Below are positions 1 to 64,000 of a stretch of DNA of 64,000 nucleotides, one piece after another; positions within the stretch are counted from its first letter, which is position 1; each line of letters begins with the position of its first letter. A program made the translations under genes and the position numbers. Source of the stretch: a virus; the IMG/VR virus record IMGVR_UViG_3300030116_004360, positions 1 to 64,000 of that record, one strand, 5' to 3'. The notes below the pieces were generated by a model. The model worked only from the letters and a program-made list of their open reading frames with translations. It searched no databases and was not told where the DNA came from.

Positions 1-118
1 TTAGAGCATTATTACGTCAAGCAGATTATAGAAAAGAAAGTGAAGTTTCAGATTTATTTCCATTGTTAGCAGATTTAAAGGCAGAAGTTCGTAGATTAGT
101 AAGAAGGAGATAATTAAT

Positions 119-607
119 ATGTCTGATGAAATAATCACCTTAAATGGTCAATCAGCAGTTGAATCTAGATTTGCTAAAGATTGGGGAGAGGGTGTTTATG
201 AAAGGAATGCACCGGATTTTTATACTACTGGAATGAAATTTTTTGCTAGAATATTAAATGGTAAAATATCTGGTGTTGTTGGTTGGATAGATAAAGGAAA
301 ATTTGCACTTGTTGGTGGCGTTTTTATTCATCCTGATTATAGAAAAGGCACACCAAATTATATTCAATATGGCTCTACTTATATTAAGTTAGCAAATAAA
401 AGAGCAGAAATACTTAGAGGAAAACCAAAAATTGCTGGATTTAAGCCTATAAATTTACCAACTAAAGAAAAACATTTTAAAGAAACTTCTCATGAAAATA
501 TTCCCGAAGAAGTAATAGAACAGTTCAAACAAAGATACGGTGATAAGTGGGGAATAGCCAAAACATTTTTTATTACAGAAGATTGGTTTGATATATTAAG
601 AACGTGA
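119..607 (+). CDS. GNAT-like acetyltransferase fold protein
   Basis: GKISGVVG...VGGVFIHPDYRK resembles the GNAT beta-strands and motif A (V.P.YR). C-terminus is WFDILRT. Confidence 0.5.
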   Translation: MSDEIITLNGQSAVESRFAKDWGEGVYERNAPDFYTTGMKFFARILNGKISGVVGWIDKGKFALVGGVFIHPDYRKGTPNYIQYGSTYIKLANKRAEILRGKPKIAGFKPINLPTKEKHFKETSHENIPEEVIEQFKQRYGDKWGIAKTFFITEDWFDILRT

Positions 608-612
608 TTTAA

Positions 613-747
613 ATGAATAAAAGCACTGTTGTATATAATAGTTCATATTGTGCTATTGATATAATAGGAATGGTTTCTATATTTACAATGACTTGTGTAT
701 TTTTATTATCTTGTTTATATTATGTTTTTGATAAAATATTTAGGTGA
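613..747 (+). CDS. Small predicted membrane protein (44 aa, not in ORF track)
   Basis: Read by hand: MNKSTVVYNSSYCAIDIIGMVSIFTMTCVFLLSCLYYVFDKIFR*. One hydrophobic segment; fills the gap before the terminase. Confidence 0.45.
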   Translation: MNKSTVVYNSSYCAIDIIGMVSIFTMTCVFLLSCLYYVFDKIFR

Positions 748-2186
748 ATAATATGGATTTATTAGATAGAGATTTTATGTCCGAAATGGACTTAGAGTTA
801 TCTAAGAATTCTTTCCCATATTTCTTTCAAAATGTATTAGGTAATATGTTTCCTAAATATATGGAAGAATGGTTAGAACTTATGGAAACAACAGATAGAA
901 CTGTTATTATTTGTAGTCGTGACCACGGAAAATCAGTTTTTATGCATTCATGGGCAGTATGGAATTTATGTTTCCAACCACCTCCATACCAAATGCTTTA
1001 CATATCTTCTAACCATAAGCAGACAATGGTGCATATGAGAGAGATAGATAGAATATTTAATAATCCAGCACTTAAACAATTTAAGCCTAGTAGAGGATGG
1101 GCTATTGGTAATATTCAATTAACTAACGGTAATTCAATTATTGAGCGTTCAGTTGGTTCACAGATTCGTGGACTTCACCCTCAAGAAATTATTATTGACG
1201 ACCCACTAAAAGAATTTAGTTTAGTAGGTATTCAAAAGGTAACTGATTGGTTCTTTGGAGATATGATACCAACACTTCACCATACTGCATCATTAAGAAT
1301 GATTGGAACTCCATTTACTTATACAGATATATTTACTCAATTAGAAGAAAATGAAGTATATACATTAAGAAAATACCCATGTTACAATCAATTAGGAGAA
1401 CCTCTTTGGCCGGATAGATGGAATAAAGAAGCATTAGAACATCGTAAAATGGAAATAGGTTCTTTGAAGTTTACTAGAGAATATTTATGTGTTCCTATAT
1501 CAACAGGAACTAGTTTGTTTGCACCTGAACATTTAGAGGCTGCTAAATCACATGATGATATATTGAGAATTTCTCAACGTAAAGAACAAGGCTACAAATA
1601 TTATGTTGGAGTAGACCCGGCTATTTCCACTGATGGTGACTATAATGTAATTATGGTCTTAGAAGTGGATGAAAATAAAAACAAAAGGATTTGCTTCGTG
1701 GACCGTTCAAAGAACGTAGAGTTCCGAGAAAACATAAATAAGATTAAACTGCTAGGAAAAATGTTTGACCCTGAAGTAGTTTTATTTGAGACAAATACTT
1801 TCGCTAAATCATTTACTCAGGAGTTACGCACAATGACGGATTTAAATGTAAAAGATTTTACAACGACTAGAAAGAAGAAAGAAGAGATTATATTGAACCT
1901 TCAAATGAATTTAGAGAACAATAAAATTAAGTTACCCTATGGAAATAATGAAAGTCAAAAGGTAAGTAAAGCCATTATTGATGAAATGTCTATGTTCTCA
2001 ATTACAGACAGGGGAAGGTTTGAAGGTGTGGGCGCACATGACGATTTAGTTATGGCGTTAGCATTGGCTAATTCGGCTACTCATTTAATGGGTGAAACTT
2101 TTGTATTAATAGAAGATATGGATATATTCGGTGATAAGCAACCAGATACTTTTAACATTAATCCGGGAATAACAGGTTTGTGGTAA
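744..2186 (+). CDS. terL: Terminase large subunit (likely start ATG 753)
   Basis: Walker A SRDHGKS, Walker B IIIDD, motif III GTP, RNase H-like nuclease VGVDPA...HDDLVMALALA. Confidence 0.95.
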   Translation: MNNMDLLDRDFMSEMDLELSKNSFPYFFQNVLGNMFPKYMEEWLELMETTDRTVIICSRDHGKSVFMHSWAVWNLCFQPPPYQMLYISSNHKQTMVHMREIDRIFNNPALKQFKPSRGWAIGNIQLTNGNSIIERSVGSQIRGLHPQEIIIDDPLKEFSLVGIQKVTDWFFGDMIPTLHHTASLRMIGTPFTYTDIFTQLEENEVYTLRKYPCYNQLGEPLWPDRWNKEALEHRKMEIGSLKFTREYLCVPISTGTSLFAPEHLEAAKSHDDILRISQRKEQGYKYYVGVDPAISTDGDYNVIMVLEVDENKNKRICFVDRSKNVEFRENINKIKLLGKMFDPEVVLFETNTFAKSFTQELRTMTDLNVKDFTTTRKKKEEIILNLQMNLENNKIKLPYGNNESQKVSKAIIDEMSMFSITDRGRFEGVGAHDDLVMALALANSATHLMGETFVLIEDMDIFGDKQPDTFNINPGITGLW

Positions 2187-2187
2187 T

Positions 2188-3669
2188 ATGAGTGAAAAGG
2201 GAGATAAACTTCGTGAAATGGCTGTTTTAGCAGACCAAGAAGATGAACTTCAAGAGGAACAAGACCGCATTAAAGAAGATATAGAGTTAAGTAAGTGGTT
2301 ACTTACTCAACCCGTTTTATCAGAAGAAGATATTGCTAAGAACTTATCAAAAGATTTTAAAATTAACTTAAGTGATGCTAAAAAACATTTAGAATTGTTT
2401 CCATCAGAATATTTGGTTCAAGATAAAAATATACCTACTTTAATAAAAGAGTTAAAACAATATAGAAGAACCCTAAAAGGTGAAGAAAAAATCAGATTAA
2501 CTAAATCTATTGAAACAATTATTGATGGATATTCTGAACATTTAGATAACTGTATTAAATCTATTTACTGGATTACACCATATAAAGAAGTTTTGAAGAA
2601 ACTAAGATTTAATGAACAAGATTTATTAAAAATTAATTCAATTAAAACCTTAGATGAAAGAAGAAATTTAGTAGATATTTTGTGTAAAATATGGGAAAAT
2701 GATTTAGATATGAAAGATATAAAATATACTCAAGAGTATGCAAAATTATTCAAACAATCTAAAACATATAAAAAAGAATTTACTACATTATTAAAAAATA
2801 TATCTCATCAATCAATTAGAAAATCAAATAAAGAATTAATAAAAGATAATATTATTGCGAAAGTAATTGAAACTCCGGGTATTTCAGCAAGACAGATTCA
2901 TGATAATATGCCCGGTTATTTGTATAGGCGTTCCTCATCAAATATGATTTCAAAGATGGCTAATGAGTTAGGTATAACTAATATTGACGGTAACTATTAT
3001 AAATTGCCTAAAGAATTTAAGAAAGACCTTTATGCTTATACTGCTGCTTTTATTGATTCAGATGGTTATATTACAATGGATAAGAATTTTAATCCTAGAG
3101 TTGGGTTAGTAGCAACAGGTGATAGAGGTAAAGCCTTTATGATTGAAATACAAAAAGCATTAGGTATAGGTAAATTACACCTTGACCAAAAATCTCCACA
3201 AAATACTCGCCCTGTAAATAGATTAAACTTTTATTCTCAACATGATGTTAGAGAATTATTAACAAAATGTTTACCACATTTTAGAATGAAAAAGTCAAAT
3301 GCAGAATTATTATTAGAATTAATCCGAATGAAAAAGGGTTATAAGAAAGAATCTTGGTATAAAAATAGAGTAGAAGAAATATATAAATTAATGAAATGGG
3401 AGAACCATAAAGACCATGTAAATTATAACTTTGCACAGTATGGTATTGACCCTACAACAGTAGCAAAACTACATGAAAATAATAAGATGAGTATGATGGA
3501 TGAAATTGAAGGTATTTCTACACCTATTTTAAAAGATGATGTTAATGATGCTATTGATGATTTAGAAGAAATTGCTGATAAGTATGATTTAAGTGAAGAT
3601 GAATGGTCAAGTGTTGATGATGCTTCTGATTATATATTTGAGCATTATGTGTTAGATGAGGAGGAATGA
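2188..3669 (+). CDS. LAGLIDADG endonuclease-domain protein with long N-terminal extension
   Basis: YTAAFIDSDGYI motif followed by typical strands and LPHFRMKK. N-terminal ~280 aa are helical with a wHTH-like segment; acidic tail. Confidence 0.75.
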   Translation: MSEKGDKLREMAVLADQEDELQEEQDRIKEDIELSKWLLTQPVLSEEDIAKNLSKDFKINLSDAKKHLELFPSEYLVQDKNIPTLIKELKQYRRTLKGEEKIRLTKSIETIIDGYSEHLDNCIKSIYWITPYKEVLKKLRFNEQDLLKINSIKTLDERRNLVDILCKIWENDLDMKDIKYTQEYAKLFKQSKTYKKEFTTLLKNISHQSIRKSNKELIKDNIIAKVIETPGISARQIHDNMPGYLYRRSSSNMISKMANELGITNIDGNYYKLPKEFKKDLYAYTAAFIDSDGYITMDKNFNPRVGLVATGDRGKAFMIEIQKALGIGKLHLDQKSPQNTRPVNRLNFYSQHDVRELLTKCLPHFRMKKSNAELLLELIRMKKGYKKESWYKNRVEEIYKLMKWENHKDHVNYNFAQYGIDPTTVAKLHENNKMSMMDEIEGISTPILKDDVNDAIDDLEEIADKYDLSEDEWSSVDDASDYIFEHYVLDEEE

Positions 3670-3890
3670 ATATGGAAAAATGGCAAGAAGTATTAAAGAA
3701 AAAGAAAAAGAAAAAGAGAAAATCAACTGTTAATCAAGCAGGTAATTACACTAAACCATCAATGCGTAGAAGATTATTTAATGCTATAAAAAGAGGAACA
3801 AAAGGTGGTCCGGCTGGAAAATGGTCTGCAAGAAAAGCACAAATGTTGGCTCAAAAGTATAAAAAGAAGGGTGGCGGTTATCGTGACTAA
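3666..3890 (+). CDS. Small basic protein, N-terminal half of a DUF5872-like domain
   Basis: YTKPSMR...KGGPAGKWSARKAQMLAQKYKKKGGGY. N-terminal WQEVLK tag. Confidence 0.65.
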   Translation: MNMEKWQEVLKKKKKKKRKSTVNQAGNYTKPSMRRRLFNAIKRGTKGGPAGKWSARKAQMLAQKYKKKGGGYRD

Positions 3891-4155
3891 ATGGCAAAAA
3901 GTTCTAAAGGCTAAAACTAAGCGACAACAAGATTTAACTCAATGGACTCAAGAAGAATGGGGAAGTCAAGAACAACATAGAGCCAAAGCAAAAGGAAAAA
4001 AAGCCCCATCTAAAACAAAAGGAAGATATATGCCAAAAGCAACTTATCAGAAAACACCTAAGAAAACTTTAGATTATCAAGATTCAAAGAAAAGAAAGGG
4101 TCGTAAAAAAGGTATTCAACACGTAAAAACAGGAAAGAAATTTAGTCAAAAGTGA
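3883..4155 (+). CDS. Small basic protein, C-terminal half of a DUF5872-like domain (start re-called to GTG 3883)
   Basis: In frame with the 3805 ORF. LTQWTQEEWG...GRYMPKA. Begins MTKWQKVLKA like its neighbours. Confidence 0.6.
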   Translation: MTKWQKVLKAKTKRQQDLTQWTQEEWGSQEQHRAKAKGKKAPSKTKGRYMPKATYQKTPKKTLDYQDSKKRKGRKKGIQHVKTGKKFSQK

Positions 4156-4499
4156 TTATAATGTGGAAAAGTATTCTTAAAAAAGAACCTAAAAAAGGGA
4201 CAGGTAAAAAACCAAAAGGTTCTTCTAGAAGATTATATACAGATGAAAACCCAAAAGATACTGTTCCTGTTAAATTTAAAACGGCTCAAGACGTAATAGA
4301 TACATTCACAAGTTCAGCGTTTAAATCTAAATCACATCTAAGACAATCACAAATAATAAATGTAGTTGAACAAAGATTACGAGTAGCAGTTAAAAATGCA
4401 AAAGACCCTGAAACTAAAAAGAGATTAAATAAAGCACATAAAGTAGCATTAACCTATAAAGAAAGAAGTAAAAGAAAAACACAGAGGATGAAAAAATGA
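4152..4499 (+). CDS. Small basic virion-associated protein (likely start 4161)
   Basis: MWKSILKK tag. The LYTDENPKDT motif resembles uncharacterised viral proteins. Confidence 0.6.
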   Translation: MIIMWKSILKKEPKKGTGKKPKGSSRRLYTDENPKDTVPVKFKTAQDVIDTFTSSAFKSKSHLRQSQIINVVEQRLRVAVKNAKDPETKKRLNKAHKVALTYKERSKRKTQRMKK

Positions 4500-4864
4500 G
4501 TTGGAAAGAAGTATTAAAAGCCCATTGTGGGACAGAAAGAATGGACACAGAAGATGATGATGAAGAGTTTGGAAAAACCCTTGTTGGTAATCAAAAACGT
4601 CTTGATAAAGATAAAGATGGTAAAATAACTGGAAAGGATTTTAAGATGCTTAGAGATGAAAAAAAAGCAGTAAAGAGTGATTCTGATATAGAAAAAGAAA
4701 TTCTTGCTGAAATTAAAAAAGAAGGGGGAGCATTAGGTATGAAGAATTTAAAACAAATATGTCCTCCTAAAGATTTAAATAGAGTTCTAGATGCTATGAA
4801 AAGAAAGAAAGTAATTTTCATGCACAGTGATGGAGACATTTATACTCATAAACCAAAGAGGTAA
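4496..4864 (+). CDS. Putative head-core protein with EF-hand-like loop
   Basis: MSWKEVLKA tag; LDKDKDGKITGKDF loop; C-terminal wHTH-like segment. Confidence 0.55.
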   Translation: MSWKEVLKAHCGTERMDTEDDDEEFGKTLVGNQKRLDKDKDGKITGKDFKMLRDEKKAVKSDSDIEKEILAEIKKEGGALGMKNLKQICPPKDLNRVLDAMKRKKVIFMHSDGDIYTHKPKR

Positions 4865-5255
4865 TTATATGAATTGGGAAATTATTCTTAAAGAAATGAG
4901 TTGTCCTAGAGCAACCCAAGATTTAAAACTTAACACTAAAAATAGAAATATGGCTATAAAAGAAGACCATATTAAATACGGCCCACTTAATTTAAATGAT
5001 GAAAAATATTGGGTTGATGCAGCAAAACATTGGAATACATCAGTTGAAGTTGCTAAACAATCTAATTGTAGTAATTGCGTTGCTTTTGATATTAGTCCAC
5101 GAATGATGGATTGTATGCCACTTGAAGGGGATTTAGGTTATTGTTGGATGCATCATTTTAAGTGCCATAAGGATAGAACGTGTTATACATGGGCAGCCGG
5201 TGGACCGATAGATACCGATAAAACTTCAAAACAAAACCAAGAAAAAGGTGAATGA
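4827..5255 (+). CDS. Cys-rich viral protein (likely start 4869)
   Basis: MNWEIILKE tag; CPRAT, CSNC, GYCW..FKC...RTC..W. Confidence 0.6.
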   Translation: MMETFILINQRGNYMNWEIILKEMSCPRATQDLKLNTKNRNMAIKEDHIKYGPLNLNDEKYWVDAAKHWNTSVEVAKQSNCSNCVAFDISPRMMDCMPLEGDLGYCWMHHFKCHKDRTCYTWAAGGPIDTDKTSKQNQEKGE

Positions 5256-5598
5256 TATGGATGAAAAATGGTTTATGACTCTAAAGGCAAAAAAGCCTGA
5301 CCCTCGCTTAAAAAGAGCAGGTGTTTCTGGTTTCAATAGACCAAAAAGAACACCTTCTCATAAAACAAAATCACATATTGTTGTAGCAAAGGATAAAGAT
5401 AAAGTTAAAACAATTAGATTTGGTCAACAAGGAGTTAAAACTAATCAAACTGCTGGACAACGTAAAGCCTTTAAATCTCGTCATCGTAAAAATATTAAAC
5501 GCGGTAAATTGAGTGCGGCATATTGGGCTGATAAAGTAAAATGGAGTCCAAAGAAAACTAAAGAAAAGAAAAATAAAAAGTGGAGAAAGGGGTCTTAA
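5248..5598 (+). CDS. Small basic viral protein
   Basis: EKWFMTLKAK tag; KTIRFGQQG...FKSRH...SAAYWA motif resembles a widespread viral DUF. Confidence 0.6.
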   Translation: MNDMDEKWFMTLKAKKPDPRLKRAGVSGFNRPKRTPSHKTKSHIVVAKDKDKVKTIRFGQQGVKTNQTAGQRKAFKSRHRKNIKRGKLSAAYWADKVKWSPKKTKEKKNKKWRKGS

Positions 5599-7235
5599 TT
5601 ATGGCAGAAAGAAGAAGATTTTCTATTCGTAGTTTATTACGAAGACAAACACCTGCGCCAGCAGACCGTAAAACATTCCAATTTGGAATCCAAGAGCGTG
5701 AACACGCTTATTTTATGACCGCGCCTGTAATTTATCATATGGCGCAACAATCAGTAATTGTTCGCACTTGCACTACACAATTAAAACAAGAAGTGTTTAG
5801 GCGTGGTTATTTATGGAAAGAGGCTTTTACTAAACAATGCGTAAGTTGTGGCAAAAAACATGAAAGAGCCGTTGAACAATGTGTTGAATGTGGTAGCACT
5901 AATTTAAGAAATCCTGACCCTAAACAATTACAATATGCTAAAAAATTCATGGAAGATTATGTTAATACATCTAATCAATTATTTATTGATGTGTTAAAAG
6001 AATTAGAAGATGATTTAAATATTATGGATGACGCATATCTTTGTTTAGTTAAAGAATATTTTATTGATGGTGATGGACAAATTAAACTACATAGGATTAA
6101 AGAACTATTTAGAAGTGACCCTGTAACTATGCATATTTACGCTGATGAGTTTGGTCAAAGAGGAACTAAAGGTTTTATATGTCCTATTCATAGAACACAA
6201 TTATATACAGAAGCACACGAAAGTTGTGAATTATGTAATGCAGAAACTAAACCTGTTCATTATGTTAATAGAGTTCATGGTGAAGACCAATATTATATTG
6301 AAGGAGAGGTAGTTCATTTTAGTAAATATGCTCCTAGTCGTTTATATGGTATGTCTCCAATTATTACTTTATGGAACCATGTAACTACATTACTTGCTAT
6401 GGAACAATATGTAAATCAATCATATTCAAAACGAAGGATGCCTAAAGGACTACTTGCAGTTCAAACTAGAAATATTGATTCAATGAAAACCTTTTGGAGA
6501 GCAGTTAAAGAAAGAATGGAGCAAGACCCTCATTTTATCCCTGTAATGGGAATAGAAGCAGATGGTGGAAAAGGTGGTGTTGAGTGGATTAAATTCATGG
6601 ATAGCCTAAAAGAAATGGAATATGTATCTGTTAAAGATGATTTAAGAGATAGAATTTCAGCGTTTTATGGAGTAAGTAAAATCTTTATGGCTGATAACAC
6701 TACTAGTGGTGGACTTAACAATGAAGGTATGCAAATACTTGTTACAAATAGAGCAGTAGAAATGGCGCAGAGTGTTTACAATAAATATGTATTTCCATTC
6801 ATTACAAGACAATTTGGTATTACAGATTGGGAATTAGCACTTCCTCCATCAGAAGAAGAAGATGAGATTGCTAGAATAAGAAAAAGAGAATTAGAAGTAA
6901 ATATTGCGGGTTCAATGAAAAATTTAGGTTTTGAAGTTGATATGGATGAAAAGGGTAGGTTTACTTATACTAAACCAAAGCCAAAGGAAGATACTCCTAA
7001 AGAAGGTGAAGAAGAAGAAAAACCCTTTGAAAAAGACCCATTAGCAGGAACAAATATAGATGCTTCACAAATGGGACAATTGCAGGAACAGGCTTTACAG
7101 GGTGGAAAAGATTCACCCCCGGCCAAAAGAAATAAAGCCTCGATGAGCGTAGGCCCACCAAATAGAAACGCTGGATTACCAAAAGAAGCAGCAAATAATA
7201 ATGTAGATAGAAGAACAGAAAGAAGAGTTGGTTAA
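5580..7235 (+). CDS. Portal protein with inserted Zn-ribbon motifs (likely start 5601)
   Basis: Size and position; LYGMSPI and ISAFYGVS portal-like motifs. Inserts CVSC..CVEC and CPIH..CELC. Confidence 0.88.
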   Translation: MEKGVLIMAERRRFSIRSLLRRQTPAPADRKTFQFGIQEREHAYFMTAPVIYHMAQQSVIVRTCTTQLKQEVFRRGYLWKEAFTKQCVSCGKKHERAVEQCVECGSTNLRNPDPKQLQYAKKFMEDYVNTSNQLFIDVLKELEDDLNIMDDAYLCLVKEYFIDGDGQIKLHRIKELFRSDPVTMHIYADEFGQRGTKGFICPIHRTQLYTEAHESCELCNAETKPVHYVNRVHGEDQYYIEGEVVHFSKYAPSRLYGMSPIITLWNHVTTLLAMEQYVNQSYSKRRMPKGLLAVQTRNIDSMKTFWRAVKERMEQDPHFIPVMGIEADGGKGGVEWIKFMDSLKEMEYVSVKDDLRDRISAFYGVSKIFMADNTTSGGLNNEGMQILVTNRAVEMAQSVYNKYVFPFITRQFGITDWELALPPSEEEDEIARIRKRELEVNIAGSMKNLGFEVDMDEKGRFTYTKPKPKEDTPKEGEEEEKPFEKDPLAGTNIDASQMGQLQEQALQGGKDSPPAKRNKASMSVGPPNRNAGLPKEAANNNVDRRTERRVG

Positions 7236-7449
7236 AATGAGTAAAGAAAGACAAAAGATAGAAAAAGATTATATTGACGTTAAAGCGCGTGAAGAATTTG
7301 AAATGAGAAGGGGAACTCTATCAAGAGATATGGCTCCTGTTGGTAATGAGCCTGTTTCTGAAAGAAAGGCTATTCCACACACAAATGATATTCCTGATGT
7401 TATTTTAAAACCTCCTAAGTCAATTAAGAGAACTGAAAATAAATGGTGA
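7228..7449 (+). CDS. Hypothetical protein
   Basis: Coupled ORF in the head operon. Confidence 0.55.
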   Translation: MVKMSKERQKIEKDYIDVKAREEFEMRRGTLSRDMAPVGNEPVSERKAIPHTNDIPDVILKPPKSIKRTENKW

Positions 7450-9056
7450 TTAATATGTCTCTACTCAAGGCTTATCTTTTCAATACGGATGACCCTATTG
7501 TAATGCTTAAGTGTTGGTTAGAAGAATTAGAATTAATTAAGAAATCAAGGTCTAATGTATCTTATAGAACAGTTTTTGCACAATCACTTCAAGAAGAGAG
7601 TGATTCAGAAAAAATAGAATTAGTTCAGTTACTTAAAGATTTGATTGGGGAAAATGAAAAATTAAAAAGTTTCTTTAGTTCTAAAGCAAGGGCCGGACCT
7701 AAAAGAATAAGGAGAGCAAAAGGAGTAGGAGGCAAACCTACTTATGTAGATACAAAAAGTCCTTATGGAACTGCATATGAAGAAAATTTATTTGATATAA
7801 AAAGAGCATTAAATCGCTTTAAAAATGTAAATAAAGATGATGAAAACGTAATCGGCACTGTAAATAGAATTATTTCTGCGTTAGATAAGAAAATTAAAAG
7901 AGTTCAAGTATTAACACCTGCAACTCAAGGAAAGAAACAAAAGGAAATCCTTGATGAAATTGAATTTGAAATGAAACAACTTCAAACAAGAGCAAAAACT
8001 GTTGATAGAGCAAAAAAAACATTAAAGGATTATAATAAATATAAAGGATTATATAAGTTATTAGATAAAATATATTCTGATAGAAACTATATTCAAACTG
8101 GTCAAGTAATAGATAATGCATTTACATTTAATAGAAGTATGATTGAAAATTTAGATAAACTTTTTGATTATGGCCCAACAATTATAGCAAGTTTAGATGA
8201 TATAAAAGATAAAAGATTTATTGAAAAAAGATTTGATGGCTCTGGTATTCCTTTGAATGGTAAAAAACTACAAGATGATTTTATTGAATTATTAAGTGGT
8301 AAAATAACTATGCCTGTTACAGAAGGAGGAGTAACAAGAAAAAAAGATATGGATGAGGCTCTTCAATTTTTATACAAAATGTTTACAGGTAAAACACCAT
8401 TTAAATCTAGAAAACAAATGATTTCATTTAAAGAAGGTTTAAAAGAAGGAAAAAGTAAATCAAGAAAATCTAAAGTAGCAATAGCACTACGCGCTAAACA
8501 ACAAAAGCAAAGAAGTGGGTTTGATATATTAAATTCTGATAATTTTAATAAACAAGTAGGACAAGCAAAAGCACGACTGGCAACATATGTTGCTTTAGGT
8601 AAAGATGAAATCGTAGATTCAGTATATATGCAAGCCGGAAGATATTTGAAAAACACTCAAGATGGTAAAATAACTGATAAAAGAATTAAAGAATATATAC
8701 AGAAAAGAAAGAAAGGAGATAATCCACTTAAACCAAAATTTGTTGCTAAACTTACAGGTGAAGATGGAGAAATTGCTAAATTAGAAGATTTCATATATTC
8801 TTTCTATTTCGCTTTTGATGAAGTATTTGTTGATAAAAAACTTTCTAGAGAAGAGTTTAAAAAACAATTATATGAGGGTTCTGATGGCAAATTAAAAAGA
8901 AAATACCCAACAAGATATTCTGGTATTAATGATATGTTACCTAAGAAAGAAGAAAAAGAAGATGGTTCTGAAAAACTATTAGAAGAATTATTGACCGAAG
9001 GAACAATAATACTTAATTCACCAAAAGGAAAGTTAGAATTAAAAAGGAAGGAATAG
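7443..9056 (+). CDS. Large basic helical protein, possible internal head protein
   Basis: 537-aa Lys-rich ORF between portal and protease; no recognisable motif. Confidence 0.6.
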   Translation: MVINMSLLKAYLFNTDDPIVMLKCWLEELELIKKSRSNVSYRTVFAQSLQEESDSEKIELVQLLKDLIGENEKLKSFFSSKARAGPKRIRRAKGVGGKPTYVDTKSPYGTAYEENLFDIKRALNRFKNVNKDDENVIGTVNRIISALDKKIKRVQVLTPATQGKKQKEILDEIEFEMKQLQTRAKTVDRAKKTLKDYNKYKGLYKLLDKIYSDRNYIQTGQVIDNAFTFNRSMIENLDKLFDYGPTIIASLDDIKDKRFIEKRFDGSGIPLNGKKLQDDFIELLSGKITMPVTEGGVTRKKDMDEALQFLYKMFTGKTPFKSRKQMISFKEGLKEGKSKSRKSKVAIALRAKQQKQRSGFDILNSDNFNKQVGQAKARLATYVALGKDEIVDSVYMQAGRYLKNTQDGKITDKRIKEYIQKRKKGDNPLKPKFVAKLTGEDGEIAKLEDFIYSFYFAFDEVFVDKKLSREEFKKQLYEGSDGKLKRKYPTRYSGINDMLPKKEEKEDGSEKLLEELLTEGTIILNSPKGKLELKRKE

Positions 9057-9057
9057 T

Positions 9058-9420
9058 ATGGAATGGGAAAATACTTTAAAAAGAAAACCTCCGCAGGTTA
9101 TTGCTAAAGAAAAGAGTGCTATATTAGATTCTTTATCAGCAAAACAAAAAAAGCGTCTAAAGAAAACATTACAGGCAGCAGAACCCTCAGAATACTTTGG
9201 TCAAGATTTTACTAAATTAGGTGAACTTATTGATATGATGAAAGCCTTAGAGTTTATTAAATCTGATAATAAGTTAGATAAAAGAGTAAAGACATTAGAG
9301 GATTCAAATATTGATATTGTTGCTACTGCTACTAAATTAAGAAAAGAATATGAAACTACATATCGTGCTTTAAGAGGTATGATTTATCCACAAAAGAAGG
9401 GGGATTTAAGAAATGAGTGA
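9058..9420 (+). CDS. Hypothetical head-region protein
   Basis: MEWENTLKR tag; coiled-coil. Confidence 0.6.
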   Translation: MEWENTLKRKPPQVIAKEKSAILDSLSAKQKKRLKKTLQAAEPSEYFGQDFTKLGELIDMMKALEFIKSDNKLDKRVKTLEDSNIDIVATATKLRKEYETTYRALRGMIYPQKKGDLRNE

Positions 9421-9658
9421 AGAAAAGAATGAAATGTTAGAACTATTGAAAGCATTAGTTGAAAAAGTAAATGAATTAGAAAAGGCTGTTTATAATAAAG
9501 ATAATTTATTGATGAAATCTGGTTGGGTTGAAACAGGAACACCAAGACCTAAATTAGGTAGTGCAAACGCTGATGTTGATAATATTGCCAAAATGGATTG
9601 GTCAGATATTACTGAAATGGTCGGTAGATTAGAGAATCAAGAGCGTGGCGGATATTAA
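9413..9658 (+). CDS. Mini-scaffold-like protein
   Basis: N-terminal coiled coil. C-terminal MDWSDITEMV matches the protease/scaffold C-terminus MDWADIHNLV. Confidence 0.55.
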   Translation: MSEEKNEMLELLKALVEKVNELEKAVYNKDNLLMKSGWVETGTPRPKLGSANADVDNIAKMDWSDITEMVGRLENQERGGY

Positions 9659-10011
9659 TGAACTGGGAAAACGTCTTAAAAGTTCGCAGACCAAAAATAG
9701 GTATTGGTGATAAACTTTTTAGATTAGCGTTTGAAAGAGTAGTTAAAAAACATGGTGGATTAAGAGTTTCAAGAAGACAGTTTCATGATTTAATGAAGAG
9801 TGCGATAATTGAATTGGCAGAAGAATCTAAATCAAAAAAGGATGCAGAATATAGAGTTAGAATGAGAAATGCTAGTGCGTTAGGAAATAAAGATGCATTA
9901 TTTGTTTATTTAAAAAGAGTAATAGGTCTTCCTAGAGCAAACTTTATTAAAAATTATGACGATAATACAACAGAAATAAAACTTCCAAAAGAATGGAAAC
10001 ACGGTGATTAA
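9658..10011 (+). CDS. Hypothetical basic protein
   Basis: MNWENVLKV tag. Confidence 0.6.
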   Translation: MNWENVLKVRRPKIGIGDKLFRLAFERVVKKHGGLRVSRRQFHDLMKSAIIELAEESKSKKDAEYRVRMRNASALGNKDALFVYLKRVIGLPRANFIKNYDDNTTEIKLPKEWKHGD

Positions 10012-10252
10012 AATGCCAGAAAAAGTAACAAAAGAAGAAAAATTGATTGAACTAGCGATTGCTAAAGCAAAAGAAGTAAAAACCCTATTACAGGAAGAAG
10101 GGCCAGATACTTTACTTAGTAAAGAACCTCTTGTTGGAGAAACAATGAAAGTAAAAAGACCAAATAAGAATCCTAAAGAGGAAACTTTTGAAAATCCTGT
10201 TGATAAAGATACAGGTTATGGCCTAGCAGGTCAAATTAATGAATCTAAGTAA
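10004..10252 (+). CDS. Hypothetical protein
   Basis: GGTGA upstream of ATG 10013; coupled ORF. Confidence 0.55.
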   Translation: MIKMPEKVTKEEKLIELAIAKAKEVKTLLQEEGPDTLLSKEPLVGETMKVKRPNKNPKEETFENPVDKDTGYGLAGQINESK

Positions 10253-10264
10253 AGGTGATACATT

Positions 10265-12778
10265 GTGGCTACCTCTGGTGTTGTGTTTGAAAAAGAAACA
10301 AACCCTCTCTCTGGTAGAGTAATTGATTTATTTGAAAAGACACGCATGGCGTATCTTTCTGCTAGAGAGTCACCTAAAGATTATTCTGATTTATGGCGTA
10401 ATGTTGTTAAACAGATTCGTGGGGCATACGATGATTTAGATGACTTTGCGAAGCATCTAAAAAAGATTTTAAATAACGAATTGTTATTTAATAAGGAAGT
10501 ATTAGACCCATCTTCTGATTCTGCTCGTCAAGTGTATGAAGCACTAAAACGGGTTCGATATAATGCGGAAATTGTAAAAGACCCTTTCCTAAAGGCATTT
10601 AATGATAAAGTATTGGAAGAACTGCTTGAAAATGAGAGCGTATATGCGAAATTTATCCATTGGGCTTTACGTGACGACAATAAAACCCTTAATGCAGACA
10701 GTTATAAGAATTTAGGCTTAGAACCTGATGAAATTACAGGGGGTTATCCCGGTCTTGACCTAGTTGAGAAGGATTTGACTTCGTTTATTGTGGAGCATTA
10801 TGGTGATGGAAAAGATTCTAAACGGGTAAATAGTAAGTATGCGGGTGCTAAAGCCCTTTTAGAAAAAGTATTCAAAGAAGAAGGTTCAGATAAACAATGG
10901 TCTAAGTTAGTGGGTGTTGAACTAAAGAAAGCAGAAAAATCTAAATCTAATTTTATAGTTCCCAACAAACCTATGTATAGAATATTCGATATTGATGATA
11001 TGAATGAACTTCGTGGATTTACCGGAGAGTTTCTAGTTCAAGAGAAGTATGACGGTATGAGAATCCAAATTCATAAGATAGATAATAATATTAAGATATT
11101 TTCATACAATGAGAAGGATATTACAGACAAATGCCCTGAACAAGTAAAACTTATGAAAAAGAAGGATATGCCAGAATGTATTTTAGATGCAGAACTGATG
11201 TTATTTGATGATAAAGAGGCTTTACATAGAGCAGATACAATAGCACATATATTTAAAAATCAATATCCTGATGCAACACTTCGCATCCATGTGTTCGATA
11301 TTATGCGACATGAAGATAGAGATTTATTAGATACAGAATTACAAGATAGAATTAATATTTTATTCCATCATTACTCACCAAAATCACATGAATTGTTGGC
11401 TTTCCCATCTAAAAAAGATACTCGTATAGCAGATTCATTAAAAGAGGTTGAGAGTTACGGTAAAGAAATCATGAAAATTCCTACTGCTGAAGGAGTAGTT
11501 ATTAAAGACCTAACTTCTACATATTATGTTGGAACTCGTAAAAATCCAAAATGGGTTAAATGGAAAAAGTTTATTGATTTAGATATGATTGTTTTAAACA
11601 AAAAAGAAACTAAGTCGGGACTTAATTCATATACATTAGGAGCAGGGCCATTAACAACCGAAGAAATGAGAGAATTTGAATCAGTTGAATTTGATAATAA
11701 AAAATATCTTAATGTGGGCAAAGCATTAAATACAAAAATTGATGTAGAAGTCGGAAAAATTATTCGTGTTAAAGTTGATGAAGTAAAGAAAAATAAGAAA
11801 GGTTTTAGTTTATTTTCTGCAAAAGTTATTGAAGTTCCAGAAGTTGAAAGTCCTGAAAAAATAATAACTCTTGAAATGCTTTCTAAAGAAACTAAAAAAT
11901 CCTTAAAATATAAAATAGAAGCATTAGAAAAATCTTATACTGTTACTGATTTAATACATGGTGAAGCAACTCTTATTCTAAAAAGTGAATTTGATGGTTT
12001 TACAATTTATGGATTTGAAGAAAATAATCTAATGGCAAAAAATGCTTTAGCAAATCTTGATTTAATTAAAGACCAATTAGAAATAATTTCTAAAGAAAAG
12101 GTAAGTGTTCTTCGTGTTGGTATTAAAAATTTCTTGACGGAAAAAGGAGAATCTACCCTTGAAGAAATAGAAGATTGGATTAAGAAAAATCCTGAGATGT
12201 TAGAATTATATAATGATAAACTAAATGGTAAAACTAAAGAATTGTCTCAGTTTTTAAGAAATAAAGCAGAAGATATACTCTATGCAAACAAAAAGTTTAG
12301 AGCAAATACAAATGTTTTAGAAAAGGATATTGAAAAAGCAGAAACTCCTAAAGAGTTTAGAAAGGGTAAATTTAAGATATATCTTAGAGATGACGGAAAT
12401 CTTAATGTTATGTTTTTATTAAATAAAGAACAAACAGGTTGGTTAGTTGATATTAACAATGTTGATGATATATTTGCATACTTAGGTAAAGCAAATAAAT
12501 ATCCTGCGGAAGTTGCATCTAATGTTGATAAAACCAAATTGGTTGATGAAGGTGATGTTGAGTTAGGAATACAAAGGGACGGTTATCACGAATATAAATT
12601 AGATGGGAACAAATTTGATACTAGATTGCATTTTAGAGTCATTGAAGTAGATAATAAAGAAATGTGGCTAACATGGTCTGGATATAAACAAGAAATGAAT
12701 GAAATGGATAGTGATGAAGGAATATGGGACTTATCAAAGGATAGGTATAAGAAATTAACCATACCCAAAAAGGATTAA
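10265..12778 (+). CDS. Multidomain ATP-dependent DNA ligase in the head module
   Basis: Motif I QEKYDGMR, III ILDAEL, IIIa VFDIM, IV EGVVIK, V WVKWKK. Extra N-terminal domain and a C-terminal region resembling LigD phosphoesterase. Confidence 0.88.
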   Translation: MATSGVVFEKETNPLSGRVIDLFEKTRMAYLSARESPKDYSDLWRNVVKQIRGAYDDLDDFAKHLKKILNNELLFNKEVLDPSSDSARQVYEALKRVRYNAEIVKDPFLKAFNDKVLEELLENESVYAKFIHWALRDDNKTLNADSYKNLGLEPDEITGGYPGLDLVEKDLTSFIVEHYGDGKDSKRVNSKYAGAKALLEKVFKEEGSDKQWSKLVGVELKKAEKSKSNFIVPNKPMYRIFDIDDMNELRGFTGEFLVQEKYDGMRIQIHKIDNNIKIFSYNEKDITDKCPEQVKLMKKKDMPECILDAELMLFDDKEALHRADTIAHIFKNQYPDATLRIHVFDIMRHEDRDLLDTELQDRINILFHHYSPKSHELLAFPSKKDTRIADSLKEVESYGKEIMKIPTAEGVVIKDLTSTYYVGTRKNPKWVKWKKFIDLDMIVLNKKETKSGLNSYTLGAGPLTTEEMREFESVEFDNKKYLNVGKALNTKIDVEVGKIIRVKVDEVKKNKKGFSLFSAKVIEVPEVESPEKIITLEMLSKETKKSLKYKIEALEKSYTVTDLIHGEATLILKSEFDGFTIYGFEENNLMAKNALANLDLIKDQLEIISKEKVSVLRVGIKNFLTEKGESTLEEIEDWIKKNPEMLELYNDKLNGKTKELSQFLRNKAEDILYANKKFRANTNVLEKDIEKAETPKEFRKGKFKIYLRDDGNLNVMFLLNKEQTGWLVDINNVDDIFAYLGKANKYPAEVASNVDKTKLVDEGDVELGIQRDGYHEYKLDGNKFDTRLHFRVIEVDNKEMWLTWSGYKQEMNEMDSDEGIWDLSKDRYKKLTIPKKD

Positions 12779-12786
12779 CTTAGTGC

Positions 12787-12795
12787 TTATATACT
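12787..12795 (+). promoter_or_regulatory. Candidate archaeal TATA box for the protease-capsid transcript
   Basis: TTATATACT in the short intergenic gap, about 25 nt before the in-frame GTG at 12814. Confidence 0.4.
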
Positions 12796-12804
12796 GAACG
12801 GGGG

Positions 12805-14046
12805 ATGGAGATAGTGTCGAACCAAGACCTATTACTCAAGGGAAATTTAGACGATGAGTTTACTATATTAAAAGCCGAAGAGTTAGTTATTGGGGGTTAT
12901 GCGAGCATAGAAATAGTAGATAAACAAAATGACTTAATTACATTAGACGCATTAAACGAAGCAGTAAAGAAATTTATGCAAGAAAAGAAATTCAGAAACG
13001 TAATGACCAATCATTCAAATGTTCAAGTAGGAGAAGTATTAGATAATTACCGAGATAAAACTGGTAAACTATGGAAAACAGATGTAGATGATGTTGGATT
13101 CTTTGTAGTAATTAAATTAAGAGAAGATATTGAAAAAGCAAAAGAAGTATCTCGCGGAATTAGAAAAGGAACATTAAGAAGTTTTAGTATTGGTGGACAA
13201 GCACTACATAAGAAACAAAAATATCACAAAGAACTAGGCGAATATAACGCAATAGAGAAATTAGAACTCCATGAAGTAACAATATGCGAAAAGGGGATAA
13301 ATCCAGAAGCAAAATTTGATATACTAAAAATGGAAAAAGAAGGTGAAATTATGAGCGAGAAATTAGAAAAAGCAATTGATGAACTAGATAACTTATTGAA
13401 GGAAGTGAAAGAAATGACGGAAGACAAAGAAACGACAGAATACATGGATACTGATGAAAAAGGTATGTATGGTGAGAAAATGGACGAAAAAGCAGACAAA
13501 GACATGGAAATGGCTGATAAAGACATGGAAATGGCCGATGATGATGTTGAAGATGCAGAAACAGAATTAAAGGGTCGTAAAGATATAGCAACCGGAGAGG
13601 TTGAAGACCATGTTCCCGAAGATAGGATTGTTATTGAAGGTGGACGACCTAAAGCATCAACAATGCCTGTAACTAAAGGTTTTGTTGTTCCAACACTTGA
13701 TTTAAGTGCTGAAAACATTGAGAAGGCTTATGCTGAATATAGAGCAGAACAATTAGAAAAATTGGCTTATTCCGATGTTAAGAAGCAGTTTGAAGACCGC
13801 TTTGAGGCAGAAATGGAAGCAAAGAAACTTGAAATTGCTAAAGCCGAGTATGATGCTCAAGAAGAAGTATTAGCATTAAAGAACGAATTTGCAGAATTGC
13901 GAAAGAGTTTAACTGCTGAGAAAGAAATGATTGTTAAGGCTCAAACTGAAGCAACAGCATTACCCGAAAATTTCCCAACAACAATGGAGGATTACGCTAC
14001 AATGGATTGGGCGGATATTCATAACTTAGTGAGGGATATGGAATAA
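12805..14046 (+). CDS. Prohead protease fused to scaffold
   Basis: HK97-type protease: IGGYAS..VDKQND, catalytic-like NHS and SFSIGG, EVTICEKGINPEA. Acidic coiled-coil C-terminal half; directly before the capsid gene. Confidence 0.9.
   Translation: MEIVSNQDLLLKGNLDDEFTILKAEELVIGGYASIEIVDKQNDLITLDALNEAVKKFMQEKKFRNVMTNHSNVQVGEVLDNYRDKTGKLWKTDVDDVGFFVVIKLREDIEKAKEVSRGIRKGTLRSFSIGGQALHKKQKYHKELGEYNAIEKLELHEVTICEKGINPEAKFDILKMEKEGEIMSEKLEKAIDELDNLLKEVKEMTEDKETTEYMDTDEKGMYGEKMDEKADKDMEMADKDMEMADDDVEDAETELKGRKDIATGEVEDHVPEDRIVIEGGRPKASTMPVTKGFVVPTLDLSAENIEKAYAEYRAEQLEKLAYSDVKKQFEDRFEAEMEAKKLEIAKAEYDAQEEVLALKNEFAELRKSLTAEKEMIVKAQTEATALPENFPTTMEDYATMDWADIHNLVRDME
13492..13539 (+). repeat. 21-nt tandem repeat encoding ADKDMEM twice
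   Basis: gcagacaaagacatggaaatg gctgataaagacatggaaatg gccgat in the scaffold linker. Confidence 0.7.
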
Positions 14047-14071
14047 ATTTCCTATAAAGGATAAAAAGAAG

Positions 14072-15403
14072 GTGAAAAAGATGAGTAACTATATACGAAC
14101 AATTAAAGATTTAGAAGCAGCAACCTATGGTGTTGGAAACTTCCCAAATAACGATTTATTGAAAGCAGCAGGTATTGTTGGAGGATTACATACTCCTCAT
14201 GATGGAGCAACAGGTTTTTCTGGTGTTTCAGGCATTACTAACTTATATGGCGTAATTTACGGTCAAAAAGTTTGGTCTATGTTGAATCAAGAAGTTAATG
14301 CACTATCAATGCTGGCTAAACGCCCATATACTTCAAGTGGTTGGAGAATCCTAAAGAGCCGTCCTTCTGGCGGTAGTGGTTCTTCTTTTACTACTACACA
14401 AACTAATAACGCTTTAGGAACAGATAACCCCGGTTCTGATTTAATTGGTGGTGTTCCTGAAAATGAGTCACTATCTAACTTAACTGCGGTTGCTCCTGTT
14501 TATGATAAATTATTCATGAGTCCTAAGACAGTAGCCCATTTGTTTGAGTTCAGTGAACTTGCTATGGAAATGGCGAAAATTGACGATGGTATCGGAGATA
14601 TTCGTGCAATTGTCCGTGAAGACATGGGTAAATTCCATGCAGAAGTTCAGAATAAAATGCTATTAATGCCTCTAGTAGATTATGACCATAGTAATCTAGG
14701 AGATATTGATAGAAACTATACTTCTCTATCTAAGGTAGTAACTTCTAATGCTGAATTAACTGCATTAAAAGCAGCAGGTCAAACTGCTACTGCTTTAGGT
14801 GCTGGTAATGCAAAAGATATTACTCAATTATACGGTAATAACGATAGAGATACTGGTGCATCTTTTATGGATTCACAGGTTAATTTCGGTGGAGGTTATG
14901 CTACTTCTGATAATCGAAGTTTAACTCTAAGTTTGTTAAATAGTTTGATTCAGGATATTCGTCTTGCTGGTGGTGGAACAAAGGTTATTCTAACTGGATA
15001 TGATACCATTCAAGCATTAGCAGACCTATTACAGGCTCAAGAGCGATTTATGGACAGAAAGGAAATTATGCCTTCTCATAACGGTGTTCGTGGAGTAAAG
15101 GGTCGTGAAGTCGGATTCCGTGTAGCGACATACTTTGACCTACCGCTAATTCCATGTAAAGACATGACTAAAACAGTAAATAGTTCATTAACTGCTGCTG
15201 ATTGTCTTTCTGACCTATTGTTCCTTGATACTGACCATTTGTGGCTTGCAGTAATGAAACCAACCCAATACTTTGAGGATGGTATTACTTCTGGCAACCC
15301 ATTCGGTGTTGGAAAACTCGGAAATCAGGGTATGTATCGAACTATTGCTGAAACAGGTTGTTCATTCTTTAAATCTCAAGGTAAGATTACAAACCTCAAG
15401 TGA
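14072..15403 (+). CDS. Major capsid protein, HK97 fold (likely start 14081)
   Basis: About 440 aa directly after the protease. YGQKVWSMLNQE, GGVPEN and GFRVATYFDLPLI resemble halovirus/magrovirus capsid proteins. Confidence 0.88.
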   Translation: MKKMSNYIRTIKDLEAATYGVGNFPNNDLLKAAGIVGGLHTPHDGATGFSGVSGITNLYGVIYGQKVWSMLNQEVNALSMLAKRPYTSSGWRILKSRPSGGSGSSFTTTQTNNALGTDNPGSDLIGGVPENESLSNLTAVAPVYDKLFMSPKTVAHLFEFSELAMEMAKIDDGIGDIRAIVREDMGKFHAEVQNKMLLMPLVDYDHSNLGDIDRNYTSLSKVVTSNAELTALKAAGQTATALGAGNAKDITQLYGNNDRDTGASFMDSQVNFGGGYATSDNRSLTLSLLNSLIQDIRLAGGGTKVILTGYDTIQALADLLQAQERFMDRKEIMPSHNGVRGVKGREVGFRVATYFDLPLIPCKDMTKTVNSSLTAADCLSDLLFLDTDHLWLAVMKPTQYFEDGITSGNPFGVGKLGNQGMYRTIAETGCSFFKSQGKITNLK

Positions 15404-15439
15404 GGTTTATCTTAACAATAGGTAAAAGGAGGATTAAGT

Positions 15440-15799
15440 ATGGCAAATACAGTAACAATCTTAGCAGATTCAAAAGGATTTGCGCGACCTAGAGCAGTTG
15501 GCGATGAATATGTTGTTGATGCAGTAATTGATATTACTTCTTATACTTCTAATGGTGAAGAAGTTCTTGCTACCGCTTTTGGATTAAGCACAATTAATTG
15601 CGTTGTTGTAACAGGTATTTCTGTTGATACGCTTACAGGTGGTTATGAAGCAAGAATGATTGCTCCTGAAGTATTATCCGGTGCAGCCAATGGTGGTAAA
15701 TATCATGCTCAAACTGATAGATTTCAAATTCATGCTAAAGAAGCAAGTAATACAGACAATATCGGTGAAATCCGAGTAAGAGTTTGGGGCCTCATTTGA
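15440..15799 (+). CDS. Putative capsid decoration or minor head protein
   Basis: Strong AGGAGG SD; beta-rich; follows the capsid gene. Confidence 0.55.
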   Translation: MANTVTILADSKGFARPRAVGDEYVVDAVIDITSYTSNGEEVLATAFGLSTINCVVVTGISVDTLTGGYEARMIAPEVLSGAANGGKYHAQTDRFQIHAKEASNTDNIGEIRVRVWGLI

Positions 15800-15800
15800 G

Positions 15801-16121
15801 GTGATTAACTTGGTTAAGTTAAGAATCACTGAATATGATGGTCGGCATCAAGTTACTCTAATAAACGGTTATACGTTTACTCAAGAGTGGCTTGACCTTC
15901 CAGCAGAAGAAGCGGTTCTTTCTTTAGAATCGCCTTCCCTTGAATATAAGTTTAGTTCATCTGATGAAGATGATTTACTTAATTTAAGTGAATTTGGTTG
16001 GTATAGGCTAACTAATTTCTTAAATTTAGATAATGATGGCGATAGAAGCAAAATAGTAAAATCCCTTTTACCAACTAAAAAGAAAGTTAGTAAACCAACC
16101 ACTACTAAGAGTAGTAAGTAA
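15801..16121 (+). CDS. Hypothetical protein
   Basis: GAGGTGA SD overlapping the previous stop. Confidence 0.55.
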   Translation: MINLVKLRITEYDGRHQVTLINGYTFTQEWLDLPAEEAVLSLESPSLEYKFSSSDEDDLLNLSEFGWYRLTNFLNLDNDGDRSKIVKSLLPTKKKVSKPTTTKSSK

Positions 16122-16168
16122 TATTTACTTCATTTTGGCTTACACTACCTTTATAGGGTAGGGGGGAT

Positions 16169-16471
16169 ATGACCCCAATAGGAGCGAGTATTATGGTGCA
16201 AGCAAGTAGAACGTCAGGTGTATTAACTGCATCTGCAATTGTAAATAGAGGTCAATGTAAATTAATGAGTATTCATGCTTGTGAAACTGCTGGTTCAATG
16301 GCTCAAATTAAGATATTTGACGGAACTGATGCAACAGGTCTTGAAATTGCTAGAATAATTCTAGCAGCAGGACAAACAATTGAATTTGATATGCATGGCG
16401 TAATTGCTAAAAATGGTTTATACTTTGAAGAAAGTTCTGGTGCAGTTGCTTGCTCTGTTGAGTTTCAGTAG
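16169..16471 (+). CDS. Small beta-sandwich structural protein (likely start 16193)
   Basis: All-beta pattern IKIFDG...GVIAKNGLY, like phage minor virion proteins. Confidence 0.5.
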   Translation: MTPIGASIMVQASRTSGVLTASAIVNRGQCKLMSIHACETAGSMAQIKIFDGTDATGLEIARIILAAGQTIEFDMHGVIAKNGLYFEESSGAVACSVEFQ

Positions 16472-16867
16472 GTGATTATTATGGCAGCATTAAATAAAGA
16501 TACAAGATTAATTATGACGATTTTATTCGTTGGTGCTATGAGTGGAACTAACGTATATTTTTATGCAAATTATGGAATTTCATTTCCATATACTGCATTC
16601 GCCCATGCAATTCTTTTTGGGTTATTAACAGTTGGAAGTGTTATGGGTATGAAAGCAATTTTTGATTTAGCAATTAATGATAGAATTGAATTATATTTGT
16701 TAGACCGAAGAATAAAAGCATACTGGGATAGACGAACTAGAGAAGAACAACAAAGGCAGAAGATTAGAGAAACTATGAATATGAATCAAATGAGTTTAAA
16801 TTATATGGCTCCAAGTTATGAATCTTCTGAAATTAGTAATGAGTTTTTAGCGACGGTTGAACAGTGA
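16472..16867 (+). CDS. Two-TM membrane protein with cytoplasmic helix (likely start 16481)
   Basis: Hydrophobic LIMTILFVGAMSGTNVYFYA and FAHAILFGLLTVGSVMGM, followed by a charged helix. Confidence 0.7.
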   Translation: MIIMAALNKDTRLIMTILFVGAMSGTNVYFYANYGISFPYTAFAHAILFGLLTVGSVMGMKAIFDLAINDRIELYLLDRRIKAYWDRRTREEQQRQKIRETMNMNQMSLNYMAPSYESSEISNEFLATVEQ

Positions 16868-17081
16868 TATTATGGTAGGTTTTCTATTCAATGATGAAAC
16901 AGTAGTTTCATATGATTTACAAAGAGCGCATTCAGCAGATGTTTGGTTTATTAAAGCAAGAGCATGGATATGGGGAATAACTTGTGCAGTAGCAGCATTT
17001 TTAATTGGAAACATTTTAGGTGTATTTAGTATAAATGTATTTGGAATTGCATTTGATTTAATTGGAAGTATGTTACATTAG
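16857..17081 (+). CDS. Small membrane protein (likely start 16872)
   Basis: WIWGITCAVAAFLIGNILGVFSINVFGIAFDLIG hydrophobic C-terminal half. Confidence 0.7.
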   Translation: MNSDIMVGFLFNDETVVSYDLQRAHSADVWFIKARAWIWGITCAVAAFLIGNILGVFSINVFGIAFDLIGSMLH

Positions 17082-17093
17082 GTGTGAGTTTAT

Positions 17094-17747
17094 GTGTCCG
17101 TTGTTGCAGGTTTCGCTATTGTAGTAACAGAGGCAGTATTTTCATTATGGAAAAAGGTTCATGCAATTAATTTTGGAATATATGGAGTTAGTAAAGCAGG
17201 TAAAACTACATTACATCATCAATTAAGAACAAGAGGAGAAGTTCCAAATATTTCTAAAAGAACTGTTGGATTACATAGAGCAACAAGAAAATTAGTTAAA
17301 ATTGATGGAGATGCACATACATTAAAAACTGCTGATGTTGGTGGAGAATCTAAATATTGGAATGAATGGATGAAGGACTTAAGAAAAAGAAAAGTCAAAT
17401 ATGTAATATTTTTATTAGACAATAGACATTTAAATGGAAATAATATGGAACAACAAATAGCATGGAAATTTTTAGTTGATTTAATTTGTAAAGATAAATG
17501 GCCGGGAGGAAAGAAAAAGAAATCTAATGACTATCCTTTAGCAGTTGGATTATGGGCTAATAAAGCAGATTTATGGGCAAAAGGTTTTTCAAAAGACCCA
17601 AGAAAACATGAGATTTTTGACCCATTTAGATACGGAATGAGCCTATTAAATGATAAAGGAATACCAACACATCAATATATAATTAGTGCAAAAACAGATT
17701 CAGAAATGGTTTATCGAGGAATAATGACTATGATTAATGATTATTAG
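17094..17747 (+). CDS. Small Ras-superfamily GTPase, Arf/Sar1-like
   Basis: G1 GVSKAGKT, G2 RTVG, G3 DVGG, VIFLLD strand, G4 NKAD, G5 SAK; hydrophobic N-terminal helix. Confidence 0.9.
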   Translation: MSVVAGFAIVVTEAVFSLWKKVHAINFGIYGVSKAGKTTLHHQLRTRGEVPNISKRTVGLHRATRKLVKIDGDAHTLKTADVGGESKYWNEWMKDLRKRKVKYVIFLLDNRHLNGNNMEQQIAWKFLVDLICKDKWPGGKKKKSNDYPLAVGLWANKADLWAKGFSKDPRKHEIFDPFRYGMSLLNDKGIPTHQYIISAKTDSEMVYRGIMTMINDY

Positions 17748-18398
17748 GTGAATAATATGCAAGGTTATGCTCCATCAGGATTATTAATAGGTAGTCAAAC
17801 ACCTAATCAAGTTCCATCTTCTTTTTTAAATAAAAGAGTTGCTGCTCGTTCAGCAGGGCCAATGGAAGAATATCAGTTTTCTGAAATTAGACCAAGAAAA
17901 CAATTAAAAGAAATACGTAAAGTATTATTACCTGAGAAAAAACGCTTTTTATTTGTTAAGTTTGGATATAAATTTAATCTTACAAACAGATGTGTTATTT
18001 GTGGAACACATCATGAATGGGATATTTCCGACCCATATAGGCCGGGAATACCATTACATGAAGTAACTAAAGGTAGGCCATTAAGAGGAACTTATTGCCA
18101 AAAACACTCTGCTATGTATAAACAAATGGAAATGTTAGAACAACAAATTTTAGCAGATGAACACGGTTTAGAATTTAAAAGGTGGATACCTAAACCAAGA
18201 GTTCCACAGGTAATAAATAAAGGCCCATTAACTTCATTAGGGCCAAATGATATAACAAGCCTAATTGCTGCTGGTTGGGTAATTAAACCACCAACAGTAG
18301 ATGAGGAACCACCTAATGAAGAATATAAAAGATTGATGATTGAAATAAAAGGTTCATTAGAAAGAGTAAATAAATTAGTAACAGGAGATGAAGAATAA
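17748..18398 (+). CDS. Zn-finger protein (likely start 17757)
   Basis: CVICG...YCQKH; Pro-rich segments; C-terminal coiled coil. Confidence 0.6.
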   Translation: MNNMQGYAPSGLLIGSQTPNQVPSSFLNKRVAARSAGPMEEYQFSEIRPRKQLKEIRKVLLPEKKRFLFVKFGYKFNLTNRCVICGTHHEWDISDPYRPGIPLHEVTKGRPLRGTYCQKHSAMYKQMEMLEQQILADEHGLEFKRWIPKPRVPQVINKGPLTSLGPNDITSLIAAGWVIKPPTVDEEPPNEEYKRLMIEIKGSLERVNKLVTGDEE

Positions 18399-19096
18399 TG
18401 GTATTTGGAACAAGTAATAGAAAAGTGTTAAACACAATTAATGATAGTAATACACAGACGTTTAAAACAGTAAACAATTTACTAACATTACAAGAAAATC
18501 ATGTTGAAGAATTTTTTCAATATCATGGTTTAGATTTCTTTGGTGCATTAGAACAATTAATGTCTGATGTTACAGAAAGAGTAGTTTCACAGATGTTATC
18601 TAAAATGGAATTATCTTTAACTGCTTCAACAGGAAAAATAACTGTTTCACCCGATTGTTTAAGAGATTACGAAAAGATTACTCAAGAGAATATTGATTTA
18701 GATATTCAAAATTTATTAAACACATCTGTAAATAGTGAAGTTATAATGCAAAGAAAGATGGCTAAATCTTCATACTTAGAATCACAGGGTTATTCTTCAC
18801 CACAACCTCAAATGCCTCAAATTCCACAACAACAACCAATGAATATTCAAGGACAACCACAAACAGGTCAAATGAATATGCAAATGAATCAACAAATGGG
18901 TGCTATTAATAATCAATCAGGTTATCCTGTTCCACCCGCAGGATATGATAATATGAATAACCCATATTGGATGGACCCAAATACGGGTCAAGCAACTTAT
19001 TCACCACCTTCAAGCGGTTTAGGCTTATCTAAGGCTGGACCCGTTGTAATGAAAACTGCTCAAAAAGCAGCAGCATGGGCTAAATGGTTGGCTTAA
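18398..19096 (+). CDS. Helical protein with Q/P/M-rich low-complexity region and amphipathic C-terminus
   Basis: PQPQMPQIPQQQPMNIQGQPQ..., GYPVPPAGYD, ends AQKAAAWAKWLA. Confidence 0.65.
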   Translation: MVFGTSNRKVLNTINDSNTQTFKTVNNLLTLQENHVEEFFQYHGLDFFGALEQLMSDVTERVVSQMLSKMELSLTASTGKITVSPDCLRDYEKITQENIDLDIQNLLNTSVNSEVIMQRKMAKSSYLESQGYSSPQPQMPQIPQQQPMNIQGQPQTGQMNMQMNQQMGAINNQSGYPVPPAGYDNMNNPYWMDPNTGQATYSPPSSGLGLSKAGPVVMKTAQKAAAWAKWLA

Positions 19097-19109
19097 GGAG
19101 TTGAAGTAA

Positions 19110-20696
19110 ATGGTTGAAATAATGTGGAAAGGTTCATTAGTTGCTAATATTGGTGAGCCTAACCACCTTATTATCCAAAAAGAATTTTTACTCTCAAAAT
19201 TTATGGGTTCAGAAGCAGATGCTATTGAATATACAATCAATTCAATTTATCCTAATTTTATAGAATTAACTGAACAACAAACAGGAAAAAAGTTATCTAA
19301 TGAAGAGATTAAAAGAGTTGTTAGCCAAGCAAAGGCTCAACTTAAAAAGATTGAAAAAATGGGAATAGAAAAAATAATTAAAGATGTTCAACTTCCTGAT
19401 GGAAATAGAAATAAAAGGATTATGAGAACTTTAGATAAACCATATCCTGATGTTACTGTATCTGAATCTAGCGATACAAGAAAACAAGCAGAATTTTCTG
19501 GTAATTTAAGTGAAAAGGTTGTTTCACGAAGACAGGATAAAAGATTATCAGATATGTTAGAAGGAAAATATAAAATGACTAAAGGTGAATTCAATTCTAT
19601 ATATGGAATAGATAGTTTAAAAACCACTGGTAAAAAAGTAAACGTAGCAGGTGGTTCTTCTGTAAGTTTTACAATAGATAAAGTAGCAACCAAAGATAGT
19701 GTAAATTATAAATTAACTATGTTATTTAACTTAGTTCCAGATATATCAGCACAAAAAACTATTTTAAGGTCAGAAGGTTTATCTAATGTTGCGTATAATG
19801 AAATTATTGATGAATCAAAATCAAGTTTACGTGAAAGAGCAGAAGAGGATTGGTATAAAGGAAGTAGAGTAAGGCAAAATATTGAACAACATATGTCTCA
19901 ATATGATAAAAGAACATCTTATAATCAACTTATTGCTGATTTACAAGCAGATTTAGTAAAACGTAAAGCAGACCTTAAAAGGTCTAAGGCTTACGAAGAA
20001 GCAAGTAAAACTAAAAAAGTTTCACTTGAACGTGAATATGTTAGAGATTTAAAAGATAGATTAAAGACCTTAAAAAAACAAAGAGATGATTTTAAGAAAA
20101 GACAACAAAAAGCAGAAAGAGATATAGATTTAGTAACTACCTTTGCTATTCCAATAGATTTACAAAAACAAGTAATAGATAAGGCAAAATCAGATGCCGG
20201 TGAACCTATAAAACGTAAAATTAGAACAGAAGAACAATTAAGAAAAAAATTTCAGAAGGCTATGTTAGCAACAGGAAATAAAGCAATCTTTGATAAATTA
20301 AATTTATATGATATACTTAGAGAAGGTTCTGATGTTATTAATGCTCATTATGCTACTAACGCAGTAATAGGACTACAACTCGATTTAGGTAACACAAGTG
20401 AAGTTAAAGATAAAGTAAAATTAAAGGTCTTACTTAAAGTAACTCATTTAGGTGAATTAGATGTTTTACAACATAGAAGGTTTTTGCAAGGTAAATTTAC
20501 TGCTGGAACTCAAGTTAGAACTGATTTAGAAGGTAGATATGGTAAAATTGGTCCCGAAAAATATCTTGATGCTCCTTCTAGTCCAATAAGAGATTTATTA
20601 GTTAAATCTGTTTCTGCAAAATATGAAAAATTAGAACGTAAAATTCAAAAAATGGAAGAAACAGTAAATAGAGTATTAGGTGAAAGAGATGACTAA
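19110..20696 (+). CDS. Large basic coiled-coil protein of unknown function
   Basis: 528-aa ORF with a central coiled coil. Confidence 0.6.
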   Translation: MVEIMWKGSLVANIGEPNHLIIQKEFLLSKFMGSEADAIEYTINSIYPNFIELTEQQTGKKLSNEEIKRVVSQAKAQLKKIEKMGIEKIIKDVQLPDGNRNKRIMRTLDKPYPDVTVSESSDTRKQAEFSGNLSEKVVSRRQDKRLSDMLEGKYKMTKGEFNSIYGIDSLKTTGKKVNVAGGSSVSFTIDKVATKDSVNYKLTMLFNLVPDISAQKTILRSEGLSNVAYNEIIDESKSSLRERAEEDWYKGSRVRQNIEQHMSQYDKRTSYNQLIADLQADLVKRKADLKRSKAYEEASKTKKVSLEREYVRDLKDRLKTLKKQRDDFKKRQQKAERDIDLVTTFAIPIDLQKQVIDKAKSDAGEPIKRKIRTEEQLRKKFQKAMLATGNKAIFDKLNLYDILREGSDVINAHYATNAVIGLQLDLGNTSEVKDKVKLKVLLKVTHLGELDVLQHRRFLQGKFTAGTQVRTDLEGRYGKIGPEKYLDAPSSPIRDLLVKSVSAKYEKLERKIQKMEETVNRVLGERDD

Positions 20697-21825
20697 AACA
20701 ATTTCTCCTAGTGATTATACAGATAATACTGTTGTTAATTATGATGCTGCTCAAGGATATTATTGTAGCGGTAAAGATATTGTAGCATTATTACAAATAC
20801 CTAGTGATAGTGGAACATTTAGTTCCAATACATCACCAACTGCGGTTGATGTAGGTAAAATCATTAAGCGAGTAGAAGATTATGTTGATGAACGTATTGG
20901 GTATAGTTATAGACCTAATGTTTATTCTGATGAATACCACAATTTTGAATTTAGGCCACTTACTCATGCTCAACGATTTAATTATGTAGATTACGTTGGT
21001 TTTATTCAATTAGAAAGAACAAAAATTAGAAAGATAATTTCATTAGAAGTTTGGCAAGGAACTGAATATAAACAATTAGCATCTAATCATGCTTCTGTAA
21101 CATTTAATTCAGATGCCGATAATGTAAGTAATATTCGTTTAACTTTACCTGATGGAGGATTTTTTGATTTAGCCGGTGCAGGAGATTTTGGTTCTGATTT
21201 AACTGCTAATGAATTTAATAATAAACTTGGTCCCGCAACTACGGCACTTGACTTTGCAGCGTTAGTTAATGAACAATATCCAACTAAAACACAACAGTTT
21301 ACAAAACAACAGTTAAAGAAGGCTAAAACAGCAAATGATGGAGTTCGTTCTGTCTCTGATTACTTTTATGCTTACATTGATACTGAAAACTCATCAAAGG
21401 TTATAATTACATCTTTATTGCCCGGAAATGATGGAGATTCTTGCACTATTACCGCCACTCAATCCCCCACTGATGGATGCACATTAGTTGATTTTGCACC
21501 ATCAGGAGCAGAAAAAAATAGAACTGAGGATTGGTGGATGATTGGAGATGAAGGCAAATTATTCTTTACTAGAGAGTTTCCTTACTTAAATAACAATTCA
21601 GTCCGTGTAAACTATATTACAGGTTCAGGTCGTGTTCCGGGTTATATTAATGAAGTAGCCACTAAATTAGCCGCTTCTGAATTATTGCGTCATGATGACT
21701 CTACCGTATTAATTGGTCAAACTGAAGGTGGTATAGATGCTAAAACTAAGTATGATGAATTGAGAAAAGATGCTAATGCTATTTTAGATTCTAAGAGAAG
21801 AATGGCATACTTTATGAATCTGTGA
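20680..21825 (+). CDS. Head-tail adaptor (neck) protein
   Basis: N-terminal YC...DI..LL and IKRVEDYVD; C-terminal VRVNYITG...VPGYINEVATKLAA, an SPP1 gp15-like pattern. Confidence 0.7.
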   Translation: MKEMTKTISPSDYTDNTVVNYDAAQGYYCSGKDIVALLQIPSDSGTFSSNTSPTAVDVGKIIKRVEDYVDERIGYSYRPNVYSDEYHNFEFRPLTHAQRFNYVDYVGFIQLERTKIRKIISLEVWQGTEYKQLASNHASVTFNSDADNVSNIRLTLPDGGFFDLAGAGDFGSDLTANEFNNKLGPATTALDFAALVNEQYPTKTQQFTKQQLKKAKTANDGVRSVSDYFYAYIDTENSSKVIITSLLPGNDGDSCTITATQSPTDGCTLVDFAPSGAEKNRTEDWWMIGDEGKLFFTREFPYLNNNSVRVNYITGSGRVPGYINEVATKLAASELLRHDDSTVLIGQTEGGIDAKTKYDELRKDANAILDSKRRMAYFMNL

Positions 21826-21829
21826 TAAT

Positions 21830-22033
21830 ATGAAATCTAAAATGATACTCAAAAAATTTAAAGAGTATATTCAAATTGAAAGAGAAAGAAATAAATTAAT
21901 GCTTGAAGTTTCACAACAATTAGGATTTGATTTTACATTTTCAGAAGAAGAAATATTAAATAATGCTTTTGAAAAGGCCATGTATAATTTTGTAGAATCT
22001 GTTAAAAAGGAGGGAGAGTGGTGGACGAAGTAA
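21830..22033 (+). CDS. Hypothetical protein
   Basis: Short ORF in the neck region. Confidence 0.5.
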   Translation: MKSKMILKKFKEYIQIERERNKLMLEVSQQLGFDFTFSEEEILNNAFEKAMYNFVESVKKEGEWWTK

Positions 22034-22551
22034 CTTATGTTGTAGAATTGCTCAAACAAAATTGGGCTAATGCTATTTCATCTGTTAGCGGTATTGCAGC
22101 AGTTCATCAAGTTACACCAACAATTGTTGATGTTAGAAATTTAACAAAGAATAAAGCAGTTAAATATGATTTATCTAACAAAGTAGCAGGTGAATCTTCA
22201 TCTGATTTGATTGTTGTATTTGAAGATAATCAAGACATTCAATACCCAACAATTGCATATGATGTGCGTAATGAAACTTATTCAGTAACTCTACATATTA
22301 GATGTATTGACGATGATAGGGGTAATGGGGTAGCAAATTTTGGCCGCGATAGGCTAAGGGCTTTATACCAGTTAGTTAGATATATCATTGAGAATAAACG
22401 GCGGGGTGCAACTGTTACGTTAAATTCAGATTCAGCAAGATTCAATTTTTTAGAGTTAGGAGGCCGTTCAGAATCTAATGATAGAAATAAAAGAATTTTC
22501 GGCTACAAGGTTGGCGTGACCTTAAAAAGATACGCAATAGCAATTCCTTAG
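22018..22551 (+). CDS. Tail terminator / completion protein
   Basis: Position before the tail tube; alpha/beta pattern like lambda gpU or SPP1 gp17. Confidence 0.6.
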   Translation: MVDEVTYVVELLKQNWANAISSVSGIAAVHQVTPTIVDVRNLTKNKAVKYDLSNKVAGESSSDLIVVFEDNQDIQYPTIAYDVRNETYSVTLHIRCIDDDRGNGVANFGRDRLRALYQLVRYIIENKRRGATVTLNSDSARFNFLELGGRSESNDRNKRIFGYKVGVTLKRYAIAIP

Positions 22552-22592
22552 TATTGTAAGTTTGTAAGGAAAAAAAGGAAAGTGAAAAGAAT

Positions 22593-24215
22593 ATGGTAAC
22601 AAATACAGATATATGGTTAGGTAGTGGAGCAAGTTTAACTTTAGTTCCTGAATTAGATTTTCAAATTAAATTAGATACTACATCATCATCAACACAATTA
22701 ATTGTTGATGCAACATTTTCTGATAATTTTAGATTAGTTGAAGATTTATATGTAGGTTGTATTGTTGATTTATATGATAATTCTGCATCAACTACTGTTC
22801 CTGCTTCTACTCATATTATAACATCTAATGATACTACTTCCGTTACAATTTCCCCTGCTCATTCTGTTGGAACATTACAGGATGCTACCGATTTTATGGT
22901 TATTCGTCGTTATGGCGCACCTTGTCCAACAACTAAAACAGGTTCAATTGCTAGGCTTAATGCAGACAATTGGTTAGGTTTAGTTGAATCTGCAACATTT
23001 CCTAATGTTGAGCAAGAAATGAAACAATTAAATATTAATTTAGGTAGTTCAAGAAACTTTACTCATCAATATAAAGGTATTCGCACCGCTAGTGGTGGTA
23101 ATATAGCGTTAATGGCTAATCATGGAGTATGGTTATATTATGCTCTTGGCGGGTGTTCAACAATTAATGGAACTTTTTCTGCAACTGCCGCTTCTTCCGT
23201 TACAAATGCACATACTAATAATGCTCATTATTTAGATATTGGCACTTCTGCTGCTAGTAAAACATTTAGTGATAGTTTAACTGCACATAATAATCAAGGG
23301 CCAATATTTTATAGAACCGCTACTGATTCAACAGTATTATTACCTTATGTATTAACTAGTGATGGTGATGCTGCTGCTAATTTAACATTACTTACATTAC
23401 CTTCTCATAATGCATCAGGTGTTATTCAAAATCCAATTCAATATACATTTGTTGAAGCAAATGGTGAAGATTTACCTTCATTTGGTTTAGAACAAAACTT
23501 AAGTAAATTAGAAACTAGTAATACTTATAACACCGAAACAGGAAGTGCTAGTGAATCACATAACTTTGTAAGAATTGCTAGAGGTAATCGTGTAAATACA
23601 TTAACCTTTACTGCAAATGAAAATGAGGAAGTTAAAATGACTCTTGATTTAAATACACGCGCAGTTCATAAATTAAAACAATCTGAGGCATATCAAGCAA
23701 GGGGTGGAAATTCTAATGATAAAACATTATTTAATTTTGGTAGTGGAGCAAACACAATTGCTGCAACAGGTGAAGAATCTCTAGAACCTTTCTTTTTCTC
23801 AAGTGGTTCATTTTCTATCTTTGGTCAACAATTCTTAAAAGTTACAAACCTTTCTCTAACTATTAATAATAATTTACAAGATAAGAGATTTGTAGGTATT
23901 GGTAATAAAGATATAAAGTCGGCTATTCCTGCACAAAGAACTTATGAACTTTCTTTTACTGCTATGGTTACAGATGATAAGTTATTTGAAGAATTATTTA
24001 ATGAAACTGAAATTGCTTCAGGAACTTCAACAATTGATTTACAATTCGATAAGGCTAATGGAGAACAAATTGTTCTTAAATTTGAAGATTATATGATGAG
24101 TGCATCAAACTTTACTATACCTGATGATAAAGGCCCAATTACTGTTGAAGGAATGGTAATGCCTAGAACTTTGAATACTTGCACAGTTAAGACACATTGG
24201 ATATTACAGGGGTGA
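22593..24215 (+). CDS. Major tail (tube) protein
   Basis: RTASGGNI, VNTLTFTA, LSLTINNNL, RTYELSFT tube-like strands. Followed by a chaperone pair and tape measure. Confidence 0.8.
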   Translation: MVTNTDIWLGSGASLTLVPELDFQIKLDTTSSSTQLIVDATFSDNFRLVEDLYVGCIVDLYDNSASTTVPASTHIITSNDTTSVTISPAHSVGTLQDATDFMVIRRYGAPCPTTKTGSIARLNADNWLGLVESATFPNVEQEMKQLNINLGSSRNFTHQYKGIRTASGGNIALMANHGVWLYYALGGCSTINGTFSATAASSVTNAHTNNAHYLDIGTSAASKTFSDSLTAHNNQGPIFYRTATDSTVLLPYVLTSDGDAAANLTLLTLPSHNASGVIQNPIQYTFVEANGEDLPSFGLEQNLSKLETSNTYNTETGSASESHNFVRIARGNRVNTLTFTANENEEVKMTLDLNTRAVHKLKQSEAYQARGGNSNDKTLFNFGSGANTIAATGEESLEPFFFSSGSFSIFGQQFLKVTNLSLTINNNLQDKRFVGIGNKDIKSAIPAQRTYELSFTAMVTDDKLFEELFNETEIASGTSTIDLQFDKANGEQIVLKFEDYMMSASNFTIPDDKGPITVEGMVMPRTLNTCTVKTHWILQG

Positions 24216-24382
24216 TTACTTTGGATAAGTGGGAAAAGAGACGTTTAGCCCGACTAAATGAGTTAAAATCGAAGGCATCTTCTACTAAAACCCCCTCCAA
24301 ATCGCCTAAGCCTACCTCAAAAACCGCCCCTCCAAAGGCAGAAAAAAACACAAATGAAAAGAAAACGAAACTAAAGAAGTAA
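24197..24382 (+). CDS. Small Lys/Pro-rich protein (likely start TTG 24221)
   Basis: GGGGTGA SD before the TTG; low complexity. Confidence 0.45.
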   Translation: MDITGVITLDKWEKRRLARLNELKSKASSTKTPSKSPKPTSKTAPPKAEKNTNEKKTKLKK

Positions 24383-24439
24383 ATAACATTAACATTCCTC
24401 CAACTGTTTGTATGTTGGTAAGAAGGGGGAAAGAATTAC

Positions 24440-24802
24440 ATGGAAAAGAAAATAGTAAGTGATAAGAACAAATTGTTCGCTAAGGTGAACACTGAATGCC
24501 ATTATCTGAGAATTAAGCCAGATAGTGAAGAATACTTGAAAGTGTGGGTAAAGGAACCCACATGGCTTCAAGTAGAACAGGCGTTATCGTCGGTTGTAAA
24601 TATTAACTCTAAGTCGCAAGACATGGATTTAGACCTCAACAAGATGTATCGCTATATGGTCGAAAACTTCATTGAAAAAACAGAACCTTCATTGACGGCA
24701 ATAGACCTTTTACGACTCACACCCTTTATGGGCAATCAATTAAAAGAAATACTCCCAAATCCATTTGAGGATTTTATGGGAGATGATTCGGGAAAAGAAT
24801 AA
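24440..24802 (+). CDS. Tail assembly chaperone (gpG-like)
   Basis: Lies between tube and tape measure; ends at a slippery site. Confidence 0.8.
   Translation: MEKKIVSDKNKLFAKVNTECHYLRIKPDSEEYLKVWVKEPTWLQVEQALSSVVNINSKSQDMDLDLNKMYRYMVENFIEKTEPSLTAIDLLRLTPFMGNQLKEILPNPFEDFMGDDSGKE
24790..24796 (+). promoter_or_regulatory. -1 programmed ribosomal frameshift heptamer G GGA AAA
   Basis: X XXY YYZ in the correct phase (TCG GGA AAA GAA TAA). The -1 frame stays open to TAG at 25012-25014. Confidence 0.85.
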
Positions 24803-25014
24803 GTTTTAGAAGAGCAGTAAGAGGAGGTAAAGTTCATCCTTCTGTTTTATCTAAAGTTATGGTATATACAATAGCGCAAGCCTTTAGCATTAATCCAATG
24901 GAAGTATATGATATGCCTATGAATATGGCTTTAGAGATGTTAATGATTCATAAAGAAGTTAAAGAATTAGAAGCCGAAGAAATTAAGAAACAAACAAGGG
25001 ATGCAAAATGGTAG
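24796..25014 (+). CDS. Frameshift extension of the tail chaperone (gpGT-like, 72 aa, not in ORF track)
   Basis: RISFRRAVRGGKVHPSVLSKVMVYTIAQAFSINPMEVYDMPMNMALEMLMIHKEVKELEAEEIKKQTRDAKW*; fills the gap to the tape measure gene. Confidence 0.8.
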   Translation, partial: RISFRRAVRGGKVHPSVLSKVMVYTIAQAFSINPMEVYDMPMNMALEMLMIHKEVKELEAEEIKKQTRDAKW

Positions 25015-26630
25015 AATCTTCAATCGCTTATATGCAAAATCTTCAATCTTCTATTGAAGCAGTAAGTGATGCTAATGATGGTCTTCTTAGAGGTTTTGCT
25101 CAATTAGGTAATGAAAATAAAAAATGGACTATATTTAGTCGAATGATTTCAGGTAGTGGATTATGGAGAATACAAAATAAAGTAAGAGCAGTATCAGAAG
25201 CATTAAATGTATTTTATGAGGCCCAAGATGCCGGAGTAAAAAACATGATGGAATCTGCACAAAGTTTGGCTAAAATTAATGAAGAATATAATATGTTAGC
25301 AAAAACTGTAAAAAAAGATTCTTTACTTATGATGACTGATGAATTTAAATCTTTAAAGGGTGCATTAGATAAAGTTATGGACCCATCAGAAGCAACAAAC
25401 GTAGCACTACAACAAACTAAAAAAATGTATAAGAAAACTTATGCTGATTTAGGTAATGTTTTAGAAAAACAAGGTAAAAAAATAAAAGCGGCTTTACCTT
25501 CAGCAGAAGATATTCAAGATGATAAAATAATAGAAAAGAACAAAAAAATTATTGAATCATTAAGAAAAAGAACTCCCGGAGATTTAGGAGAAATAAAAGA
25601 AAACGTCCAGTATCAGAGTCGATTACAAAGTAGATTAATGATGACTAGTGACCCTAAAGTTAAAGCAGCATTAGAAGAACAACTTAAATATGTAAAGGAA
25701 CAAAGAAGAGAATTAGTTAAAAATGTAAGAAAAAATGGTAAGTTAGGTAGACAAGCAAATATGCAAATTATTAAGGCTAAATTCGCTAAAAGATTTAGGA
25801 GTATATGGGCCAACACACAAAAGGTTGGAAAGATGGCTTTAACTTTCCTTAAAATATTTATTATAGCAGGAATAATTTTAATTTCTCTTAAAAAATTATA
25901 TGATATATTTGGTAAACAGGTAATAGAGAGATTTAAATCTACCTTTAATTTTATAAAAGACACTTTATATCCCGGTTTTCAAGCAGCGTTTGGTTTTGTA
26001 GCAAGTGGATTTATGGATTTAATGGATGCTTTTACCGAAGGTAGTTTTGTTAAATTCTTTAAAGGCATAATTAAAATACTTGGTGGAATACTCTTAGGAC
26101 TTGTTATGCTAGTAGTTACTTTAGGTGCAGCCATATTAGGTGGACTTTGGGCAATTTTAACTGGAATGTTTGATAAATTTAATGAAGACGTAAGTGAAGG
26201 ACTTGCAGTAATAAAAACAATAGCGATGGTTATATCAGCAATAATTATTGCCATTGTTGGCATTACTGCCGTAATTTTAGGCGCACCTGTATGGATTGCA
26301 GTAGCAATAGGAACTGCAATAATGGCTGGAGTTGCAGCAATTATTAGTGCTATTCCCGGATTTGCTGATGGTGGAGTATCTAGAGGCGGTTTAGCAATTG
26401 TTGGTGAAAAAGGCGCAGAATTAGTTAATTTACCTAGAGGTTCAAGAGTTCATTCAAATCAACAAAGTAGACAAATTGCTGGTGGAGTAACTAATAATAT
26501 AACAGTTCAGGTTCAAGGTAGAATTGGTGCATCAGACCAAGAGATTAGAGATATTGCTAAAAAGGTTGGTGAACATATTAATAGAGAAATTAATAGGCAT
26601 ACATCGTCAGGGGTGAGAAGATATGGTTAG
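25008..26630 (+). CDS. Tape measure protein
   Basis: Helical with hydrophobic segments; C-terminal FADGG..GLAIVGEKGAELV motif typical of tape measures. Confidence 0.88.
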   Translation: MVESSIAYMQNLQSSIEAVSDANDGLLRGFAQLGNENKKWTIFSRMISGSGLWRIQNKVRAVSEALNVFYEAQDAGVKNMMESAQSLAKINEEYNMLAKTVKKDSLLMMTDEFKSLKGALDKVMDPSEATNVALQQTKKMYKKTYADLGNVLEKQGKKIKAALPSAEDIQDDKIIEKNKKIIESLRKRTPGDLGEIKENVQYQSRLQSRLMMTSDPKVKAALEEQLKYVKEQRRELVKNVRKNGKLGRQANMQIIKAKFAKRFRSIWANTQKVGKMALTFLKIFIIAGIILISLKKLYDIFGKQVIERFKSTFNFIKDTLYPGFQAAFGFVASGFMDLMDAFTEGSFVKFFKGIIKILGGILLGLVMLVVTLGAAILGGLWAILTGMFDKFNEDVSEGLAVIKTIAMVISAIIIAIVGITAVILGAPVWIAVAIGTAIMAGVAAIISAIPGFADGGVSRGGLAIVGEKGAELVNLPRGSRVHSNQQSRQIAGGVTNNITVQVQGRIGASDQEIRDIAKKVGEHINREINRHTSSGVRRYG

Positions 26631-27321
26631 TTATGATGGTGGATATAGAGTATTTCTTGATATTGCCGCTAGAGGTGATAATCAAGATTTTAATGTAAAT
26701 AGAATTTTATTAAACTGTAATACTGTTGCCATTACAACGGGAAAAACAGTAATGGCGTTCCCTGTTCCTTTTAGTGGATTAGTAACAGGAGAATCAGCGA
26801 TTGCTTCTTTAGATTTAGGTATGGCTGAAAAAACTATACAATTAAATGGGACTATTTTTGAAGATACAATTAAAAAAGTATTTGATGTTGATGGAACTGA
26901 AACAACTAAAACTAGAAAAATGACGGCTCAAGAAATTTGCCAATTAATCCATTCTTATGTTGATTCATCTGTATTACAAGAACATCAAAATTTAAATAAA
27001 TTAACAATACTTATACCTTCAAGAGTAGATGCAGATTTTGATTATTACACAGTAACTTCTACTTCAACAAGTAGTGAAACAGAAGATTTAAATTTATTAC
27101 ACACAATTCCTTTTAATTATAAAGTGAGAGCATTAGATAATAAAGGGGGATTAGGAGGAATTCAAACTAGTTTACCCGGTTCATTTCCCGATAACTCAAA
27201 TGATGGAACTACAAGTGAAGGATTACAAGGTTTTATTCGTAGTTTTAATACTACATTTACAGGTGAAAGTAATTTTATTGAATTTAGTTTGGATTTCCAA
27301 ATTGCTACTATGTCTCTTTAG
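26623..27321 (+). CDS. Distal tail (Dit-like) protein
   Basis: Position after tape measure; LDLGMAEKTIQLNGTI and IEFSLDFQI strands. Confidence 0.6.
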   Translation: MVSYDGGYRVFLDIAARGDNQDFNVNRILLNCNTVAITTGKTVMAFPVPFSGLVTGESAIASLDLGMAEKTIQLNGTIFEDTIKKVFDVDGTETTKTRKMTAQEICQLIHSYVDSSVLQEHQNLNKLTILIPSRVDADFDYYTVTSTSTSSETEDLNLLHTIPFNYKVRALDNKGGLGGIQTSLPGSFPDNSNDGTTSEGLQGFIRSFNTTFTGESNFIEFSLDFQIATMSL

Positions 27322-27329
27322 GTGATATT

Positions 27330-28151
27330 TTGTATTCAACATATGTAGGACAAAACAATAGTTTGGTTTTTCCTGTTATGTGTAGTGGCTACGTTAAATT
27401 AGATTATAGTGATAATGTAGTAGATGATGCTGGAACAGATAATGTTTATGGTATTTGGGATGATGAATATAGAAACTTCACATTTGAAGCAATTGTTACT
27501 CCATATGATGTTGTAGGTAATGCTACATATCCAAATAATATTTCTACTAAAACTATGCCTTCAAGAGCAGGAGGCACTGGACAAGGATATACTTATCTTT
27601 CTTCTAGTAACAGATTAAGTTATGAAATGTGTTTGTATAGTTGTTCAGCATTTGAAGTTAGATTAGCGAATACACAAGGTAGTAGTGCTTCTGCACCTGC
27701 TGAATATAGAATTGAAACAACAGTATTATTAGGTAGCACTGAATATACTTGTAATTCAAGCACTTGTATTGTTTCTGATACAGGTAAAAGACATTTTCAT
27801 ACTCATGGCTCAGTTAAAGAAAATATCTATTCTTTTACTCCTTTTCATATTTTAGTTTCCTATGATAATAATAATAAGGACTGTTTAATATTTGTTAATG
27901 GTGTTAAAGTGGGTTCTTCTACCTTTTCTACTTCAGATGATTTTACTATGGCAGCAGAAGATATTTATATTGGTGTAGACCATGCACAATTTTCTAATAC
28001 AGATGCTAATACTAGAAAACAATTTATGGGTGAAGTTCATGAATTAGCAATATATAATAGGGCAGTAAAGGATGCACGAAGGAGATTAACATTAAATCCT
28101 CAAATACATAATACACTACTTTATCTTAGATTTGAGGAGGTTGCTGAATGA
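27330..28151 (+). CDS. LamG/concanavalin-like tail protein
   Basis: FTFEAIV, HILVSYD...IFVNG, IYIG, FMGEVHELAIYN. Confidence 0.75.
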   Translation: MYSTYVGQNNSLVFPVMCSGYVKLDYSDNVVDDAGTDNVYGIWDDEYRNFTFEAIVTPYDVVGNATYPNNISTKTMPSRAGGTGQGYTYLSSSNRLSYEMCLYSCSAFEVRLANTQGSSASAPAEYRIETTVLLGSTEYTCNSSTCIVSDTGKRHFHTHGSVKENIYSFTPFHILVSYDNNNKDCLIFVNGVKVGSSTFSTSDDFTMAAEDIYIGVDHAQFSNTDANTRKQFMGEVHELAIYNRAVKDARRRLTLNPQIHNTLLYLRFEEVAE

Positions 28152-31100
28152 CTAATATTTATTCTGATTTAGTTGTTATGCAACGAGGTGGTTTAATTAG
28201 TGATGAACCCCCTAGTAATTCAGGAGTAGAAGTTCCAACAAACCCATTAATTAGATTTTATAATCCTGATGATGCTTCAACAGGTGGAGAATGGCCCGCA
28301 AATGTAAGTAATCCTGATGATGTAGGCCCAATTACCGCAACAGGTATTGTTTGTTATGAAGTAGTTAAAAATAAATCAACAGGAGATACTGTTGCTACAA
28401 ATGGAGTAAGTCATACAAATGGTAATCCTGTTCAATTAAATAGAATTTTTCCTACTGCGGCTGATGTTACAACATATGCTGAAAATTTTGCTAATACTCC
28501 CGGTTATAGAATAACTACTGACCCCACAACATCTACTTTACAAACACCGTCAAACAATCATACTTCTGCTATTACAAATAATAGTTATGACCATTTTGTT
28601 TTACTCTTTGCAGATGACGAAAATAAACACCATTTTGCTAAAATTACTGAATACATTAAAGATGATGATGGTAATAGAACTTCATTTGAATTTACTCCTA
28701 GTTATGGAAAGGAAATACCTAAAGGAACTAAATTCACTATTTTTAAGGGACCACAATTTAGAGATGGTTCAGGTGATTTAGTAAATACTGATGTTGTAGC
28801 GGTAGCATACGGATTAAGAATGGGTGGTAGTGGTAATAAACACGCTAATCATACATACTTATCAAGACCTAATTTTTTCTTTTATGAAGATAGAGTAAAT
28901 AACTCAAGTGAGTTAGACCATAACACAAAATATACTTTATACTCATCTAGGTCGGATGGTTCCTCTGTTTCACATATTAAAACAGTATTTTCTACTGTTC
29001 AAGATTTTGGTGAAAGAATTATTGATAATAGTTTATTTTCATATAACATAAAACTAGTAGATAATCTTAGAGATACAGATGAATCTGCAACTAATGATTA
29101 TGTAGATTGGGACACGGCTATTGCTAATATACAAAGAAGATTGTCTGATAATACAGGAAATTCATATACAGGCCCCGGAAGATATTTACATTACACCTCT
29201 TCACCTGAACAATGTTCTTTAAACGGAAATGTAATGGATATTGAAATAAATAAAAATATTTCAGTTAGTGGTGATTATTGTGAAATTACTTTTTCTGATA
29301 CTCAAAGAATAAACTCTATGAAAATTAAAGAAAATGACCCATTAACAGTTAGAAGAAATTTGGCTAATAATATAATGAGTAAATCATTTGATGCTCAACT
29401 AATTGGGACTTTTACTGGTTCATCAGGTTCTTCTACTTTAACTGCAACATTAGAATCTGGACAAGATTTAACTAATTTACTTAAAAGTGGTTCTGATTAT
29501 GAAGATATTAAAGTAGGTAGTCACTATTATTGTATTAGTGCTATTGGTGCAGTAAGTAGTAATACACAAGCATTAACAATTAGTCATTATAGAACCTCTG
29601 TTGGTGGCTCTAAAAGTAGTGGAGGACTACAAGCAACTTATTCAAGCGAAAAAGCATATAGGCCAAGATGGTCTACTGTTACTAAAAATTTAATAGTTGA
29701 TTTTGATTTAGATGCTAGAATTACTGATTTAGAAATCTTTTTGAGTAACGGTATTTTAGCAGGAACTAGATTGCCTTTAGCGTCATTCGATGCAGACAAC
29801 AATTTTGTAACTACTACATATACCACTAGTAGATTTAATTCTCAGATTACTGGGAACCATATTTTAGATTTTCATTCTGGAAGTTATATAATTGATAAAA
29901 AAATATTTGAAGGTATTGTTGAAACAATAATAGAAGAATCACAACAAGGTATTCCTATATTTAAAGTAATAGGAAGAAATAAAGTTAGAGAATTACTTGG
30001 CCCAGTAATCAATAGAAATTATACTCATTCAGAAGATATGGTATATTCTACTTATGGTCCGTTAGCATTTTCTAATTCAGTTGTTAATGCTTCACTAACT
30101 GCAATACAATCAACTGGAGCAGTAGCGATTAATGCTACTACTATTACAGTTAATCATCATAGTGATACTTTAGGTAATCAAGCAATTTATAACGGGCAAT
30201 TAATTTTTAATTCTGATAAACATTTTGTTGGTGAAGTTCAATCATATGATACAGGTTCAAAAGAAATCACATTAAAAGATGGTGCTATGACTTCTCTCGC
30301 TTCAAGTGAAGTTTTACATCTTACTTCATATCCATTATTATCTTTTTCTAAAGCACTACATTCTAACTATACCAAAACTAATTCCGCAACATCATTAGAC
30401 AGTAGTGCAAATAAAGGTTTAATTTTTACTTCTGGAGAAGATTTAAACACTAATTCAGATTTGGTTGGCTCTTCTTTAAATACAAATAAAGATGCTAGAG
30501 GTTTCAATATTTATTATCCAGATAACATTAGTAAAGATAATAATTTTTACTGTGGACTAGCAGGATTAAACCACTCTTCTTTTTATAAAGAAAGAGATGA
30601 ATCTAAAATTGTGAACTCTATAATGAGTTATGATATAATTGATATCGAACAAAAAGACAATAAAAGCACAATTGAATTGGCTCCAATAAATCCAGCAATT
30701 TTAGCAAGAGTAAATATTAATGAGGAAAATTCTACTTTAGAAACTTTAACAGATTCCGGTTGGACATTTTCTTCAGGAGTTACTGCATCTAATTTTACTG
30801 TTTCGGGTGTAACTTGGGCTAATATACCATTTACTCATTCTACATTACAATCTGGATATATTTATAAATCAGATGGAACTGTTATTGGAAAGGTTTTATG
30901 GAAAAGAAAACATACTTCTAATGGCAGTTCATTTAATTATCAAATTTCTTTAGATAGGGAATATACTTCTACTGCTAATGAAAAAATATATATCATTTCT
31001 AATTATTCTAACAAACAACTTTATTTCTTAAATAAAAATAATATAGATTCTGGTGGTGTGGTTCAATTAGTAAATCCTCAATATTCAAGAGGAAATAGAC

Positions 31101-34100
31101 CAATTGGTTTTCATGATATAACATCGGAAACATTTCATGGACGAAACTTATATAGATATTTAGATTTACACTCATCTGATTCTGGATTGCTTGGTAAAAA
31201 TAATGTTGTAGTTAATATGTCGAATACGCAACCAATTATGGGAACTAGTAGTGAATTAAAAACAACTGCATCTTCATACAATTTTTATCCCGGAAGTGGT
31301 TTTGTAGCGACACATTCTCTATATACTACCCCAAAAACTAGTATTGATATTCAAACACCTCATGAATTAACAGAAAATAAACCAGTTGTAGGTAGTAACT
31401 TTTTAGATGCAAATAACTATAAATCAACAAATACTCGTTCTGCTTATTTACCACATAATTTTGCATTATTTGATTCTGGCTCTACTAAACAATCAAAAAT
31501 TCTATGTTTGCCTAAATCACATTTAGACAGTGATGTAGATTGGGCAAGAGGAAGTTTAGGAAGAGAATCACAATTTAGCGAAGAAAATCAAGGAAGATTA
31601 AATGCTATCCGTAGAGCAAAAGAATATTTAGAACATATAAATAAAAGTGCAGAAAAATATTTTATTTTCTCTCCTTCGGACATTTATCCAGATTCTAAAA
31701 CTAGAGAAACAAATATTTTAAACGGTAGTAAGGCTTTTACTGATTATAATATTATGATATATGGTGAACCAACTTTAGAAGATAGTTCTATTGAATATCA
31801 AGATATTGTAGGTAAATTAAATCGTAGTAATACTACTGATGAAAATTATGAAACATTAACTATTTCTGAATCCTCACATAGTCCTTCAGAATTAACTAGA
31901 TTTGGTGTAATGAGGCTTACCGAAGTTTGTTTTGATTGGCATTTTAATATTGTAGACCCTGAAAATATTATAGAAAAAAATACTACAATACCTAATTTCG
32001 TTTATTCTGCTCATTCAAGTATTGATTATACAACTGCTGGAACTGAAGCAACTGTTAATGGAACAATGGTTTATGCTTCTGGAAGTCCTGATACATTAAA
32101 GGTTCAATGTTCTGCCAATACTTTTTCAGCAGGAGAATATGCTTTTTATCCTGATGGAAATATGTTAGGAAAAATTAGTTCAATATCATCAGGTGATTTA
32201 GTATTTAATATTGGAGCAGGTCAAGATAACCCTAATGGCTTAAATTCTGATACAGATGGTAATTTTCCAGATGGTTCTAATGTAACTAAACTACATCGTA
32301 GAATACCTACTTATTTAACTGGTAATGAAACAATTAATACAATCGTTAAGGGACAAGGAAAGGAAGATACTTTGCATAACATTAAAGGTAGTCGTTCTAC
32401 TCCTAAACAAAATGAAGGATTTCAAATGTATAAAGGAGGTATATTTAGCACTGAAACTGCTACATTTAAGCATGATAATGTGAATTATAAATCACAACAA
32501 GACAGTGAACAAGCACTTCAAATACCATTTTATTTAGAACAAAAAACAACTGGTTCTTATGAAAATTTTAATGCTCTTGTTTTCCAAAATGATGGCTTTT
32601 CTTTTGTTGAGTATGGAAATCATCAAAAAGTTACTGGTGGTTTACTAAATCCGGGTGAAAGAACTCCGGGTGAATATACTAATATAACACCAGTAGCAAC
32701 TGATGGTTCAGGTGTAACAGATTTAAGAGTTAAAGTTACTGTATCAAGTCATTATAAAAGACCAGTAACTATAGAAATAACAACTCTTGGTTCGGCTTCT
32801 AATGGAAATACTTTTAAAATAACTAATACAGATATTTACGATAGTTCTACAAGTGAAGATGAAGCAACCTTTACTGTTAGAACATCAAGTGGAACAACAC
32901 ATGATGCAGAAGATTTTATTCATCCATCTAGAGTTATAGAAGCGTTTCAGACAGAATCACAAGGAAATAACTCTTCTAGCATTATTGGTAATAGACAAAA
33001 TTTATTAAAAACTAATATTTATTATCCTTCAAGAGTAGTTTTATTTGATAAATATTCTTTAGATGCTGCTCCTGATGGTTCTTCAAATGATACTCAAAGA
33101 ATAAATATACCAAGTATAAACGGTATGACTCTCCCAGTAGCAAATGGAGCGATTCAACTTAAAGTAGATGCAGAAACTAGTGGTAAAAGATATACTTCTA
33201 TATTTTTACCATTAGAAGATACGTTTGCTAAAGATATTAATATCCAAAGTGGTGATTATTTAGGAGCAGGTTGTGAATATTTCTTTAAACCTATACTTGC
33301 ATTAAAAGCACAAAGTGATATGAGTGGAACATACCCTGCTATGAATACTGTAACAAAAGGAACTAGAACACATACTGAAATTCACATTAATAATTATGTT
33401 AGTAGTCATATAACTCCTGATGGAACAGGTAATTATCATCCTAATAATTATTGGTTAGATTTTGCACCAAATTTAACAGGTTACTATTTAGCATCAATGG
33501 ATGGATATATCACTGATTTAAATGAAGCATCAGCAAATGTATATACTGGTTATGATATGAATGAAGTTTCTTCTTATTCTTTACAACCAAATAATATATA
33601 TTATGTTGTTTCACATACAGTTATAGGGGATGCAAACGGTATAACCCATAAAATAGTTGTGGATGGAAATATAACTGATTCAGCAACGCCATTTAATAGA
33701 TATTTTAGAATTTTGAAACCATCTGAAGTTTGTTTTCATGAAAATACACCAAATGAATTAGAATTTTATACACTTAAATCTGAATATACTAAAGAACCTA
33801 GAAGTAATAATATGTATAAAGATATTCCTAGTTCAAATAGTTTTCAAAACTCTGTTATTGGTAATACAACTTCAACAGAAGCAGAAGCATTAAACGCAGA
33901 AAGGAGTGTAGTTTCTGGTTATCAGGAAGGAGTATTATCAATGTATGTCGTTGTGGATTCTGATAGATTAGGAGATGGAAATGATTATGTTGTTAGAAGT
34001 CCTGAAAATTTCTTTGGAACAGGATTAAGTGAGGGTAATTATACTTTTTATACAACTGATGGTAATGAAAAATATAAACAAAATTTAAGAATAGATTTAT

Positions 34101-35200
34101 TTACTGCATCTAAAAACTCTAGTAATAGTGCCTTTCCAAGTTCATTGACTTATACGGTTCCCAAATTAACTTTTGGTTCTAAATTTAACAGACAAGTCGG
34201 AATAGTTTCTTTTTCAACTCCTTTTACAATTACATCACCTAGACCCGTTTCCTTAAGAAAATCATCTAAAGCAAAAATCGGGTGTTCAGTTAGTATTACT
34301 CTAGAAGCAGAAGATATTATCAATGATATTTTAGAAAGAAATAATATACAATTTGATAATACAACTCAAGAATTTGAATATTTTATTGGTCCGAACTTTC
34401 AAGGAGCAGATGCTTATTCAGCAATTAATTTCTTAGCAAGATTAAAAAATAAAAGATTAGATTTTAATGGTAATAACATTTCACTAACTAAAATATTAGA
34501 TAGTTCTAACTTTACAAAGGCTTTCATAACAGATGAAAATGTAGATTATAAGATTACTAGTGTAAGTAGAGAAAACTCATTGTTTGATTACTATAATGAT
34601 ATTAATGTCTACGGAAGGGGAGTTAAATCTAGAGTTCGTGATATAAAAGGAATTAAGAAATTTGGGACTAAAACTTTAGAAATTACAGATGAATCTTTTA
34701 CCACTCAAGAAGAAGTAGATACAGAAGCAAGGAGATTACTTAAGCAACATACTGAAAACAGTAAAAGAATAACTGTTACTTTAGGAACTGATAAATTAAA
34801 ATATTTAAGAGTCGGTGATGTTGTAGATTTCTCATCTAAATATAATGGAATACCTAGAGGAGAATATTTAGTTTTAGGGATTAAACATACAGTCGGTCCT
34901 ATGACTTTGGAATTAGGCGCGTATAATGCAGGTTTACAAGCAAAACTTGCAGAAATGTTAATTGATAATAAAAAGTCAAAGGCATTTATTCGTGGACAAT
35001 CTTTTAAAGAAAACGAAGAAACGGCTATTAATCTTGAACAATATAAAGTAAAGCCAATCAAATTAATAATAACTAAAACTAGTTCTTCGGGTTCATTCAC
35101 ATTAGGCTTTGGTCAAACATTAAATATAGGGACCGCCACATTAGGATTCACCGGAGGAACTAGTTCTTCTACTACTACATTAAAGGAGATAAACTTATGA
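28148..35200 (+). CDS. Large tail tip / hub protein (2350 aa)
   Basis: Ser/Thr/Asn-rich beta protein; C-terminal hub motifs NDINVYG, SFTTQEE..ARRLL, LRVGDVV. Confidence 0.75.
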   Translation: MTNIYSDLVVMQRGGLISDEPPSNSGVEVPTNPLIRFYNPDDASTGGEWPANVSNPDDVGPITATGIVCYEVVKNKSTGDTVATNGVSHTNGNPVQLNRIFPTAADVTTYAENFANTPGYRITTDPTTSTLQTPSNNHTSAITNNSYDHFVLLFADDENKHHFAKITEYIKDDDGNRTSFEFTPSYGKEIPKGTKFTIFKGPQFRDGSGDLVNTDVVAVAYGLRMGGSGNKHANHTYLSRPNFFFYEDRVNNSSELDHNTKYTLYSSRSDGSSVSHIKTVFSTVQDFGERIIDNSLFSYNIKLVDNLRDTDESATNDYVDWDTAIANIQRRLSDNTGNSYTGPGRYLHYTSSPEQCSLNGNVMDIEINKNISVSGDYCEITFSDTQRINSMKIKENDPLTVRRNLANNIMSKSFDAQLIGTFTGSSGSSTLTATLESGQDLTNLLKSGSDYEDIKVGSHYYCISAIGAVSSNTQALTISHYRTSVGGSKSSGGLQATYSSEKAYRPRWSTVTKNLIVDFDLDARITDLEIFLSNGILAGTRLPLASFDADNNFVTTTYTTSRFNSQITGNHILDFHSGSYIIDKKIFEGIVETIIEESQQGIPIFKVIGRNKVRELLGPVINRNYTHSEDMVYSTYGPLAFSNSVVNASLTAIQSTGAVAINATTITVNHHSDTLGNQAIYNGQLIFNSDKHFVGEVQSYDTGSKEITLKDGAMTSLASSEVLHLTSYPLLSFSKALHSNYTKTNSATSLDSSANKGLIFTSGEDLNTNSDLVGSSLNTNKDARGFNIYYPDNISKDNNFYCGLAGLNHSSFYKERDESKIVNSIMSYDIIDIEQKDNKSTIELAPINPAILARVNINEENSTLETLTDSGWTFSSGVTASNFTVSGVTWANIPFTHSTLQSGYIYKSDGTVIGKVLWKRKHTSNGSSFNYQISLDREYTSTANEKIYIISNYSNKQLYFLNKNNIDSGGVVQLVNPQYSRGNRPIGFHDITSETFHGRNLYRYLDLHSSDSGLLGKNNVVVNMSNTQPIMGTSSELKTTASSYNFYPGSGFVATHSLYTTPKTSIDIQTPHELTENKPVVGSNFLDANNYKSTNTRSAYLPHNFALFDSGSTKQSKILCLPKSHLDSDVDWARGSLGRESQFSEENQGRLNAIRRAKEYLEHINKSAEKYFIFSPSDIYPDSKTRETNILNGSKAFTDYNIMIYGEPTLEDSSIEYQDIVGKLNRSNTTDENYETLTISESSHSPSELTRFGVMRLTEVCFDWHFNIVDPENIIEKNTTIPNFVYSAHSSIDYTTAGTEATVNGTMVYASGSPDTLKVQCSANTFSAGEYAFYPDGNMLGKISSISSGDLVFNIGAGQDNPNGLNSDTDGNFPDGSNVTKLHRRIPTYLTGNETINTIVKGQGKEDTLHNIKGSRSTPKQNEGFQMYKGGIFSTETATFKHDNVNYKSQQDSEQALQIPFYLEQKTTGSYENFNALVFQNDGFSFVEYGNHQKVTGGLLNPGERTPGEYTNITPVATDGSGVTDLRVKVTVSSHYKRPVTIEITTLGSASNGNTFKITNTDIYDSSTSEDEATFTVRTSSGTTHDAEDFIHPSRVIEAFQTESQGNNSSSIIGNRQNLLKTNIYYPSRVVLFDKYSLDAAPDGSSNDTQRINIPSINGMTLPVANGAIQLKVDAETSGKRYTSIFLPLEDTFAKDINIQSGDYLGAGCEYFFKPILALKAQSDMSGTYPAMNTVTKGTRTHTEIHINNYVSSHITPDGTGNYHPNNYWLDFAPNLTGYYLASMDGYITDLNEASANVYTGYDMNEVSSYSLQPNNIYYVVSHTVIGDANGITHKIVVDGNITDSATPFNRYFRILKPSEVCFHENTPNELEFYTLKSEYTKEPRSNNMYKDIPSSNSFQNSVIGNTTSTEAEALNAERSVVSGYQEGVLSMYVVVDSDRLGDGNDYVVRSPENFFGTGLSEGNYTFYTTDGNEKYKQNLRIDLFTASKNSSNSAFPSSLTYTVPKLTFGSKFNRQVGIVSFSTPFTITSPRPVSLRKSSKAKIGCSVSITLEAEDIINDILERNNIQFDNTTQEFEYFIGPNFQGADAYSAINFLARLKNKRLDFNGNNISLTKILDSSNFTKAFITDENVDYKITSVSRENSLFDYYNDINVYGRGVKSRVRDIKGIKKFGTKTLEITDESFTTQEEVDTEARRLLKQHTENSKRITVTLGTDKLKYLRVGDVVDFSSKYNGIPRGEYLVLGIKHTVGPMTLELGAYNAGLQAKLAEMLIDNKKSKAFIRGQSFKENEETAINLEQYKVKPIKLIITKTSSSGSFTLGFGQTLNIGTATLGFTGGTSSSTTTLKEINL

Positions 35201-35616
35201 TAACCGAAGAAACAAAACGAAGAATGGCTATGTTTTTAAAAACATTTACAACAACCGCAAAAGTGGGTAATGGTGGTGATAGCACCAATCCATCAAGTAA
35301 TGATTTAGATTCAGTAGTTTCATCTTCTTCGTCGTTTTCAACAGTATTATCGGATGAAAATGTAGTTGATTTTAATGCAACCTTTAATTCATTAACTGGC
35401 GAAACAATTAGAGAATTTGGTATATTTGCTACATTACCTTCAAGTGAGGTTCATTTTAATACCCTAAAAACAAATATGGCTTTATCAGTATCAGATACTA
35501 TTTCTACGGCAGTTACAACAGATACAGTTATGATTGCTAGATTCAACTTTGATGCGTTAGGGCCTTTTACTGCATCAGATACAGTTAATATTACTTTAGT
35601 AGCGGAGGTCGAATAA
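35197..35616 (+). CDS. Tail tip accessory protein
   Basis: AKVGNGG and TIREFGIF resemble fibre-attachment proteins. Confidence 0.55.
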   Translation: MITEETKRRMAMFLKTFTTTAKVGNGGDSTNPSSNDLDSVVSSSSSFSTVLSDENVVDFNATFNSLTGETIREFGIFATLPSSEVHFNTLKTNMALSVSDTISTAVTTDTVMIARFNFDALGPFTASDTVNITLVAEVE

Positions 35617-35617
35617 T

Positions 35618-37825
35618 ATGGTAAGTAACCCCAATCAATACAGTAAAAGCGCAACTTCACCAACTGCTCAAATAGAAGATGGTGTTGATTTTCCACATAC
35701 AGGAATTATTAAAGCACTTTCTGATGGTTTAGGTCAAAACTATGCAATAAGTGGATTTGATATTACAATTGATAGTGCAACACAAATTGACGTAGGAGCA
35801 GGTGTTATTTTTAGAGATGGTAATAAAGTTTCAATTAGTGCAGTAAATAATATGTCTTTAAGTTCTACTTATACTAATGGTTATCATTTATTAGTAGCAG
35901 ATAGTTCAAATGTTCTTAGAATTAGAAATCCTACTGCGGTAAATAAAGTTCCAGAATATACGGCAGGAGATACTATTATTGCAGTTGTTACTCATACTGG
36001 AACTGCAAATGTTGGTCTTCAATATCTTACTGTAAATAAAACTGAAAATAGTTTAAGTATAGGTTATAATGATTCTGGATATACAGAAATGAGTAAAATA
36101 ACTGCTGCTTCTGGTGGAACTACCGTAGAAGTTCCTACTGCTGGTGGAAATTTTATTATTGATAATACAGATGCAGATAAAAAAATTGTAGCAAGATTAG
36201 GTAGTGATGATGCTAATACTGCCTTTGAAGTTAGAAATAATTCTGATGCTGCTAAATTAACTGTTGGTGGCGATGGTTTAGTTGCTACTGCTGGTAATAT
36301 TAAAGTCGGTGGAAATGTAATTCAGGCTTCTGATGGTGGAAGCACTATTACTATGGACACTAGTGATAATGTAACTATTGCTGGAGATTTAACAGTTAGT
36401 GGTGGAGATATTATTGGGCCTACTGATGCTGCATTAACAATTAAATCAGATGGTGATATGCATTTTAGAGTAGATGCCGATAATGATGGAACTCATGGAT
36501 TTAAATTTAGAGATGGTGGAAATAATATTGTTGCTCAAATAACAGAAGCAGGTTTAATACAATATGATGGTATTGCATATCAAGCCATTCAAAATATGAC
36601 TTCTAATAGAAGTGCTGGTTGGCATACAATTGCTAAAATTAAAGGTAGAAGTGGTGGTTCTGGTGGAGGAACAGGAGGCTCAAATCAAAGAGGTCACGCA
36701 ACATTCTTATTAAAAGATGAAACATCATCAAGACATCAAACAATTGAATTTAATGCTTCTCATATGTTTGGAACAGATGCTTCTAATAACATAACAGTTA
36801 CACATAGCGCATTATTCTCTACTGCCGTTGTTACTAAATTAAGATTAAAAGATAATTCTACTTATGACGGTTGTGCTTTACAGATATATATAGCAGATTC
36901 AACAAATAATATTGTTTTATACGTTAAAAATAATTTTGCGGATGATGGATGGGTTTTAGTTGATACAGTAGCAGATGGTTCAGACCCCGGAGATTTAGGC
37001 TATAATAACGCTTGGTCAGATTTTGTTGCTACTGCTGCATCAGAAGTAGATTTAAACACTTTAGGTTTATTACAAGGTGGAATGCATACAGAACATTTTA
37101 GTGCTGATGATGCTAAAATGGGAACTTTAGAAATTACAAATAGCGATTCAACAACAAATGCCGTTGTATTCCCATTAAAAATTTCAGAGGAAACATCAGG
37201 AACTCCTGCTAATGGTTTAGGAGTTGGAATACAATTTGAAGTAGAAACATCAGCAGGAAATAATGAAATTGGTGCTACAATGGAAGTAGTAACAACTGAT
37301 GTTTCTTCTGGTAGTGAAGATTTTAAAATAGTTTTTAAGGCTATGGCGGCTGGAAGCGCAGCAGCCGAAATGTTGTCTTTAGACGCTAATAACGTCACAT
37401 CACCCGTAAATGGTAGAATAATAACTCCGGGTTTTGGATATAATTTTGGAGGTGCAGTTTATGTTTCTGGACCCACTAGTAGTAAGGGAAATATATCTTT
37501 TGCTAGAGTTGTTATATTAGATGTTAGAAATAGCGCAAATAATTTCTTTGCTTTACCTGCAAGTTCAGGTGTTTCTAATGGTCAATTAATTACATTAAAA
37601 AATCCAACTAATGTAGATGCTATTATTAGCCCACAATCAGGAGATGAAATAGATTTTGGAAGCACAAATAATGGTATGATTGGAAGTGCTAATGTTTTAA
37701 CTTTGCCCGGTGCAGGTTGTGTTACTTTAATGTGCTATTCAGGTTGGGATAAAAATAATTTAACAGACAGTAATGGATTAGGAGCAACTCAAAGTGGATG
37801 GTTTGTTGTTAATCAAACAGTATGA
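35618..37825 (+). CDS. Tail fibre / receptor-binding protein
   Basis: Gly/Thr-rich beta repeats (VTIAGDLTVSGG); mosaic; last large late gene. Confidence 0.7.
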   Translation: MVSNPNQYSKSATSPTAQIEDGVDFPHTGIIKALSDGLGQNYAISGFDITIDSATQIDVGAGVIFRDGNKVSISAVNNMSLSSTYTNGYHLLVADSSNVLRIRNPTAVNKVPEYTAGDTIIAVVTHTGTANVGLQYLTVNKTENSLSIGYNDSGYTEMSKITAASGGTTVEVPTAGGNFIIDNTDADKKIVARLGSDDANTAFEVRNNSDAAKLTVGGDGLVATAGNIKVGGNVIQASDGGSTITMDTSDNVTIAGDLTVSGGDIIGPTDAALTIKSDGDMHFRVDADNDGTHGFKFRDGGNNIVAQITEAGLIQYDGIAYQAIQNMTSNRSAGWHTIAKIKGRSGGSGGGTGGSNQRGHATFLLKDETSSRHQTIEFNASHMFGTDASNNITVTHSALFSTAVVTKLRLKDNSTYDGCALQIYIADSTNNIVLYVKNNFADDGWVLVDTVADGSDPGDLGYNNAWSDFVATAASEVDLNTLGLLQGGMHTEHFSADDAKMGTLEITNSDSTTNAVVFPLKISEETSGTPANGLGVGIQFEVETSAGNNEIGATMEVVTTDVSSGSEDFKIVFKAMAAGSAAAEMLSLDANNVTSPVNGRIITPGFGYNFGGAVYVSGPTSSKGNISFARVVILDVRNSANNFFALPASSGVSNGQLITLKNPTNVDAIISPQSGDEIDFGSTNNGMIGSANVLTLPGAGCVTLMCYSGWDKNNLTDSNGLGATQSGWFVVNQTV

Positions 37826-37829
37826 TAAC

Positions 37830-37922
37830 ATGAAAACTAAAACTAAGATTGTATATGTTATTGTTAATTCAATACTTCTAATAACCGCATTAATAATAAT
37901 TGTTTTCAAATATAACCGATGA
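37830..37922 (+). CDS. 30-aa single-TM microprotein (not in ORF track)
   Basis: MKTKTKIVYVIVNSILLITALIIIVFKYNR*; starts 4 nt after the fibre stop. Confidence 0.45.
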   Translation: MKTKTKIVYVIVNSILLITALIIIVFKYNR

Positions 37923-37943
37923 AAATAGTAGCGTAATTGCTGA

Positions 37944-37953
37944 TTTATATACT
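37944..37953 (+). promoter_or_regulatory. Candidate TATA box for the ncRNA
   Basis: TTTATATACT, same core as at 12787, about 25 nt before the structured GC-richer segment. Confidence 0.45.
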
Positions 37954-37972
37954 CTGATAATGGGTTAAATTA

Positions 37973-38120
37973 TTGGCCCTATTAGAGAGCGCGTGTAAGC
38001 ACTTTGATAGGTCGCAACGGGTAGGTCGCTCCCCGATTGAAAAGAGGCTCCTGAGAGGCTTCTTAGGGGGCATTTTAGGGGTGTTTCAACGGGGTCGAAT
38101 CCATTGAAAATCAAGGCCAA
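37973..38120 (+). ncRNA. Putative structured ncRNA of unknown family
   Basis: ORF-free and GC-richer. Stems: TTGGC/GCCAA (ends), CCTATTAGAG/CTTTGATAGG, CCCCG-A-TTGAAA/TTTCAA-CGGGG, AAGAGGCT/GGCTTCTT. The G-U pairs work on the + strand. T9 run follows. Confidence 0.55.
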
Positions 38121-38135
38121 AATAAGCGTGAGAAA

Positions 38136-38144
38136 TTTTTTTTT
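38136..38144 (+). terminator. Oligo-T terminator of the + arm / ncRNA
   Basis: T9 run at the convergence point. Confidence 0.55.
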
Positions 38145-38145
38145 G

Positions 38146-38217
38146 AAAATGAATAAAAAAATAAAAAAAGGGAGACAAGAAGAATTGGCCTAAATTAGAC
38201 CAAAACTTCCTGCCCCC
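38146..38217 (-). terminator. Hairpin plus oligo-U terminator of the - arm
   Basis: Minus-strand GGGGGCAGGAAG TT TTGGTCTA ATT TAGGCCAA TT CTTCTTGTCTCC forms 20 bp with four G-U pairs, followed by two T7 runs. Confidence 0.7.
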
Positions 38218-38356
38218 GCATTTTTTCACTCCATAGGGCATTACATTCCCTACATTCCCAAACTCTTACACTTTCACTAGAACCTACATAAAAGGCTAAT
38301 AACCTTTTAGGTATAGTATGTTCCCCACAAAACATACATTGTTCTCTAAGAGCCAT
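38195..38356 (-). CDS. TFS/TFIIS-like Zn-ribbon microprotein (53 aa, not in ORF track)
   Basis: MALREQCMFCGEHTIPKRLLAFYVGSSESVRVWECRECNALWSEKMRGQEVLV*; pattern CX2CX24CX2CX3W. Confidence 0.65.
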   Translation of the reverse strand: MALREQCMFCGEHTIPKRLLAFYVGSSESVRVWECRECNALWSEKMRGQEVLV

Positions 38357-38360
38357 ATTA

Positions 38361-38510
38361 TCACTTTCTTTTATTTTCTGTTCGCATTAGTGATTCCATA
38401 TATTCTTCAATAGATTCTTCACTTAAATTCGACCCACCAAAGGCGGCGAAGAATAATAGTGAAATAACTATCACAAACATTATCCAAGTTATTACTTCCC
38501 ATGTATCCAT
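38361..38510 (-). CDS. Single-TM microprotein (49 aa, not in ORF track)
   Basis: MDTWEVITWIMFVIVISLLFFAAFGGSNLSEESIEEYMESLMRTENKRK*. Confidence 0.6.
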   Translation of the reverse strand: MDTWEVITWIMFVIVISLLFFAAFGGSNLSEESIEEYMESLMRTENKRK

Positions 38511-38513
38511 TTT

Positions 38514-39122
38514 TTACCACTCCACATTCATTTTTACAATCTCTTCCTTTTCTATACTAAAGGCTTTGATTGAATTTTCTTTACCGTGTTTCCACAGTTT
38601 ATACACTAACTTACAGTCATCAACACAGTAATCTACTACTGTTGTATATTCTCCTGATTTCCACATAGAAGGAGCCATGATACTTTCTAACTGCTTAGTT
38701 TCTCCAAAATTATGATTGACTAAATTTTCTAAAGAAAATCTTTCACCATGTTCTTTGACTAAATATCTACTCGTATCTATATATTGTTTATTATCTAGAT
38801 ATTTTTTTATACAAAATATATCTAATGAATCTCTTAATACAGGTAAATCAAAAGCACCAATATTGTGTCCTAATAATTTTCCCCCCTTTTCTAAATGATT
38901 ATCTAAATCATATTTCAATTGACGAATAGGCAATATTTCATATTCATTAGAATCTATTTTTGAAATCAATTCTTCTTCAACATATGCTTTAGAAATATTT
39001 CCATCATAAGTGCAAACTGTTGATACTAGAAACATATGGGTATTACCCCATCCACCAATCTCATTAGAGAGATTTTTTGTTTCTAAATCTATTGCTAATA
39101 CTTCACTCATTATCTTCGCCAT
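38514..39122 (-). CDS. DEDD-family 3'-5' exonuclease (RNase H-like)
   Basis: IDLETK, GHNIGAFDLP, YCVDD. Confidence 0.8.
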   Translation of the reverse strand: MAKIMSEVLAIDLETKNLSNEIGGWGNTHMFLVSTVCTYDGNISKAYVEEELISKIDSNEYEILPIRQLKYDLDNHLEKGGKLLGHNIGAFDLPVLRDSLDIFCIKKYLDNKQYIDTSRYLVKEHGERFSLENLVNHNFGETKQLESIMAPSMWKSGEYTTVVDYCVDDCKLVYKLWKHGKENSIKAFSIEKEEIVKMNVEW

Positions 39123-39336
39123 CCGATGACCATAATTGTTTCAATTTTTCTTGTTGTTTATCTTTAGGCTTTTCAACATGAGTTTGCCTTTGTAAGAATG
39201 CAACAAGATTTTCTCCTGCAACATTAATCATTGACTTTAATTCCCATCCATCATTACCATGAGAATTTAAACTTTCTACAATTGATTTCGGTCCATTACT
39301 TACTGCAAATACTAAATACGTTGTTTCATACTTCAT
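39103..39336 (-). CDS. DUF4177-like protein
   Basis: KYE...LNSHGNDGWEL...FLQR. Confidence 0.6.
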   Translation of the reverse strand: MKYETTYLVFAVSNGPKSIVESLNSHGNDGWELKSMINVAGENLVAFLQRQTHVEKPKDKQQEKLKQLWSSDGEDNE

Positions 39337-40805
39337 TGTTCATCACCTTTCCATTTAACATAAACTGGCTTTCCTCTTTTTTCTTCTATAAAATAATCTT
39401 TAATAGATTTGAATTTTCTAAATGCGGTTGGTCGGGAAGTTCTTGTTACAGACATAAATTCGTGCATTAAATCCGCTTTTAAAGCAAAACCATCTTCTGT
39501 TTTTTGAACATTATCAATTGCTGTTTTCCAATGGTTAATTCCAGCATTTTGCACAACTGATTCGCGCCTCTCCCGTAGTGCTACATCTAGCCACGCTACC
39601 AACGCTATATAACTCTGTCTCATTAATCTTGATGCTTGACGCACGTTTTTAACACTAACGACATATCTTTTACTTTTATCCTTTATACTGGGTGCTTCCA
39701 TAATAGACATTAGTATCGCCATTTTATTCATATTAATAAACATACGCGCACTAAACTTATCTGTTGTCTCCTTAACCTCATCACGAACATTACGCAAATA
39801 TTGTTGCATTCGATAATACTCAAGTTTCATATAATCTTGAACTTCGGGTCGCCATACTACAAAATTTCTAGCAATCTGCTTTTTATCCCAATCAGGATTT
39901 TCAGCCTTAATTTCAAGTTTATGTTCCATAGCAGTAGTGTATATCTTAAATAGAGCATTAGCAAACTTTTCGATAGGTTGGTCAATATCATCATCAATAC
40001 CAACTGCTTCAATCAATTGCATCATCATTTGGTCTTTCTCATAATCAGTAGTTTCTCTAACATACATAACCATTCTTTGTAGTAGCCCTGTATCTGTAAT
40101 TACTTCTTGAAGATTCTTTGGAGGATAAGTAGTCGCATAAATAGACCTTTTAGCCTCACAAACTAAAATGGGACCATTAGTTAATTTTTTAGTAATTCTC
40201 CAATTTTCTCCCCACAATGTATTTAACATAGTATTTAGATGACCAATTAAACCTTCTTTGTGATTATGTGCCTTAAATATACCAACATTCTCAAATTCAT
40301 CAAAAGCAACAAGACCAGAACCACGAAGTAATCCATGATTTTCTTCATATATTGAAACTCCTTCTTCATCTTTACCTGCTTCATACACACTACCAATTAA
40401 TGCAGGTGTAGTGAAATCTTTTACATCTACAACATTATATCTTTCTTCACCAATTAAAGCATTTACTTTTTCATAAATTGCAGAAGTAACTGGCCCTAAG
40501 AAATTAAATAATGTAGATTTGCCTGAACCTGTTGTTTGAATCCAAACAAAATGTATTCTAACATCTTCTGTATTTCTTCTTAATTTTACTGCAACAGTAT
40601 CAGACATCAATTGTCCCAATAAACACATAAATGCCATAGCACAGGGAACTTCATTCATTGTTGAAACTTGAGAAGCAGAATTAATCCATTCAGTTAATAC
40701 ATAAGGATATTCTTCTAAATTTTCTCTTGGTTCAAAGGTCATATCATGCTCTTCAAAGTTGAAGTCATCGTCATCTAATTCATCTTTATCTATAAATTCT
40801 GGCAT
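39333..40805 (-). CDS. AAA+ (MCM-related) replicative helicase
   Basis: Walker A TTGSGKST, TPALIGS, Walker B VAFDEFE, GLLQR, SARM arginine finger; C-terminal wHTH. Confidence 0.7.
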   Translation of the reverse strand: MPEFIDKDELDDDDFNFEEHDMTFEPRENLEEYPYVLTEWINSASQVSTMNEVPCAMAFMCLLGQLMSDTVAVKLRRNTEDVRIHFVWIQTTGSGKSTLFNFLGPVTSAIYEKVNALIGEERYNVVDVKDFTTPALIGSVYEAGKDEEGVSIYEENHGLLRGSGLVAFDEFENVGIFKAHNHKEGLIGHLNTMLNTLWGENWRITKKLTNGPILVCEAKRSIYATTYPPKNLQEVITDTGLLQRMVMYVRETTDYEKDQMMMQLIEAVGIDDDIDQPIEKFANALFKIYTTAMEHKLEIKAENPDWDKKQIARNFVVWRPEVQDYMKLEYYRMQQYLRNVRDEVKETTDKFSARMFINMNKMAILMSIMEAPSIKDKSKRYVVSVKNVRQASRLMRQSYIALVAWLDVALRERRESVVQNAGINHWKTAIDNVQKTEDGFALKADLMHEFMSVTRTSRPTAFRKFKSIKDYFIEEKRGKPVYVKWKGDEQ

Positions 40806-41503
40806 TATACTCTCACCTTTTCTTCACTATTTAATATATCAATTATACGTTGTCCTACTACTTCACCAAATCCTTCTAAGAAGGCTATTTCAGAAGATTT
40901 ACATTCCCCTAATTCCATAATAGAACCAAAGGTTTCTAATAATTTCTTTGCTTTATTTTCACTAACTCCTTTAATTGAGGACAACATATCTACTCTAATA
41001 TCATCAGTAGTTATTCTTTTAATTAAAGAAGGTGAAATTACAGGTCTATCAACAGGTTGCATTTTAGCAACTGTTGTAATCATTTTAGCGGCTATTGCTT
41101 CTGATGGAGCAAATATTGGTTTAGCATCTGTATCTAAAATAATACGACCTAACGCTCCATAGAACTTATTATGTAATATAGTTTGTCTTGATTCACGCGG
41201 TAAATCTTTAGCATATTTATTTGCTACTTGACGAATAGCCTCTTCAATATTACCATATATCATTATAACATTAACATCATACGCTCTATCCATATTATCA
41301 ATTTGATTCCACAATCGTTTATTTAAAACCGATTGAAGAAAATCTTGAGTATTTTTCGCCTCAAAACATACATTACCCACAACATAATCCCCAACTTCAA
41401 TCCACTCCTTATTTGTTTTTATTGCTAATTCTTTGGCATACATTTCTACTAATCTAGATAGAACAGAATTTTCTCTGCTATCTATAACTAACATAATAAC
41501 CAC
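40805..41503 (-). CDS. ERCC4/XPF nuclease with HhH domain (likely start 41494)
   Basis: IDSRE, GDYVV...FEAK...DFLQS...RLWNQ; HhH IKGVSENKAKKLLETFGS. Confidence 0.88.
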   Translation of the reverse strand: MVIMLVIDSRENSVLSRLVEMYAKELAIKTNKEWIEVGDYVVGNVCFEAKNTQDFLQSVLNKRLWNQIDNMDRAYDVNVIMIYGNIEEAIRQVANKYAKDLPRESRQTILHNKFYGALGRIILDTDAKPIFAPSEAIAAKMITTVAKMQPVDRPVISPSLIKRITTDDIRVDMLSSIKGVSENKAKKLLETFGSIMELGECKSSEIAFLEGFGEVVGQRIIDILNSEEKVRV

Positions 41504-41610
41504 TCATCAACCTTAGTTTGTCTCATAGTATCGGCAATAGTTAAAATGATTCCGTATTCATTCAATCTAGTTTGTCTTGCACTTAACTTATTCTTATCCA
41601 TATATCTCAT
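41488..41610 (-). CDS. 40-aa peptide with two PIP-box-like motifs (not in ORF track)
   Basis: MRYMDKNKLSARQTRLNEYGIILTIADTMRQTKVDEWLLC*; fills the primase-ERCC4 gap. Confidence 0.55.
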   Translation of the reverse strand: MRYMDKNKLSARQTRLNEYGIILTIADTMRQTKVDEWLLC

Positions 41611-41612
41611 TC

Positions 41613-42656
41613 CTATAAATGTTGCGTTGTTTGTGTATCATCTGTATCAGGGTATCTCCAACAACGACCAATACAATACCCTTTAGGTATTAAAGAAGAA
41701 TCACATTGAGGTGCGCTATATCCTCCTTTAACAATATATTCAATTGCTTTACGAGTAACATTTGGGTTCCAATCAATCCAAATATCATCCTTTTTAGCAA
41801 TAGATTCAATTTCTTTAAAAATTGTTTCAGTAATCTGCTCTTGACTTTCAATATCAAGATTCCTATTTCCTAAAGATAGAATATCCCTATACCATTGAAC
41901 TAGATATACTCTTGCTTCATGGGAAGGGTTTTCAACCATTGTTGCAGAATATAAACATGGTAATAAAGGTAGTGAACCTTTTCTTTCAGGAATATCAATT
42001 TTAGCCATTTCTAATTGGATTGGCTTTACATCAGGCCAAGATACTAATTTATTACCATATTCTGTTCTAGGAATTTTTCTAGGACTCTTAGCCATTTGTA
42101 ATATCTCAACGATTGATTTATTTAAATCCTCTACTAATAATGGAATACAATAATAACATTCTGATGAATTCATATTTACAGTATTCGGTATTCTTCTTAA
42201 TCTAGAAGTTTGAATTACTCTACCGTCTAATGTTCCATTCTTTGTCCATGATTGAACAGTTCTCCAAAATTCTTGAACAGGTCTTATATTAGAATTACCA
42301 TTTGTTATTACACCAAAAACAAAAACATGAAAACCATTTCCACTAAAGAAAAATGTAAACTTATAATCTAACTCTAAAAGTTTATTTACAACAATTTTTA
42401 CATCTTCCCAAGATTTACTTATTGGTTTATCATGAGAATCAAAATCAAGAAAGGCTCTATCAACAATAACAGAAGCATCTACCTGTTTACTATTACGAAA
42501 TAATTCATAATCATATACAGATGTATAAACATTCATTTTATTATTATAAGATTTGATAAAATTTGAATATTGTTCTTTATTAGTTACAACCATTCTAGGT
42601 GTTCCAAATCCCATATTTTTAATTGAACCTGCCCATACTACTCTAGGAAATTTCAT
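41613..42656 (-). CDS. Archaeo-eukaryotic primase, PriS-PriL fusion
   Basis: FLDFD, FSGNGFH, RLRRIPNT, then PriL-CTD-like LPCL..HEAR..PQC...C..C. Confidence 0.85.
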   Translation of the reverse strand: MKFPRVVWAGSIKNMGFGTPRMVVTNKEQYSNFIKSYNNKMNVYTSVYDYELFRNSKQVDASVIVDRAFLDFDSHDKPISKSWEDVKIVVNKLLELDYKFTFFFSGNGFHVFVFGVITNGNSNIRPVQEFWRTVQSWTKNGTLDGRVIQTSRLRRIPNTVNMNSSECYYCIPLLVEDLNKSIVEILQMAKSPRKIPRTEYGNKLVSWPDVKPIQLEMAKIDIPERKGSLPLLPCLYSATMVENPSHEARVYLVQWYRDILSLGNRNLDIESQEQITETIFKEIESIAKKDDIWIDWNPNVTRKAIEYIVKGGYSAPQCDSSLIPKGYCIGRCWRYPDTDDTQTTQHL

Positions 42657-43057
42657 ACTCTTTTCACCTTAACTGAACCGGCTCTTGTTTCTACACCTTC
42701 ATCAGTTTCTTTGATAGATACTTCTTTCTTTTCTTTCGGTGTTTCATTAACTTTAACTACTTTATTTAATGAAACTGAATCATTTTCTTTATTGAAAGAA
42801 ACTGTTGCTTCTTTAAGTAGTTCATTTATCCTACCTGCAATTTCAGCAGTTAAACTAATTTCTAATAACTTATAGAAACCTTCTCCAAAATTCCCTGTAA
42901 ATTCAACATCAGTGTCCCAAATAATATCTAATTTTTCCGTTGCCGTCATATTATTATATAACTCTTGAAATATAGAAGTTATTGTTTCTTTCATGTTAGA
43001 AATATCAGAGAAATTCCATTCTCGTCCTAATATTATTTCATCAATCTTCCTTTTCAT
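42653..43057 (-). CDS. Hypothetical protein
   Basis: Coupled ORF. Confidence 0.6.
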   Translation of the reverse strand: MKRKIDEIILGREWNFSDISNMKETITSIFQELYNNMTATEKLDIIWDTDVEFTGNFGEGFYKLLEISLTAEIAGRINELLKEATVSFNKENDSVSLNKVVKVNETPKEKKEVSIKETDEGVETRAGSVKVKRV

Positions 43058-43211
43058 TTTTATCCCTCTTTAACATCTTAAACCATTTCTGTTCATCTCT
43101 TGCTCTCTTCTCTTCATATTTAATTAAACATTCACAAGGTTCGGCAATATAATCTCCAGAATGTCTTAATCTTTTCATTATTACTCCATCAATACATTTA
43201 TCACATTTCAT
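43041..43211 (-). CDS. Small Cys-rich protein (56 aa, not in ORF track)
   Basis: MKCDKCIDG...EPCECL...; GGTGA SD. Confidence 0.55.
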   Translation of the reverse strand: MKCDKCIDGVIMKRLRHSGDYIAEPCECLIKYEEKRARDEQKWFKMLKRDKNEKED

Positions 43212-43215
43212 TTAA

Positions 43216-44103
43216 TCACCAAAAAGATTGGTTTTGAGCATCATCACAAATTCCAAAATAAGAACAATGAGCGCAGGTCTTATAGAAATATTTTCCAGCA
43301 AAATTACTTTGTTCATAAGACCAAATAACTTTAGCCATCAATTTAAGTAATGCACTTGTTGAACTTTGTTTTACAGGTTCTACATAAATATAATTTGATT
43401 CAGGATACCACCATCCCCAATTAGTTACTTTCATTTCAGGGTCAATTCCTGCATCAATCAATAATTGGTCATTACAGTGTTCAATCAATAATTTATAGAA
43501 AGCAGATTCCTTTCTCATACCTGTTGTTTTATAATCTTTCCAAGTCCCTGTTTTTAATTCCATAGGTAATAGACCACCATCTTCAACAAACAATCTATCA
43601 ATAATACCTTGAAGATGAACAATATAATCTCTTGTTAATGGAAACTTAGGGTTTTGATTTCTTGCTATCATAAATTTAGCATCTAATCTAACTTCATTAC
43701 CAACAGGTAAGAAGTTTTCTAACTTATCTTCTTGTTTTAAATCAAGAAACCTCTTTGCTTCAAAGTTAGCAGAAGTCCAATATTGTTCACCACCCCATTC
43801 ATCAACAGGAAATAATCCCATGTTGTATGTAATTAAATCTGATTTAGTTAAAGTAGAAGCCTTTTCTACATCATATATATCAAAGAAGTTTTCATAAGCA
43901 TTATGTATCACTGTTCCTTTAGTCATAGCATCTGTTGTATCTTGAGGTAATCTCAAAGGATATGAGTAAAAATACTTTTTAGGACACCAATCATAAGACA
44001 TTACAGATGATTTAGTCATCTTTAAAATTGGGTGTATATCCCAATTTGTTTCGTCTTCTGTATAATTTTCAGGGTTCCAATCGTATGTAAATTCTTCACT
44101 CAT
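43216..44103 (-). CDS. Cas4/RecB-like PD-(D/E)XK exonuclease
   Basis: WCPKK, GTVIH, GIIDRL, ELKTG, CAHCSYFGIC (four-Cys Fe-S staple). Confidence 0.85.
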   Translation of the reverse strand: MSEEFTYDWNPENYTEDETNWDIHPILKMTKSSVMSYDWCPKKYFYSYPLRLPQDTTDAMTKGTVIHNAYENFFDIYDVEKASTLTKSDLITYNMGLFPVDEWGGEQYWTSANFEAKRFLDLKQEDKLENFLPVGNEVRLDAKFMIARNQNPKFPLTRDYIVHLQGIIDRLFVEDGGLLPMELKTGTWKDYKTTGMRKESAFYKLLIEHCNDQLLIDAGIDPEMKVTNWGWWYPESNYIYVEPVKQSSTSALLKLMAKVIWSYEQSNFAGKYFYKTCAHCSYFGICDDAQNQSFW

Positions 44104-44356
44104 TCTCTTCCTCTCCTCTATTATAAAAAATACGGTTTGTATTGTTCTTTTTCATAAATCTTAAAGATTCTTCTGAAAACATAACTATCGCAATAATCTT
44201 ACGAAATAAGTCCCAAGATATATCATACTTTTCTTCTAACATTTCATAATTAAGCACTAAGTCGGCTATTGCTTTTTGTATAGTTCTTTTTCTTTCATCT
44301 GATTCATAGTCAACATTAATCCAATCAATTAACGCCTCTATTCCTTCTTTACTCAT
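44096..44356 (-). CDS. Hypothetical protein
   Basis: Coupled ORF. Confidence 0.55.
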   Translation of the reverse strand: MSKEGIEALIDWINVDYESDERKRTIQKAIADLVLNYEMLEEKYDISWDLFRKIIAIVMFSEESLRFMKKNNTNRIFYNRGEEENE

Positions 44357-44558
44357 CTGTTCTCCACTCCTTTATTGTTTCTAATAACATCTTAAAAAAA
44401 CCATCATCTCTTCTTTGTTTGATAGATAATTCAAGAATAGTTTTTTCTAACTCATCAATCCTAACATTATATTTAGTTTCAATACTTTTCAATTTTTCTT
44501 CTAGTTCACTAACTCTAGTTGCTAACTTATCATCTTTTCTTCCAAACATTAAAACCAC
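44349..44558 (-). CDS. Small coiled-coil protein
   Basis: Heptad pattern. Confidence 0.55.
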   Translation of the reverse strand: MVLMFGRKDDKLATRVSELEEKLKSIETKYNVRIDELEKTILELSIKQRRDDGFFKMLLETIKEWRTDE

Positions 44559-45448
44559 TCATCCAACGTCTTTTGTCTAATATCTAACTTAACAGGATTA
44601 ATTTCCCATTCCATAGCGTCAAATACAGGTTGTGATTTCTTTACAATCACATCTGCATAATGCAAGTAATTTATACTTACTTTAAATCTATCAATCAATT
44701 CCATCAATTTATCATATGTTGGTGCGGCCAACCATTCTAATTTTTTAGATAATCCAGTTATCGGATGAATCCATGATAAATTACCCGGTTTAATTTTAAT
44801 AAAATGAACTGAATCAGGCATTTCATTAAAGTTACTATAATACCATAATGCCCCTGAAATATGTGAACCAACAGAAGGACTTTTCTTATCTAAAGTTGTA
44901 AAGAAAGTTTTACTAGTCCCACATTCACAATTAGGCATATCTATGATATTTTGTATTGAATATTGACTTTTACAATCTGGACATTTAACTGATAATCTAT
45001 TTTCTCTAACTCTCTTCCAATCAACTAATTCTTTCAAAGATATATCACCATCCTTAATTTCATTATATCTCTTTCTACAAAAGTCATTTATTTCACCTTT
45101 AGTATTTTCAGAAGCCCACATTTTCAATACTTTAGTTTGGTGTTCTTTTGCTAATTTAGTTTCAGAAACTCTTTTAGCCATAAAACCAGTCATAGTAAAT
45201 TTAGGTTTGTCTAGATAAACTCCATCTTCCCATGAAACAAGACCAGCATTTCTATTCTTCTTAACTCCAACTCCTAAAGATTGATAATACTTCTCAAATT
45301 CTAACTGAACAGGGTGTTCATCAAAACCTAATAAATTAGGAAAAAGAGATTGAACATGAGCATTTAAATGTTCACATAACTCCTTTGCTTCATTAACAGA
45401 AGGAACAGTTACATAAATTGAATCTGTATGTCCATAAACTACTTTCAT
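44549..45448 (-). CDS. polB: Family B DNA polymerase, C-terminal subunit
   Basis: Motif C variant YGHTDS, LEFEK, KKNRNAG, Zn-finger insert CPDC..CEC, terminal PIP box QKTLDEWF. Confidence 0.88.
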   Translation of the reverse strand: MKVVYGHTDSIYVTVPSVNEAKELCEHLNAHVQSLFPNLLGFDEHPVQLEFEKYYQSLGVGVKKNRNAGLVSWEDGVYLDKPKFTMTGFMAKRVSETKLAKEHQTKVLKMWASENTKGEINDFCRKRYNEIKDGDISLKELVDWKRVRENRLSVKCPDCKSQYSIQNIIDMPNCECGTSKTFFTTLDKKSPSVGSHISGALWYYSNFNEMPDSVHFIKIKPGNLSWIHPITGLSKKLEWLAAPTYDKLMELIDRFKVSINYLHYADVIVKKSQPVFDAMEWEINPVKLDIRQKTLDEWF

Positions 45449-47169
45449 TTCATAATCACCATCCTTTTTACTTCTAATGCGGCACTTCTAATTGCTTCTC
45501 TAGCAGAAGCAGTAATTGATGCTGCTAAATCAATATCTCCCCAACCAAAACCTTGTTTACCAATTACACCATAAAAAGAAGCAGAAAGGCGTTTTACTGC
45601 CATTTGATTTACAAACCACTTATTGTATTCCATAGTGTTGCCCTGTTCTCTCGCAAGATACATTCGACGCTTATATTCATTTCGTAGTTCCTTTAATTCT
45701 AAAACACTTTTAGGTAAAAGACCTAATTTATCTGTTTTATAGTATCTCATAACTTTTGATTTTGTTGGCGAAAAATCTCTAGGTGTAGCAATATTGACCG
45801 CAAATTCAGTTGGTTCTTTTGATTTAGTTTCCCATGAAATATTTCTAGCAATCATCATTGATGGATATAGCCCTGCAAAATCTAAAGCAGCGACATTTAA
45901 ATGTAAACCATGTGTTTTTTCAGTTGTCGGGTCATAAATCATAGCACCATCATAATTAATCTTTTGAACTGACTTATCTCCTGTTGGAGCCTTCCAAGTT
46001 GCATTTCTCATAAAATATACTGCACCCATCATACTTACATACATACATGATTTAAATGGGGCTTTTAGAATCCTTTGAAGGTAAATAATTGCATCACTAC
46101 AAAAATTAGTTTCATCAAGTTCTACTAATAACTCCACATCTATTTTAGCATACTCAAGATAAGTTTCTGTATCTTCTAACCAACCTCGACGGAAAAATTC
46201 ATTCTTATCAGGAAATTTTTCACTAACTAATTTCTTTTTGCCTAAAGCCATTTCTGCTATATCATCTAAAGCCATTGAAGGTAATGTTCCTTTTTGAGCA
46301 TCGCTCCATTGTCTTTCAAATGCTAAATCTAGATTAAGAGTTAATCGTCCACGAATAGGTTGTGAAATAGCATAATAGTCATCAACCGCTTTAGTTGCTT
46401 TTACACCATCATTCCAAATTACACCTTTAACTTCATTATATGGTGATAATCTTCTAGGGTCTAAATCATTAGCGATACATCTATGAATTAACTTAGGTAA
46501 ATCATACTTTAGACCAAACCATGCTAATAACATATCGGGGTCTTTATCTTCAATATAAGTTAAAAACGCATCAAGCATTTCTTTTTCAGAATTAAAGACA
46601 GACATATGAGCGACTTCTTTTGTAGACATTTTAAATCCATTATACGGGTCTTGGTTAGGAAACCATATCCATTGATAGTATTGCTTATCATAATTATCAT
46701 AAGCAACAATACAAGTAATTGCGCCATCATACAAATCATCAGCCATCCATTCCATATCCCAATACATTTTACGCATTTTAAATTCAGGAATGTCTTTTAA
46801 TTCATCAACACAGTATCTATCTATAATTGATACATCTGCTTCATAGGTTTGCATAAAACAATCTCTTGCTTTATACATATCATTAGGTGAATGAACATAT
46901 ACCTTTTTCAATAATTGACCTTGAAGATTGACCCAATTACCATTTTCATATTCAAATGGAAACCATAACTTAGCCTTTCTACCTTGAAAGGTATGGGTTA
47001 CTTCATAACCATCTACTTCTGTTTCAATAGCGCGAATAAAGAAATATGGTCTAAAATTTTCGACCTTTGTTTCCACTCGATTATTTTCAGAGTCACGCCA
47101 TCTTAAATTAATATTCTTATCATTGGTATAACAAATATCCATATTATTACTACTCCTTTTTAGTATCAA
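45445..47169 (-). CDS. polB: Family B DNA polymerase, N-terminal subunit (likely start 47142)
   Basis: ExoI WDMEW, ExoII YDLP, ExoIII YAKID, motif A DFAGLYPS, motif B KRLSASFYG. Confidence 0.92.
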   Translation of the reverse strand: MILKRSSNNMDICYTNDKNINLRWRDSENNRVETKVENFRPYFFIRAIETEVDGYEVTHTFQGRKAKLWFPFEYENGNWVNLQGQLLKKVYVHSPNDMYKARDCFMQTYEADVSIIDRYCVDELKDIPEFKMRKMYWDMEWMADDLYDGAITCIVAYDNYDKQYYQWIWFPNQDPYNGFKMSTKEVAHMSVFNSEKEMLDAFLTYIEDKDPDMLLAWFGLKYDLPKLIHRCIANDLDPRRLSPYNEVKGVIWNDGVKATKAVDDYYAISQPIRGRLTLNLDLAFERQWSDAQKGTLPSMALDDIAEMALGKKKLVSEKFPDKNEFFRRGWLEDTETYLEYAKIDVELLVELDETNFCSDAIIYLQRILKAPFKSCMYVSMMGAVYFMRNATWKAPTGDKSVQKINYDGAMIYDPTTEKTHGLHLNVAALDFAGLYPSMMIARNISWETKSKEPTEFAVNIATPRDFSPTKSKVMRYYKTDKLGLLPKSVLELKELRNEYKRRMYLAREQGNTMEYNKWFVNQMAVKRLSASFYGVIGKQGFGWGDIDLAASITASAREAIRSAALEVKRMVIMK

Positions 47170-47299
47170 GATACCTTTTAAATCTAAAAGTATTATCTAG
47201 TAGGGTAAATAAACAACCTGCACAGGCATTATAATGAAGAACTCCCATGACTCTATCTTTGTCTCCACAAATATCACATTCTACATTTTTATATTCCAT
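47150..47299 (-). CDS. Small Zn-finger protein (49 aa, not in ORF track)
   Basis: MEYKNVECDICG...NACAGCLF... Confidence 0.5.
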   Translation of the reverse strand: MEYKNVECDICGDKDRVMGVLHYNACAGCLFTLLDNTFRFKRYLDTKKE

Positions 47300-47300
47300 A

Positions 47301-48065
47301 CTATCTCAACCTAACAAATGGTGCTTTTACTAACTTTCTATCAACGGCTAACATTAGTATTAGTGAATCATCACTAAATAATATATCAACTGTTCCAGCA
47401 TTATTAAAGAATTTATGCACAGGTGCAGTAAATTCAACTGTTGATTCTTCTCCTTCTCCTGTAACTTCTTCAACTACGGTTTTGAATCCTTTGAAATCTT
47501 CATCAGAAGATATAGTAAATTCTTCTCCATAATCAAACTTATAAATCCCAGTTCCAACTATTTCACATGAATCAACTGCATCAAGCAAAATTTGAGAATC
47601 AACATTTATTCTAGTTGAAAAAGACGTTTTTCCTCCCCATGACTTGATTAAATCAAGTGGAGTCAATACATTAAATTCTGCTTCATGTTGATTAAAATTA
47701 TTAATCATATTCATATGAGGATGATTAACTACTAAAGCCATTTTAGCAGTTTTACCTGCTCCGCGCATTGTAAGGTAATCTTTGAATTCAAGCGTTACAT
47801 TATCTGAAAACTTCTTTAAATAAGTAATTAGAGTGTTACCTTCAATAGTGGCTGAACCATCCTCTATTCCCTCAACAGTTATATTAAGGGTTAAACACAA
47901 TGTTTCATCTGAATTGTATATAGTTAGTGTATTACCTTTACAAACTAAGTAAAGATATTCACATAAGAACTTATTCTTTAAGCCACTACTGGTATAATAT
48001 TTACCTTTTAATGTGCTAGTTTGGATTGCATTTGAAAGAATCTTGTTATCACAAGAAAACTTCAA
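47301..48065 (-). CDS. DNA sliding clamp
   Basis: 254 aa with two repeats of the clamp alpha/beta pattern. Next to PolB; RFC genes and PIP boxes are present. Confidence 0.7.
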   Translation of the reverse strand: MKFSCDNKILSNAIQTSTLKGKYYTSSGLKNKFLCEYLYLVCKGNTLTIYNSDETLCLTLNITVEGIEDGSATIEGNTLITYLKKFSDNVTLEFKDYLTMRGAGKTAKMALVVNHPHMNMINNFNQHEAEFNVLTPLDLIKSWGGKTSFSTRINVDSQILLDAVDSCEIVGTGIYKFDYGEEFTISSDEDFKGFKTVVEEVTGEGEESTVEFTAPVHKFFNNAGTVDILFSDDSLILMLAVDRKLVKAPFVRLR

Positions 48066-48937
48066 AGATTTCCCTCCTGAAGTTCAGGAATACCAAACCA
48101 TTCATTTTTACCATTAGTAGAAAATATAACCCATTTATTACCAACTAATTCAGGATTAGTTTTACTTGCTTGTAATTCAGCAACATATTGAGTTACACCA
48201 CCCTTCTTTGTTTTGTTAATATGAATCATTTGAATAAACCTCGCTGGTGTTGATTTATGCCAATCAGGAACTTCACCGATAGGAACAGGATTAACAATAT
48301 CTCCATATATAGGTTTCATATGAGTAATGATATATCTATCACACATTAAATCCATGAAGTTATCTAGTAACCTATTATAGATTCTATTTCTTACTTTCCA
48401 ATCTAAAGGATTTACACGAATAGAATCGGTATCATGAATAATAGTTCCTTCACGCTTATTACTTTTAACTAAATGCGCTCTAAGAACATCACCGGATGCT
48501 TCATAGGCTTTATCTAAACCATCAAGAATAACGGCCTTAACATTACCTTCTTCTATTTCTTCTCTACAATATCTAATAAAAGAATTAGCATTATCAAAGG
48601 ACGCTTCATGATTTTCTGTTCCATCAGCATTAAACTGTCTTGGAGTAAAGATTACAATATTAGGGTCACGATTATGGCATGAATCCCACGTAGGTTCAGA
48701 ACCATTATCCCAATCTAATACCATTACTTTTAATCCTTGTTTAATTTCTTCTTCTGTTCTACAATCTAAAGCAATTCCAGTTTTACCCACTTTAGGGTCG
48801 CCAGTAATTGCACAATTGATATACGACCTATCTCTTGATATTCTATTTGATATTTGAGATAACATCTGTTCTTTTAATAAAGCATATTTACTTTTTTCAT
48901 TTGCATTTTCATCTTTCTTTTCAGTATTCCAAGCCAT
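48062..48937 (-). CDS. RecA-fold ATPase (Sak4/RadA-like recombinase)
   Basis: Walker A GDPKVGKT, LDWDNG, Walker B VILDG, IITH. Confidence 0.75.
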   Translation of the reverse strand: MAWNTEKKDENANEKSKYALLKEQMLSQISNRISRDRSYINCAITGDPKVGKTGIALDCRTEEEIKQGLKVMVLDWDNGSEPTWDSCHNRDPNIVIFTPRQFNADGTENHEASFDNANSFIRYCREEIEEGNVKAVILDGLDKAYEASGDVLRAHLVKSNKREGTIIHDTDSIRVNPLDWKVRNRIYNRLLDNFMDLMCDRYIITHMKPIYGDIVNPVPIGEVPDWHKSTPARFIQMIHINKTKKGGVTQYVAELQASKTNPELVGNKWVIFSTNGKNEWFGIPELQEGNL

Positions 48938-49136
48938 TTTTATTCACCTTTCTATATTTATTCCATAATTCTATAAATTCATTTCTTTCTTTTTTAGTTT
49001 TAAATCGTTCTCTAAGGTATTTGCCAGAAGGCATATGAAACTTAGCCCAATAAGTTCCATCTTCATCATTTTGTTTCCAAGTAATAAATTCAATATCTCC
49101 TAAAAGAACGCTATATCTTTCTGTTTGATATAACAT
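48921..49136 (-). CDS. Hypothetical protein
   Basis: GGAG SD; coupled ORF. Confidence 0.55.
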   Translation of the reverse strand: MLYQTERYSVLLGDIEFITWKQNDEDGTYWAKFHMPSGKYLRERFKTKKERNEFIELWNKYRKVNKNGLEY

Positions 49137-49238
49137 ATTAATTTCTCCATTAAATAGGCGAGAGAATGAGATTGCCGATGGAGGTGAACACTCTTATCCC
49201 ATTTTTAACTGTGTTAAAAACTCTCATGATTAATTTAA

Positions 49239-50537
49239 TTAGAACCAATCAAAATCTTCTTCATCTGGATTATCGTATTCAACAACCGCACCACGACGAT
49301 TAATTACATACAATCCTTGAAGATTGATTGATACATCTCCTAATGAACCATCTTCATTCTTTCCTTGACTAGTTCTTCCAACAACAAGAACATGACTTCC
49401 AATACCAAAATCAATATCAATTGACGGAGGAATCCATACAGTTGTTGAAGATGTTCCACCATCATTATAATCAAAATCTGCATTTAAGTCACTAAGATAA
49501 ATAATCCTATTTCCATTCTTTGTAGGTTGAGGTCGAATATTAACTACATCACCATCACTAATAACCATCTTTTCATTCCACGGCTTATCCATAGATTGAA
49601 TATGATATTGTCCTAAACCTAGTAAAGGACTCATATAGTTACCCATTGTTGAGGCTAAAGTATCTGAAATGTTAATAGTTGATTCATCAACCTTATATTC
49701 ACATTCAGCAGATAATTCATCATTATACTCTAAACTCAATACTGTTTGAAAATCTTTATCAATTCCATAAATCATTCCCTTTTCATCATTTACCATACCA
49801 TTGAAATGCAATAGTCGGAAAGTTTCCGGCTTGAAAGTTTGTGCGCTATTTCCACGAATACGGAACATATAGTGCTTAGGTTGTCCACTAACTGAACCAA
49901 CAAAATGACCTGTTAATTGCCAATTATCTTTAGGTAGTGGCCTTCCATAATTAGGATTAGCAGAACCATTCCAACCTGTTTTTTGAGTATTAAGTGGAAT
50001 AACCCATTTTCCTTCATCAACCTCTCTAGCAATTCCGGGCAACTTTTCTACATCTTTTACCTTTTCTTCACCATCATGTTTTGCAGATAATTGATAACCT
50101 TCACCGTTTGAAACGGCAATTGCTACCATTCCTACTTCATAAGTAGTTTGTGGGTCACGTTGATATTGAGCAACTGCTTTATTTGCAGAAAGGTCACTAA
50201 AGTTCTTAGCATCTTCCATAGCAACAAAGAATCCAAATATCTTCTTTGGGCCATTATCATTATCATTCATAGCATTATTGTTATTATTGTTATCAGGGTT
50301 TTCCTGACGCTTCTTTTGTTGAACAAACCATTGATTGAAAAGCCCTAATGCGAGTCGTGGAGATTCAGATACATTAATCTGATTCTGGCTACAAATCTCA
50401 TCAAACCTTTCTTTTGTTTGTTCAACAGACCAATTAATAACATCGGCTGCTTTCTTTATGTTTTCCATTATTTCTTCTTCATTCATTTCTTTCACCTTTA
50501 TTTTTATTTCTTTCACTTCATTTGTGCTATCATCCAC
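49239..50537 (-). CDS. RPA-like OB-fold ssDNA-binding protein
   Basis: C-terminal OB pattern GDVVNI...IYLSD...VW...GSHVLVVGRT; acidic aromatic tail EEDFDWF. Confidence 0.65.
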   Translation of the reverse strand: MDDSTNEVKEIKIKVKEMNEEEIMENIKKAADVINWSVEQTKERFDEICSQNQINVSESPRLALGLFNQWFVQQKKRQENPDNNNNNNAMNDNDNGPKKIFGFFVAMEDAKNFSDLSANKAVAQYQRDPQTTYEVGMVAIAVSNGEGYQLSAKHDGEEKVKDVEKLPGIAREVDEGKWVIPLNTQKTGWNGSANPNYGRPLPKDNWQLTGHFVGSVSGQPKHYMFRIRGNSAQTFKPETFRLLHFNGMVNDEKGMIYGIDKDFQTVLSLEYNDELSAECEYKVDESTINISDTLASTMGNYMSPLLGLGQYHIQSMDKPWNEKMVISDGDVVNIRPQPTKNGNRIIYLSDLNADFDYNDGGTSSTTVWIPPSIDIDFGIGSHVLVVGRTSQGKNEDGSLGDVSINLQGLYVINRRGAVVEYDNPDEEDFDWF

Positions 50538-51424
50538 GATGCTAAAACTCTTGGAGTTACAGTTTCACTTCTCCATTCAGTTTCGCCTATAATACGAAGC
50601 ATTTTATATTTTACACTCGCATCAAATTTACCATTTATAATTACATCGTGAAGGCCATTACAAATGATTTTCATAGTTTTTCCATTATAGATTTCTGCGT
50701 ATAATTTTTCTAAAGCATCATCTAATTTATTATCAATTACAAATTCAATTATTTGTTGATAATCAGTTAGGGATTTAGTCATTTGAACCGATAAAGTCGT
50801 ATTTGAATTTATTGCGGCTTGTAATTCAACTATTGCCCTACGAATATCACCACCGAACCCACCTATAAAGGTTTGCAGATTCTCAATGGGTGGAATTGGC
50901 TTATTTTCCTCTTCAAGGATTAGTTTCAATACATTTAGGATAGAATCGTTAGAAACCGTCCCAAAGTAATAATTTGCACATCTTGATTGAAGGGGATAGA
51001 CAATCTTAGACCTATCGTTCGATGTGAACACAAAACGAACATGGTCTGAATATCGCTCCATTATCCTTTTCAATGCATTCTGAGCGTCATTAGTCATATT
51101 CTCCATCTCATCCAATAAGATGATTTTAAATGGAACATCACCAATAGTTCCGCTTTGTGCAATATCTTTAATTTTTCCTCTAATTACATCTAACTTCCTA
51201 TCATCACTCGCATTGATTTCAAAGAAATTAGATTGCATATTTTCTCCTAATATCTCATATCCTAAAACATATGCCGTTGCAGTTTTTCCTGTTCCGGCAG
51301 GACCGTATAATAATAAATTAGGCATATCTTTTAGAAGCACCCAATTTTCTGCATCCATTTTAAAATTCTCTTGTCCAACAATTTGACTTAATTTTGTTGG
51401 TCTATACTTTTCTGTCCATAACAT
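50513..51424 (-). CDS. rfcS: Replication factor C small subunit
   Basis: WTEKYRP, GPAGTGKT, EINASD, IILLDE, LQSRC. Confidence 0.95.
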   Translation of the reverse strand: MLWTEKYRPTKLSQIVGQENFKMDAENWVLLKDMPNLLLYGPAGTGKTATAYVLGYEILGENMQSNFFEINASDDRKLDVIRGKIKDIAQSGTIGDVPFKIILLDEMENMTNDAQNALKRIMERYSDHVRFVFTSNDRSKIVYPLQSRCANYYFGTVSNDSILNVLKLILEEENKPIPPIENLQTFIGGFGGDIRRAIVELQAAINSNTTLSVQMTKSLTDYQQIIEFVIDNKLDDALEKLYAEIYNGKTMKIICNGLHDVIINGKFDASVKYKMLRIIGETEWRSETVTPRVLASWMIAQMK

Positions 51425-51732
51425 TATTTCACCTCTTGTTCATATTTTTTAATATCTATTTTCCATGCTGCATTTCTTTTATTTACATTTTCAATATAAT
51501 TCAAAGAAGACAAATATCTTCCTGTTGCATAAGCCGTAGGCATATTTCTCATATGAAATGTAAGATGCGCCCCAGTCATTTTAAAATAATCTTCGGCATT
51601 GTCTTTAGCCATCCAAAGAATATCTTTAGACCTAAAGGGTTCATTTCCATATATTAAATACCATAAATTTAAACCGTAATCAATATACTTTTTATGTTGT
51701 GGTTTAATTACCTGTCTTGTTTTACTCTTCAT
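51424..51732 (-). CDS. Hypothetical protein (possible wHTH)
   Basis: Coupled ORF. Confidence 0.5.
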   Translation of the reverse strand: MKSKTRQVIKPQHKKYIDYGLNLWYLIYGNEPFRSKDILWMAKDNAEDYFKMTGAHLTFHMRNMPTAYATGRYLSSLNYIENVNKRNAAWKIDIKKYEQEVK

Positions 51733-52429
51733 TTTTATTCACCTTTTGTATAACTATTTTCATTATTTGTTGATATTCATATTCTAATTGTTCTTTCAAT
51801 ATTTTTGGGTTTAGGCCCTTTGGGTTCATTAATCTTTTGATTCTATCCCTTTCTCTTCTTTTTTGCTTTTGTAATAAAGACCTTTCTTTCTTTGGAATAA
51901 CTCTATCTCTTTGAAATATCAATCCTTTTTCATAAAGTTTACGCCTAGCGTGACTAATCATTGGCGGCTTAACTCCTAAAGTTTCGGCTATTTCAGAGAC
52001 AGTCAATATCGAATGATTTTCAATTATATATTGTTGATTTTCTTTCAACCAAAGATTGAATGCGTGATTTCTTTTTCTTCCATCCTTTCTTTTCAAAGAA
52101 GAATATATTTTCAAAATTCTATTTGACCATGCTTCAAACCTTTCTCTTGCCTTTTCAAGACAAAGGGAATCCTCTTCGTGTCTTTTATAAACTCTGTTAA
52201 ATTTATAAGATTCAACATAGTAATTATCACCAGTTTCTATTAACACACAAAGTTCATTAAAGGTTTCTTCATCTAATTTTAAGGCTACCGTTTGCCACAC
52301 ACGACTAATTGTAGTGCTAGAAAACTTCGATGTTTTTTTAAACAACCTAAGTATTTCTTTTTGACTACTATAACTAGCACCAAAAATGGCTAGAAATTCT
52401 CTTTGATATTGACTAACCATCATAACCAC
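51722..52429 (-). CDS. HTH DNA-binding protein
   Basis: LTVSEIAETLGVKPPMISHARRKLYEKGLI. Confidence 0.65.
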   Translation of the reverse strand: MVMMVSQYQREFLAIFGASYSSQKEILRLFKKTSKFSSTTISRVWQTVALKLDEETFNELCVLIETGDNYYVESYKFNRVYKRHEEDSLCLEKARERFEAWSNRILKIYSSLKRKDGRKRNHAFNLWLKENQQYIIENHSILTVSEIAETLGVKPPMISHARRKLYEKGLIFQRDRVIPKKERSLLQKQKRRERDRIKRLMNPKGLNPKILKEQLEYEYQQIMKIVIQKVNKNEE

Positions 52430-53277
52430 TCTGTTAAACTACTTCTTCCTTTAGGAATTACCCTATCAGTTTTTTTCTTTCTTTTCTTTTCACCGAGTCC
52501 TAATAATCTACACTCGGCATTATTTAATTTTGTTTTAGCCCATTCTGAAACTAAGTCATCTTTTACTAAATCACGAAGTAAGTATTCTTCATGGGACTTT
52601 AATTTAAGCCTTCTACATAAACCCGGAATCTTAGAGTAAGTTCCTCTTTTTGGAAATTGAGGTCTATTAAAATCTCTACCATCATATAAGTATGCTAACA
52701 TCTCATAGAAATATTTCATAGGTAATCTTCTTCTTACTCTAGCATCAACATAAATTAATCTATTTGGGTGAATATTTTCATTCAACCAAGACATAATTTG
52801 TGTATCTGATGGTTTGTTTACCTTTAGTTTATGTGCTACCTTATCTCTATCTGTTTCTCTTAGATATTCCATTACGATACCAAATATCGCATCTTCTAAT
52901 AAATACGGTTCTGAACTTCTAGGAGCAAGAACTTTTATTTCTTCTCTTAAATGATTCTTAGAACCTACCCTTTTTATTTTACAAAGGGCTTTAATTTCTG
53001 ATGGTATATCTTTTTCATTATGGCAAGTCAATACTAAAGGACCGGAATAATCTATTATTAACGATTTAATTAAATCAATATTTGCCTTGTAATGAATATC
53101 CTCAATAATTATCCCCTCATCGGTGAGAGAATAAATATCTAATTCAGGCATTAGATTAGCAAAATATCTATTTGCATCAGGTAACATATCAATAGCAGTT
53201 GTAGATTTACCCGTTCCTGCTTTTCCAACTAAAATTATAGGTTGAGTTTCTTGTGCGATAGTTAAAAATCCCATCAA
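52420..53277 (-). CDS. Divergent RFC large subunit-like AAA+ protein
   Basis: GKAGTGKST, IIIEDIH, PLVLTC, WLNEN; PIP-like tail SSLTEWL. Confidence 0.65.
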   Translation of the reverse strand: MMGFLTIAQETQPIILVGKAGTGKSTTAIDMLPDANRYFANLMPELDIYSLTDEGIIIEDIHYKANIDLIKSLIIDYSGPLVLTCHNEKDIPSEIKALCKIKRVGSKNHLREEIKVLAPRSSEPYLLEDAIFGIVMEYLRETDRDKVAHKLKVNKPSDTQIMSWLNENIHPNRLIYVDARVRRRLPMKYFYEMLAYLYDGRDFNRPQFPKRGTYSKIPGLCRRLKLKSHEEYLLRDLVKDDLVSEWAKTKLNNAECRLLGLGEKKRKKKTDRVIPKGRSSLTEWL

Positions 53278-53678
53278 ATAACGCCCTTAATTTCTAAAAT
53301 TCTTTCTAACCCTTCTTGAGTTAAATGTTGACCATTTTCATACAAATTGAAAATTTCTTTAAATGGTTGCCAATTACCTTTAGCATCCGGTAAATCAGGA
53401 ACTAATTGTATTGTCCTATAAATATTAGTAGCACCACTAACTCTTAGTATAGGTAAAGGTCTAGCCTTATGTTCGTAACTTCGATATTGGGATTGAATAT
53501 CATATTGAGCAAAAGTTCTTTCTAAAGCCAAAAGGAAATCTGAACTTCCTCTGAAGTTTAATCGTAAGCGAACTTTATATCCCGTTCTTAATCTATTATC
53601 TCTTGATACATGAATTTCAGGCTTAGGTAAACTTAGTAAGATACCTTCTAATTGTTCTTTAGTAAACATATTAATCAC
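53274..53678 (-). CDS. Degenerate single-motif LAGLIDADG protein (likely start 53669)
   Basis: GYKVRLRL and HLTQEGLERILEIK are typical of I-CreI-like enzymes, but the motif reads LEGILLSLP. Confidence 0.65.
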   Translation of the reverse strand: MINMFTKEQLEGILLSLPKPEIHVSRDNRLRTGYKVRLRLNFRGSSDFLLALERTFAQYDIQSQYRSYEHKARPLPILRVSGATNIYRTIQLVPDLPDAKGNWQPFKEIFNLYENGQHLTQEGLERILEIKGVI

Positions 53679-53814
53679 CTCTAATTATAAATGCTAACAA
53701 TACACAAATTGTGCAGATATTTACAATATTCACCATCATCAAAATTCTATTACTTTTATTTATCATTACTAACAACTCCTTTAATAAATCATTCGTTTCG
53801 TCCATCATTCCCAT
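53671..53814 (-). CDS. Small C-terminal TM protein (47 aa, not in ORF track)
   Basis: MGMMDETNDLLKELLVMINKSNRILMMVNIVNICTICVLLAFIIRGD*. Confidence 0.5.
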   Translation of the reverse strand: MGMMDETNDLLKELLVMINKSNRILMMVNIVNICTICVLLAFIIRGD

Positions 53815-53968
53815 CTTTGTCCATCCCCTGTTCAATATCAACTAATGTTGCTCGACGCGAGAGGTTATTAAACATACTCATGATTTCTTCTACCTCTTTT
53901 TGTGTTTCATCCCATACCTTTTCATCAGTATATTCAAATCTAATTGTTATATATTTACTATATTTCAT
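53789..53968 (-). CDS. Hypothetical protein (59 aa, not in ORF track)
   Basis: MKYSKYITIRFEY...; ATGA overlap with the upstream gene. Confidence 0.55.
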   Translation of the reverse strand: MKYSKYITIRFEYTDEKVWDETQKEVEEIMSMFNNLSRRATLVDIEQGMDKDGNDGRNE

Positions 53969-54414
53969 TTTAATCCATCCATATATTTAGCGTTTTCTGC
54001 CCAATAACCTCGACCTGCATCAGGAGGCAATTGTAAAAAATACCAATGAGCAGGTTTTAATGTCTTATGATTATTTTCTTCTGCGTTTTCCTTAGCATAC
54101 CAAGCAAGTTCAGTAATTAAATCAGTAATATGTTCATGAACAAATTTAACTAAGTCACGACTTACAGGCATATTAGTTTCTTCACGAATTAACTTTGCTA
54201 TTGGTATCTTAAGCCCAGAAATACTCTTTTCTCTCTTAGGTTTTTCAGGAATAATTAAATCCCCATCTTTAAAATAAGGAACCATATGTGCGGCCATTTG
54301 CATATATCTTCCTCTAGTTTCAGAAACCTTTTTCATAAAGGCAATACCTTCATCAATCTTTATACAAGTATATGGTTCATTATCAATTATAGTAAAATCA
54401 TCTATCTCTATCAT
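53965..54414 (-). CDS. Histone-fold protein with N-terminal extra domain
   Basis: IAKLIREETNMPVSRDLVKFV...ITELAWYAKENAEENNHKTLKPAHW aligns by eye with HMf-type histones (RVS..A, RKTIK.ED). Confidence 0.7.
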   Translation of the reverse strand: MIEIDDFTIIDNEPYTCIKIDEGIAFMKKVSETRGRYMQMAAHMVPYFKDGDLIIPEKPKREKSISGLKIPIAKLIREETNMPVSRDLVKFVHEHITDLITELAWYAKENAEENNHKTLKPAHWYFLQLPPDAGRGYWAENAKYMDGLK

Positions 54415-55973
54415 TAAGCATACCTCCTAACCATTTCTTCGTATGTATCAATATCCGCAACAGGTTTATCATTACGAATTCTTTTACATCTAGGGAATCT
54501 TAAAGCATAAGTTTCATCTTCATTTTTAGTTACTACATCTCCTGTAACTTCAAGAACAACGCGAGGTAAAAATAAATATGTATCCTTTTCAGAGGATATA
54601 ATTATCTTACGAAGTTCGTTAGTTAATCTAAATAAATCTGTATCAGAAAAACCTGTTCCAACGGAACCTATCTGAATAAATTCATTTTCGTGTTTAACTG
54701 ATATATCAAAAGAACCAAATACATTTGCTCTTTTACCATCACCATATCTAGCACCAGTAATAACCACATCTAATTCAATTAATGGTGGCTTATATTTAAT
54801 CCAATCTTTAGACCTTTTTCCCGGTTGATATAATGCATCAGTTGGTTTAATAATGATTCCTTCAAAACCATCTTGAATTGCTGAATGATAAAAACCCATA
54901 ACTCCCATTTCATCTGTATTTTCACTCCAAATCCTATGAGTTGGAAAGGGACCGTTGTTGTAGTCCCACTTACTTAATCTGTTATATAATGTTTCATCCA
55001 TAAAAGATTCACCATCCATTTGTAACATATCAAATATAACAAACTTAACTGGACATTTTTGAACTGCATCCATCTTATCTTTTGAATGAACTCTAGTGCC
55101 TAACTTTTGATGCTTTTCAGGAGTCCCATCTTCTTTAATAGGATAAATCTCTCCATCAACAATAAATTCATTTGGTAGATTTGATTCAAGAATTTGTTGA
55201 ACAATATCAGGAAATTGGTCAGTAGCATCTTTACCTTTACGATTAAAAATAATTACTCTATCGTTCTTTCTATGAACTTGATACCTATTACCATCATACT
55301 TATATTCTACAACATAATTATTATTAGGCCACTTATCTTTAGGTAAGGCTTTTGCTAACATAGGTTTAATAAAATTACCAAAGCCTAATGTGTTTGGAAC
55401 TTCTATATTATTCTCATAAAATGAAATAACTTCATCAATAGGTAAAGCACGAATATCTACTTCCATCTTCTTAAGGTCTTTATTATAATATTCAGAAACG
55501 GCCTTCACTAAATTTTTATTCTGAAAACCATTACGAGGTTTTCTTAACCAATACCGAATAAACCATTTCTTTTCTAGGCTATTCATCTTATTGAACATCT
55601 CTTCAAACAATCTAAAAACATCACCATCAGAACGACTACAATCTAGAGTTAAAATACGAAGTAATTGATTTAAACTAATCCCACTTTCTCCTTCCATATA
55701 ACCATCAAAATTATGAACTCCATCAGCCAAATCACCATACATAGATGAAAAGGTTTCTATTTCATCTTCATATACACCATAAGCATTAGCAACCCATTTT
55801 ACTGCTTTCTTCTTAGCGATATTATTTGGTTCAAGGTCTAGATTTAAAATCTTCACTAGAACTGTTTTATTGTTAGATTTATCAAATGCTTCTTGAAAGA
55901 GTTTAACTTTAAATGTTGGAGCAACAGTTTCTATACTTTCATTAAACTGTGCAAATTCATATAAAGTATTCAT
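54414..55973 (-). CDS. lig: ATP-dependent DNA ligase (replicative)
   Basis: KPMLA, EYKYDGNR, VDGEI, IFDML, EGIIIK, WIKYK, LRFPR..RIRNDK. Confidence 0.95.
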   Translation of the reverse strand: MNTLYEFAQFNESIETVAPTFKVKLFQEAFDKSNNKTVLVKILNLDLEPNNIAKKKAVKWVANAYGVYEDEIETFSSMYGDLADGVHNFDGYMEGESGISLNQLLRILTLDCSRSDGDVFRLFEEMFNKMNSLEKKWFIRYWLRKPRNGFQNKNLVKAVSEYYNKDLKKMEVDIRALPIDEVISFYENNIEVPNTLGFGNFIKPMLAKALPKDKWPNNNYVVEYKYDGNRYQVHRKNDRVIIFNRKGKDATDQFPDIVQQILESNLPNEFIVDGEIYPIKEDGTPEKHQKLGTRVHSKDKMDAVQKCPVKFVIFDMLQMDGESFMDETLYNRLSKWDYNNGPFPTHRIWSENTDEMGVMGFYHSAIQDGFEGIIIKPTDALYQPGKRSKDWIKYKPPLIELDVVITGARYGDGKRANVFGSFDISVKHENEFIQIGSVGTGFSDTDLFRLTNELRKIIISSEKDTYLFLPRVVLEVTGDVVTKNEDETYALRFPRCKRIRNDKPVADIDTYEEMVRRYA

Positions 55974-56428
55974 TCTTCTTCATCTCCAAACATTTCTTCA
56001 AACTGTTTAATTGTATTTACATACATTTTACTTAGAAATTGTGTTGTTTTATACATCTCATCAAGTAGTTCTTTACCTCCAGAGCCTAATGACTGTGATA
56101 CACCCACTAAACCAACCATAGCAATAAAAGCCTTTAAATGTGCTAGTGTAATATTCATAGAGTTTATTACCTGCTTTCTATGTTCACGGTCGTCATTAAT
56201 TCTAAACATAGATTTTAGAGTTTCTATATTATTTAGCCACACAAGTTCTTTAACTTTATCACTTTCATCAGAACCATATACATCATCATATGTTGCATCT
56301 GCACCTAGATATAAACCACTACAAAAATTATCTATCAATTCATCTGGCAAATCTCCCTTCATTTTTTCTTGTAATGTATGTAATATATCATCTACTTTGT
56401 GCATTTGTTCTTTCTTATGTTTATTCAT
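55970..56428 (-). CDS. Hypothetical protein
   Basis: Coupled ORF. Confidence 0.6.
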   Translation of the reverse strand: MNKHKKEQMHKVDDILHTLQEKMKGDLPDELIDNFCSGLYLGADATYDDVYGSDESDKVKELVWLNNIETLKSMFRINDDREHRKQVINSMNITLAHLKAFIAMVGLVGVSQSLGSGGKELLDEMYKTTQFLSKMYVNTIKQFEEMFGDEEE

Positions 56429-56652
56429 TACTGATACCTCCCTAGTATTAAATCTGCAAAAGCAATATCAACATGATGTGGCATTACTTTTGAATATCTT
56501 TTATCTCTTTCTAATGCCAAAGAAACTAGATTGCCTAGCCTTTGCATTAATATCTCACTTCTCTCTTGAAATTGTTCAATTGATTCAGGAGATAATGTCT
56601 TTCCTTTTGTTTGTTCTTTTAATGTTCTTTTTGATTCTTGATAACTTACCAT
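56428..56652 (-). CDS. Stand-alone histone-fold protein (74 aa; start re-called to 56652)
   Basis: GAGGTGA SD. KRTLKEQTKGKTLSPESIEQF...LVSLALERDKRYSKVMPHHVDIAF fits alpha1-L1-alpha2-L2-alpha3. Confidence 0.6.
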   Translation of the reverse strand: MVSYQESKRTLKEQTKGKTLSPESIEQFQERSEILMQRLGNLVSLALERDKRYSKVMPHHVDIAFADLILGRYQ

Positions 56653-56677
56653 TTTAATCACCTCTTGAAAATAAACA

Positions 56678-56735
56678 GGTTGAACTGCCGTCCTACGCAT
56701 CTAGAATCCTAGACGCTTAGAGTAGCAGTTGAACC
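56678..56735 (-). promoter_or_regulatory. Long RNA hairpin in the leader of the histone-fold gene
   Basis: GGTTCAACTGC...GCGTCTAG GATT CTAGATGC...GCAGTTCAACC. Confidence 0.55.
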
Positions 56736-56744
56736 GGACTATTT

Positions 56745-57143
56745 TCACTCTATCATTTCACCTCTAATGAATTTATTTACTTCATTAAAGGTAAAGAAAT
56801 ACCTCGGTATCTCTAATTCGTCCAATCTATTTACAACCCAACAAGCCCCACCTAAACTACTTATTTGGACTATTTCATAAGTAGCCTTTCCTTTTTGAAT
56901 TACTTCTTTAGTTCCTATTTCAGGAGTTAATCCATAAATTCTAGTTAATTCTTTAGCGATACTATCCATATTTTCTGCTACATATTTAATTATATGAGTT
57001 CTTTGAATAGGAACCTTTGCATCTACTTTAACTTTAATTTTTCCAGTCCAATCACAAACTTTACATTTGTTTGCATCACATATTGGACATTTTATTTCTG
57101 CCGGTAAAGGTGCTGGAAATCTTACAGTTACAGTTTTTTTCAT
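56745..57143 (-). CDS. Zn-finger protein
   Basis: CPIC...CKVCDWTG, a DnaJ-like Cys repeat; next to the chaperonin. Confidence 0.6.
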   Translation of the reverse strand: MKKTVTVRFPAPLPAEIKCPICDANKCKVCDWTGKIKVKVDAKVPIQRTHIIKYVAENMDSIAKELTRIYGLTPEIGTKEVIQKGKATYEIVQISSLGGACWVVNRLDELEIPRYFFTFNEVNKFIRGEMIE

Positions 57144-57206
57144 GGGTTTGCCTCCATATATTCTATAACCACTTCATCTATTTCTTTGTCTGGACCCTTT
57201 GGTTCT

Positions 57207-58775
57207 TTATTGCCCCAAATGAGCCGGTAAAGCCATTTCATTTTCACCACCAATAATTGCTACTTCTGTTGTTAAGACCATTAATGCAATTGAAACTGCT
57301 GAACGGAAACTACTCTTAGTAACTTTTACAGGGTCAATGATGCCTCGTTCAAGAAGGTTTACGTCGTTTTCAATCTTAAGCGCATCAAAACCCATACCAT
57401 GCATATTAGATACATCACTGTAAGTTAAATCTACTCCTGCATTTCTAGCAATTTGGAAATATGGTTCATGGAAAATTCTACTCATTAAAACATTAAAATC
57501 ATTTTCTTCCATTTGTGTTGAAGCATCAATTAATGCTTTTCCTCCACCAACAACATATCCTTGTTCTCTAGCGGCTTGTGTAGCATTTAAAGCATCATCT
57601 AACCTTTCTTTCTTTTCTTTTAATTCAATTTCAGTTGGTGCGCCTACTGTAATTCTAGCAATTCCACCACGAAGTTTAGCAATACGTTTCTTTAATCTAC
57701 TAGCAAGATATTTATCATCAGTGCTATTAAATTTAACTTCAAGTGCAATCGCTCTATCTGAAACTCTCTTATCAGTTTCATCATCACTATCTACTGTAAT
57801 AATAGTTCTATCTTTATTAATGATAGCCTTTGAAGCCATACCTAGAACTAAATCATCATTCTTAGAAATATCTTCACCAGAATCTACATCAATAACTTTA
57901 CCGCCAACAATAGAAGATATATCATTCATCTCATCAATCATAGCATCACCAAAACTAGGTGCTTTAATAATACAACAATCAATAGTTTTTCTAAGAATAT
58001 TAACAATAATATTAGCCAATGCTGAACCTGTAACATCTCGCGCCATAATTAATAGTGGTCGCTTATGAGTATTACAATGTTCTAAATATGGAAGAATATC
58101 TTGAAAGTTCTTAATATCCTCATTAGTCATTAATATATACGGATTGTCCAAAACACATGAACCATCATCTTGATTAATCATAGTATGGCTAACCATACCT
58201 CTATCAATCTCATAGCCATTTACAATCTCAATACTAGTTTCATTTGTTGTTCCTTCTTGAACAGAAATAACACATTGTTCACCTGCTAGAGAAATTACTT
58301 CAGAAATTAACCCACCTAACTCTTCATCATTGTTAGATGCAATTGTGGCAATTTGCTCAATTTTTTCTTGATTATCAACAGGTTCGGCCATAGTATCGAG
58401 AACCGCACAAATAGAATCAGTATATTCTAAAATACTCTTTCTAAACTCTGCTAGATTTTCAATAGTTTCTTGATTAAAATAATCACATAATGCCTGTGCT
58501 AATACACAAGCGGTAGTAGTTCCATCACCTGTATTTGATTGAGCCTCTGATGCAACATTTTGAATCAATTCGATTCCCATTTGAATAAAAGGGTCATCAG
58601 AAGATACAAATTTAGCAATTGTTACACCATCATTAATAACAGTTGGTTTAGGATATGTTTGTAATACAACAGTTTTAGCCTGTGGACCCAATGTTGGTTT
58701 TACTGCATCGGCAACAAGATTAACTCCTGCTAATATCTTTTCTTTCGCTTCATCATTAAATAATACTTTACTCAA
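57207..58775 (-). CDS. groEL: Group I chaperonin GroEL
   Basis: AVKPTLGP, NDGVTIAK, GDGTTTA, KAPSFGD, RIAKLRGGIA, GIIDPVKVT. Confidence 0.95.
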   Translation of the reverse strand: MSKVLFNDEAKEKILAGVNLVADAVKPTLGPQAKTVVLQTYPKPTVINDGVTIAKFVSSDDPFIQMGIELIQNVASEAQSNTGDGTTTACVLAQALCDYFNQETIENLAEFRKSILEYTDSICAVLDTMAEPVDNQEKIEQIATIASNNDEELGGLISEVISLAGEQCVISVQEGTTNETSIEIVNGYEIDRGMVSHTMINQDDGSCVLDNPYILMTNEDIKNFQDILPYLEHCNTHKRPLLIMARDVTGSALANIIVNILRKTIDCCIIKAPSFGDAMIDEMNDISSIVGGKVIDVDSGEDISKNDDLVLGMASKAIINKDRTIITVDSDDETDKRVSDRAIALEVKFNSTDDKYLASRLKKRIAKLRGGIARITVGAPTEIELKEKKERLDDALNATQAAREQGYVVGGGKALIDASTQMEENDFNVLMSRIFHEPYFQIARNAGVDLTYSDVSNMHGMGFDALKIENDVNLLERGIIDPVKVTKSSFRSAVSIALMVLTTEVAIIGGENEMALPAHLGQ

Positions 58776-59005
58776 AATTTCTCCCCCTTTCCTGTTTCAA
58801 AATAAATTTGTGAAATATCTATAATCAGATACTTCATATATGGAACTGCTGCTTTATCATTAAAGACAACAAATTTACCATCATATTTCCCATCAGGAGA
58901 AGATATTACTCTTCCTGTTTGGGAATCTGTTGTAATTAATCCAGAAATGCTTGTTTCATCACGCTTCTCAATAATTACCCAATTGTTACAATCTAATACT
59001 CTCAT
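58772..59005 (-). CDS. groES: GroES-like co-chaperonin (start re-called to 59005)
   Basis: NWVIIEK..ETSISGLI...TGRVIS...YLIIDISQI; GGAGG SD; directly upstream of groEL. Confidence 0.7.
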   Translation of the reverse strand: MRVLDCNNWVIIEKRDETSISGLITTDSQTGRVISSPDGKYDGKFVVFNDKAAVPYMKYLIIDISQIYFETGKGEKF

Positions 59006-59139
59006 TAGAATACCTCCCTTTTTCCACACGTATCACAACGTAAAACTACCATTGTTTTTCTAGATTTGTTATTTACATTTTTTTGTTCTGCAATAACCAT
59101 TCTACCATTACTACAATCTAAACACTTAACGCCCGTCAT
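59005..59139 (-). CDS. Zn-ribbon microprotein (44 aa, not in ORF track)
   Basis: MTGVKCLDCSNGRM...LRCDTCGKREVF*. Confidence 0.55.
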   Translation of the reverse strand: MTGVKCLDCSNGRMVIAEQKNVNNKSRKTMVVLRCDTCGKREVF

Positions 59140-59266
59140 TTATAATACTCTCCAATGTTTCTCTTACAACATACCTAGCAATATGAGGCCCATGACCTCT
59201 TTTTAAACCATTAACATATCTTTGTAGTTTATTCAAAACTATTTCTAATTTTTCTGAATCATTCAT
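59126..59266 (-). CDS. Hypothetical microprotein (46 aa, not in ORF track)
   Basis: MNDSEKLEIVLNKLQRY...; ATGA overlap. Confidence 0.45.
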   Translation of the reverse strand: MNDSEKLEIVLNKLQRYVNGLKRGHGPHIARYVVRETLESIINDGR

Positions 59267-59457
59267 TCCTCTTCACCTACCGTAAACTCTAATTCTAATA
59301 CAGAATATCTATACTCTTCTTCCGCAGCCAACAATTGATGGATTAAAAATGTATGCCTTGAAAGAAGGTTTTCAAATTCAGATTCAAATAGTTCTAATTC
59401 TTCTTTAGCCTCCTTAACATACTTTTCTGCTCTGTTTACATCCTTTTGAGTAGTCAT
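59263..59457 (-). CDS. Acidic coiled-coil protein
   Basis: Coupled to the JAB gene. Confidence 0.55.
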   Translation of the reverse strand: MTTQKDVNRAEKYVKEAKEELELFESEFENLLSRHTFLIHQLLAAEEEYRYSVLELEFTVGEEE

Positions 59458-59984
59458 TCTTCTTCACCAACATAAGCCATTCTTTCTTCATAAAAGATAA
59501 AATTTTGTAATGTTTTATCATCTTGCATCCAAAGCATCCTTTGTCTATCACCAAGAACAATTGCAGATTCCATCAATAGTTTCCAAGAATTAATAGTCCT
59601 TCTATCAGTTCCACTAAAATAAGCAGTTCCAAACGGATGAGTATGAATCCAACATTTAATCGGCAATTTCATTTGTTTCAATTGTTCTTCTTGATTCTCA
59701 AAAGAAACGAATCCCGGAGTCCCATAACTGATAAATAATTTCTCATTAGAATCAATTACTACTTGAACTTCTCTATCAATATCAAAAGCCTTTAGGCTCA
59801 TAGCAAAAATTTCATCCAGAAATGCTGATGAAAGATACCCTGCAAATATTTTATATCCATAGTTATCTATTTTCCATTCATCATAATCTTCTCCTTTATG
59901 ATTTTGCCATATTTCAAACAAACTTGTTATTCTTTCTTTCCAATCTTCTATCTTTATTTCACTACCATCTACCATTTTAATCAC
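59454..59984 (-). CDS. JAB/MPN+ (JAMM) metallo-isopeptidase
   Basis: REV glutamate, then WIHTHP...YFSGTD (E...HxH-x7-S-x2-D). Confidence 0.85.
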   Translation of the reverse strand: MIKMVDGSEIKIEDWKERITSLFEIWQNHKGEDYDEWKIDNYGYKIFAGYLSSAFLDEIFAMSLKAFDIDREVQVVIDSNEKLFISYGTPGFVSFENQEEQLKQMKLPIKCWIHTHPFGTAYFSGTDRRTINSWKLLMESAIVLGDRQRMLWMQDDKTLQNFIFYEERMAYVGEEE

Positions 59985-60539
59985 CTATACATTTATCATT
60001 TTAAATTCATTCACTTCTTCATTATTAAACCATCTTTGAATCCATTGTGCGCCCATACCTGCAATTGCTACATGGGTAAAATGAATCCCTTCTTTTTCTC
60101 CATTCCAATCACCTTGGCAGGAAAAAGAACCTTCTGGCCCCTTTAATAAAGTATCAATCTTATTCTTATCAATGTCGTAACTAACTAACGCCCCATTTCT
60201 ACCTTGAGAACGTAAATCAAGCCACTTTACATTTGAATTGTAAAGCATTTTACGCACATCTAAATTATCTGCACAACAAACTACCAATTCAAATCCTTTT
60301 ACTTGATTTTCCATCAATACCCGATATGGTTGAGGTTTAACACCTTCACATTTATTAGCCATCACTTCGGCCTTATTCATATCTAATTGTCCAATATTAA
60401 AATTTTGGTATGTTAAATTCTTTCCTTCTACAATATCAGGGTCATACACCGTAATATCGTATAACTTCGTTCTATGCAATAGTGGTATTAGAAAACTTCC
60501 AATTCCACCTGCTCCTATAATCATTATTTTTCTTTTCAT
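59985..60539 (-). CDS. ThiF/MoeB/E1-like adenylyltransferase
   Basis: IIGAGGIGS, YDPDIVEGKNLTYQ, NKAE, CCADNLDVR; candidate active Cys in GSFSCQ. Confidence 0.9.
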   Translation of the reverse strand: MKRKIMIIGAGGIGSFLIPLLHRTKLYDITVYDPDIVEGKNLTYQNFNIGQLDMNKAEVMANKCEGVKPQPYRVLMENQVKGFELVVCCADNLDVRKMLYNSNVKWLDLRSQGRNGALVSYDIDKNKIDTLLKGPEGSFSCQGDWNGEKEGIHFTHVAIAGMGAQWIQRWFNNEEVNEFKMINV

Positions 60540-60541
60540 TT

Positions 60542-61468
60542 TTATTCCTCCCTATCAAATCTTATTCCATTAACAAAATCATCTACTGTTATCATTTGTA
60601 ATAGTTCTCTCTTTGCTTTACCTTTTACTGTAAAACCTAAATCCCTTAGAAGTTCATTAGTATTATTTCTCGTAGAAACTGATGTTGTTTCTGTAACTTC
60701 TGCTATTCTTACTAAGGAAAAGTTTCTATGTAATATAGTTCTAGTTACATTCAACACTGTTGCAAAAAATGTTTTAGTTATTGGTTTTGGTTTAGCATAA
60801 TAAATGCCTTCGACGTATTTACCAATAATGTGAGCAGTTTTAAGAAACTCAAAATCATTAGGACATAATTTACTAACCAATAAATCTATTTCTTGAGGCA
60901 CATTTTTTTGTGCAATAACATGAGGATTTCTAAAAAATCGTGCTACGATTCTTACCTGCTTAAATAAACTTCTTTCACTAATATCTAACTTCTTAGCAGT
61001 TTGTTTAATAGTTATTGGTCTTCCTAACTCTTTTAGTGTAAAGAATGTTAAAGCACCTGCTCTAACTTCATAGGGTGTTCTTTTGAATAACCCAACACTA
61101 TGCGCCCTTCTACAATATTCTACAAGAGTTTCTTGTGATAAAGGTGTAAAATTTCCATCAGTCATTTCAGTTAAAGCCATCTTAGAATACTTAATATTTA
61201 TTTCTAAGGATTGGTGTTTTTTATGGCCGTGAAATTTTTCTGCTCTTTTAAGACGATAACCTATTCCTTCTTTTGCATTTATGGGTGCAGAACCTAATTG
61301 ACCTTTATCAGGAGAATGAATAGTTTCACCCGCCTTATTTAAACTATATGTTGTTTCTTCAAGTATAATTGATTCTGCTACTAATCCACAAGTATTACAA
61401 ACAAATGACCCTAATCGGTCATCAAGAGTATATTCTCTTTCTCCACATTCAAGACACGGTTCTCGCAT
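60542..61468 (-). CDS. tfb: Transcription initiation factor B homologue
   Basis: Zn ribbon CLECG...D..LGSFVCNTCGLV and two cyclin repeats (RPITIKQTAK, SLVRIAEVT). Confidence 0.85.
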   Translation of the reverse strand: MREPCLECGEREYTLDDRLGSFVCNTCGLVAESIILEETTYSLNKAGETIHSPDKGQLGSAPINAKEGIGYRLKRAEKFHGHKKHQSLEINIKYSKMALTEMTDGNFTPLSQETLVEYCRRAHSVGLFKRTPYEVRAGALTFFTLKELGRPITIKQTAKKLDISERSLFKQVRIVARFFRNPHVIAQKNVPQEIDLLVSKLCPNDFEFLKTAHIIGKYVEGIYYAKPKPITKTFFATVLNVTRTILHRNFSLVRIAEVTETTSVSTRNNTNELLRDLGFTVKGKAKRELLQMITVDDFVNGIRFDREE

Positions 61469-62669
61469 TAATAAATCCCTCCAAATTATTCCAATCTAAT
61501 CTACATTCATTCTGTCCACTAACATGATATTTTTCAATATAGCGTTTAATAGTATTTACCATAGCAACAGTCATTTCGTCATTTAATAATGCTAATGCTC
61601 TAGCACAGAATTGGTCACCAACAGAAGAATGTCTAGTCATATTATCAATACAAATAGGCCCATGAAGGGCTAATTTAGGTTTTAATCCATGTCCTCCTTC
61701 ATTGTGCTTAACAATAAATGTTGAAACCATTTGAATATCACTTTTATATTCAGCATCAGAAAGAACCCAATCTGCTAATTTACCTCTAACTATCATATAT
61801 GTTCTTTCTGCCTTTTCAATAATTCTAATTCTATTAGGATTAGAGCGTTGCATGGCTTCCATTAGTTCCTTTGCTCTTTCTTCAACAATATGTTGAGTTC
61901 TATTTTGTTCTAAAAATGCAACCATTAGTTTTTGTTGTGTTTCTGTTGGTTTTTTACCCATTAATTTTACCCATAACTTTTTCGGTGAAAGATGTTTCCA
62001 TGAACCACCTTTCTTTTCTTTCCAATAAAAGTTCATATATACATCTAAATCTTTAATAGAAATTGGAGCCCAAATTCCATCAGATATTTCAATTGCTAAT
62101 TGATTTTCACCAACCATTTCTACTCTAAATCTACAATCAACCTTTTCTCGTTCTTTATACCAATGAAAAGGTGCGCGATTTTCTAATGCATAAGAAACAT
62201 TCTCTGGTAAAATTAAGTTTCTTTCTAAGTAATTATATAATTCTATTGAGTCATTAGTAAAACATGACCTATAAATAGTTCTTGCTAAACTACGTAATAG
62301 ATTTTCCTTAGATGTAACTTTACCATTAATACCATATCTAGTTCCTTTTTTGTAGAAAAGAATAGGAAGTCCTTCACCACTAATAGATGAAGAACCAATA
62401 GTAACTACATAATTAAATTCTCTAGGCTTATCAATATCATATGAGTATCTACTTCTTCGCTTTCTAGTATTAAGCACATTATTTAAAAATTCATAAATTG
62501 CTTGAATTGTTGGTTCATGTGCCTGTCTAAAATTGCTAGGATTTAAAGTAACACGTTGTTCATAGATTTCATCTGATGAACTTTCATTTTTAACTGTAAT
62601 TCTTGTTTTATATTTAACTTGCGCTCTATCTGTCGCTTCTCTTATATTTATTTCATATGCATATACCAT
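61449..62669 (-). CDS. Hypothetical protein (406 aa)
   Basis: Long ORF; C-terminal GPICID...GDQFCARALALLND. Confidence 0.6.
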   Translation of the reverse strand: MVYAYEINIREATDRAQVKYKTRITVKNESSSDEIYEQRVTLNPSNFRQAHEPTIQAIYEFLNNVLNTRKRRSRYSYDIDKPREFNYVVTIGSSSISGEGLPILFYKKGTRYGINGKVTSKENLLRSLARTIYRSCFTNDSIELYNYLERNLILPENVSYALENRAPFHWYKEREKVDCRFRVEMVGENQLAIEISDGIWAPISIKDLDVYMNFYWKEKKGGSWKHLSPKKLWVKLMGKKPTETQQKLMVAFLEQNRTQHIVEERAKELMEAMQRSNPNRIRIIEKAERTYMIVRGKLADWVLSDAEYKSDIQMVSTFIVKHNEGGHGLKPKLALHGPICIDNMTRHSSVGDQFCARALALLNDEMTVAMVNTIKRYIEKYHVSGQNECRLDWNNLEGFINARTVS

Positions 62670-62870
62670 TTACATCACATAATCCTTATCTTTAAAATTC
62701 TTTTTGCACTTATGGTGCATTTCTTGTTTTTGTTCTTCTGGTGTTAATAACTGATGACCACATATTCTACATCTAGTAGCAATTCTTCTATTATAATTAA
62801 ATTTACTATCCACATAATCGGGGTCATGTTCGGTCATAATATCACTCTTCTTCATTGTTAATTTCTTCAT
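62670..62870 (-). CDS. Small Zn-finger protein
   Basis: CRICG...HHKC. Confidence 0.55.
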   Translation of the reverse strand: MKKLTMKKSDIMTEHDPDYVDSKFNYNRRIATRCRICGHQLLTPEEQKQEMHHKCKKNFKDKDYVM

Positions 62871-63153
62871 ATATACTATACTCTCTAATTAATTGATATT
62901 TACCATCTAAATATCCATATTTTCTGCGAGTAATAGTTTTGAAATCAGTTTCCATTAGCCCCATCATGATAGCATACATAATTACCATATTAAAGGGTTC
63001 TTTTTTTATTGAAGTCCAAGACCATTTTTGTCCTTGTATTGATAATGGTTTTTCACTATTCCATTTTATTCTCATAGCCTTTATTACTTCACTTTTATAA
63101 AAATTCTTTAATATCCAATCTGGATTTGCCTGTCCATCTACTATCTTAACCAT
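62842..63153 (-). CDS. Hypothetical protein
   Basis: Coupled ORF. Confidence 0.5.
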   Translation of the reverse strand: MVKIVDGQANPDWILKNFYKSEVIKAMRIKWNSEKPLSIQGQKWSWTSIKKEPFNMVIMYAIMMGLMETDFKTITRRKYGYLDGKYQLIREYSIYEEINNEEE

Positions 63154-63430
63154 CTACATCACCATTATTATTATAATATTCTAACATATTTTCTGTTTCT
63201 TTCTTTTTATTTTTCATCCACTGTGGATAACCCATAGCAATAGCATCATCAAGATGCCATAAAGCCTCAGTTATTTCTGAAACTACCATAAATATTCTAT
63301 TTTTATCAGAATAATGTAATGTTTCTGCTTTATAAATAGTATTCATAATTTTTATCCAATGTTCAGGTTCAAAATAATGCTCCCATTCAAGAACTATTCT
63401 TTTACATTCATGAAAATCCTTAAAAATCAT
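63146..63430 (-). CDS. Hypothetical protein
   Basis: Coupled ORF. Confidence 0.5.
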   Translation of the reverse strand: MIFKDFHECKRIVLEWEHYFEPEHWIKIMNTIYKAETLHYSDKNRIFMVVSEITEALWHLDDAIAMGYPQWMKNKKKETENMLEYYNNNGDVDG

Positions 63431-64000
63431 ATTTCACAAACTCCACCTGCACACGCGGCTTCACCACTTAAATTAGTATTATCTTCTAATTCTTTTACAG
63501 ATGTTAAATCAATAGTTTTTAAGTGGGAAGCCAATTCATTAAATTGTTTCAACCCAATATCTTCAAATGGTGCTTGAACATAAGTTCCACCATCATAAGG
63601 TAATACAGATAAACCGTTGTAATAATGACGATTCATCCATAACCATTCTCCAACCGGAGTCCATTCATCTTCTTTAATAGATATTGTAGCAGATACATTA
63701 TGCGTATTCATACCATCAACGTGACCTCTTTGAACCCAACGGATTGAATATCTTTTAACACGCTCTAATAGGTCAAAAACATCCTCTGTTCTAACGATTG
63801 ACCCCTTTGGTGCGCGTTGAGGTATGCTAATTTTGGCCTCTGTTTCCTTCTTAAAAAAATCATCTTCAACTAATTCAGGATGATTAGCCTTCAAGTAAGG
63901 ATAAATCGCTTCACCCTTTCCAACACTAACTCTACGAATATAGTAATCATTATGATAAGCATGAATACCTGAAGAAGTCCCTAAAACTAGAGATGTTGTT
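63427..64000 (-). CDS. nrdJ: Class II (B12-dependent) ribonucleotide reductase, 3' part, truncated by the window
   Basis: Frame is open to the edge: TTSLVLGTSSGIH...YIRRV, HNVSATI, YVQAPFE, terminal ACAGGVCEI. Confidence 0.9.
   Translation of the reverse strand, partial: TTSLVLGTSSGIHAYHNDYYIRRVSVGKGEAIYPYLKANHPELVEDDFFKKETEAKISIPQRAPKGSIVRTEDVFDLLERVKRYSIRWVQRGHVDGMNTHNVSATISIKEDEWTPVGEWLWMNRHYYNGLSVLPYDGGTYVQAPFEDIGLKQFNELASHLKTIDLTSVKELEDNTNLSGEAACAGGVCEI

Follow-up and report, generated by a model that had tools for sequence, protein, structure and literature searches.

The window, a 64,000-nucleotide stretch of DNA, belongs to a magrovirus whose parent record of 90.5 kb is 96% complete. 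It is a tailed virus, and its hosts are the abundant ocean archaea of Marine Group II. According to PMC5434244, magroviruses rank third in abundance among the groups of marine viruses. At positions 16472–19096, on the + strand, lie five coupled ORFs (A to E), all exactly as described in an earlier account of the sequence alone (the sequence-only reading). ORF A (16472..16867, +, 131 aa) has a GTG start, and ORF B (16857..17081, +, 74 aa, TTG start) overlaps it by 11 nt. ORF C (17094..17747, +, 217 aa) encodes a small GTPase. ORF D (17748..18398, +, 216 aa) starts one base past the stop of C, and ORF E (18398..19096, +, 232 aa) has one base in common with the end of D. Because A begins at the base after the ORF directly upstream (16169–16471), the genes form a single unbroken run from the capsid gene (MCP, 14072–15403) onward; the block is translationally coupled to the upstream head-region ORFs. 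The 3' flank is occupied by an adaptor-like gene that matches HVTV-1 gp125 at 2.5e-16, and the placement of the block between capsid and neck genes in the sequence-only reading thus holds.

Apart from the tape-measure protein, A, B and C alone among the late-operon products are plausible membrane proteins. Neither an endolysin nor a holin was recognised among about 26 window proteins scanned with Pfam, PHROGs or both, and the scanned neighbours of the block (Pfam, PHROGs) included no hydrolase. In relatives, optional genes are inserted at the junctions between B and C and between C and D, and these carry the same tag as the tail of the prohead protease. The tag shared by junction genes and protease tail is a putative capsid-targeting W tag, and its carriers are candidate cargo proteins; this sharing ties the neighbourhood of the block to head biology. 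The W tag is absent from the N-termini of all of A–E.

The GTPase C and its N-terminal helix

Protein C contains the five G boxes GVSKAGKT (residues 31–38), RTVG (56–59), DVGG (81–84), NKAD (156–159) and SAK (198–200), which place it in the Ras superfamily (P-loop, TRAFAC class), as well as DVGGESKYWNEW, VIFLLD and FSLWKK; every motif quoted in the sequence-only reading was found. In an alignment with 25 relatives sharing 60–74% identity (alignment A1), the residues G31, G36, K37, T38, T39, T57, D81, G83, G84 and E85 are invariant, as are N156, K157, D159, S198, A199 and K200. Judged from the alignment, the five G boxes are evidently under selection. The position of Ras Q61 is occupied by Glu (E85) across the 25 aligned clade-1 relatives and by Q, E or A elsewhere, and since the residue at this catalytic position varies among relatives, fast regulated hydrolysis by C is not assured. 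A conserved polybasic loop, GGKKKK (138–143), lies between G3 and G4.

The AF2 model of C (pLDDT 73, pTM 0.74) has a helix at residues 2–22, and the switch regions (35–38 and 46–58) have pLDDT values below 50. A Ras-like alpha/beta fold is confirmed by the AF2 model, Foldseek and VIA-align. With this model, Foldseek gave at least 500 matches at E ≤ 1e-3, with Rab, Ras and Galpha proteins on top (probability 1.00). The top rows of VIA-align comprised SR-beta (2fh5_B, Z 14.2, rmsd 2.7 over 158 residues), a 9edr chain (Z 14.0), Arf6 (13.9) and Sar1 (13.0); as the Z-scores of the top rows are less than 1 apart, these rows are tied.

In Pfam, the best family for C was Arf (PF00025) with 20.6 bits (E = 3.3e-4; 20.2 bits in a repeat) against a cut-off of 22.3, followed by SR-beta (PF09439) with 19.3 bits (E = 7.8e-4) against a cut-off of 25 bits; the NCBIfam matches were sub-threshold too. 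Three remote relatives of C scored above the Pfam Arf cut-off (P0157, 27.2; P0178, 36.5; P0193, 24.5), and the family profile of C matched Arl3 over its full length in a comparison with the PDB (2.8e-11). A search of 5.8e9 proteins yielded 339 homologues at E ≤ 1e-3, and a cluster-level search of 1.84e9 representatives only 85 clusters at the same threshold. A broad profile of C reached a bacterial family of about 232 aa annotated as 'ADP-ribosylation factor-like', mostly from Chloroflexota. C and this bacterial group fell into separate branches with an SH-like support of 91–93 (FastTree, 61 sub-sampled rows). C is a genuine, very divergent small GTPase of the Arf/Galpha/SR-beta branch. The Arf-like character claimed for it earlier is borne out by the Arf family as best Pfam match (below the cut-off), by the Arl3 profile match and by the structural rows for SR-beta, Arf6 and Sar1. 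With C, the Arf-like GTPases gain a branch that is virus-specific and carries an anchor, which bears on how small GTPases acting on membranes have diversified outside eukaryotes.

The N-terminal helix had been read as a membrane-inserting helix of the Arf/Sar1 type. Residues 2–19, which are followed by KK, have a hydrophobicity H of 0.88 and a hydrophobic moment muH of 0.26 on the Fauchere-Pliska scale; on the Eisenberg scale the helix has an H of 0.67 and a muH of 0.2. The range of Arf-like amphipathic helices extends from 0.201 to 0.629 for H and from 0.236 to 0.636 for muH (PMC11914678), and none of the 18-residue windows of the C helix falls within it. A window within this range was present in 7 of the 25 clade-1 C sequences and in five of six clade-2 representatives. 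With an H of 0.88, the helix of the present virus is too hydrophobic for the amphipathic type, and the earlier assignment was not upheld; from its composition, the helix looks like a uniformly hydrophobic, membrane-anchor-like segment.

C resembles the Arf family in its Ras-like fold, in the helix before beta1 and in its best Pfam family. Of the two Arf signatures considered (PMC11914678), C carries the G3 signature with Gly at the third position (DxGG), here the invariant D81-V-G83-G84, and lacks the Asp of the G1 signature (GLDxAGKT type), its own G1 box being GVSKAGKT and the consensus of its relatives GATMVGKT. It differs from Arf further in the Glu at the position of the catalytic Gln, in the polybasic insert before G4 and in being virus-encoded. 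In Arf proteins a Trp precedes the Asp of G3, whereas in C this residue is Ala. SR-beta possesses its own N-terminal membrane anchor and recruits a soluble partner. C shares with it the arrangement of an Arf-like G domain behind an N-terminal hydrophobic anchor, and in the architecture of its helix C is nearer to SR-beta than to Arf/Sar1. The G3 box of SR-beta is of the DxPGH type; C differs by its DVGGE and by a Pfam score below the cut-off, and an SRX/longin-like partner of C was not detected.

Membrane proteins A and B and orphan proteins D and E

Protein A contains hydrophobic segments at about residues 12–32 and 41–69 in the family-averaged hydropathy of 56 sequences, and its C-terminus is a strongly charged helix, DRRIKAYWDRRTREEQQRQKIRE. 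A stricter single-sequence threshold retains just residues 41–64. Of the two transmembrane segments in the sequence-only reading, the second therefore stands at the strict threshold, whereas the first (12–32) passes on the family average only. Small, with at least one transmembrane segment and a charged hydrophilic C-terminus, A has the build of a holin. Protein B is a single-pass protein with a hydrophobic segment at about 41–66 and a conserved RAHSAD motif. At E ≤ 0.1, neither A nor B matched any family in Pfam or PHROGs, holin families included.

Protein D is a soluble protein with a putative zinc site (C82-x2-C85 … C117-x2-H120) and a Pro-rich C-terminal half containing a conserved IKPP motif; C82, C117 and H120 are invariant in both virus clades described below (alignment A3). 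Its AF2 model has a pLDDT of 76.5, rising to near 90 in the core (30–145), and matched no solved fold (best Foldseek E = 1.6; best VIA-align Z 4.5). No Pfam family was found for D itself at E ≤ 0.1, and none was common to 23 D members. Protein E consists of a conserved helical N-terminal domain (about 1–130), a Q/P/M/N-rich low-complexity stretch with a weak WW-like hairpin at about 175–205, and a conserved hydrophobic tail ending in AAWAKWLA; the terminus AQKAAAWAKWLA is kept within the clade. The Zn-finger/Pro-rich character of D and the Q/P-rich region and terminal tail of E, all previously noted, are thus present.

Assignment of E to the WW-domain proteins (PF00397) was rejected, the best member reaching 21.3 bits against a cut-off of 26.9 and covering only profile positions 9–31. 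WW matches at E ≤ 0.05 occurred in 8 of 27 E members, the window's own E not being among these. E had no family in Pfam, just a chance-level match to Mo25, and no sequence match in the PDB, and its Atlas model was poor (pLDDT 0.46). As far as curated Pfam profiles can tell, A, B, D and E match no family.

Conservation and origin of the block

Among 80 related clade-1 loci searched with tblastn, A was found in 78 (median identity 55%), B in 79 (52%), C in 80, D in 76 and E in 72, in constant order. Some of the misses were checked (L012, L015, L031, L047, L054, L065 and L073), and these lie at locus ends. Such conservation indicates that A–E are real genes and no chance ORFs. Of the MCP-anchored clade-1 loci, 32 extend 5.2 kb or more downstream, and each of these contains all five genes; within the clade of the window the block is universal.

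A second deep clade of magroviruses (GC 0.38–0.58) encodes a GTPase about 30% identical to C. Here the order is A'-B'-C-D'-E' plus F, a sixth small membrane protein, with the six genes occurring in 70, 76, 80, 80, 77 and 77 of 80 loci, respectively. The positional counterpart of A has 145–220 aa with one or two transmembrane segments and a charged coil, and aligned with A in hhalign only at E = 0.0099. The positional analogue of B has about 80 aa and one transmembrane segment; profile comparison revealed no significant similarity between the two. D and its clade-2 counterpart are homologous (hhalign 97.6%, E = 2.6e-12), as are the E proteins of both clades (93.3%, E = 2.8e-7), and D' was assigned directly 3' of C in 80/80 loci by position and size and in 51/80 by HMM. 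According to the coordinates of three genomes, the clade-2 block lies 20–24 kb upstream of the MCP gene on the same strand, and in one locus (L101) it directly precedes the gene for a TerS-like HTH protein. The five genes are accordingly co-conserved: two deep clades retain the unit, each at another place in the genome, and the block forms a virus-specific, self-contained module in magroviruses. No description of it was found in the literature searched.

The sequence-only reading had proposed testing the five-gene order across magroviruses and haloviruses. The order was found in the two magrovirus clades and not in the halovirus HVTV-1, whose homologous head-neck interval contains none of A–E, though the adaptor homologue is present (E = 2.5e-16); the block thus lies outside the core head-tail connector. 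A close homologue of C was found in none of 150 further host-order genomes, of which 89 gave weak, mostly P-loop-level matches (E from 3.5e-5 to 1e-3) and 61 none. The ArvB (OapB) marker was detected in 0 of 101 host-order genomes, whereas the positive controls gave a signal. These comparisons indicate that the block was not copied from the host.

Proposed egress role and alternatives at the host membrane

Our leading, tentative reading assigns the block to a late membrane step, specifically virus egress. Expression of the module would be late, as for the virion genes, and A, B and the anchored C would come together in the cytoplasmic membrane of the host, with the G domain on the cytoplasmic side, the orientation suggested by the KK that follows the helix of C. 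The GTP/GDP state of C would set when D and E bind at the membrane site, and the assembled complex would alter or breach the membrane, allowing the progeny to leave a host with only an S-layer. A (and F in clade 2) would be the holin-like component and C the timer. According to the review PMC10791045, the egress apparatus of tailed viruses of archaea is completely uncharacterized and holins are still elusive. If true, this reading would give the archaeal tailed viruses their first identified egress system, and an Arf-type switch would have evolved in the virus lineage, independent of host membrane trafficking. The full proposition, that magroviruses, which rank with the most abundant viruses in the surface ocean, exit via a GTP-timed membrane-breaching machine composed of a permanently anchored Arf-like GTPase, holin-like membrane proteins, D and E, with an Arf-type switch evolved in the virus lineage, appears possible and somewhat doubtful. 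Well delimited, with five or six genes and an enzymatic switch at its core, the block is a concrete candidate, amenable to expression and mutagenesis despite the uncultured host. Against egress, A and B (52–55% median identity) are much better conserved than holins usually are, and the location of the block among head genes, to which it is coupled, would be at least as natural for a morphogenesis factor as for a lysis cassette. Further points against egress are the lack of a holin-family match for A and B, the tag that the optional junction genes share with the protease tail, and the variable residue at the catalytic position of the GTPase.

A serious rival is a membrane-bound head assembly or maturation factor, in which the module would tether an early procapsid or DNA-packaging step and the GTPase would control release; we regard it as rather unlikely. 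A precedent is phage T4, whose prohead starts out on the inner membrane with participation of the membrane protein gp40. The morphogenetic gene set includes the block in both clades (between the MCP and adaptor genes here, before the TerS-like gene in L101), yet the position of the block relative to the head genes shifts between them. Translational coupling to upstream head-region ORFs, universality and good conservation like that of core morphogenesis genes, and optional neighbours with the putative capsid-targeting tag of the protease tail all fit such a factor, whereas the missing W tag at the N-termini of A–E and the related HVTV-1, which builds a homologous head without A–E, argue against it. 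We know of no tailed virus using a small GTPase for assembly, and a GTPase-controlled, membrane-bound head-assembly step would, if true, be new for tailed viruses to our knowledge.

Non-lytic remodelling of the host membrane by a viral Arf/ArvA-like vesiculation or compartment switch is a less probable role; such a switch might serve vesicle budding, an assembly compartment or a changed envelope, with D and E recruited by C into a minimal coat. In PMC10927574, ArvA, a small GTPase of archaea, causes vesicles to form together with a Zn-ribbon partner, and the ArvA-ArvB-ArvC (OapABC) operon described there resembles the block in combining a small GTPase that has an N-terminal helix with a zinc-binding protein (D, with its putative site); A and B are without counterpart in that operon. 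This precedent and the Arf-like nature of C are consistent with remodelling, as are the low-complexity region and conserved hydrophobic tail of E, and since the sampled host-order genomes contain neither ArvB nor a close Arf-like GTPase, the virus would need to bring that function itself. Conversely, D and E do not match a coat fold, the helix of C resembles a permanent anchor and not a GTP-switched amphipathic wedge, and tailed viruses do not need an envelope. Identity of the block with the ArvABC/OapABC operon was rejected because D and E (23 and 27 members) match neither DUF2072 (Zn-ribbon) nor DUF2073/OapB; the relation to ArvA suggested by the sequence-only reading was hence not confirmed in this comparison of the neighbouring genes.

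It is quite improbable that A, B, E and perhaps C and D are virion-borne entry proteins, carried in or on the particle and inserted into the membrane of the next host for DNA delivery, the process aided by the ejection proteins of P22 and T7. An enzyme with five invariant G boxes would be odd cargo, A–E lack the W tag of the candidate cargo proteins and in clade 2 a distance of 20 kb separates the block from the capsid gene, against which stand the location among head genes, the hydrophobic segments and Q-rich composition, and the conservation across the group. A role in superinfection exclusion, or in some other defence or counter-defence acting at the membrane, is more improbable still: small membrane proteins encoded within the late operons of tailed phages frequently keep out the DNA of competitors, and the block is missing from the halovirus relative, but such genes are usually variable accessories, whereas this one occurs in 32/32 testable loci and across deep clades.

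With respect to virus egress, the block resembles phage holin cassettes in the small, charged-tail transmembrane protein A, in the small transmembrane proteins B and F and in its place among late genes; it differs by having no endolysin partner among the proteins scanned, no holin-family match and an unusually high conservation. We know of no described lysis system with a GTPase and two orphan soluble proteins. The lysis cassette of phage lambda occupies a position like that of the clade-2 block of L101, just upstream of the TerS-like gene.

The virus and its host

The virus record comprises 90,477 bp and was estimated to be 96% complete (CheckV). The window covers its first 64 kb, with a GC content of approximately 31% and genes encoded on the + strand up to about 38 kb and on the − strand beyond. 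The + arm encodes a large terminase (744-2186) and a portal protein (5580-7235), followed by a protein of 837 aa that contains an ATP-dependent ligase domain (10265-12778), the S78 prohead protease (12805-14046) and an HK97-type capsid protein (14072-15403), with tail genes downstream of the latter. According to passages of PMC5434244, magrovirus groups A and B have a second ligase within the structural module as their hallmark. This feature, together with the 62% identity between the GTPase of the cassette and a protein of Poseidoniales virus YSH_150918 annotated as 'hypothetical protein', identifies the window as belonging to a magrovirus; these tailed viruses are assigned to archaea of Marine Group II (Poseidoniales). 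A scan that covered each prokaryote species with one genome found the GTPase of a second deep magrovirus clade (clade 2; the window belongs to clade 1) in only three records. It was located on a 106-kb contig (L172) of a single-cell genome labelled Poseidoniales, which directly supports the assigned host, and also on two 8-kb contigs within alphaproteobacterial MAGs, probably mis-binned virus.

Composition and conservation of the cassette

All five + strand ORFs proposed at 16472-19096 were present, lying 0 to 12 nt apart or overlapping slightly, and every motif that the sequence-only reading had quoted for their products was found. Proteins A and B are small membrane proteins; by family-averaged hydropathy, A has two hydrophobic segments and B has one, whereas D and E lack them. 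In its build, protein A resembles a class-II-type holin; it yielded no family membership in Pfam or PHROGs.

Protein D (17748-18398) contains the Cys/His arrangement C82-x2-C85 ... C117-x2-H120. Its structure model is confident (core pLDDT about 90) and matched no solved fold, the best results being E=1.6 in Foldseek and Z 4.5 in VIA-align, confined to helical hairpins. T4 endonuclease VII headed the Foldseek list, and ESM Atlas feature matches to Endonuclease_7 and HNH scored 0.82-0.83; all of these matches are below any meaningful level. The interpretation of D as a degenerate HNH/EndoVII-like zinc knuckle was dropped, its His pair being unconserved in clade 2. No Pfam family was common to the 23 aligned D members, and a PDB sequence search with D returned no match. 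Protein E (18398-19096) consists of a conserved N-terminal domain, a stretch rich in Q, P, M and N, and a conserved AAWAKWL tail; ESM Atlas and a PDB profile search returned nothing reliable for it. A WW-like hairpin, under the Pfam cut-off, was found in 8 of 27 E members at residues about 175-205 (window 18920-19010), and D carries a conserved Pro-rich IKPP motif (window 18250-18300). Taken together, hairpin and motif offer a lead, and only a lead, to a possible contact between D and E. A complex prediction for the GTPase and D from their respective alignments gave no answer (score 0.00) and weighs neither way.

Conservation of the cassette was assessed in 80 clade-1 loci retrieved from IMG/VR by the GTPase (61-67% identity). 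The conserved order runs from the protease through the major capsid protein (MCP), o15440, o16169 (window ORFs named by their start) and A-B-C-D-E to a variable gene, o20680, o22018 and o22593. Matches were obtained for A in 78/80, B in 79/80, C in 80/80, D in 76/80 and E in 72/80 loci; those of the misses that were checked, a part of them, all fell at locus ends. In the converse test, which started from 80 capsid-protein loci, all 32 loci with at least 5.2 kb downstream contained o16169 and A-E.

The clade-2 sample consists of 80 loci from records of about 100 kb (GC 0.38-0.58), with GTPases approximately 30% identical and, in five genomes, MCPs of 40-48% identity to that of the window. Here the GTPase (80/80) is accompanied by five proteins assigned by position and size: A' (145-220 aa, 1-2 TM segments and a charged coil; 70/80), B' (about 80 aa, 1 TM; 76/80), D' (300-357 aa; 80/80), E' (200-247 aa; 77/80) and an additional small 2-TM protein, F (77/80), of which no homologue was found in the window's genome. 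Profile comparison with hhalign shows that D (97.6%, E=2.6e-12) and E (93.3%, E=2.8e-7) are homologous between the clades. A and A' show marginal similarity (E=0.0099), whereas B and B' correspond in position only. On the clade-1, clade-2 and converse counts, a chance arrangement of genes that do not form a unit was rejected.

The cassette is thus kept wherever examined within magroviruses. The halovirus HVTV-1 lacks A-E: its gp125 is a homologue of o20680 (E=2.5e-16) and follows four small genes, and profile HMMs of A-E found no homologue in its head-tail region (best E=0.49). In three clade-2 genomes (G001, G003 and G004) the coordinates place the cassette 20-24 kb upstream of the MCP gene on the same strand, and in the clade-2 locus L101 it lies directly before a gene for an HTH protein resembling the small terminase. 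From these results, the cassette moves as a whole and does not belong to the ancestral connector of head and neck. The magrovirus cassette slot is occupied in HVTV-1 by gene 124 (L081:10557-10889), which lies directly upstream of the adaptor gene and encodes a 110-aa protein with a single TM segment at its N-terminus; similarity to A or B is undetectable.

Affiliation of the GTPase

Protein C (17094-17747, 217 aa) had been described as Arf/Sar1-like, and the description holds in part. The five G boxes are invariant among 25 relatives (60-74% identity), and the nucleotide-binding residues are under strict selection. In Pfam, C reached 20.6 bits for Arf, below the cut-off of 22.3, followed by SRPRB, Roc and MMR_HSR1; its remoter relatives score above this cut-off. 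The sole NCBIfam match was the generic small_GTP domain, under its own cut-off, and the top match among PDB sequences was Rab11 (E=0.12). The AF2 model (pLDDT 73, pTM 0.74) shows a Ras-like fold with an additional N-terminal helix (residues 2-22). Foldseek ranked Rab, Ras and Galpha at the top, and VIA-align against 48,161 chains listed SR-beta (Z 14.2), a 9edr chain (14.0), Arf6 (13.9), an Asgard RagA-like protein (13.6) and Sar1 (13.0) among its top rows, which are tied, their Z values lying within about 1 unit of each other. A wider-family profile of 14 sequences matched mini-Galpha chains, Arl3 over its full length (2.8e-11) and chain 8oun_A (8.2e-11). On the basis of the Pfam, fold and profile results and of those for its relatives, we place C in the Arf/Galpha/SR-beta branch, outside Arf proper.

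Among the signatures that passages of PMC11914678 give for Arf, C has the DxGG motif, whereas the Asp in G1 and the amphipathic N-terminal helix are absent. The helix of C (residues 2-19) has a hydrophobicity H of 0.88 and a muH of 0.26 on the Fauchere-Pliska scale, compared with 0.201-0.629 and 0.236-0.636 in the same source. Because its H exceeds this range, the helix looks like a permanent anchor. SR-beta has an N-terminal anchor of this kind. The N-terminal helices of clade-2 GTPases are milder. At the position of Ras Q61, Glu is found in all 25 aligned relatives, and Q, E or A in the cluster representative P0121 and more distant relatives.

When 1.84 billion cluster representatives were searched exhaustively with a profile, only 85 clusters of the GTPase family were recovered at E<=1e-3, many of them fragments. 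In a FastTree reconstruction from 61 sub-sampled rows, with an arbitrary root and local support only, both viral clades grouped together (SH-like support 93), with five orphan proteins from short contigs as sister group and separate from a bacterial Arf-like group. The clusters of remote relatives are singletons on short contigs, except for P0195 on a 572-kb contig, and the remote relatives P0175 and P0196 were absent from the viral contigs searched. A broad profile further retrieved a large family of GTPases, about 232 aa in length and labelled 'ADP-ribosylation factor-like' (P0210-P0326, PF00025), whose few named members affiliate with Chloroflexota/Anaerolineae, some on Mb-size contigs. Of the cellular groups that this profile reaches, that family is the nearest. 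Among 150 further host-order genomes, 89 gave weak matches to the family profile (E 3.5e-5 to 1e-3), mostly covering little beyond the P-loop and in some cases about 120 of 226 profile positions, and 61 gave none; the gene is thus not one recently copied from the host. No match to C, D or E was obtained by tblastn in 50,697 phage records. Some automated annotations of relatives of C read 'GTPase SAR1 family protein'. A magrovirus GTPase is mentioned neither in the main texts of PMC5434244, PMC10160649, PMC11706807, PMC5332604 and PMC8651126, whose supplementary gene tables may list it, nor in the whole text of PMC10768690.

Inserted genes and putative function

In several relatives, one or two additional genes are located exactly at the B|C or C|D junction (L002, L020, L036, L039, L041, L045, L046 and others; for example L046:6668-7698) and look like swappable accessory cassettes. 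The inserts read in eight loci start with MW-x-[DN]-I-L-K, all but that of L057, and starts of this type occur on 34 ORFs in 25/80 loci, mostly at these two junctions. The related pattern W-x-[DNEKQ]-[IVLM]-[ILVM]-[KRQ] has 13 matches in the window's genome, mostly N-terminal, versus 1.8 +/- 1.3 in shuffles. A similar peptide, M-[DSEN]-W-[SAN]-[DE]-[ILV], ends the prohead protease in 50/50 distinct tails from relatives (window 13990-14046). This W tag, which A-E lack, is a candidate peptide for capsid targeting. Many small + strand proteins bear an N-terminal tag of the M-S-W-E-D-I-L-K type; tag sites include window 3666-5598, 9058-10011 and the C-terminus of 119-607, as well as G000:C1:80599-84963 elsewhere.

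In its anatomy the cassette centres on a switch and comprises three membrane-associated proteins together with two soluble orphans, all encoded with virion genes. On this ground A-E may form a membrane complex that acts late and in which recruitment of D and E would be controlled by the nucleotide state of C. Egress is ranked first as its role, tentatively, because lytic tailed viruses have to breach the membrane, because A, B and F resemble holins in build, and because the position of the cassette in L101 mirrors that of the lysis cassette of phage lambda. A further reason is that, according to passages of PMC10791045, no egress gene is known for any archaeal tailed virus. In the window the cassette sits among head genes, and in relatives head-related tagged genes insert into it. 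Both points favour a membrane-bound step of head assembly, as occurs in T4, which is the main rival to egress and seems rather unlikely. Formation of vesicles or of a compartment is possible; the ArvB/OapB marker of the archaeal vesiculating-GTPase operon was found in 0/101 host-order genomes, with Haloferax and Methanosarcina controls positive, and the sampled hosts lack the one such archaeal system known. Virion-borne entry proteins and exclusion functions are further possible roles.

Between E and the adaptor-like gene, the window encodes a 528-aa protein (19110-20696) for which tblastn gave no match in 80 related loci; each of these has a gene-sized gap of 1.3-2.3 kb at this slot, which is therefore hypervariable. 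The clade-2 cassette is flanked by long proteins with repeated EPMDIAMRLLK-type motifs (L101:1539-6520 and L101:11044-12477). DnaJ-type CxxCxGxG zinc fingers were noted by eye upstream of it (L101:3763-5034) and with Pfam downstream (L101:11044-12477), the DnaJ_CXXCXGXG match being sub-threshold at 21.7 bits.

One marine metatranscriptome run (X20) shared 6% of the words sampled. Its contigs cover 20271-21263, the adaptor-like gene, with a match of at least 99%; within the cassette they yielded only pieces of 36-52 nt with mismatches, and so do not demonstrate its transcription. DNA of the virus, or of close strains, was present in sequencing runs from at least 13 studies.

Follow-up and report, generated by a model that had tools for sequence, protein, structure and literature searches.

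A candidate virus-encoded system for ubiquitin-like protein activation and conjugation in magroviruses of marine archaea

An E1-like gene and a JAMM protease (JAB) gene lie side by side in the genome of an oceanic virus of marine archaea that belongs to the magroviruses. We give an even chance to the reading that this E1/JAB pair is half of a self-contained, virus-encoded system of four genes for the activation and conjugation of a ubiquitin-like protein (Ubl), of the same type as the Bil, Bub, and SAMP systems. The system belongs to one family common to the magroviruses, a second group of phages that encode sigma factors, and the Poseidoniales host lineage. The whole stretch of DNA analysed, hereafter the window, comprises positions 1–64,000 of IMG/VR record IMGVR_UViG_3300030116_004360; the whole genome is 90.5 kb. 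The relevant features are listed below, with positions in the window unless the genome is named.

59454–59984, minus strand: JAMM/MPN+ metalloprotease, 176 amino acids (motif and family profile)
59985–60539, minus strand: mini-E1 (ThiF-type), 184 amino acids (Pfam ThiF, AF2, and Foldseek)
60542–61468, minus strand: TFB-like gene, 308 amino acids, between the genes for the Cys-domain protein and E1 (weak TFIIB Zn-ribbon)
61449–62669, minus strand: Cys-domain protein, 406 amino acids (one invariant cysteine, conserved loci)
63427–64000, minus strand: last gene of the window, the C-terminal part of a ribonucleotide reductase (RNR), running off the edge
Genome 65766–65969, minus strand: pro-Ubl, 67 amino acids, beta-grasp, ending in AIVGG-CN, 1766 bases past the end of the window

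Gene arrangement and linkage of the module

The genes for the Ubl, the JAMM protease, E1, and the Cys-domain protein all lie on the minus strand. The adjacency and shared orientation of E1 and JAMM, noticed in a sequence-only reading of the window, were borne out, and the TAG stop codon of the E1 gene directly abuts the GTG start codon of the JAB gene. That reading also stated that no ubiquitin-like gene was in view, which is true of the window but not of the genome. The Ubl seemed to be missing because its gene lies beyond the end of the window, and its absence was therefore a window-edge artefact. Across the end of the window, the gene order is Ubl, a 130-amino-acid ORF, and RNR.

The pair was conserved and co-oriented, with JAB downstream of E1, in all 13 related IMG/VR loci. 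The Cys-domain protein was conserved in the same 13 of 13 loci, and in 74 of 80 viral loci its gene lay no more than 5 kb from that of the mini-E1. The Ubl was present in seven of the 13 related loci and in four of five further whole records, giving 11 of 13; the remaining two are short fragments. Natural fusions were found of Ubl with E1 (P0438), of two Ubls with E1 (P0495), and of E1 with JAB (P0505), and the E1-JAB fusion also occurred in the host loci L044 and L085. The conserved adjacency and the natural E1-JAB fusions indicate that the pair belongs together and support its earlier interpretation as a writer and an eraser, and the Ubl-E1, Ubl-Ubl-E1, and E1-JAB fusions tie Ubl, E1, and JAB into one system.

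The gene directly upstream of the pair had been called TFB. A gene is indeed present there, but its resemblance to TFB is weak: the 308-amino-acid ORF matched the TFIIB Zn-ribbon with an E-value of 1.1e-5 and 25.3 bits against a cut-off of 29, and its relatives matched the TFIIB Zn-ribbon at 4.4e-6 and the TFIIB repeat at 3.5e-3. A TFB-like ORF occurred within 5 kb of E1 in 59 of 80 viral loci. We regard it as a neighbour of the module. The neighbouring genes of the module gave no informative family match. An 85-amino-acid ORF in the window and 75-amino-acid ORFs in its relatives were considered as GroES and rejected, as Cpn10 was matched only at E-values of 0.04–0.09 in the relatives and not at all by the 85-amino-acid ORF. 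Many genes in this genome have E-rich tails at overlapping gene junctions.

Predicted properties of the four proteins

The Ubl ends in IVGG-CN, and both glycines (G64 and G65) are invariant. Its AF2 model, built from 36 sequences, had a pLDDT of 86.8 and showed the order strand-strand-helix-strand-strand-(helix)-strand, which is that of a beta-grasp. In the Foldseek search, the best rows were ubiquitin, NEDD8, and MoaD, with weak scores (best E-value 7.2e-3, probability 0.99), and the best VIA rows were the Bil Ubl 8tyz_B (Z 5.1, rmsd 2.9, 61 residues aligned) and MoaD 6jc0 (Z 5.0). Next came ThiS, CysO, TtuB, Urm1, and SAMP1, and BubA was also among the fold matches (Z 4.0). The predicted structure thus corresponds to a beta-grasp fold with modest fold scores (Z about 5, Foldseek E-value >1e-3). 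By sequence, the protein fell into none of the ThiS, MoaD, and ubiquitin families: it had no Pfam match, the ThiS-family model PF02597 matched nothing in the six frames of the genome, and a profile search of the PDB with the Ubl retrieved no PDB Ubl. Among the matches listed, all 120 Ubl homologs contained the GG and 116 had a tail after it, which consisted of one or two variable residues in 114 and was longer in two; the other four ended at GG. The GG is not an artefact of a ribosome-binding site, as its codons are GGC GGT and the start of the next gene is 88 nt distant. Small ORFs between E1 and JAB in relatives, with the ends QQGGV, QTGGL, and YGGDD, were not accepted as Ubls, as the overlapping next gene may have its purine-rich ribosome-binding site there. 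Two plus-strand ORFs of the window (3666–3890 and 9413–9658), both in the head module, also have GG near the end.

The JAB protein matched Pfam Prok-JAB with an E-value of 1.4e-4 and 22.1 bits, below the cut-off of 25. When a profile of 32 JAB homologs was compared with the PDB, AMSH-like proteases (AMSH-LP; E-value 1.8e-5) and an archaeal Rpn11-like protein (3.4e-5) were matched. The metal motif, already read as intact, proved to be so: in E..HxHx7SxxD, the residues E72, H114, H116, S124, and D127 are invariant in the 32 sequences. JAB is predicted to trim the Ubl tail, and it is possibly an isopeptidase as well. PHROGs and PADLOC searches with JAB, the Ubl, and the Cys-domain protein gave no match.

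The mini-E1 matched Pfam ThiF with an E-value of 5.4e-14 and 52.4 bits (cut-off 28.1), covering only positions 21–139 of the 238 in the profile, and its 774 homologs are of about 185 amino acids; one of these has already been named 'putative ThiF family protein' by NCBI. It consists of a single adenylation domain and lacks CxxC (Zn) pairs, a rhodanese domain, a UFD domain, and the N-terminal Arg-finger helix. The invariants of the family include GxGGIGS, D33, D35, K40, N41, K56, D91, N92, and S140-C141-Q142, and thus the nucleotide loop G9xG11G12xG14 and the DN motif D91-N92. The description of a 184-residue E1 without CxxC pairs and with a candidate cysteine in GSFSCQ was accurate, and the SCQ cysteine, C141, was invariant in three separate alignments. 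The AF2 model had a pLDDT of 88.1, with C141 in its least confident part (residues 131–150, block pLDDT 51–65). MoeB binds the ATP phosphates through the Arg of its NLxRQ motif together with an Arg finger at the N-terminus. In the viral E1, Tyr44 replaces the NLxRQ Arg, and Tyr, Phe, or His occupies the position across the whole wider family; moreover, the protein starts eight residues before the G-loop and lacks the N-terminal Arg-finger segment. Catalysis is therefore assumed, and the invariant K40 might substitute for the missing Arg.

The Foldseek matches of the E1 model were AclA (top), UBA5, ThiF, MoeB, and Cap2, with UBA5, ThiF, and MoeB at E-values of 1e-10 to 1e-9 and TMq of 0.72–0.77 (0.77 for MoeB). 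Together with the profile match, the predicted Rossmann-type fold places the protein in the E1-like/ThiF adenylation-domain superfamily. The top PDB sequence matches were AclA (9egb/9egc, the name being taken from the Foldseek row) and MccB; with AclA also the top fold match, this raises the alternative of a ThiF-like enzyme that modifies peptides or metabolites, of the MccB, PaaA, or AclA type, and is unrelated to protein tagging. We consider this very improbable: the matches are confined to the generic Rossmann part, similar scores were obtained for UBA5, ThiF, and MoeB, and the conserved partner of the enzyme is a folded 67-amino-acid beta-grasp protein with an invariant GG that is fused to E1 in relatives.

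Co-folding of E1 with Ubl residues 1–65 gave weak support for an interaction, with a score of 0.50 against 0.00 for the best control. Of 80 solved complexes, 58 reached the mark, as did two of 110 mismatched pairs; at scores of 0.60 or lower, only seven of the 80 solved complexes did so, along with both mismatches. Between runs, at least 97% of the contacts agreed, and the partner pLDDT was at least 84. The pass may derive from the predictor's memory of the MoeB-MoaD and ThiF-ThiS complexes.

The C-terminal domain of the 406-amino-acid Cys-domain protein contains the invariants C340-I-D, G351-D-Q-F, L361-x-N-D, and T373, in this order, with one invariant cysteine. The protein had no match in Pfam and no sequence match in the PDB by profile search, the ESM Atlas gave no usable match, the HPN motif is absent, and the E2 Pfam models matched none of 17 Cys-domain segments. 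The stretch after the cysteine is only about 35 residues long in the second virus group, less than the length of a UBC fold. Of the beta-grasp and E2 folds for which the sequence-only reading had proposed to search the genome, the former was thus recovered as the Ubl, and for the latter the UQ_con model gave no match in the genome. The protein is a candidate for a thioester relay (an E2-like step), or it may be a target or something unrelated.

Comparison with known tagging and sulfur-carrier systems

Part for part, the viral set corresponds to Bil (BilABCD): in Bil, the Ubl carries a C-terminal extension, the protease is a DUB of the JAB type, and E1 is accompanied by a further protein that bears a cysteine. 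The Bil Ubl 8tyz_B was also the top VIA match of the viral Ubl. As described by Chambers et al. (PMC10557695), the DUB pre-processes the Ubl and exposes its C-terminal glycine. In that account, however, the Bil E1 has an inactive and an active adenylation domain with a mobile CYS domain, whereas the viral E1 is a single domain of 184 amino acids and not a two-domain E1 of the Bil type; the Bil E2 has the UBC fold, whereas the viral Cys-domain protein matches no E2 family by sequence; and Bil is a bacterial defence operon, whereas the present module occurs in viruses and archaea. Bub resembles the host relatives with E1-JAB and Ubl-E1 fusions in that it has a peptidase-E1 fusion, and, as described by Ye et al. 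(PMC11601596), cleavage of the precursor releases the functional Ubl. Bub uses serine oxyesters and an E1 without a catalytic cysteine, whereas the mini-E1 family retains the invariant SCQ cysteine and its fourth protein has one too.

Like the viral module, the SAMP/UbaA/HvJAMM1 system is found in an archaeal context; it too combines a beta-grasp modifier that has GG at its C-terminus with an E1 and a JAMM protease, and has no recognisable E2. Archaeal SAMPylation needs only E1 and the JAMM protease, and SAMPs are not known to require tail removal. The sequence-only reading had accordingly proposed an orphan viral pair by which host SAMPs would be attached to proteins so as to direct these to the proteasome, and the failure to detect an E2-family protein is in keeping with it. 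We now consider it highly unlikely. Hijacking of host SAMPs is unneeded, as a cognate Ubl with a GG and tail is encoded by the virus itself and was present in 11 of 13 related records. This Ubl occurs together with the mini-E1 family or is fused to it, and it is unlike the ThiS/MoaD family models. Nor is the viral E1 of the UbaA type: UbaA is a MoeB-type E1 of about 270 amino acids, and the viral protein scored 25 bits against the UbaA equivalog model NF047750, for which the cut-off is 450. A further difference from the SAMP system is the conserved fourth, Cys-domain protein found here.

The main rival to a tagging system is a sulfur-carrier pathway, in which JAB would mature the Ubl, E1 would adenylate it, and its C-terminus would become a thiocarboxylate. 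Sulfur would pass from this group to a nucleic acid or small molecule, such as in tRNA wobble 2-thiolation or in a thio-cofactor, as in ThiS/ThiF, MoaD/MoeB, TtuB/TtuC, and QbsE/QbsC/QbsD. In QbsE/QbsC/QbsD and CysO/MoeZ/Mec+, a ThiS/MoaD-like protein with a GG and a short tail is combined with a JAMM protease that exposes the GG and with an E1-like adenylase; in QbsE itself, a GG+2 tail is removed by the JAMM protease. The E1s of such trios carry a rhodanese domain, and their genes lie beside those for sulfur assimilation or biosynthesis; neither feature was found in searches of the viral genome. Trios of this kind with a JAMM protease are outlined in general terms by Iyer et al. 2006 (PMC1779556). 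Several Ubl homologs were named 'sulfur carrier protein ThiS' by JGI, MoaD, ThiS, CysO, and TtuB were among the best fold matches of the Ubl, and ThiF and MoeB were among the nearest profile families of E1. The viral genes also show a strong preference for AAA, GAA, and CAA (73%, 86%, and 87%), the codons read by 2-thiouridine tRNAs, a preference that may only reflect the GC content of 31%. Nevertheless, this pathway seems unlikely to us: the E1 has no rhodanese domain, the Cys-domain partner is in no known sulfur-enzyme family, and the tRNA scan of the window found no genes. Six-frame searches of the 90-kb genome with PF02597, PF01171, PF00179, and PF00581 gave no match, and thus no rhodanese, PP-loop sulfurtransferase, ThiS-family protein, or E2 (UQ_con), although such negatives carry little weight where viral proteins are divergent, and the host could supply the enzymes.

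The crAss-like phages DAC15 and PhiCrAssBcn have an adjacent JAB and ThiF-like pair in their replication region, 29–32% identical to the viral E1. This pair is longer (336–416 amino acids), lacks SCQ, has no Ubl or Cys-domain HMM match within 4 kb, and forms a very long branch in the E1 tree. Its members are annotated as 'thiamine biosynthesis protein' and 'metalloprotease domain containing protein'.

Distribution in viruses and hosts and the proposed mechanism

Hundreds of oceanic magrovirus sequence clusters contain the module. The second virus group consists of large sigma-factor-encoding phages with a Ubl/E1/Cys-protein set, and a full-length sigma-70 factor lies just downstream of E1 in 11 of its 14 loci. 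Searches of GenBank phages with the second-group E1 at 1e-8 gave no match. One locus of this group (L102) has a JAB of 151 amino acids from another subfamily between Ubl and E1 (Prok-JAB 1.4e-13), and a motif scan found a JAB-motif ORF adjoining E1 in 10 of the 14 loci; the idea that this group lacks JAB and that its tail-less Ubls are tied to this absence is consequently void. The Ubls of the second group mostly end exactly at GG although JAB is present, and therefore tail trimming cannot be the only role of the protease.

In the host lineage, a related Ubl/E1/JAB/Cys-protein set was found in 77 loci on contigs of up to 451 kb, with orders such as Ubl followed by an E1-JAB fusion, or Cys-protein, Ubl, E1, and JAB in succession. 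When the viral Cys-protein HMM was run against 921 ORFs of the host loci, only one cluster (c3) was matched, with 21 matches, and the viral and host Cys-proteins were joined in one alignment. Pfam gave no match for host neighbour clusters c3, c20, c23, and c4 or for the long Cys-proteins of the second virus group. Strong mini-E1 matches occurred in about 86 of 151 sampled Poseidoniales genomes, often in two to four copies and in several architectures, and the viral and host clades were sisters in the E1 tree, with moderate support (82/92).

This homologous host set suggests another possibility, namely that the virus interferes with it, the viral copies acting as decoys or the viral JAB stripping host Ubl from viral proteins, if conjugation by the host set has an antiviral or regulatory function. 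This turns the counter-defence idea of the sequence-only reading towards the host's own set. The sister relationship of the clades and the patchy distribution, which is typical of accessory systems, fit this possibility, and Bil and Bub are proposed or shown to be immune systems (PMC10557695, PMC11601596). We nonetheless judge it quite unlikely, as the virus keeps all four parts and not an eraser alone, and in one host architecture the surrounding genes are conserved housekeeping genes (Taw1 radical-SAM and others). Furthermore, the only defence-family match of the module was to the generic Rossmann part of Cap2 E1-E2 models in PADLOC, and it involved no more than E1 residues 2–70 (best 4.1e-12).

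If the four genes form a conjugation system, its course can be proposed in four steps. The JAMM protease would first trim the Ubl back to the invariant Gly-Gly by removing its variable tail of one or two residues, as the tail pattern and the Bil precedent suggest. The mini-E1 would then bind the Ubl and adenylate its C-terminal glycine, a step to which the fold, the motifs, the Ubl-E1 fusions, and the weak co-fold point. The activated Ubl would pass to C141 of E1 and probably from there to C340 of the 406-amino-acid protein, a cysteine relay that we infer only. Finally, the Ubl would be attached to protein targets, and the JAMM protease may also reverse this attachment.

A more specific and, to our minds, doubtful extension of this scheme is that the module is a host take-over device with a previously unrecognised cysteine transfer enzyme. 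It would tag a host protein with the Ubl, most attractively a basal transcription factor or an RNA polymerase subunit, so that the viral initiation factor takes control. The hint for this is that the module adjoins a virus-encoded initiation factor, TFB-like or sigma-70, in two virus groups with different transcription machineries. In Haloferax, a TATA-binding protein is reported to be modified by a Ubl and subsequently degraded (PMC4895103).

The main texts of magrovirus papers and of one paper on archaeal tailed viruses do not mention ubiquitin, JAB, or ThiF, although supplementary tables may list the ThiF gene. A full-text literature search yielded no relevant paper linking magroviruses or archaeal viruses to ubiquitin or to ThiF with JAB, or Poseidoniales to ubiquitin-like systems, and we found no discussion of the module in print. 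To our knowledge, Ubl conjugation outside eukaryotes has so far been described only in cells, as the SAMPs of archaea and the Bil, Bub, and CBASS systems of bacteria, and the three bacterial systems act against phages. In the present case, viruses themselves carry the genes for a modifier, its activating enzyme, a protease, and a conserved protein with an invariant cysteine; a sister set occurs in the Poseidoniales, which rank among the most abundant archaea in surface ocean waters. Should the module conjugate proteins, its E1, at about 185 residues, would be a minimal one, its transfer enzyme would possibly represent a new class, and it would become testable whether viruses of prokaryotes manipulate their hosts by ubiquitin-like tagging.

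Genomic setting and the ubiquitin-like gene

The virus record comprises 90,477 bases (CheckV completeness, 96), and the window, which covers its first 64 kb, is AT-rich (GC approximately 31%), with a switch of gene strand near 38 kb. GroEL, a TFB-like factor, ribonucleotide reductase (RNR), and relatives of roughly 90 kb fit the description in PMC5434244 of "magroviruses," which infect marine group II archaea. The genes under study are as follows, in transcription order.

RNR, C-terminal part; minus strand; first here, before several small ORFs
61449-62669; minus strand; 406-aa ORF with one invariant cysteine (Cys-domain protein), after several small ORFs
60542-61468; minus strand; 308-aa TFB-like ORF, between the 406-aa ORF and E1
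59985-60539; minus strand; E1, 184 aa, ThiF profile
59454-59984; minus strand; JAB, 176 aa, followed by three small ORFs
58772-59029; minus strand; 85-aa ORF, downstream of JAB and the three small ORFs, followed by the Cpn60/GroEL gene

When the ORFs of the whole genome were listed and filtered for GG within the last residues, a single coding-strand candidate emerged, a 67-aa protein ending in AIVGGCN (genome 65766-65969, minus strand). In transcription order it precedes E1 by 5.2 kb and is separated from RNR by a 130-aa ORF; its position is 1.8 kb past the window end. The sequence-only reading that no ubiquitin-like (Ubl) gene was in view thus holds within the window but not for the genome, and for the 67-aa protein AlphaFold2 (AF2) predicts strands and helices arranged as in a beta-grasp fold and a tail that is disordered (36 sequences; pLDDT 86.8). 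Homologs were detected with tblastn in 7 of 13 related loci and with a profile in four of five further whole records; two related records lacking the gene were short fragments. The GG was present in all 120 homologs listed, followed by one or two variable residues in 114 and by longer tails in two, and was terminal in four. Because it is encoded by GGC GGT and an 88-nt spacer separates it from the next gene, the GG is not an artefact of a ribosome-binding site.

Sequence methods (Pfam, PF02597 in six frames of the genome, and a PDB profile search) gave no match to the Ubl. In structural comparisons, the top Foldseek rows were ubiquitin, NEDD8, and MoaD, although weak (E = 7e-3), and VIA-align against 48,161 chains ranked the Bil Ubl first (Z 5.1), followed by MoaD, Fubi, ThiS, CysO, TtuB, Urm1, and SAMP1. 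The protein represents a divergent family of Ubls in which N7, G10-H11-T12, H28, and H31 are invariant. These residues are not known from ThiS, MoaD, or ubiquitin. Three histidines (H11, H28, and H31) are invariant in the Ubl alignment, in which E8 and T9 are nearly so; the conserved residues could build a metal site or a surface for recognition.

Several other features of the neighborhood were observed. Acidic gene ends (..GEEE, ..DEEE, ..NEEE, ..DREE) are common at 55970-63153, with the stop codon overlapping or abutting the next start, and their codons are purine-rich (GGTGAAGAAGAATGA); the pattern looks like ribosome-binding sites placed within the coding ends. The EEE terminus occurs in nearly all of 32 JAB homologs. 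The ORF at 56745-57143 (minus strand) encodes 132 aa and has a CxxCxxxxCxxC knuckle at its N terminus; it matched no family in profile searches. Of the 13 related loci, 11 conserve it in the vicinity of JAB, five of them directly downstream. A small ORF lies directly upstream of the viral GroEL gene in the window (58772-59029, minus strand) and in two related loci (L003:7047-7274 and L004:3789-4016). The 85-aa version in the window had no Cpn10 match, and the Cpn10 (GroES) matches of the 75-aa versions in two relatives were faint (E = 0.04 and 0.09); according to PMC5434244, GroES is expected to be absent from magroviruses.

E1, JAB, and the Cys-domain protein

Profile and predicted fold both identify E1 as a genuine adenylation domain of the ThiF family. 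Its AF2 model (pLDDT 88.1) matched AclA best in Foldseek (3.5e-11), followed by UBA5, ThiF, MoeB (TMq 0.77), and Cap2. The protein is stripped down, with the glycine loop beginning 8 residues from the start of a total of 184, and it has no CxxC zinc site, rhodanese domain, or UFD domain. A Tyr occupies the position of the Arg in the NLxRQ motif of other E1s, the role of which is known from MoeB. The candidate cysteine proposed from the sequence alone, C141 in SCQ, proved to be invariant in alignments of the magrovirus, host-type, and second viral E1 families, but it sits in the loop that the model predicts with the lowest confidence. The family is large, comprising 774 sequence clusters (E ≤ 1e-3; contigs reaching about 100 kb), and a profile search of 1.84 billion representatives identified 492 proteins at E ≤ 1e-10, most of approximately 190-200 aa and with the same SCQ motif.

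The Pfam match of JAB was weak (22.1 bits; cut-off, 25). Every catalytic residue was invariant in the 32 homologs, and PDB matches to its profile were AMSH-like proteases and an Rpn11-like protein from an archaeon. This family comprises 517 sequence clusters (E ≤ 1e-3; contigs up to about 100 kb). E1 and JAB were co-oriented neighbors in 13 of 13 loci, with intervening small ORFs of up to 1 kb in some, and natural fusions of the Ubl-E1 (P0438), Ubl-Ubl-E1 (P0495), and E1-JAB (P0505) types are among the 492 proteins. Co-folding of E1 with the mature Ubl gave "weak support" (0.50, versus 0.00 for the best control), a mark that 58 of 80 solved complexes but also 2 of 110 mismatched pairs attained, scores of ≤ 0.60 being more often wrong than right. 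Contact agreement among the runs was ≥ 97% and the partner pLDDT was ≥ 84; the pass may reflect memory of the MoeB-MoaD and ThiF-ThiS complexes.

The 406-aa protein was also retained in all 13 loci. It has a single invariant cysteine, C-terminal to which D, GDQF, R, L-x-ND, and T are likewise invariant. When an HMM of the viral proteins was searched against 921 host-locus ORFs, all 21 matches fell in a single cluster (c3), whose genes immediately precede Ubl-E1-JAB or lie close by, and each match spanned the cysteine motif. Of 80 further viral loci, 74 had a protein matching a joint-domain profile at most 5 kb from the mini-E1. This conservation with E1, Ubl, and JAB across viral and host loci argues that it belongs to the system. 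Its role may be E2-like; none of 17 Cys-domain segments matched a Pfam E2 family, the HPN motif is absent, and nothing in the PDB matched by sequence.

Related loci in the host lineage and other viruses

When each prokaryotic species was represented by one genome, scanning identified 77 loci on contigs of up to 451 kb, nearly all titled Poseidoniales, Poseidoniaceae, Thalassarchaeaceae, or unclassified Methanobacteriota/Thermoplasmatota MAGs, with a few in bins with bacterial names. A homolog of the viral JAB was directly downstream of or fused to E1 in 60, and a viral Ubl homolog was present in 26. The architectures were Ubl (ending TGG+1) followed by an E1-JAB fusion; Cys-domain protein, Ubl, E1, and JAB; Taw1, E1, JAB, and an 80-aa ORF; and a Ubl-Ubl-E1 fusion, in whose cluster three NCBI members are named Poseidoniales archaea. 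In a sample of 151 genomes from the order, matches at E ≤ 1e-10 occurred in 138 and were lacking in 13; by our own count, 86 of the 138 were strong family matches (best E ≤ 2.6e-24), and in the other 52 longer frames, which presumably encode another E1, were matched weakly (1e-11 to 1e-14). The viral Ubl profile matched all four host genomes examined. In an E1 tree of 48 rows, the bootstrap of which is not fully settled, the magrovirus (99/100) and host-type (99/99) clades were joined with moderate support (82/92), and the crAss ThiF sequences formed a very long outgroup. Interference with the host's homologous system is a possible alternative role for the viral module. In L071, a 95-kb contig from a Thermoplasmatota bin, the JAB resembled that of the virus much more strongly (E = 7.9e-30) than did the JABs of other host loci; this contig, similar in length to a magrovirus, may be viral and binned with a MAG.

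The best 14 loci of a second viral scan (L099-L112; contigs of 16-210 kb) begin with the gene for a Cys-domain protein of 556-792 aa, followed by those for a Ubl of 71-85 aa, a JAB that belongs to a different subfamily, and a mini-E1. These Ubls mostly end exactly at GG, and the Cys-domain protein ends about 35 residues past the cysteine, which is short for a UBC fold. The E1 had no match in GenBank phages at 1e-8. A full sigma-70 factor lies just downstream of the mini-E1 in 11 of the 14 loci (among L099-L109), and in magrovirus-type loci a TFB-like gene adjoins E1 (≤ 5 kb in 59 of 80 viral loci overall). These neighbors indicate that the module accompanies the virus's own transcription initiation factor in both bacterial- and archaeal-type viruses, although this may be only a shared early-gene block. 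In L102 (6857-9156), the DNA polymerase I gene is apparently interrupted by a 167-aa Cys/His-rich ORF that looks HNH-like by eye.

The crAss-like phages DAC15 and PhiCrAssBcn17 (L001 and L002) carry an adjacent JAB/ThiF pair of a different type with longer proteins, with no Ubl or Cys-domain HMM match within 4 kb. This pair, located in the replication region, consists of a JAB-domain protein of about 414 aa and a ThiF-like protein of 336-385 aa, annotated as "metalloprotease domain containing protein," "thiamine biosynthesis protein," or hypothetical.

Function and comparison with known systems

Sequence analysis and comparison show a conserved four-gene set, three members of which are a GG-ended beta-grasp protein, an E1-like adenylase, and a JAMM protease. 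Synteny in three lineages, together with the gene fusions, indicates that the parts belong together. The reaction would proceed by trimming, adenylation, thioester formation, and transfer, with putative roles for the two cysteines (E1 C141 and that of the Cys-domain protein) and protein conjugation as the proposed outcome. The main rival, a sulfur-carrier role, is rated lower than conjugation because rhodanese and PP-loop searches of the genome found no sulfur-handling partner, and what invariably accompanies the set is a cysteine protein that matched no family in sequence searches. The hijacking of host SAMPs, which the sequence-only reading had suggested, is no longer needed, as the virus encodes its own Ubl.

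Literature searches covering main texts found no published discussion of this module. The nearest described systems are archaeal SAMPylation; Bil, whose Ubl is first processed by a DUB (PMC10557695); and Bub, which has a peptidase-E1 fusion (PMC11601596). In contrast to these, the viral module has a single-domain mini-E1 without the canonical Arg and an unclassified fourth protein, and it resides in viruses.
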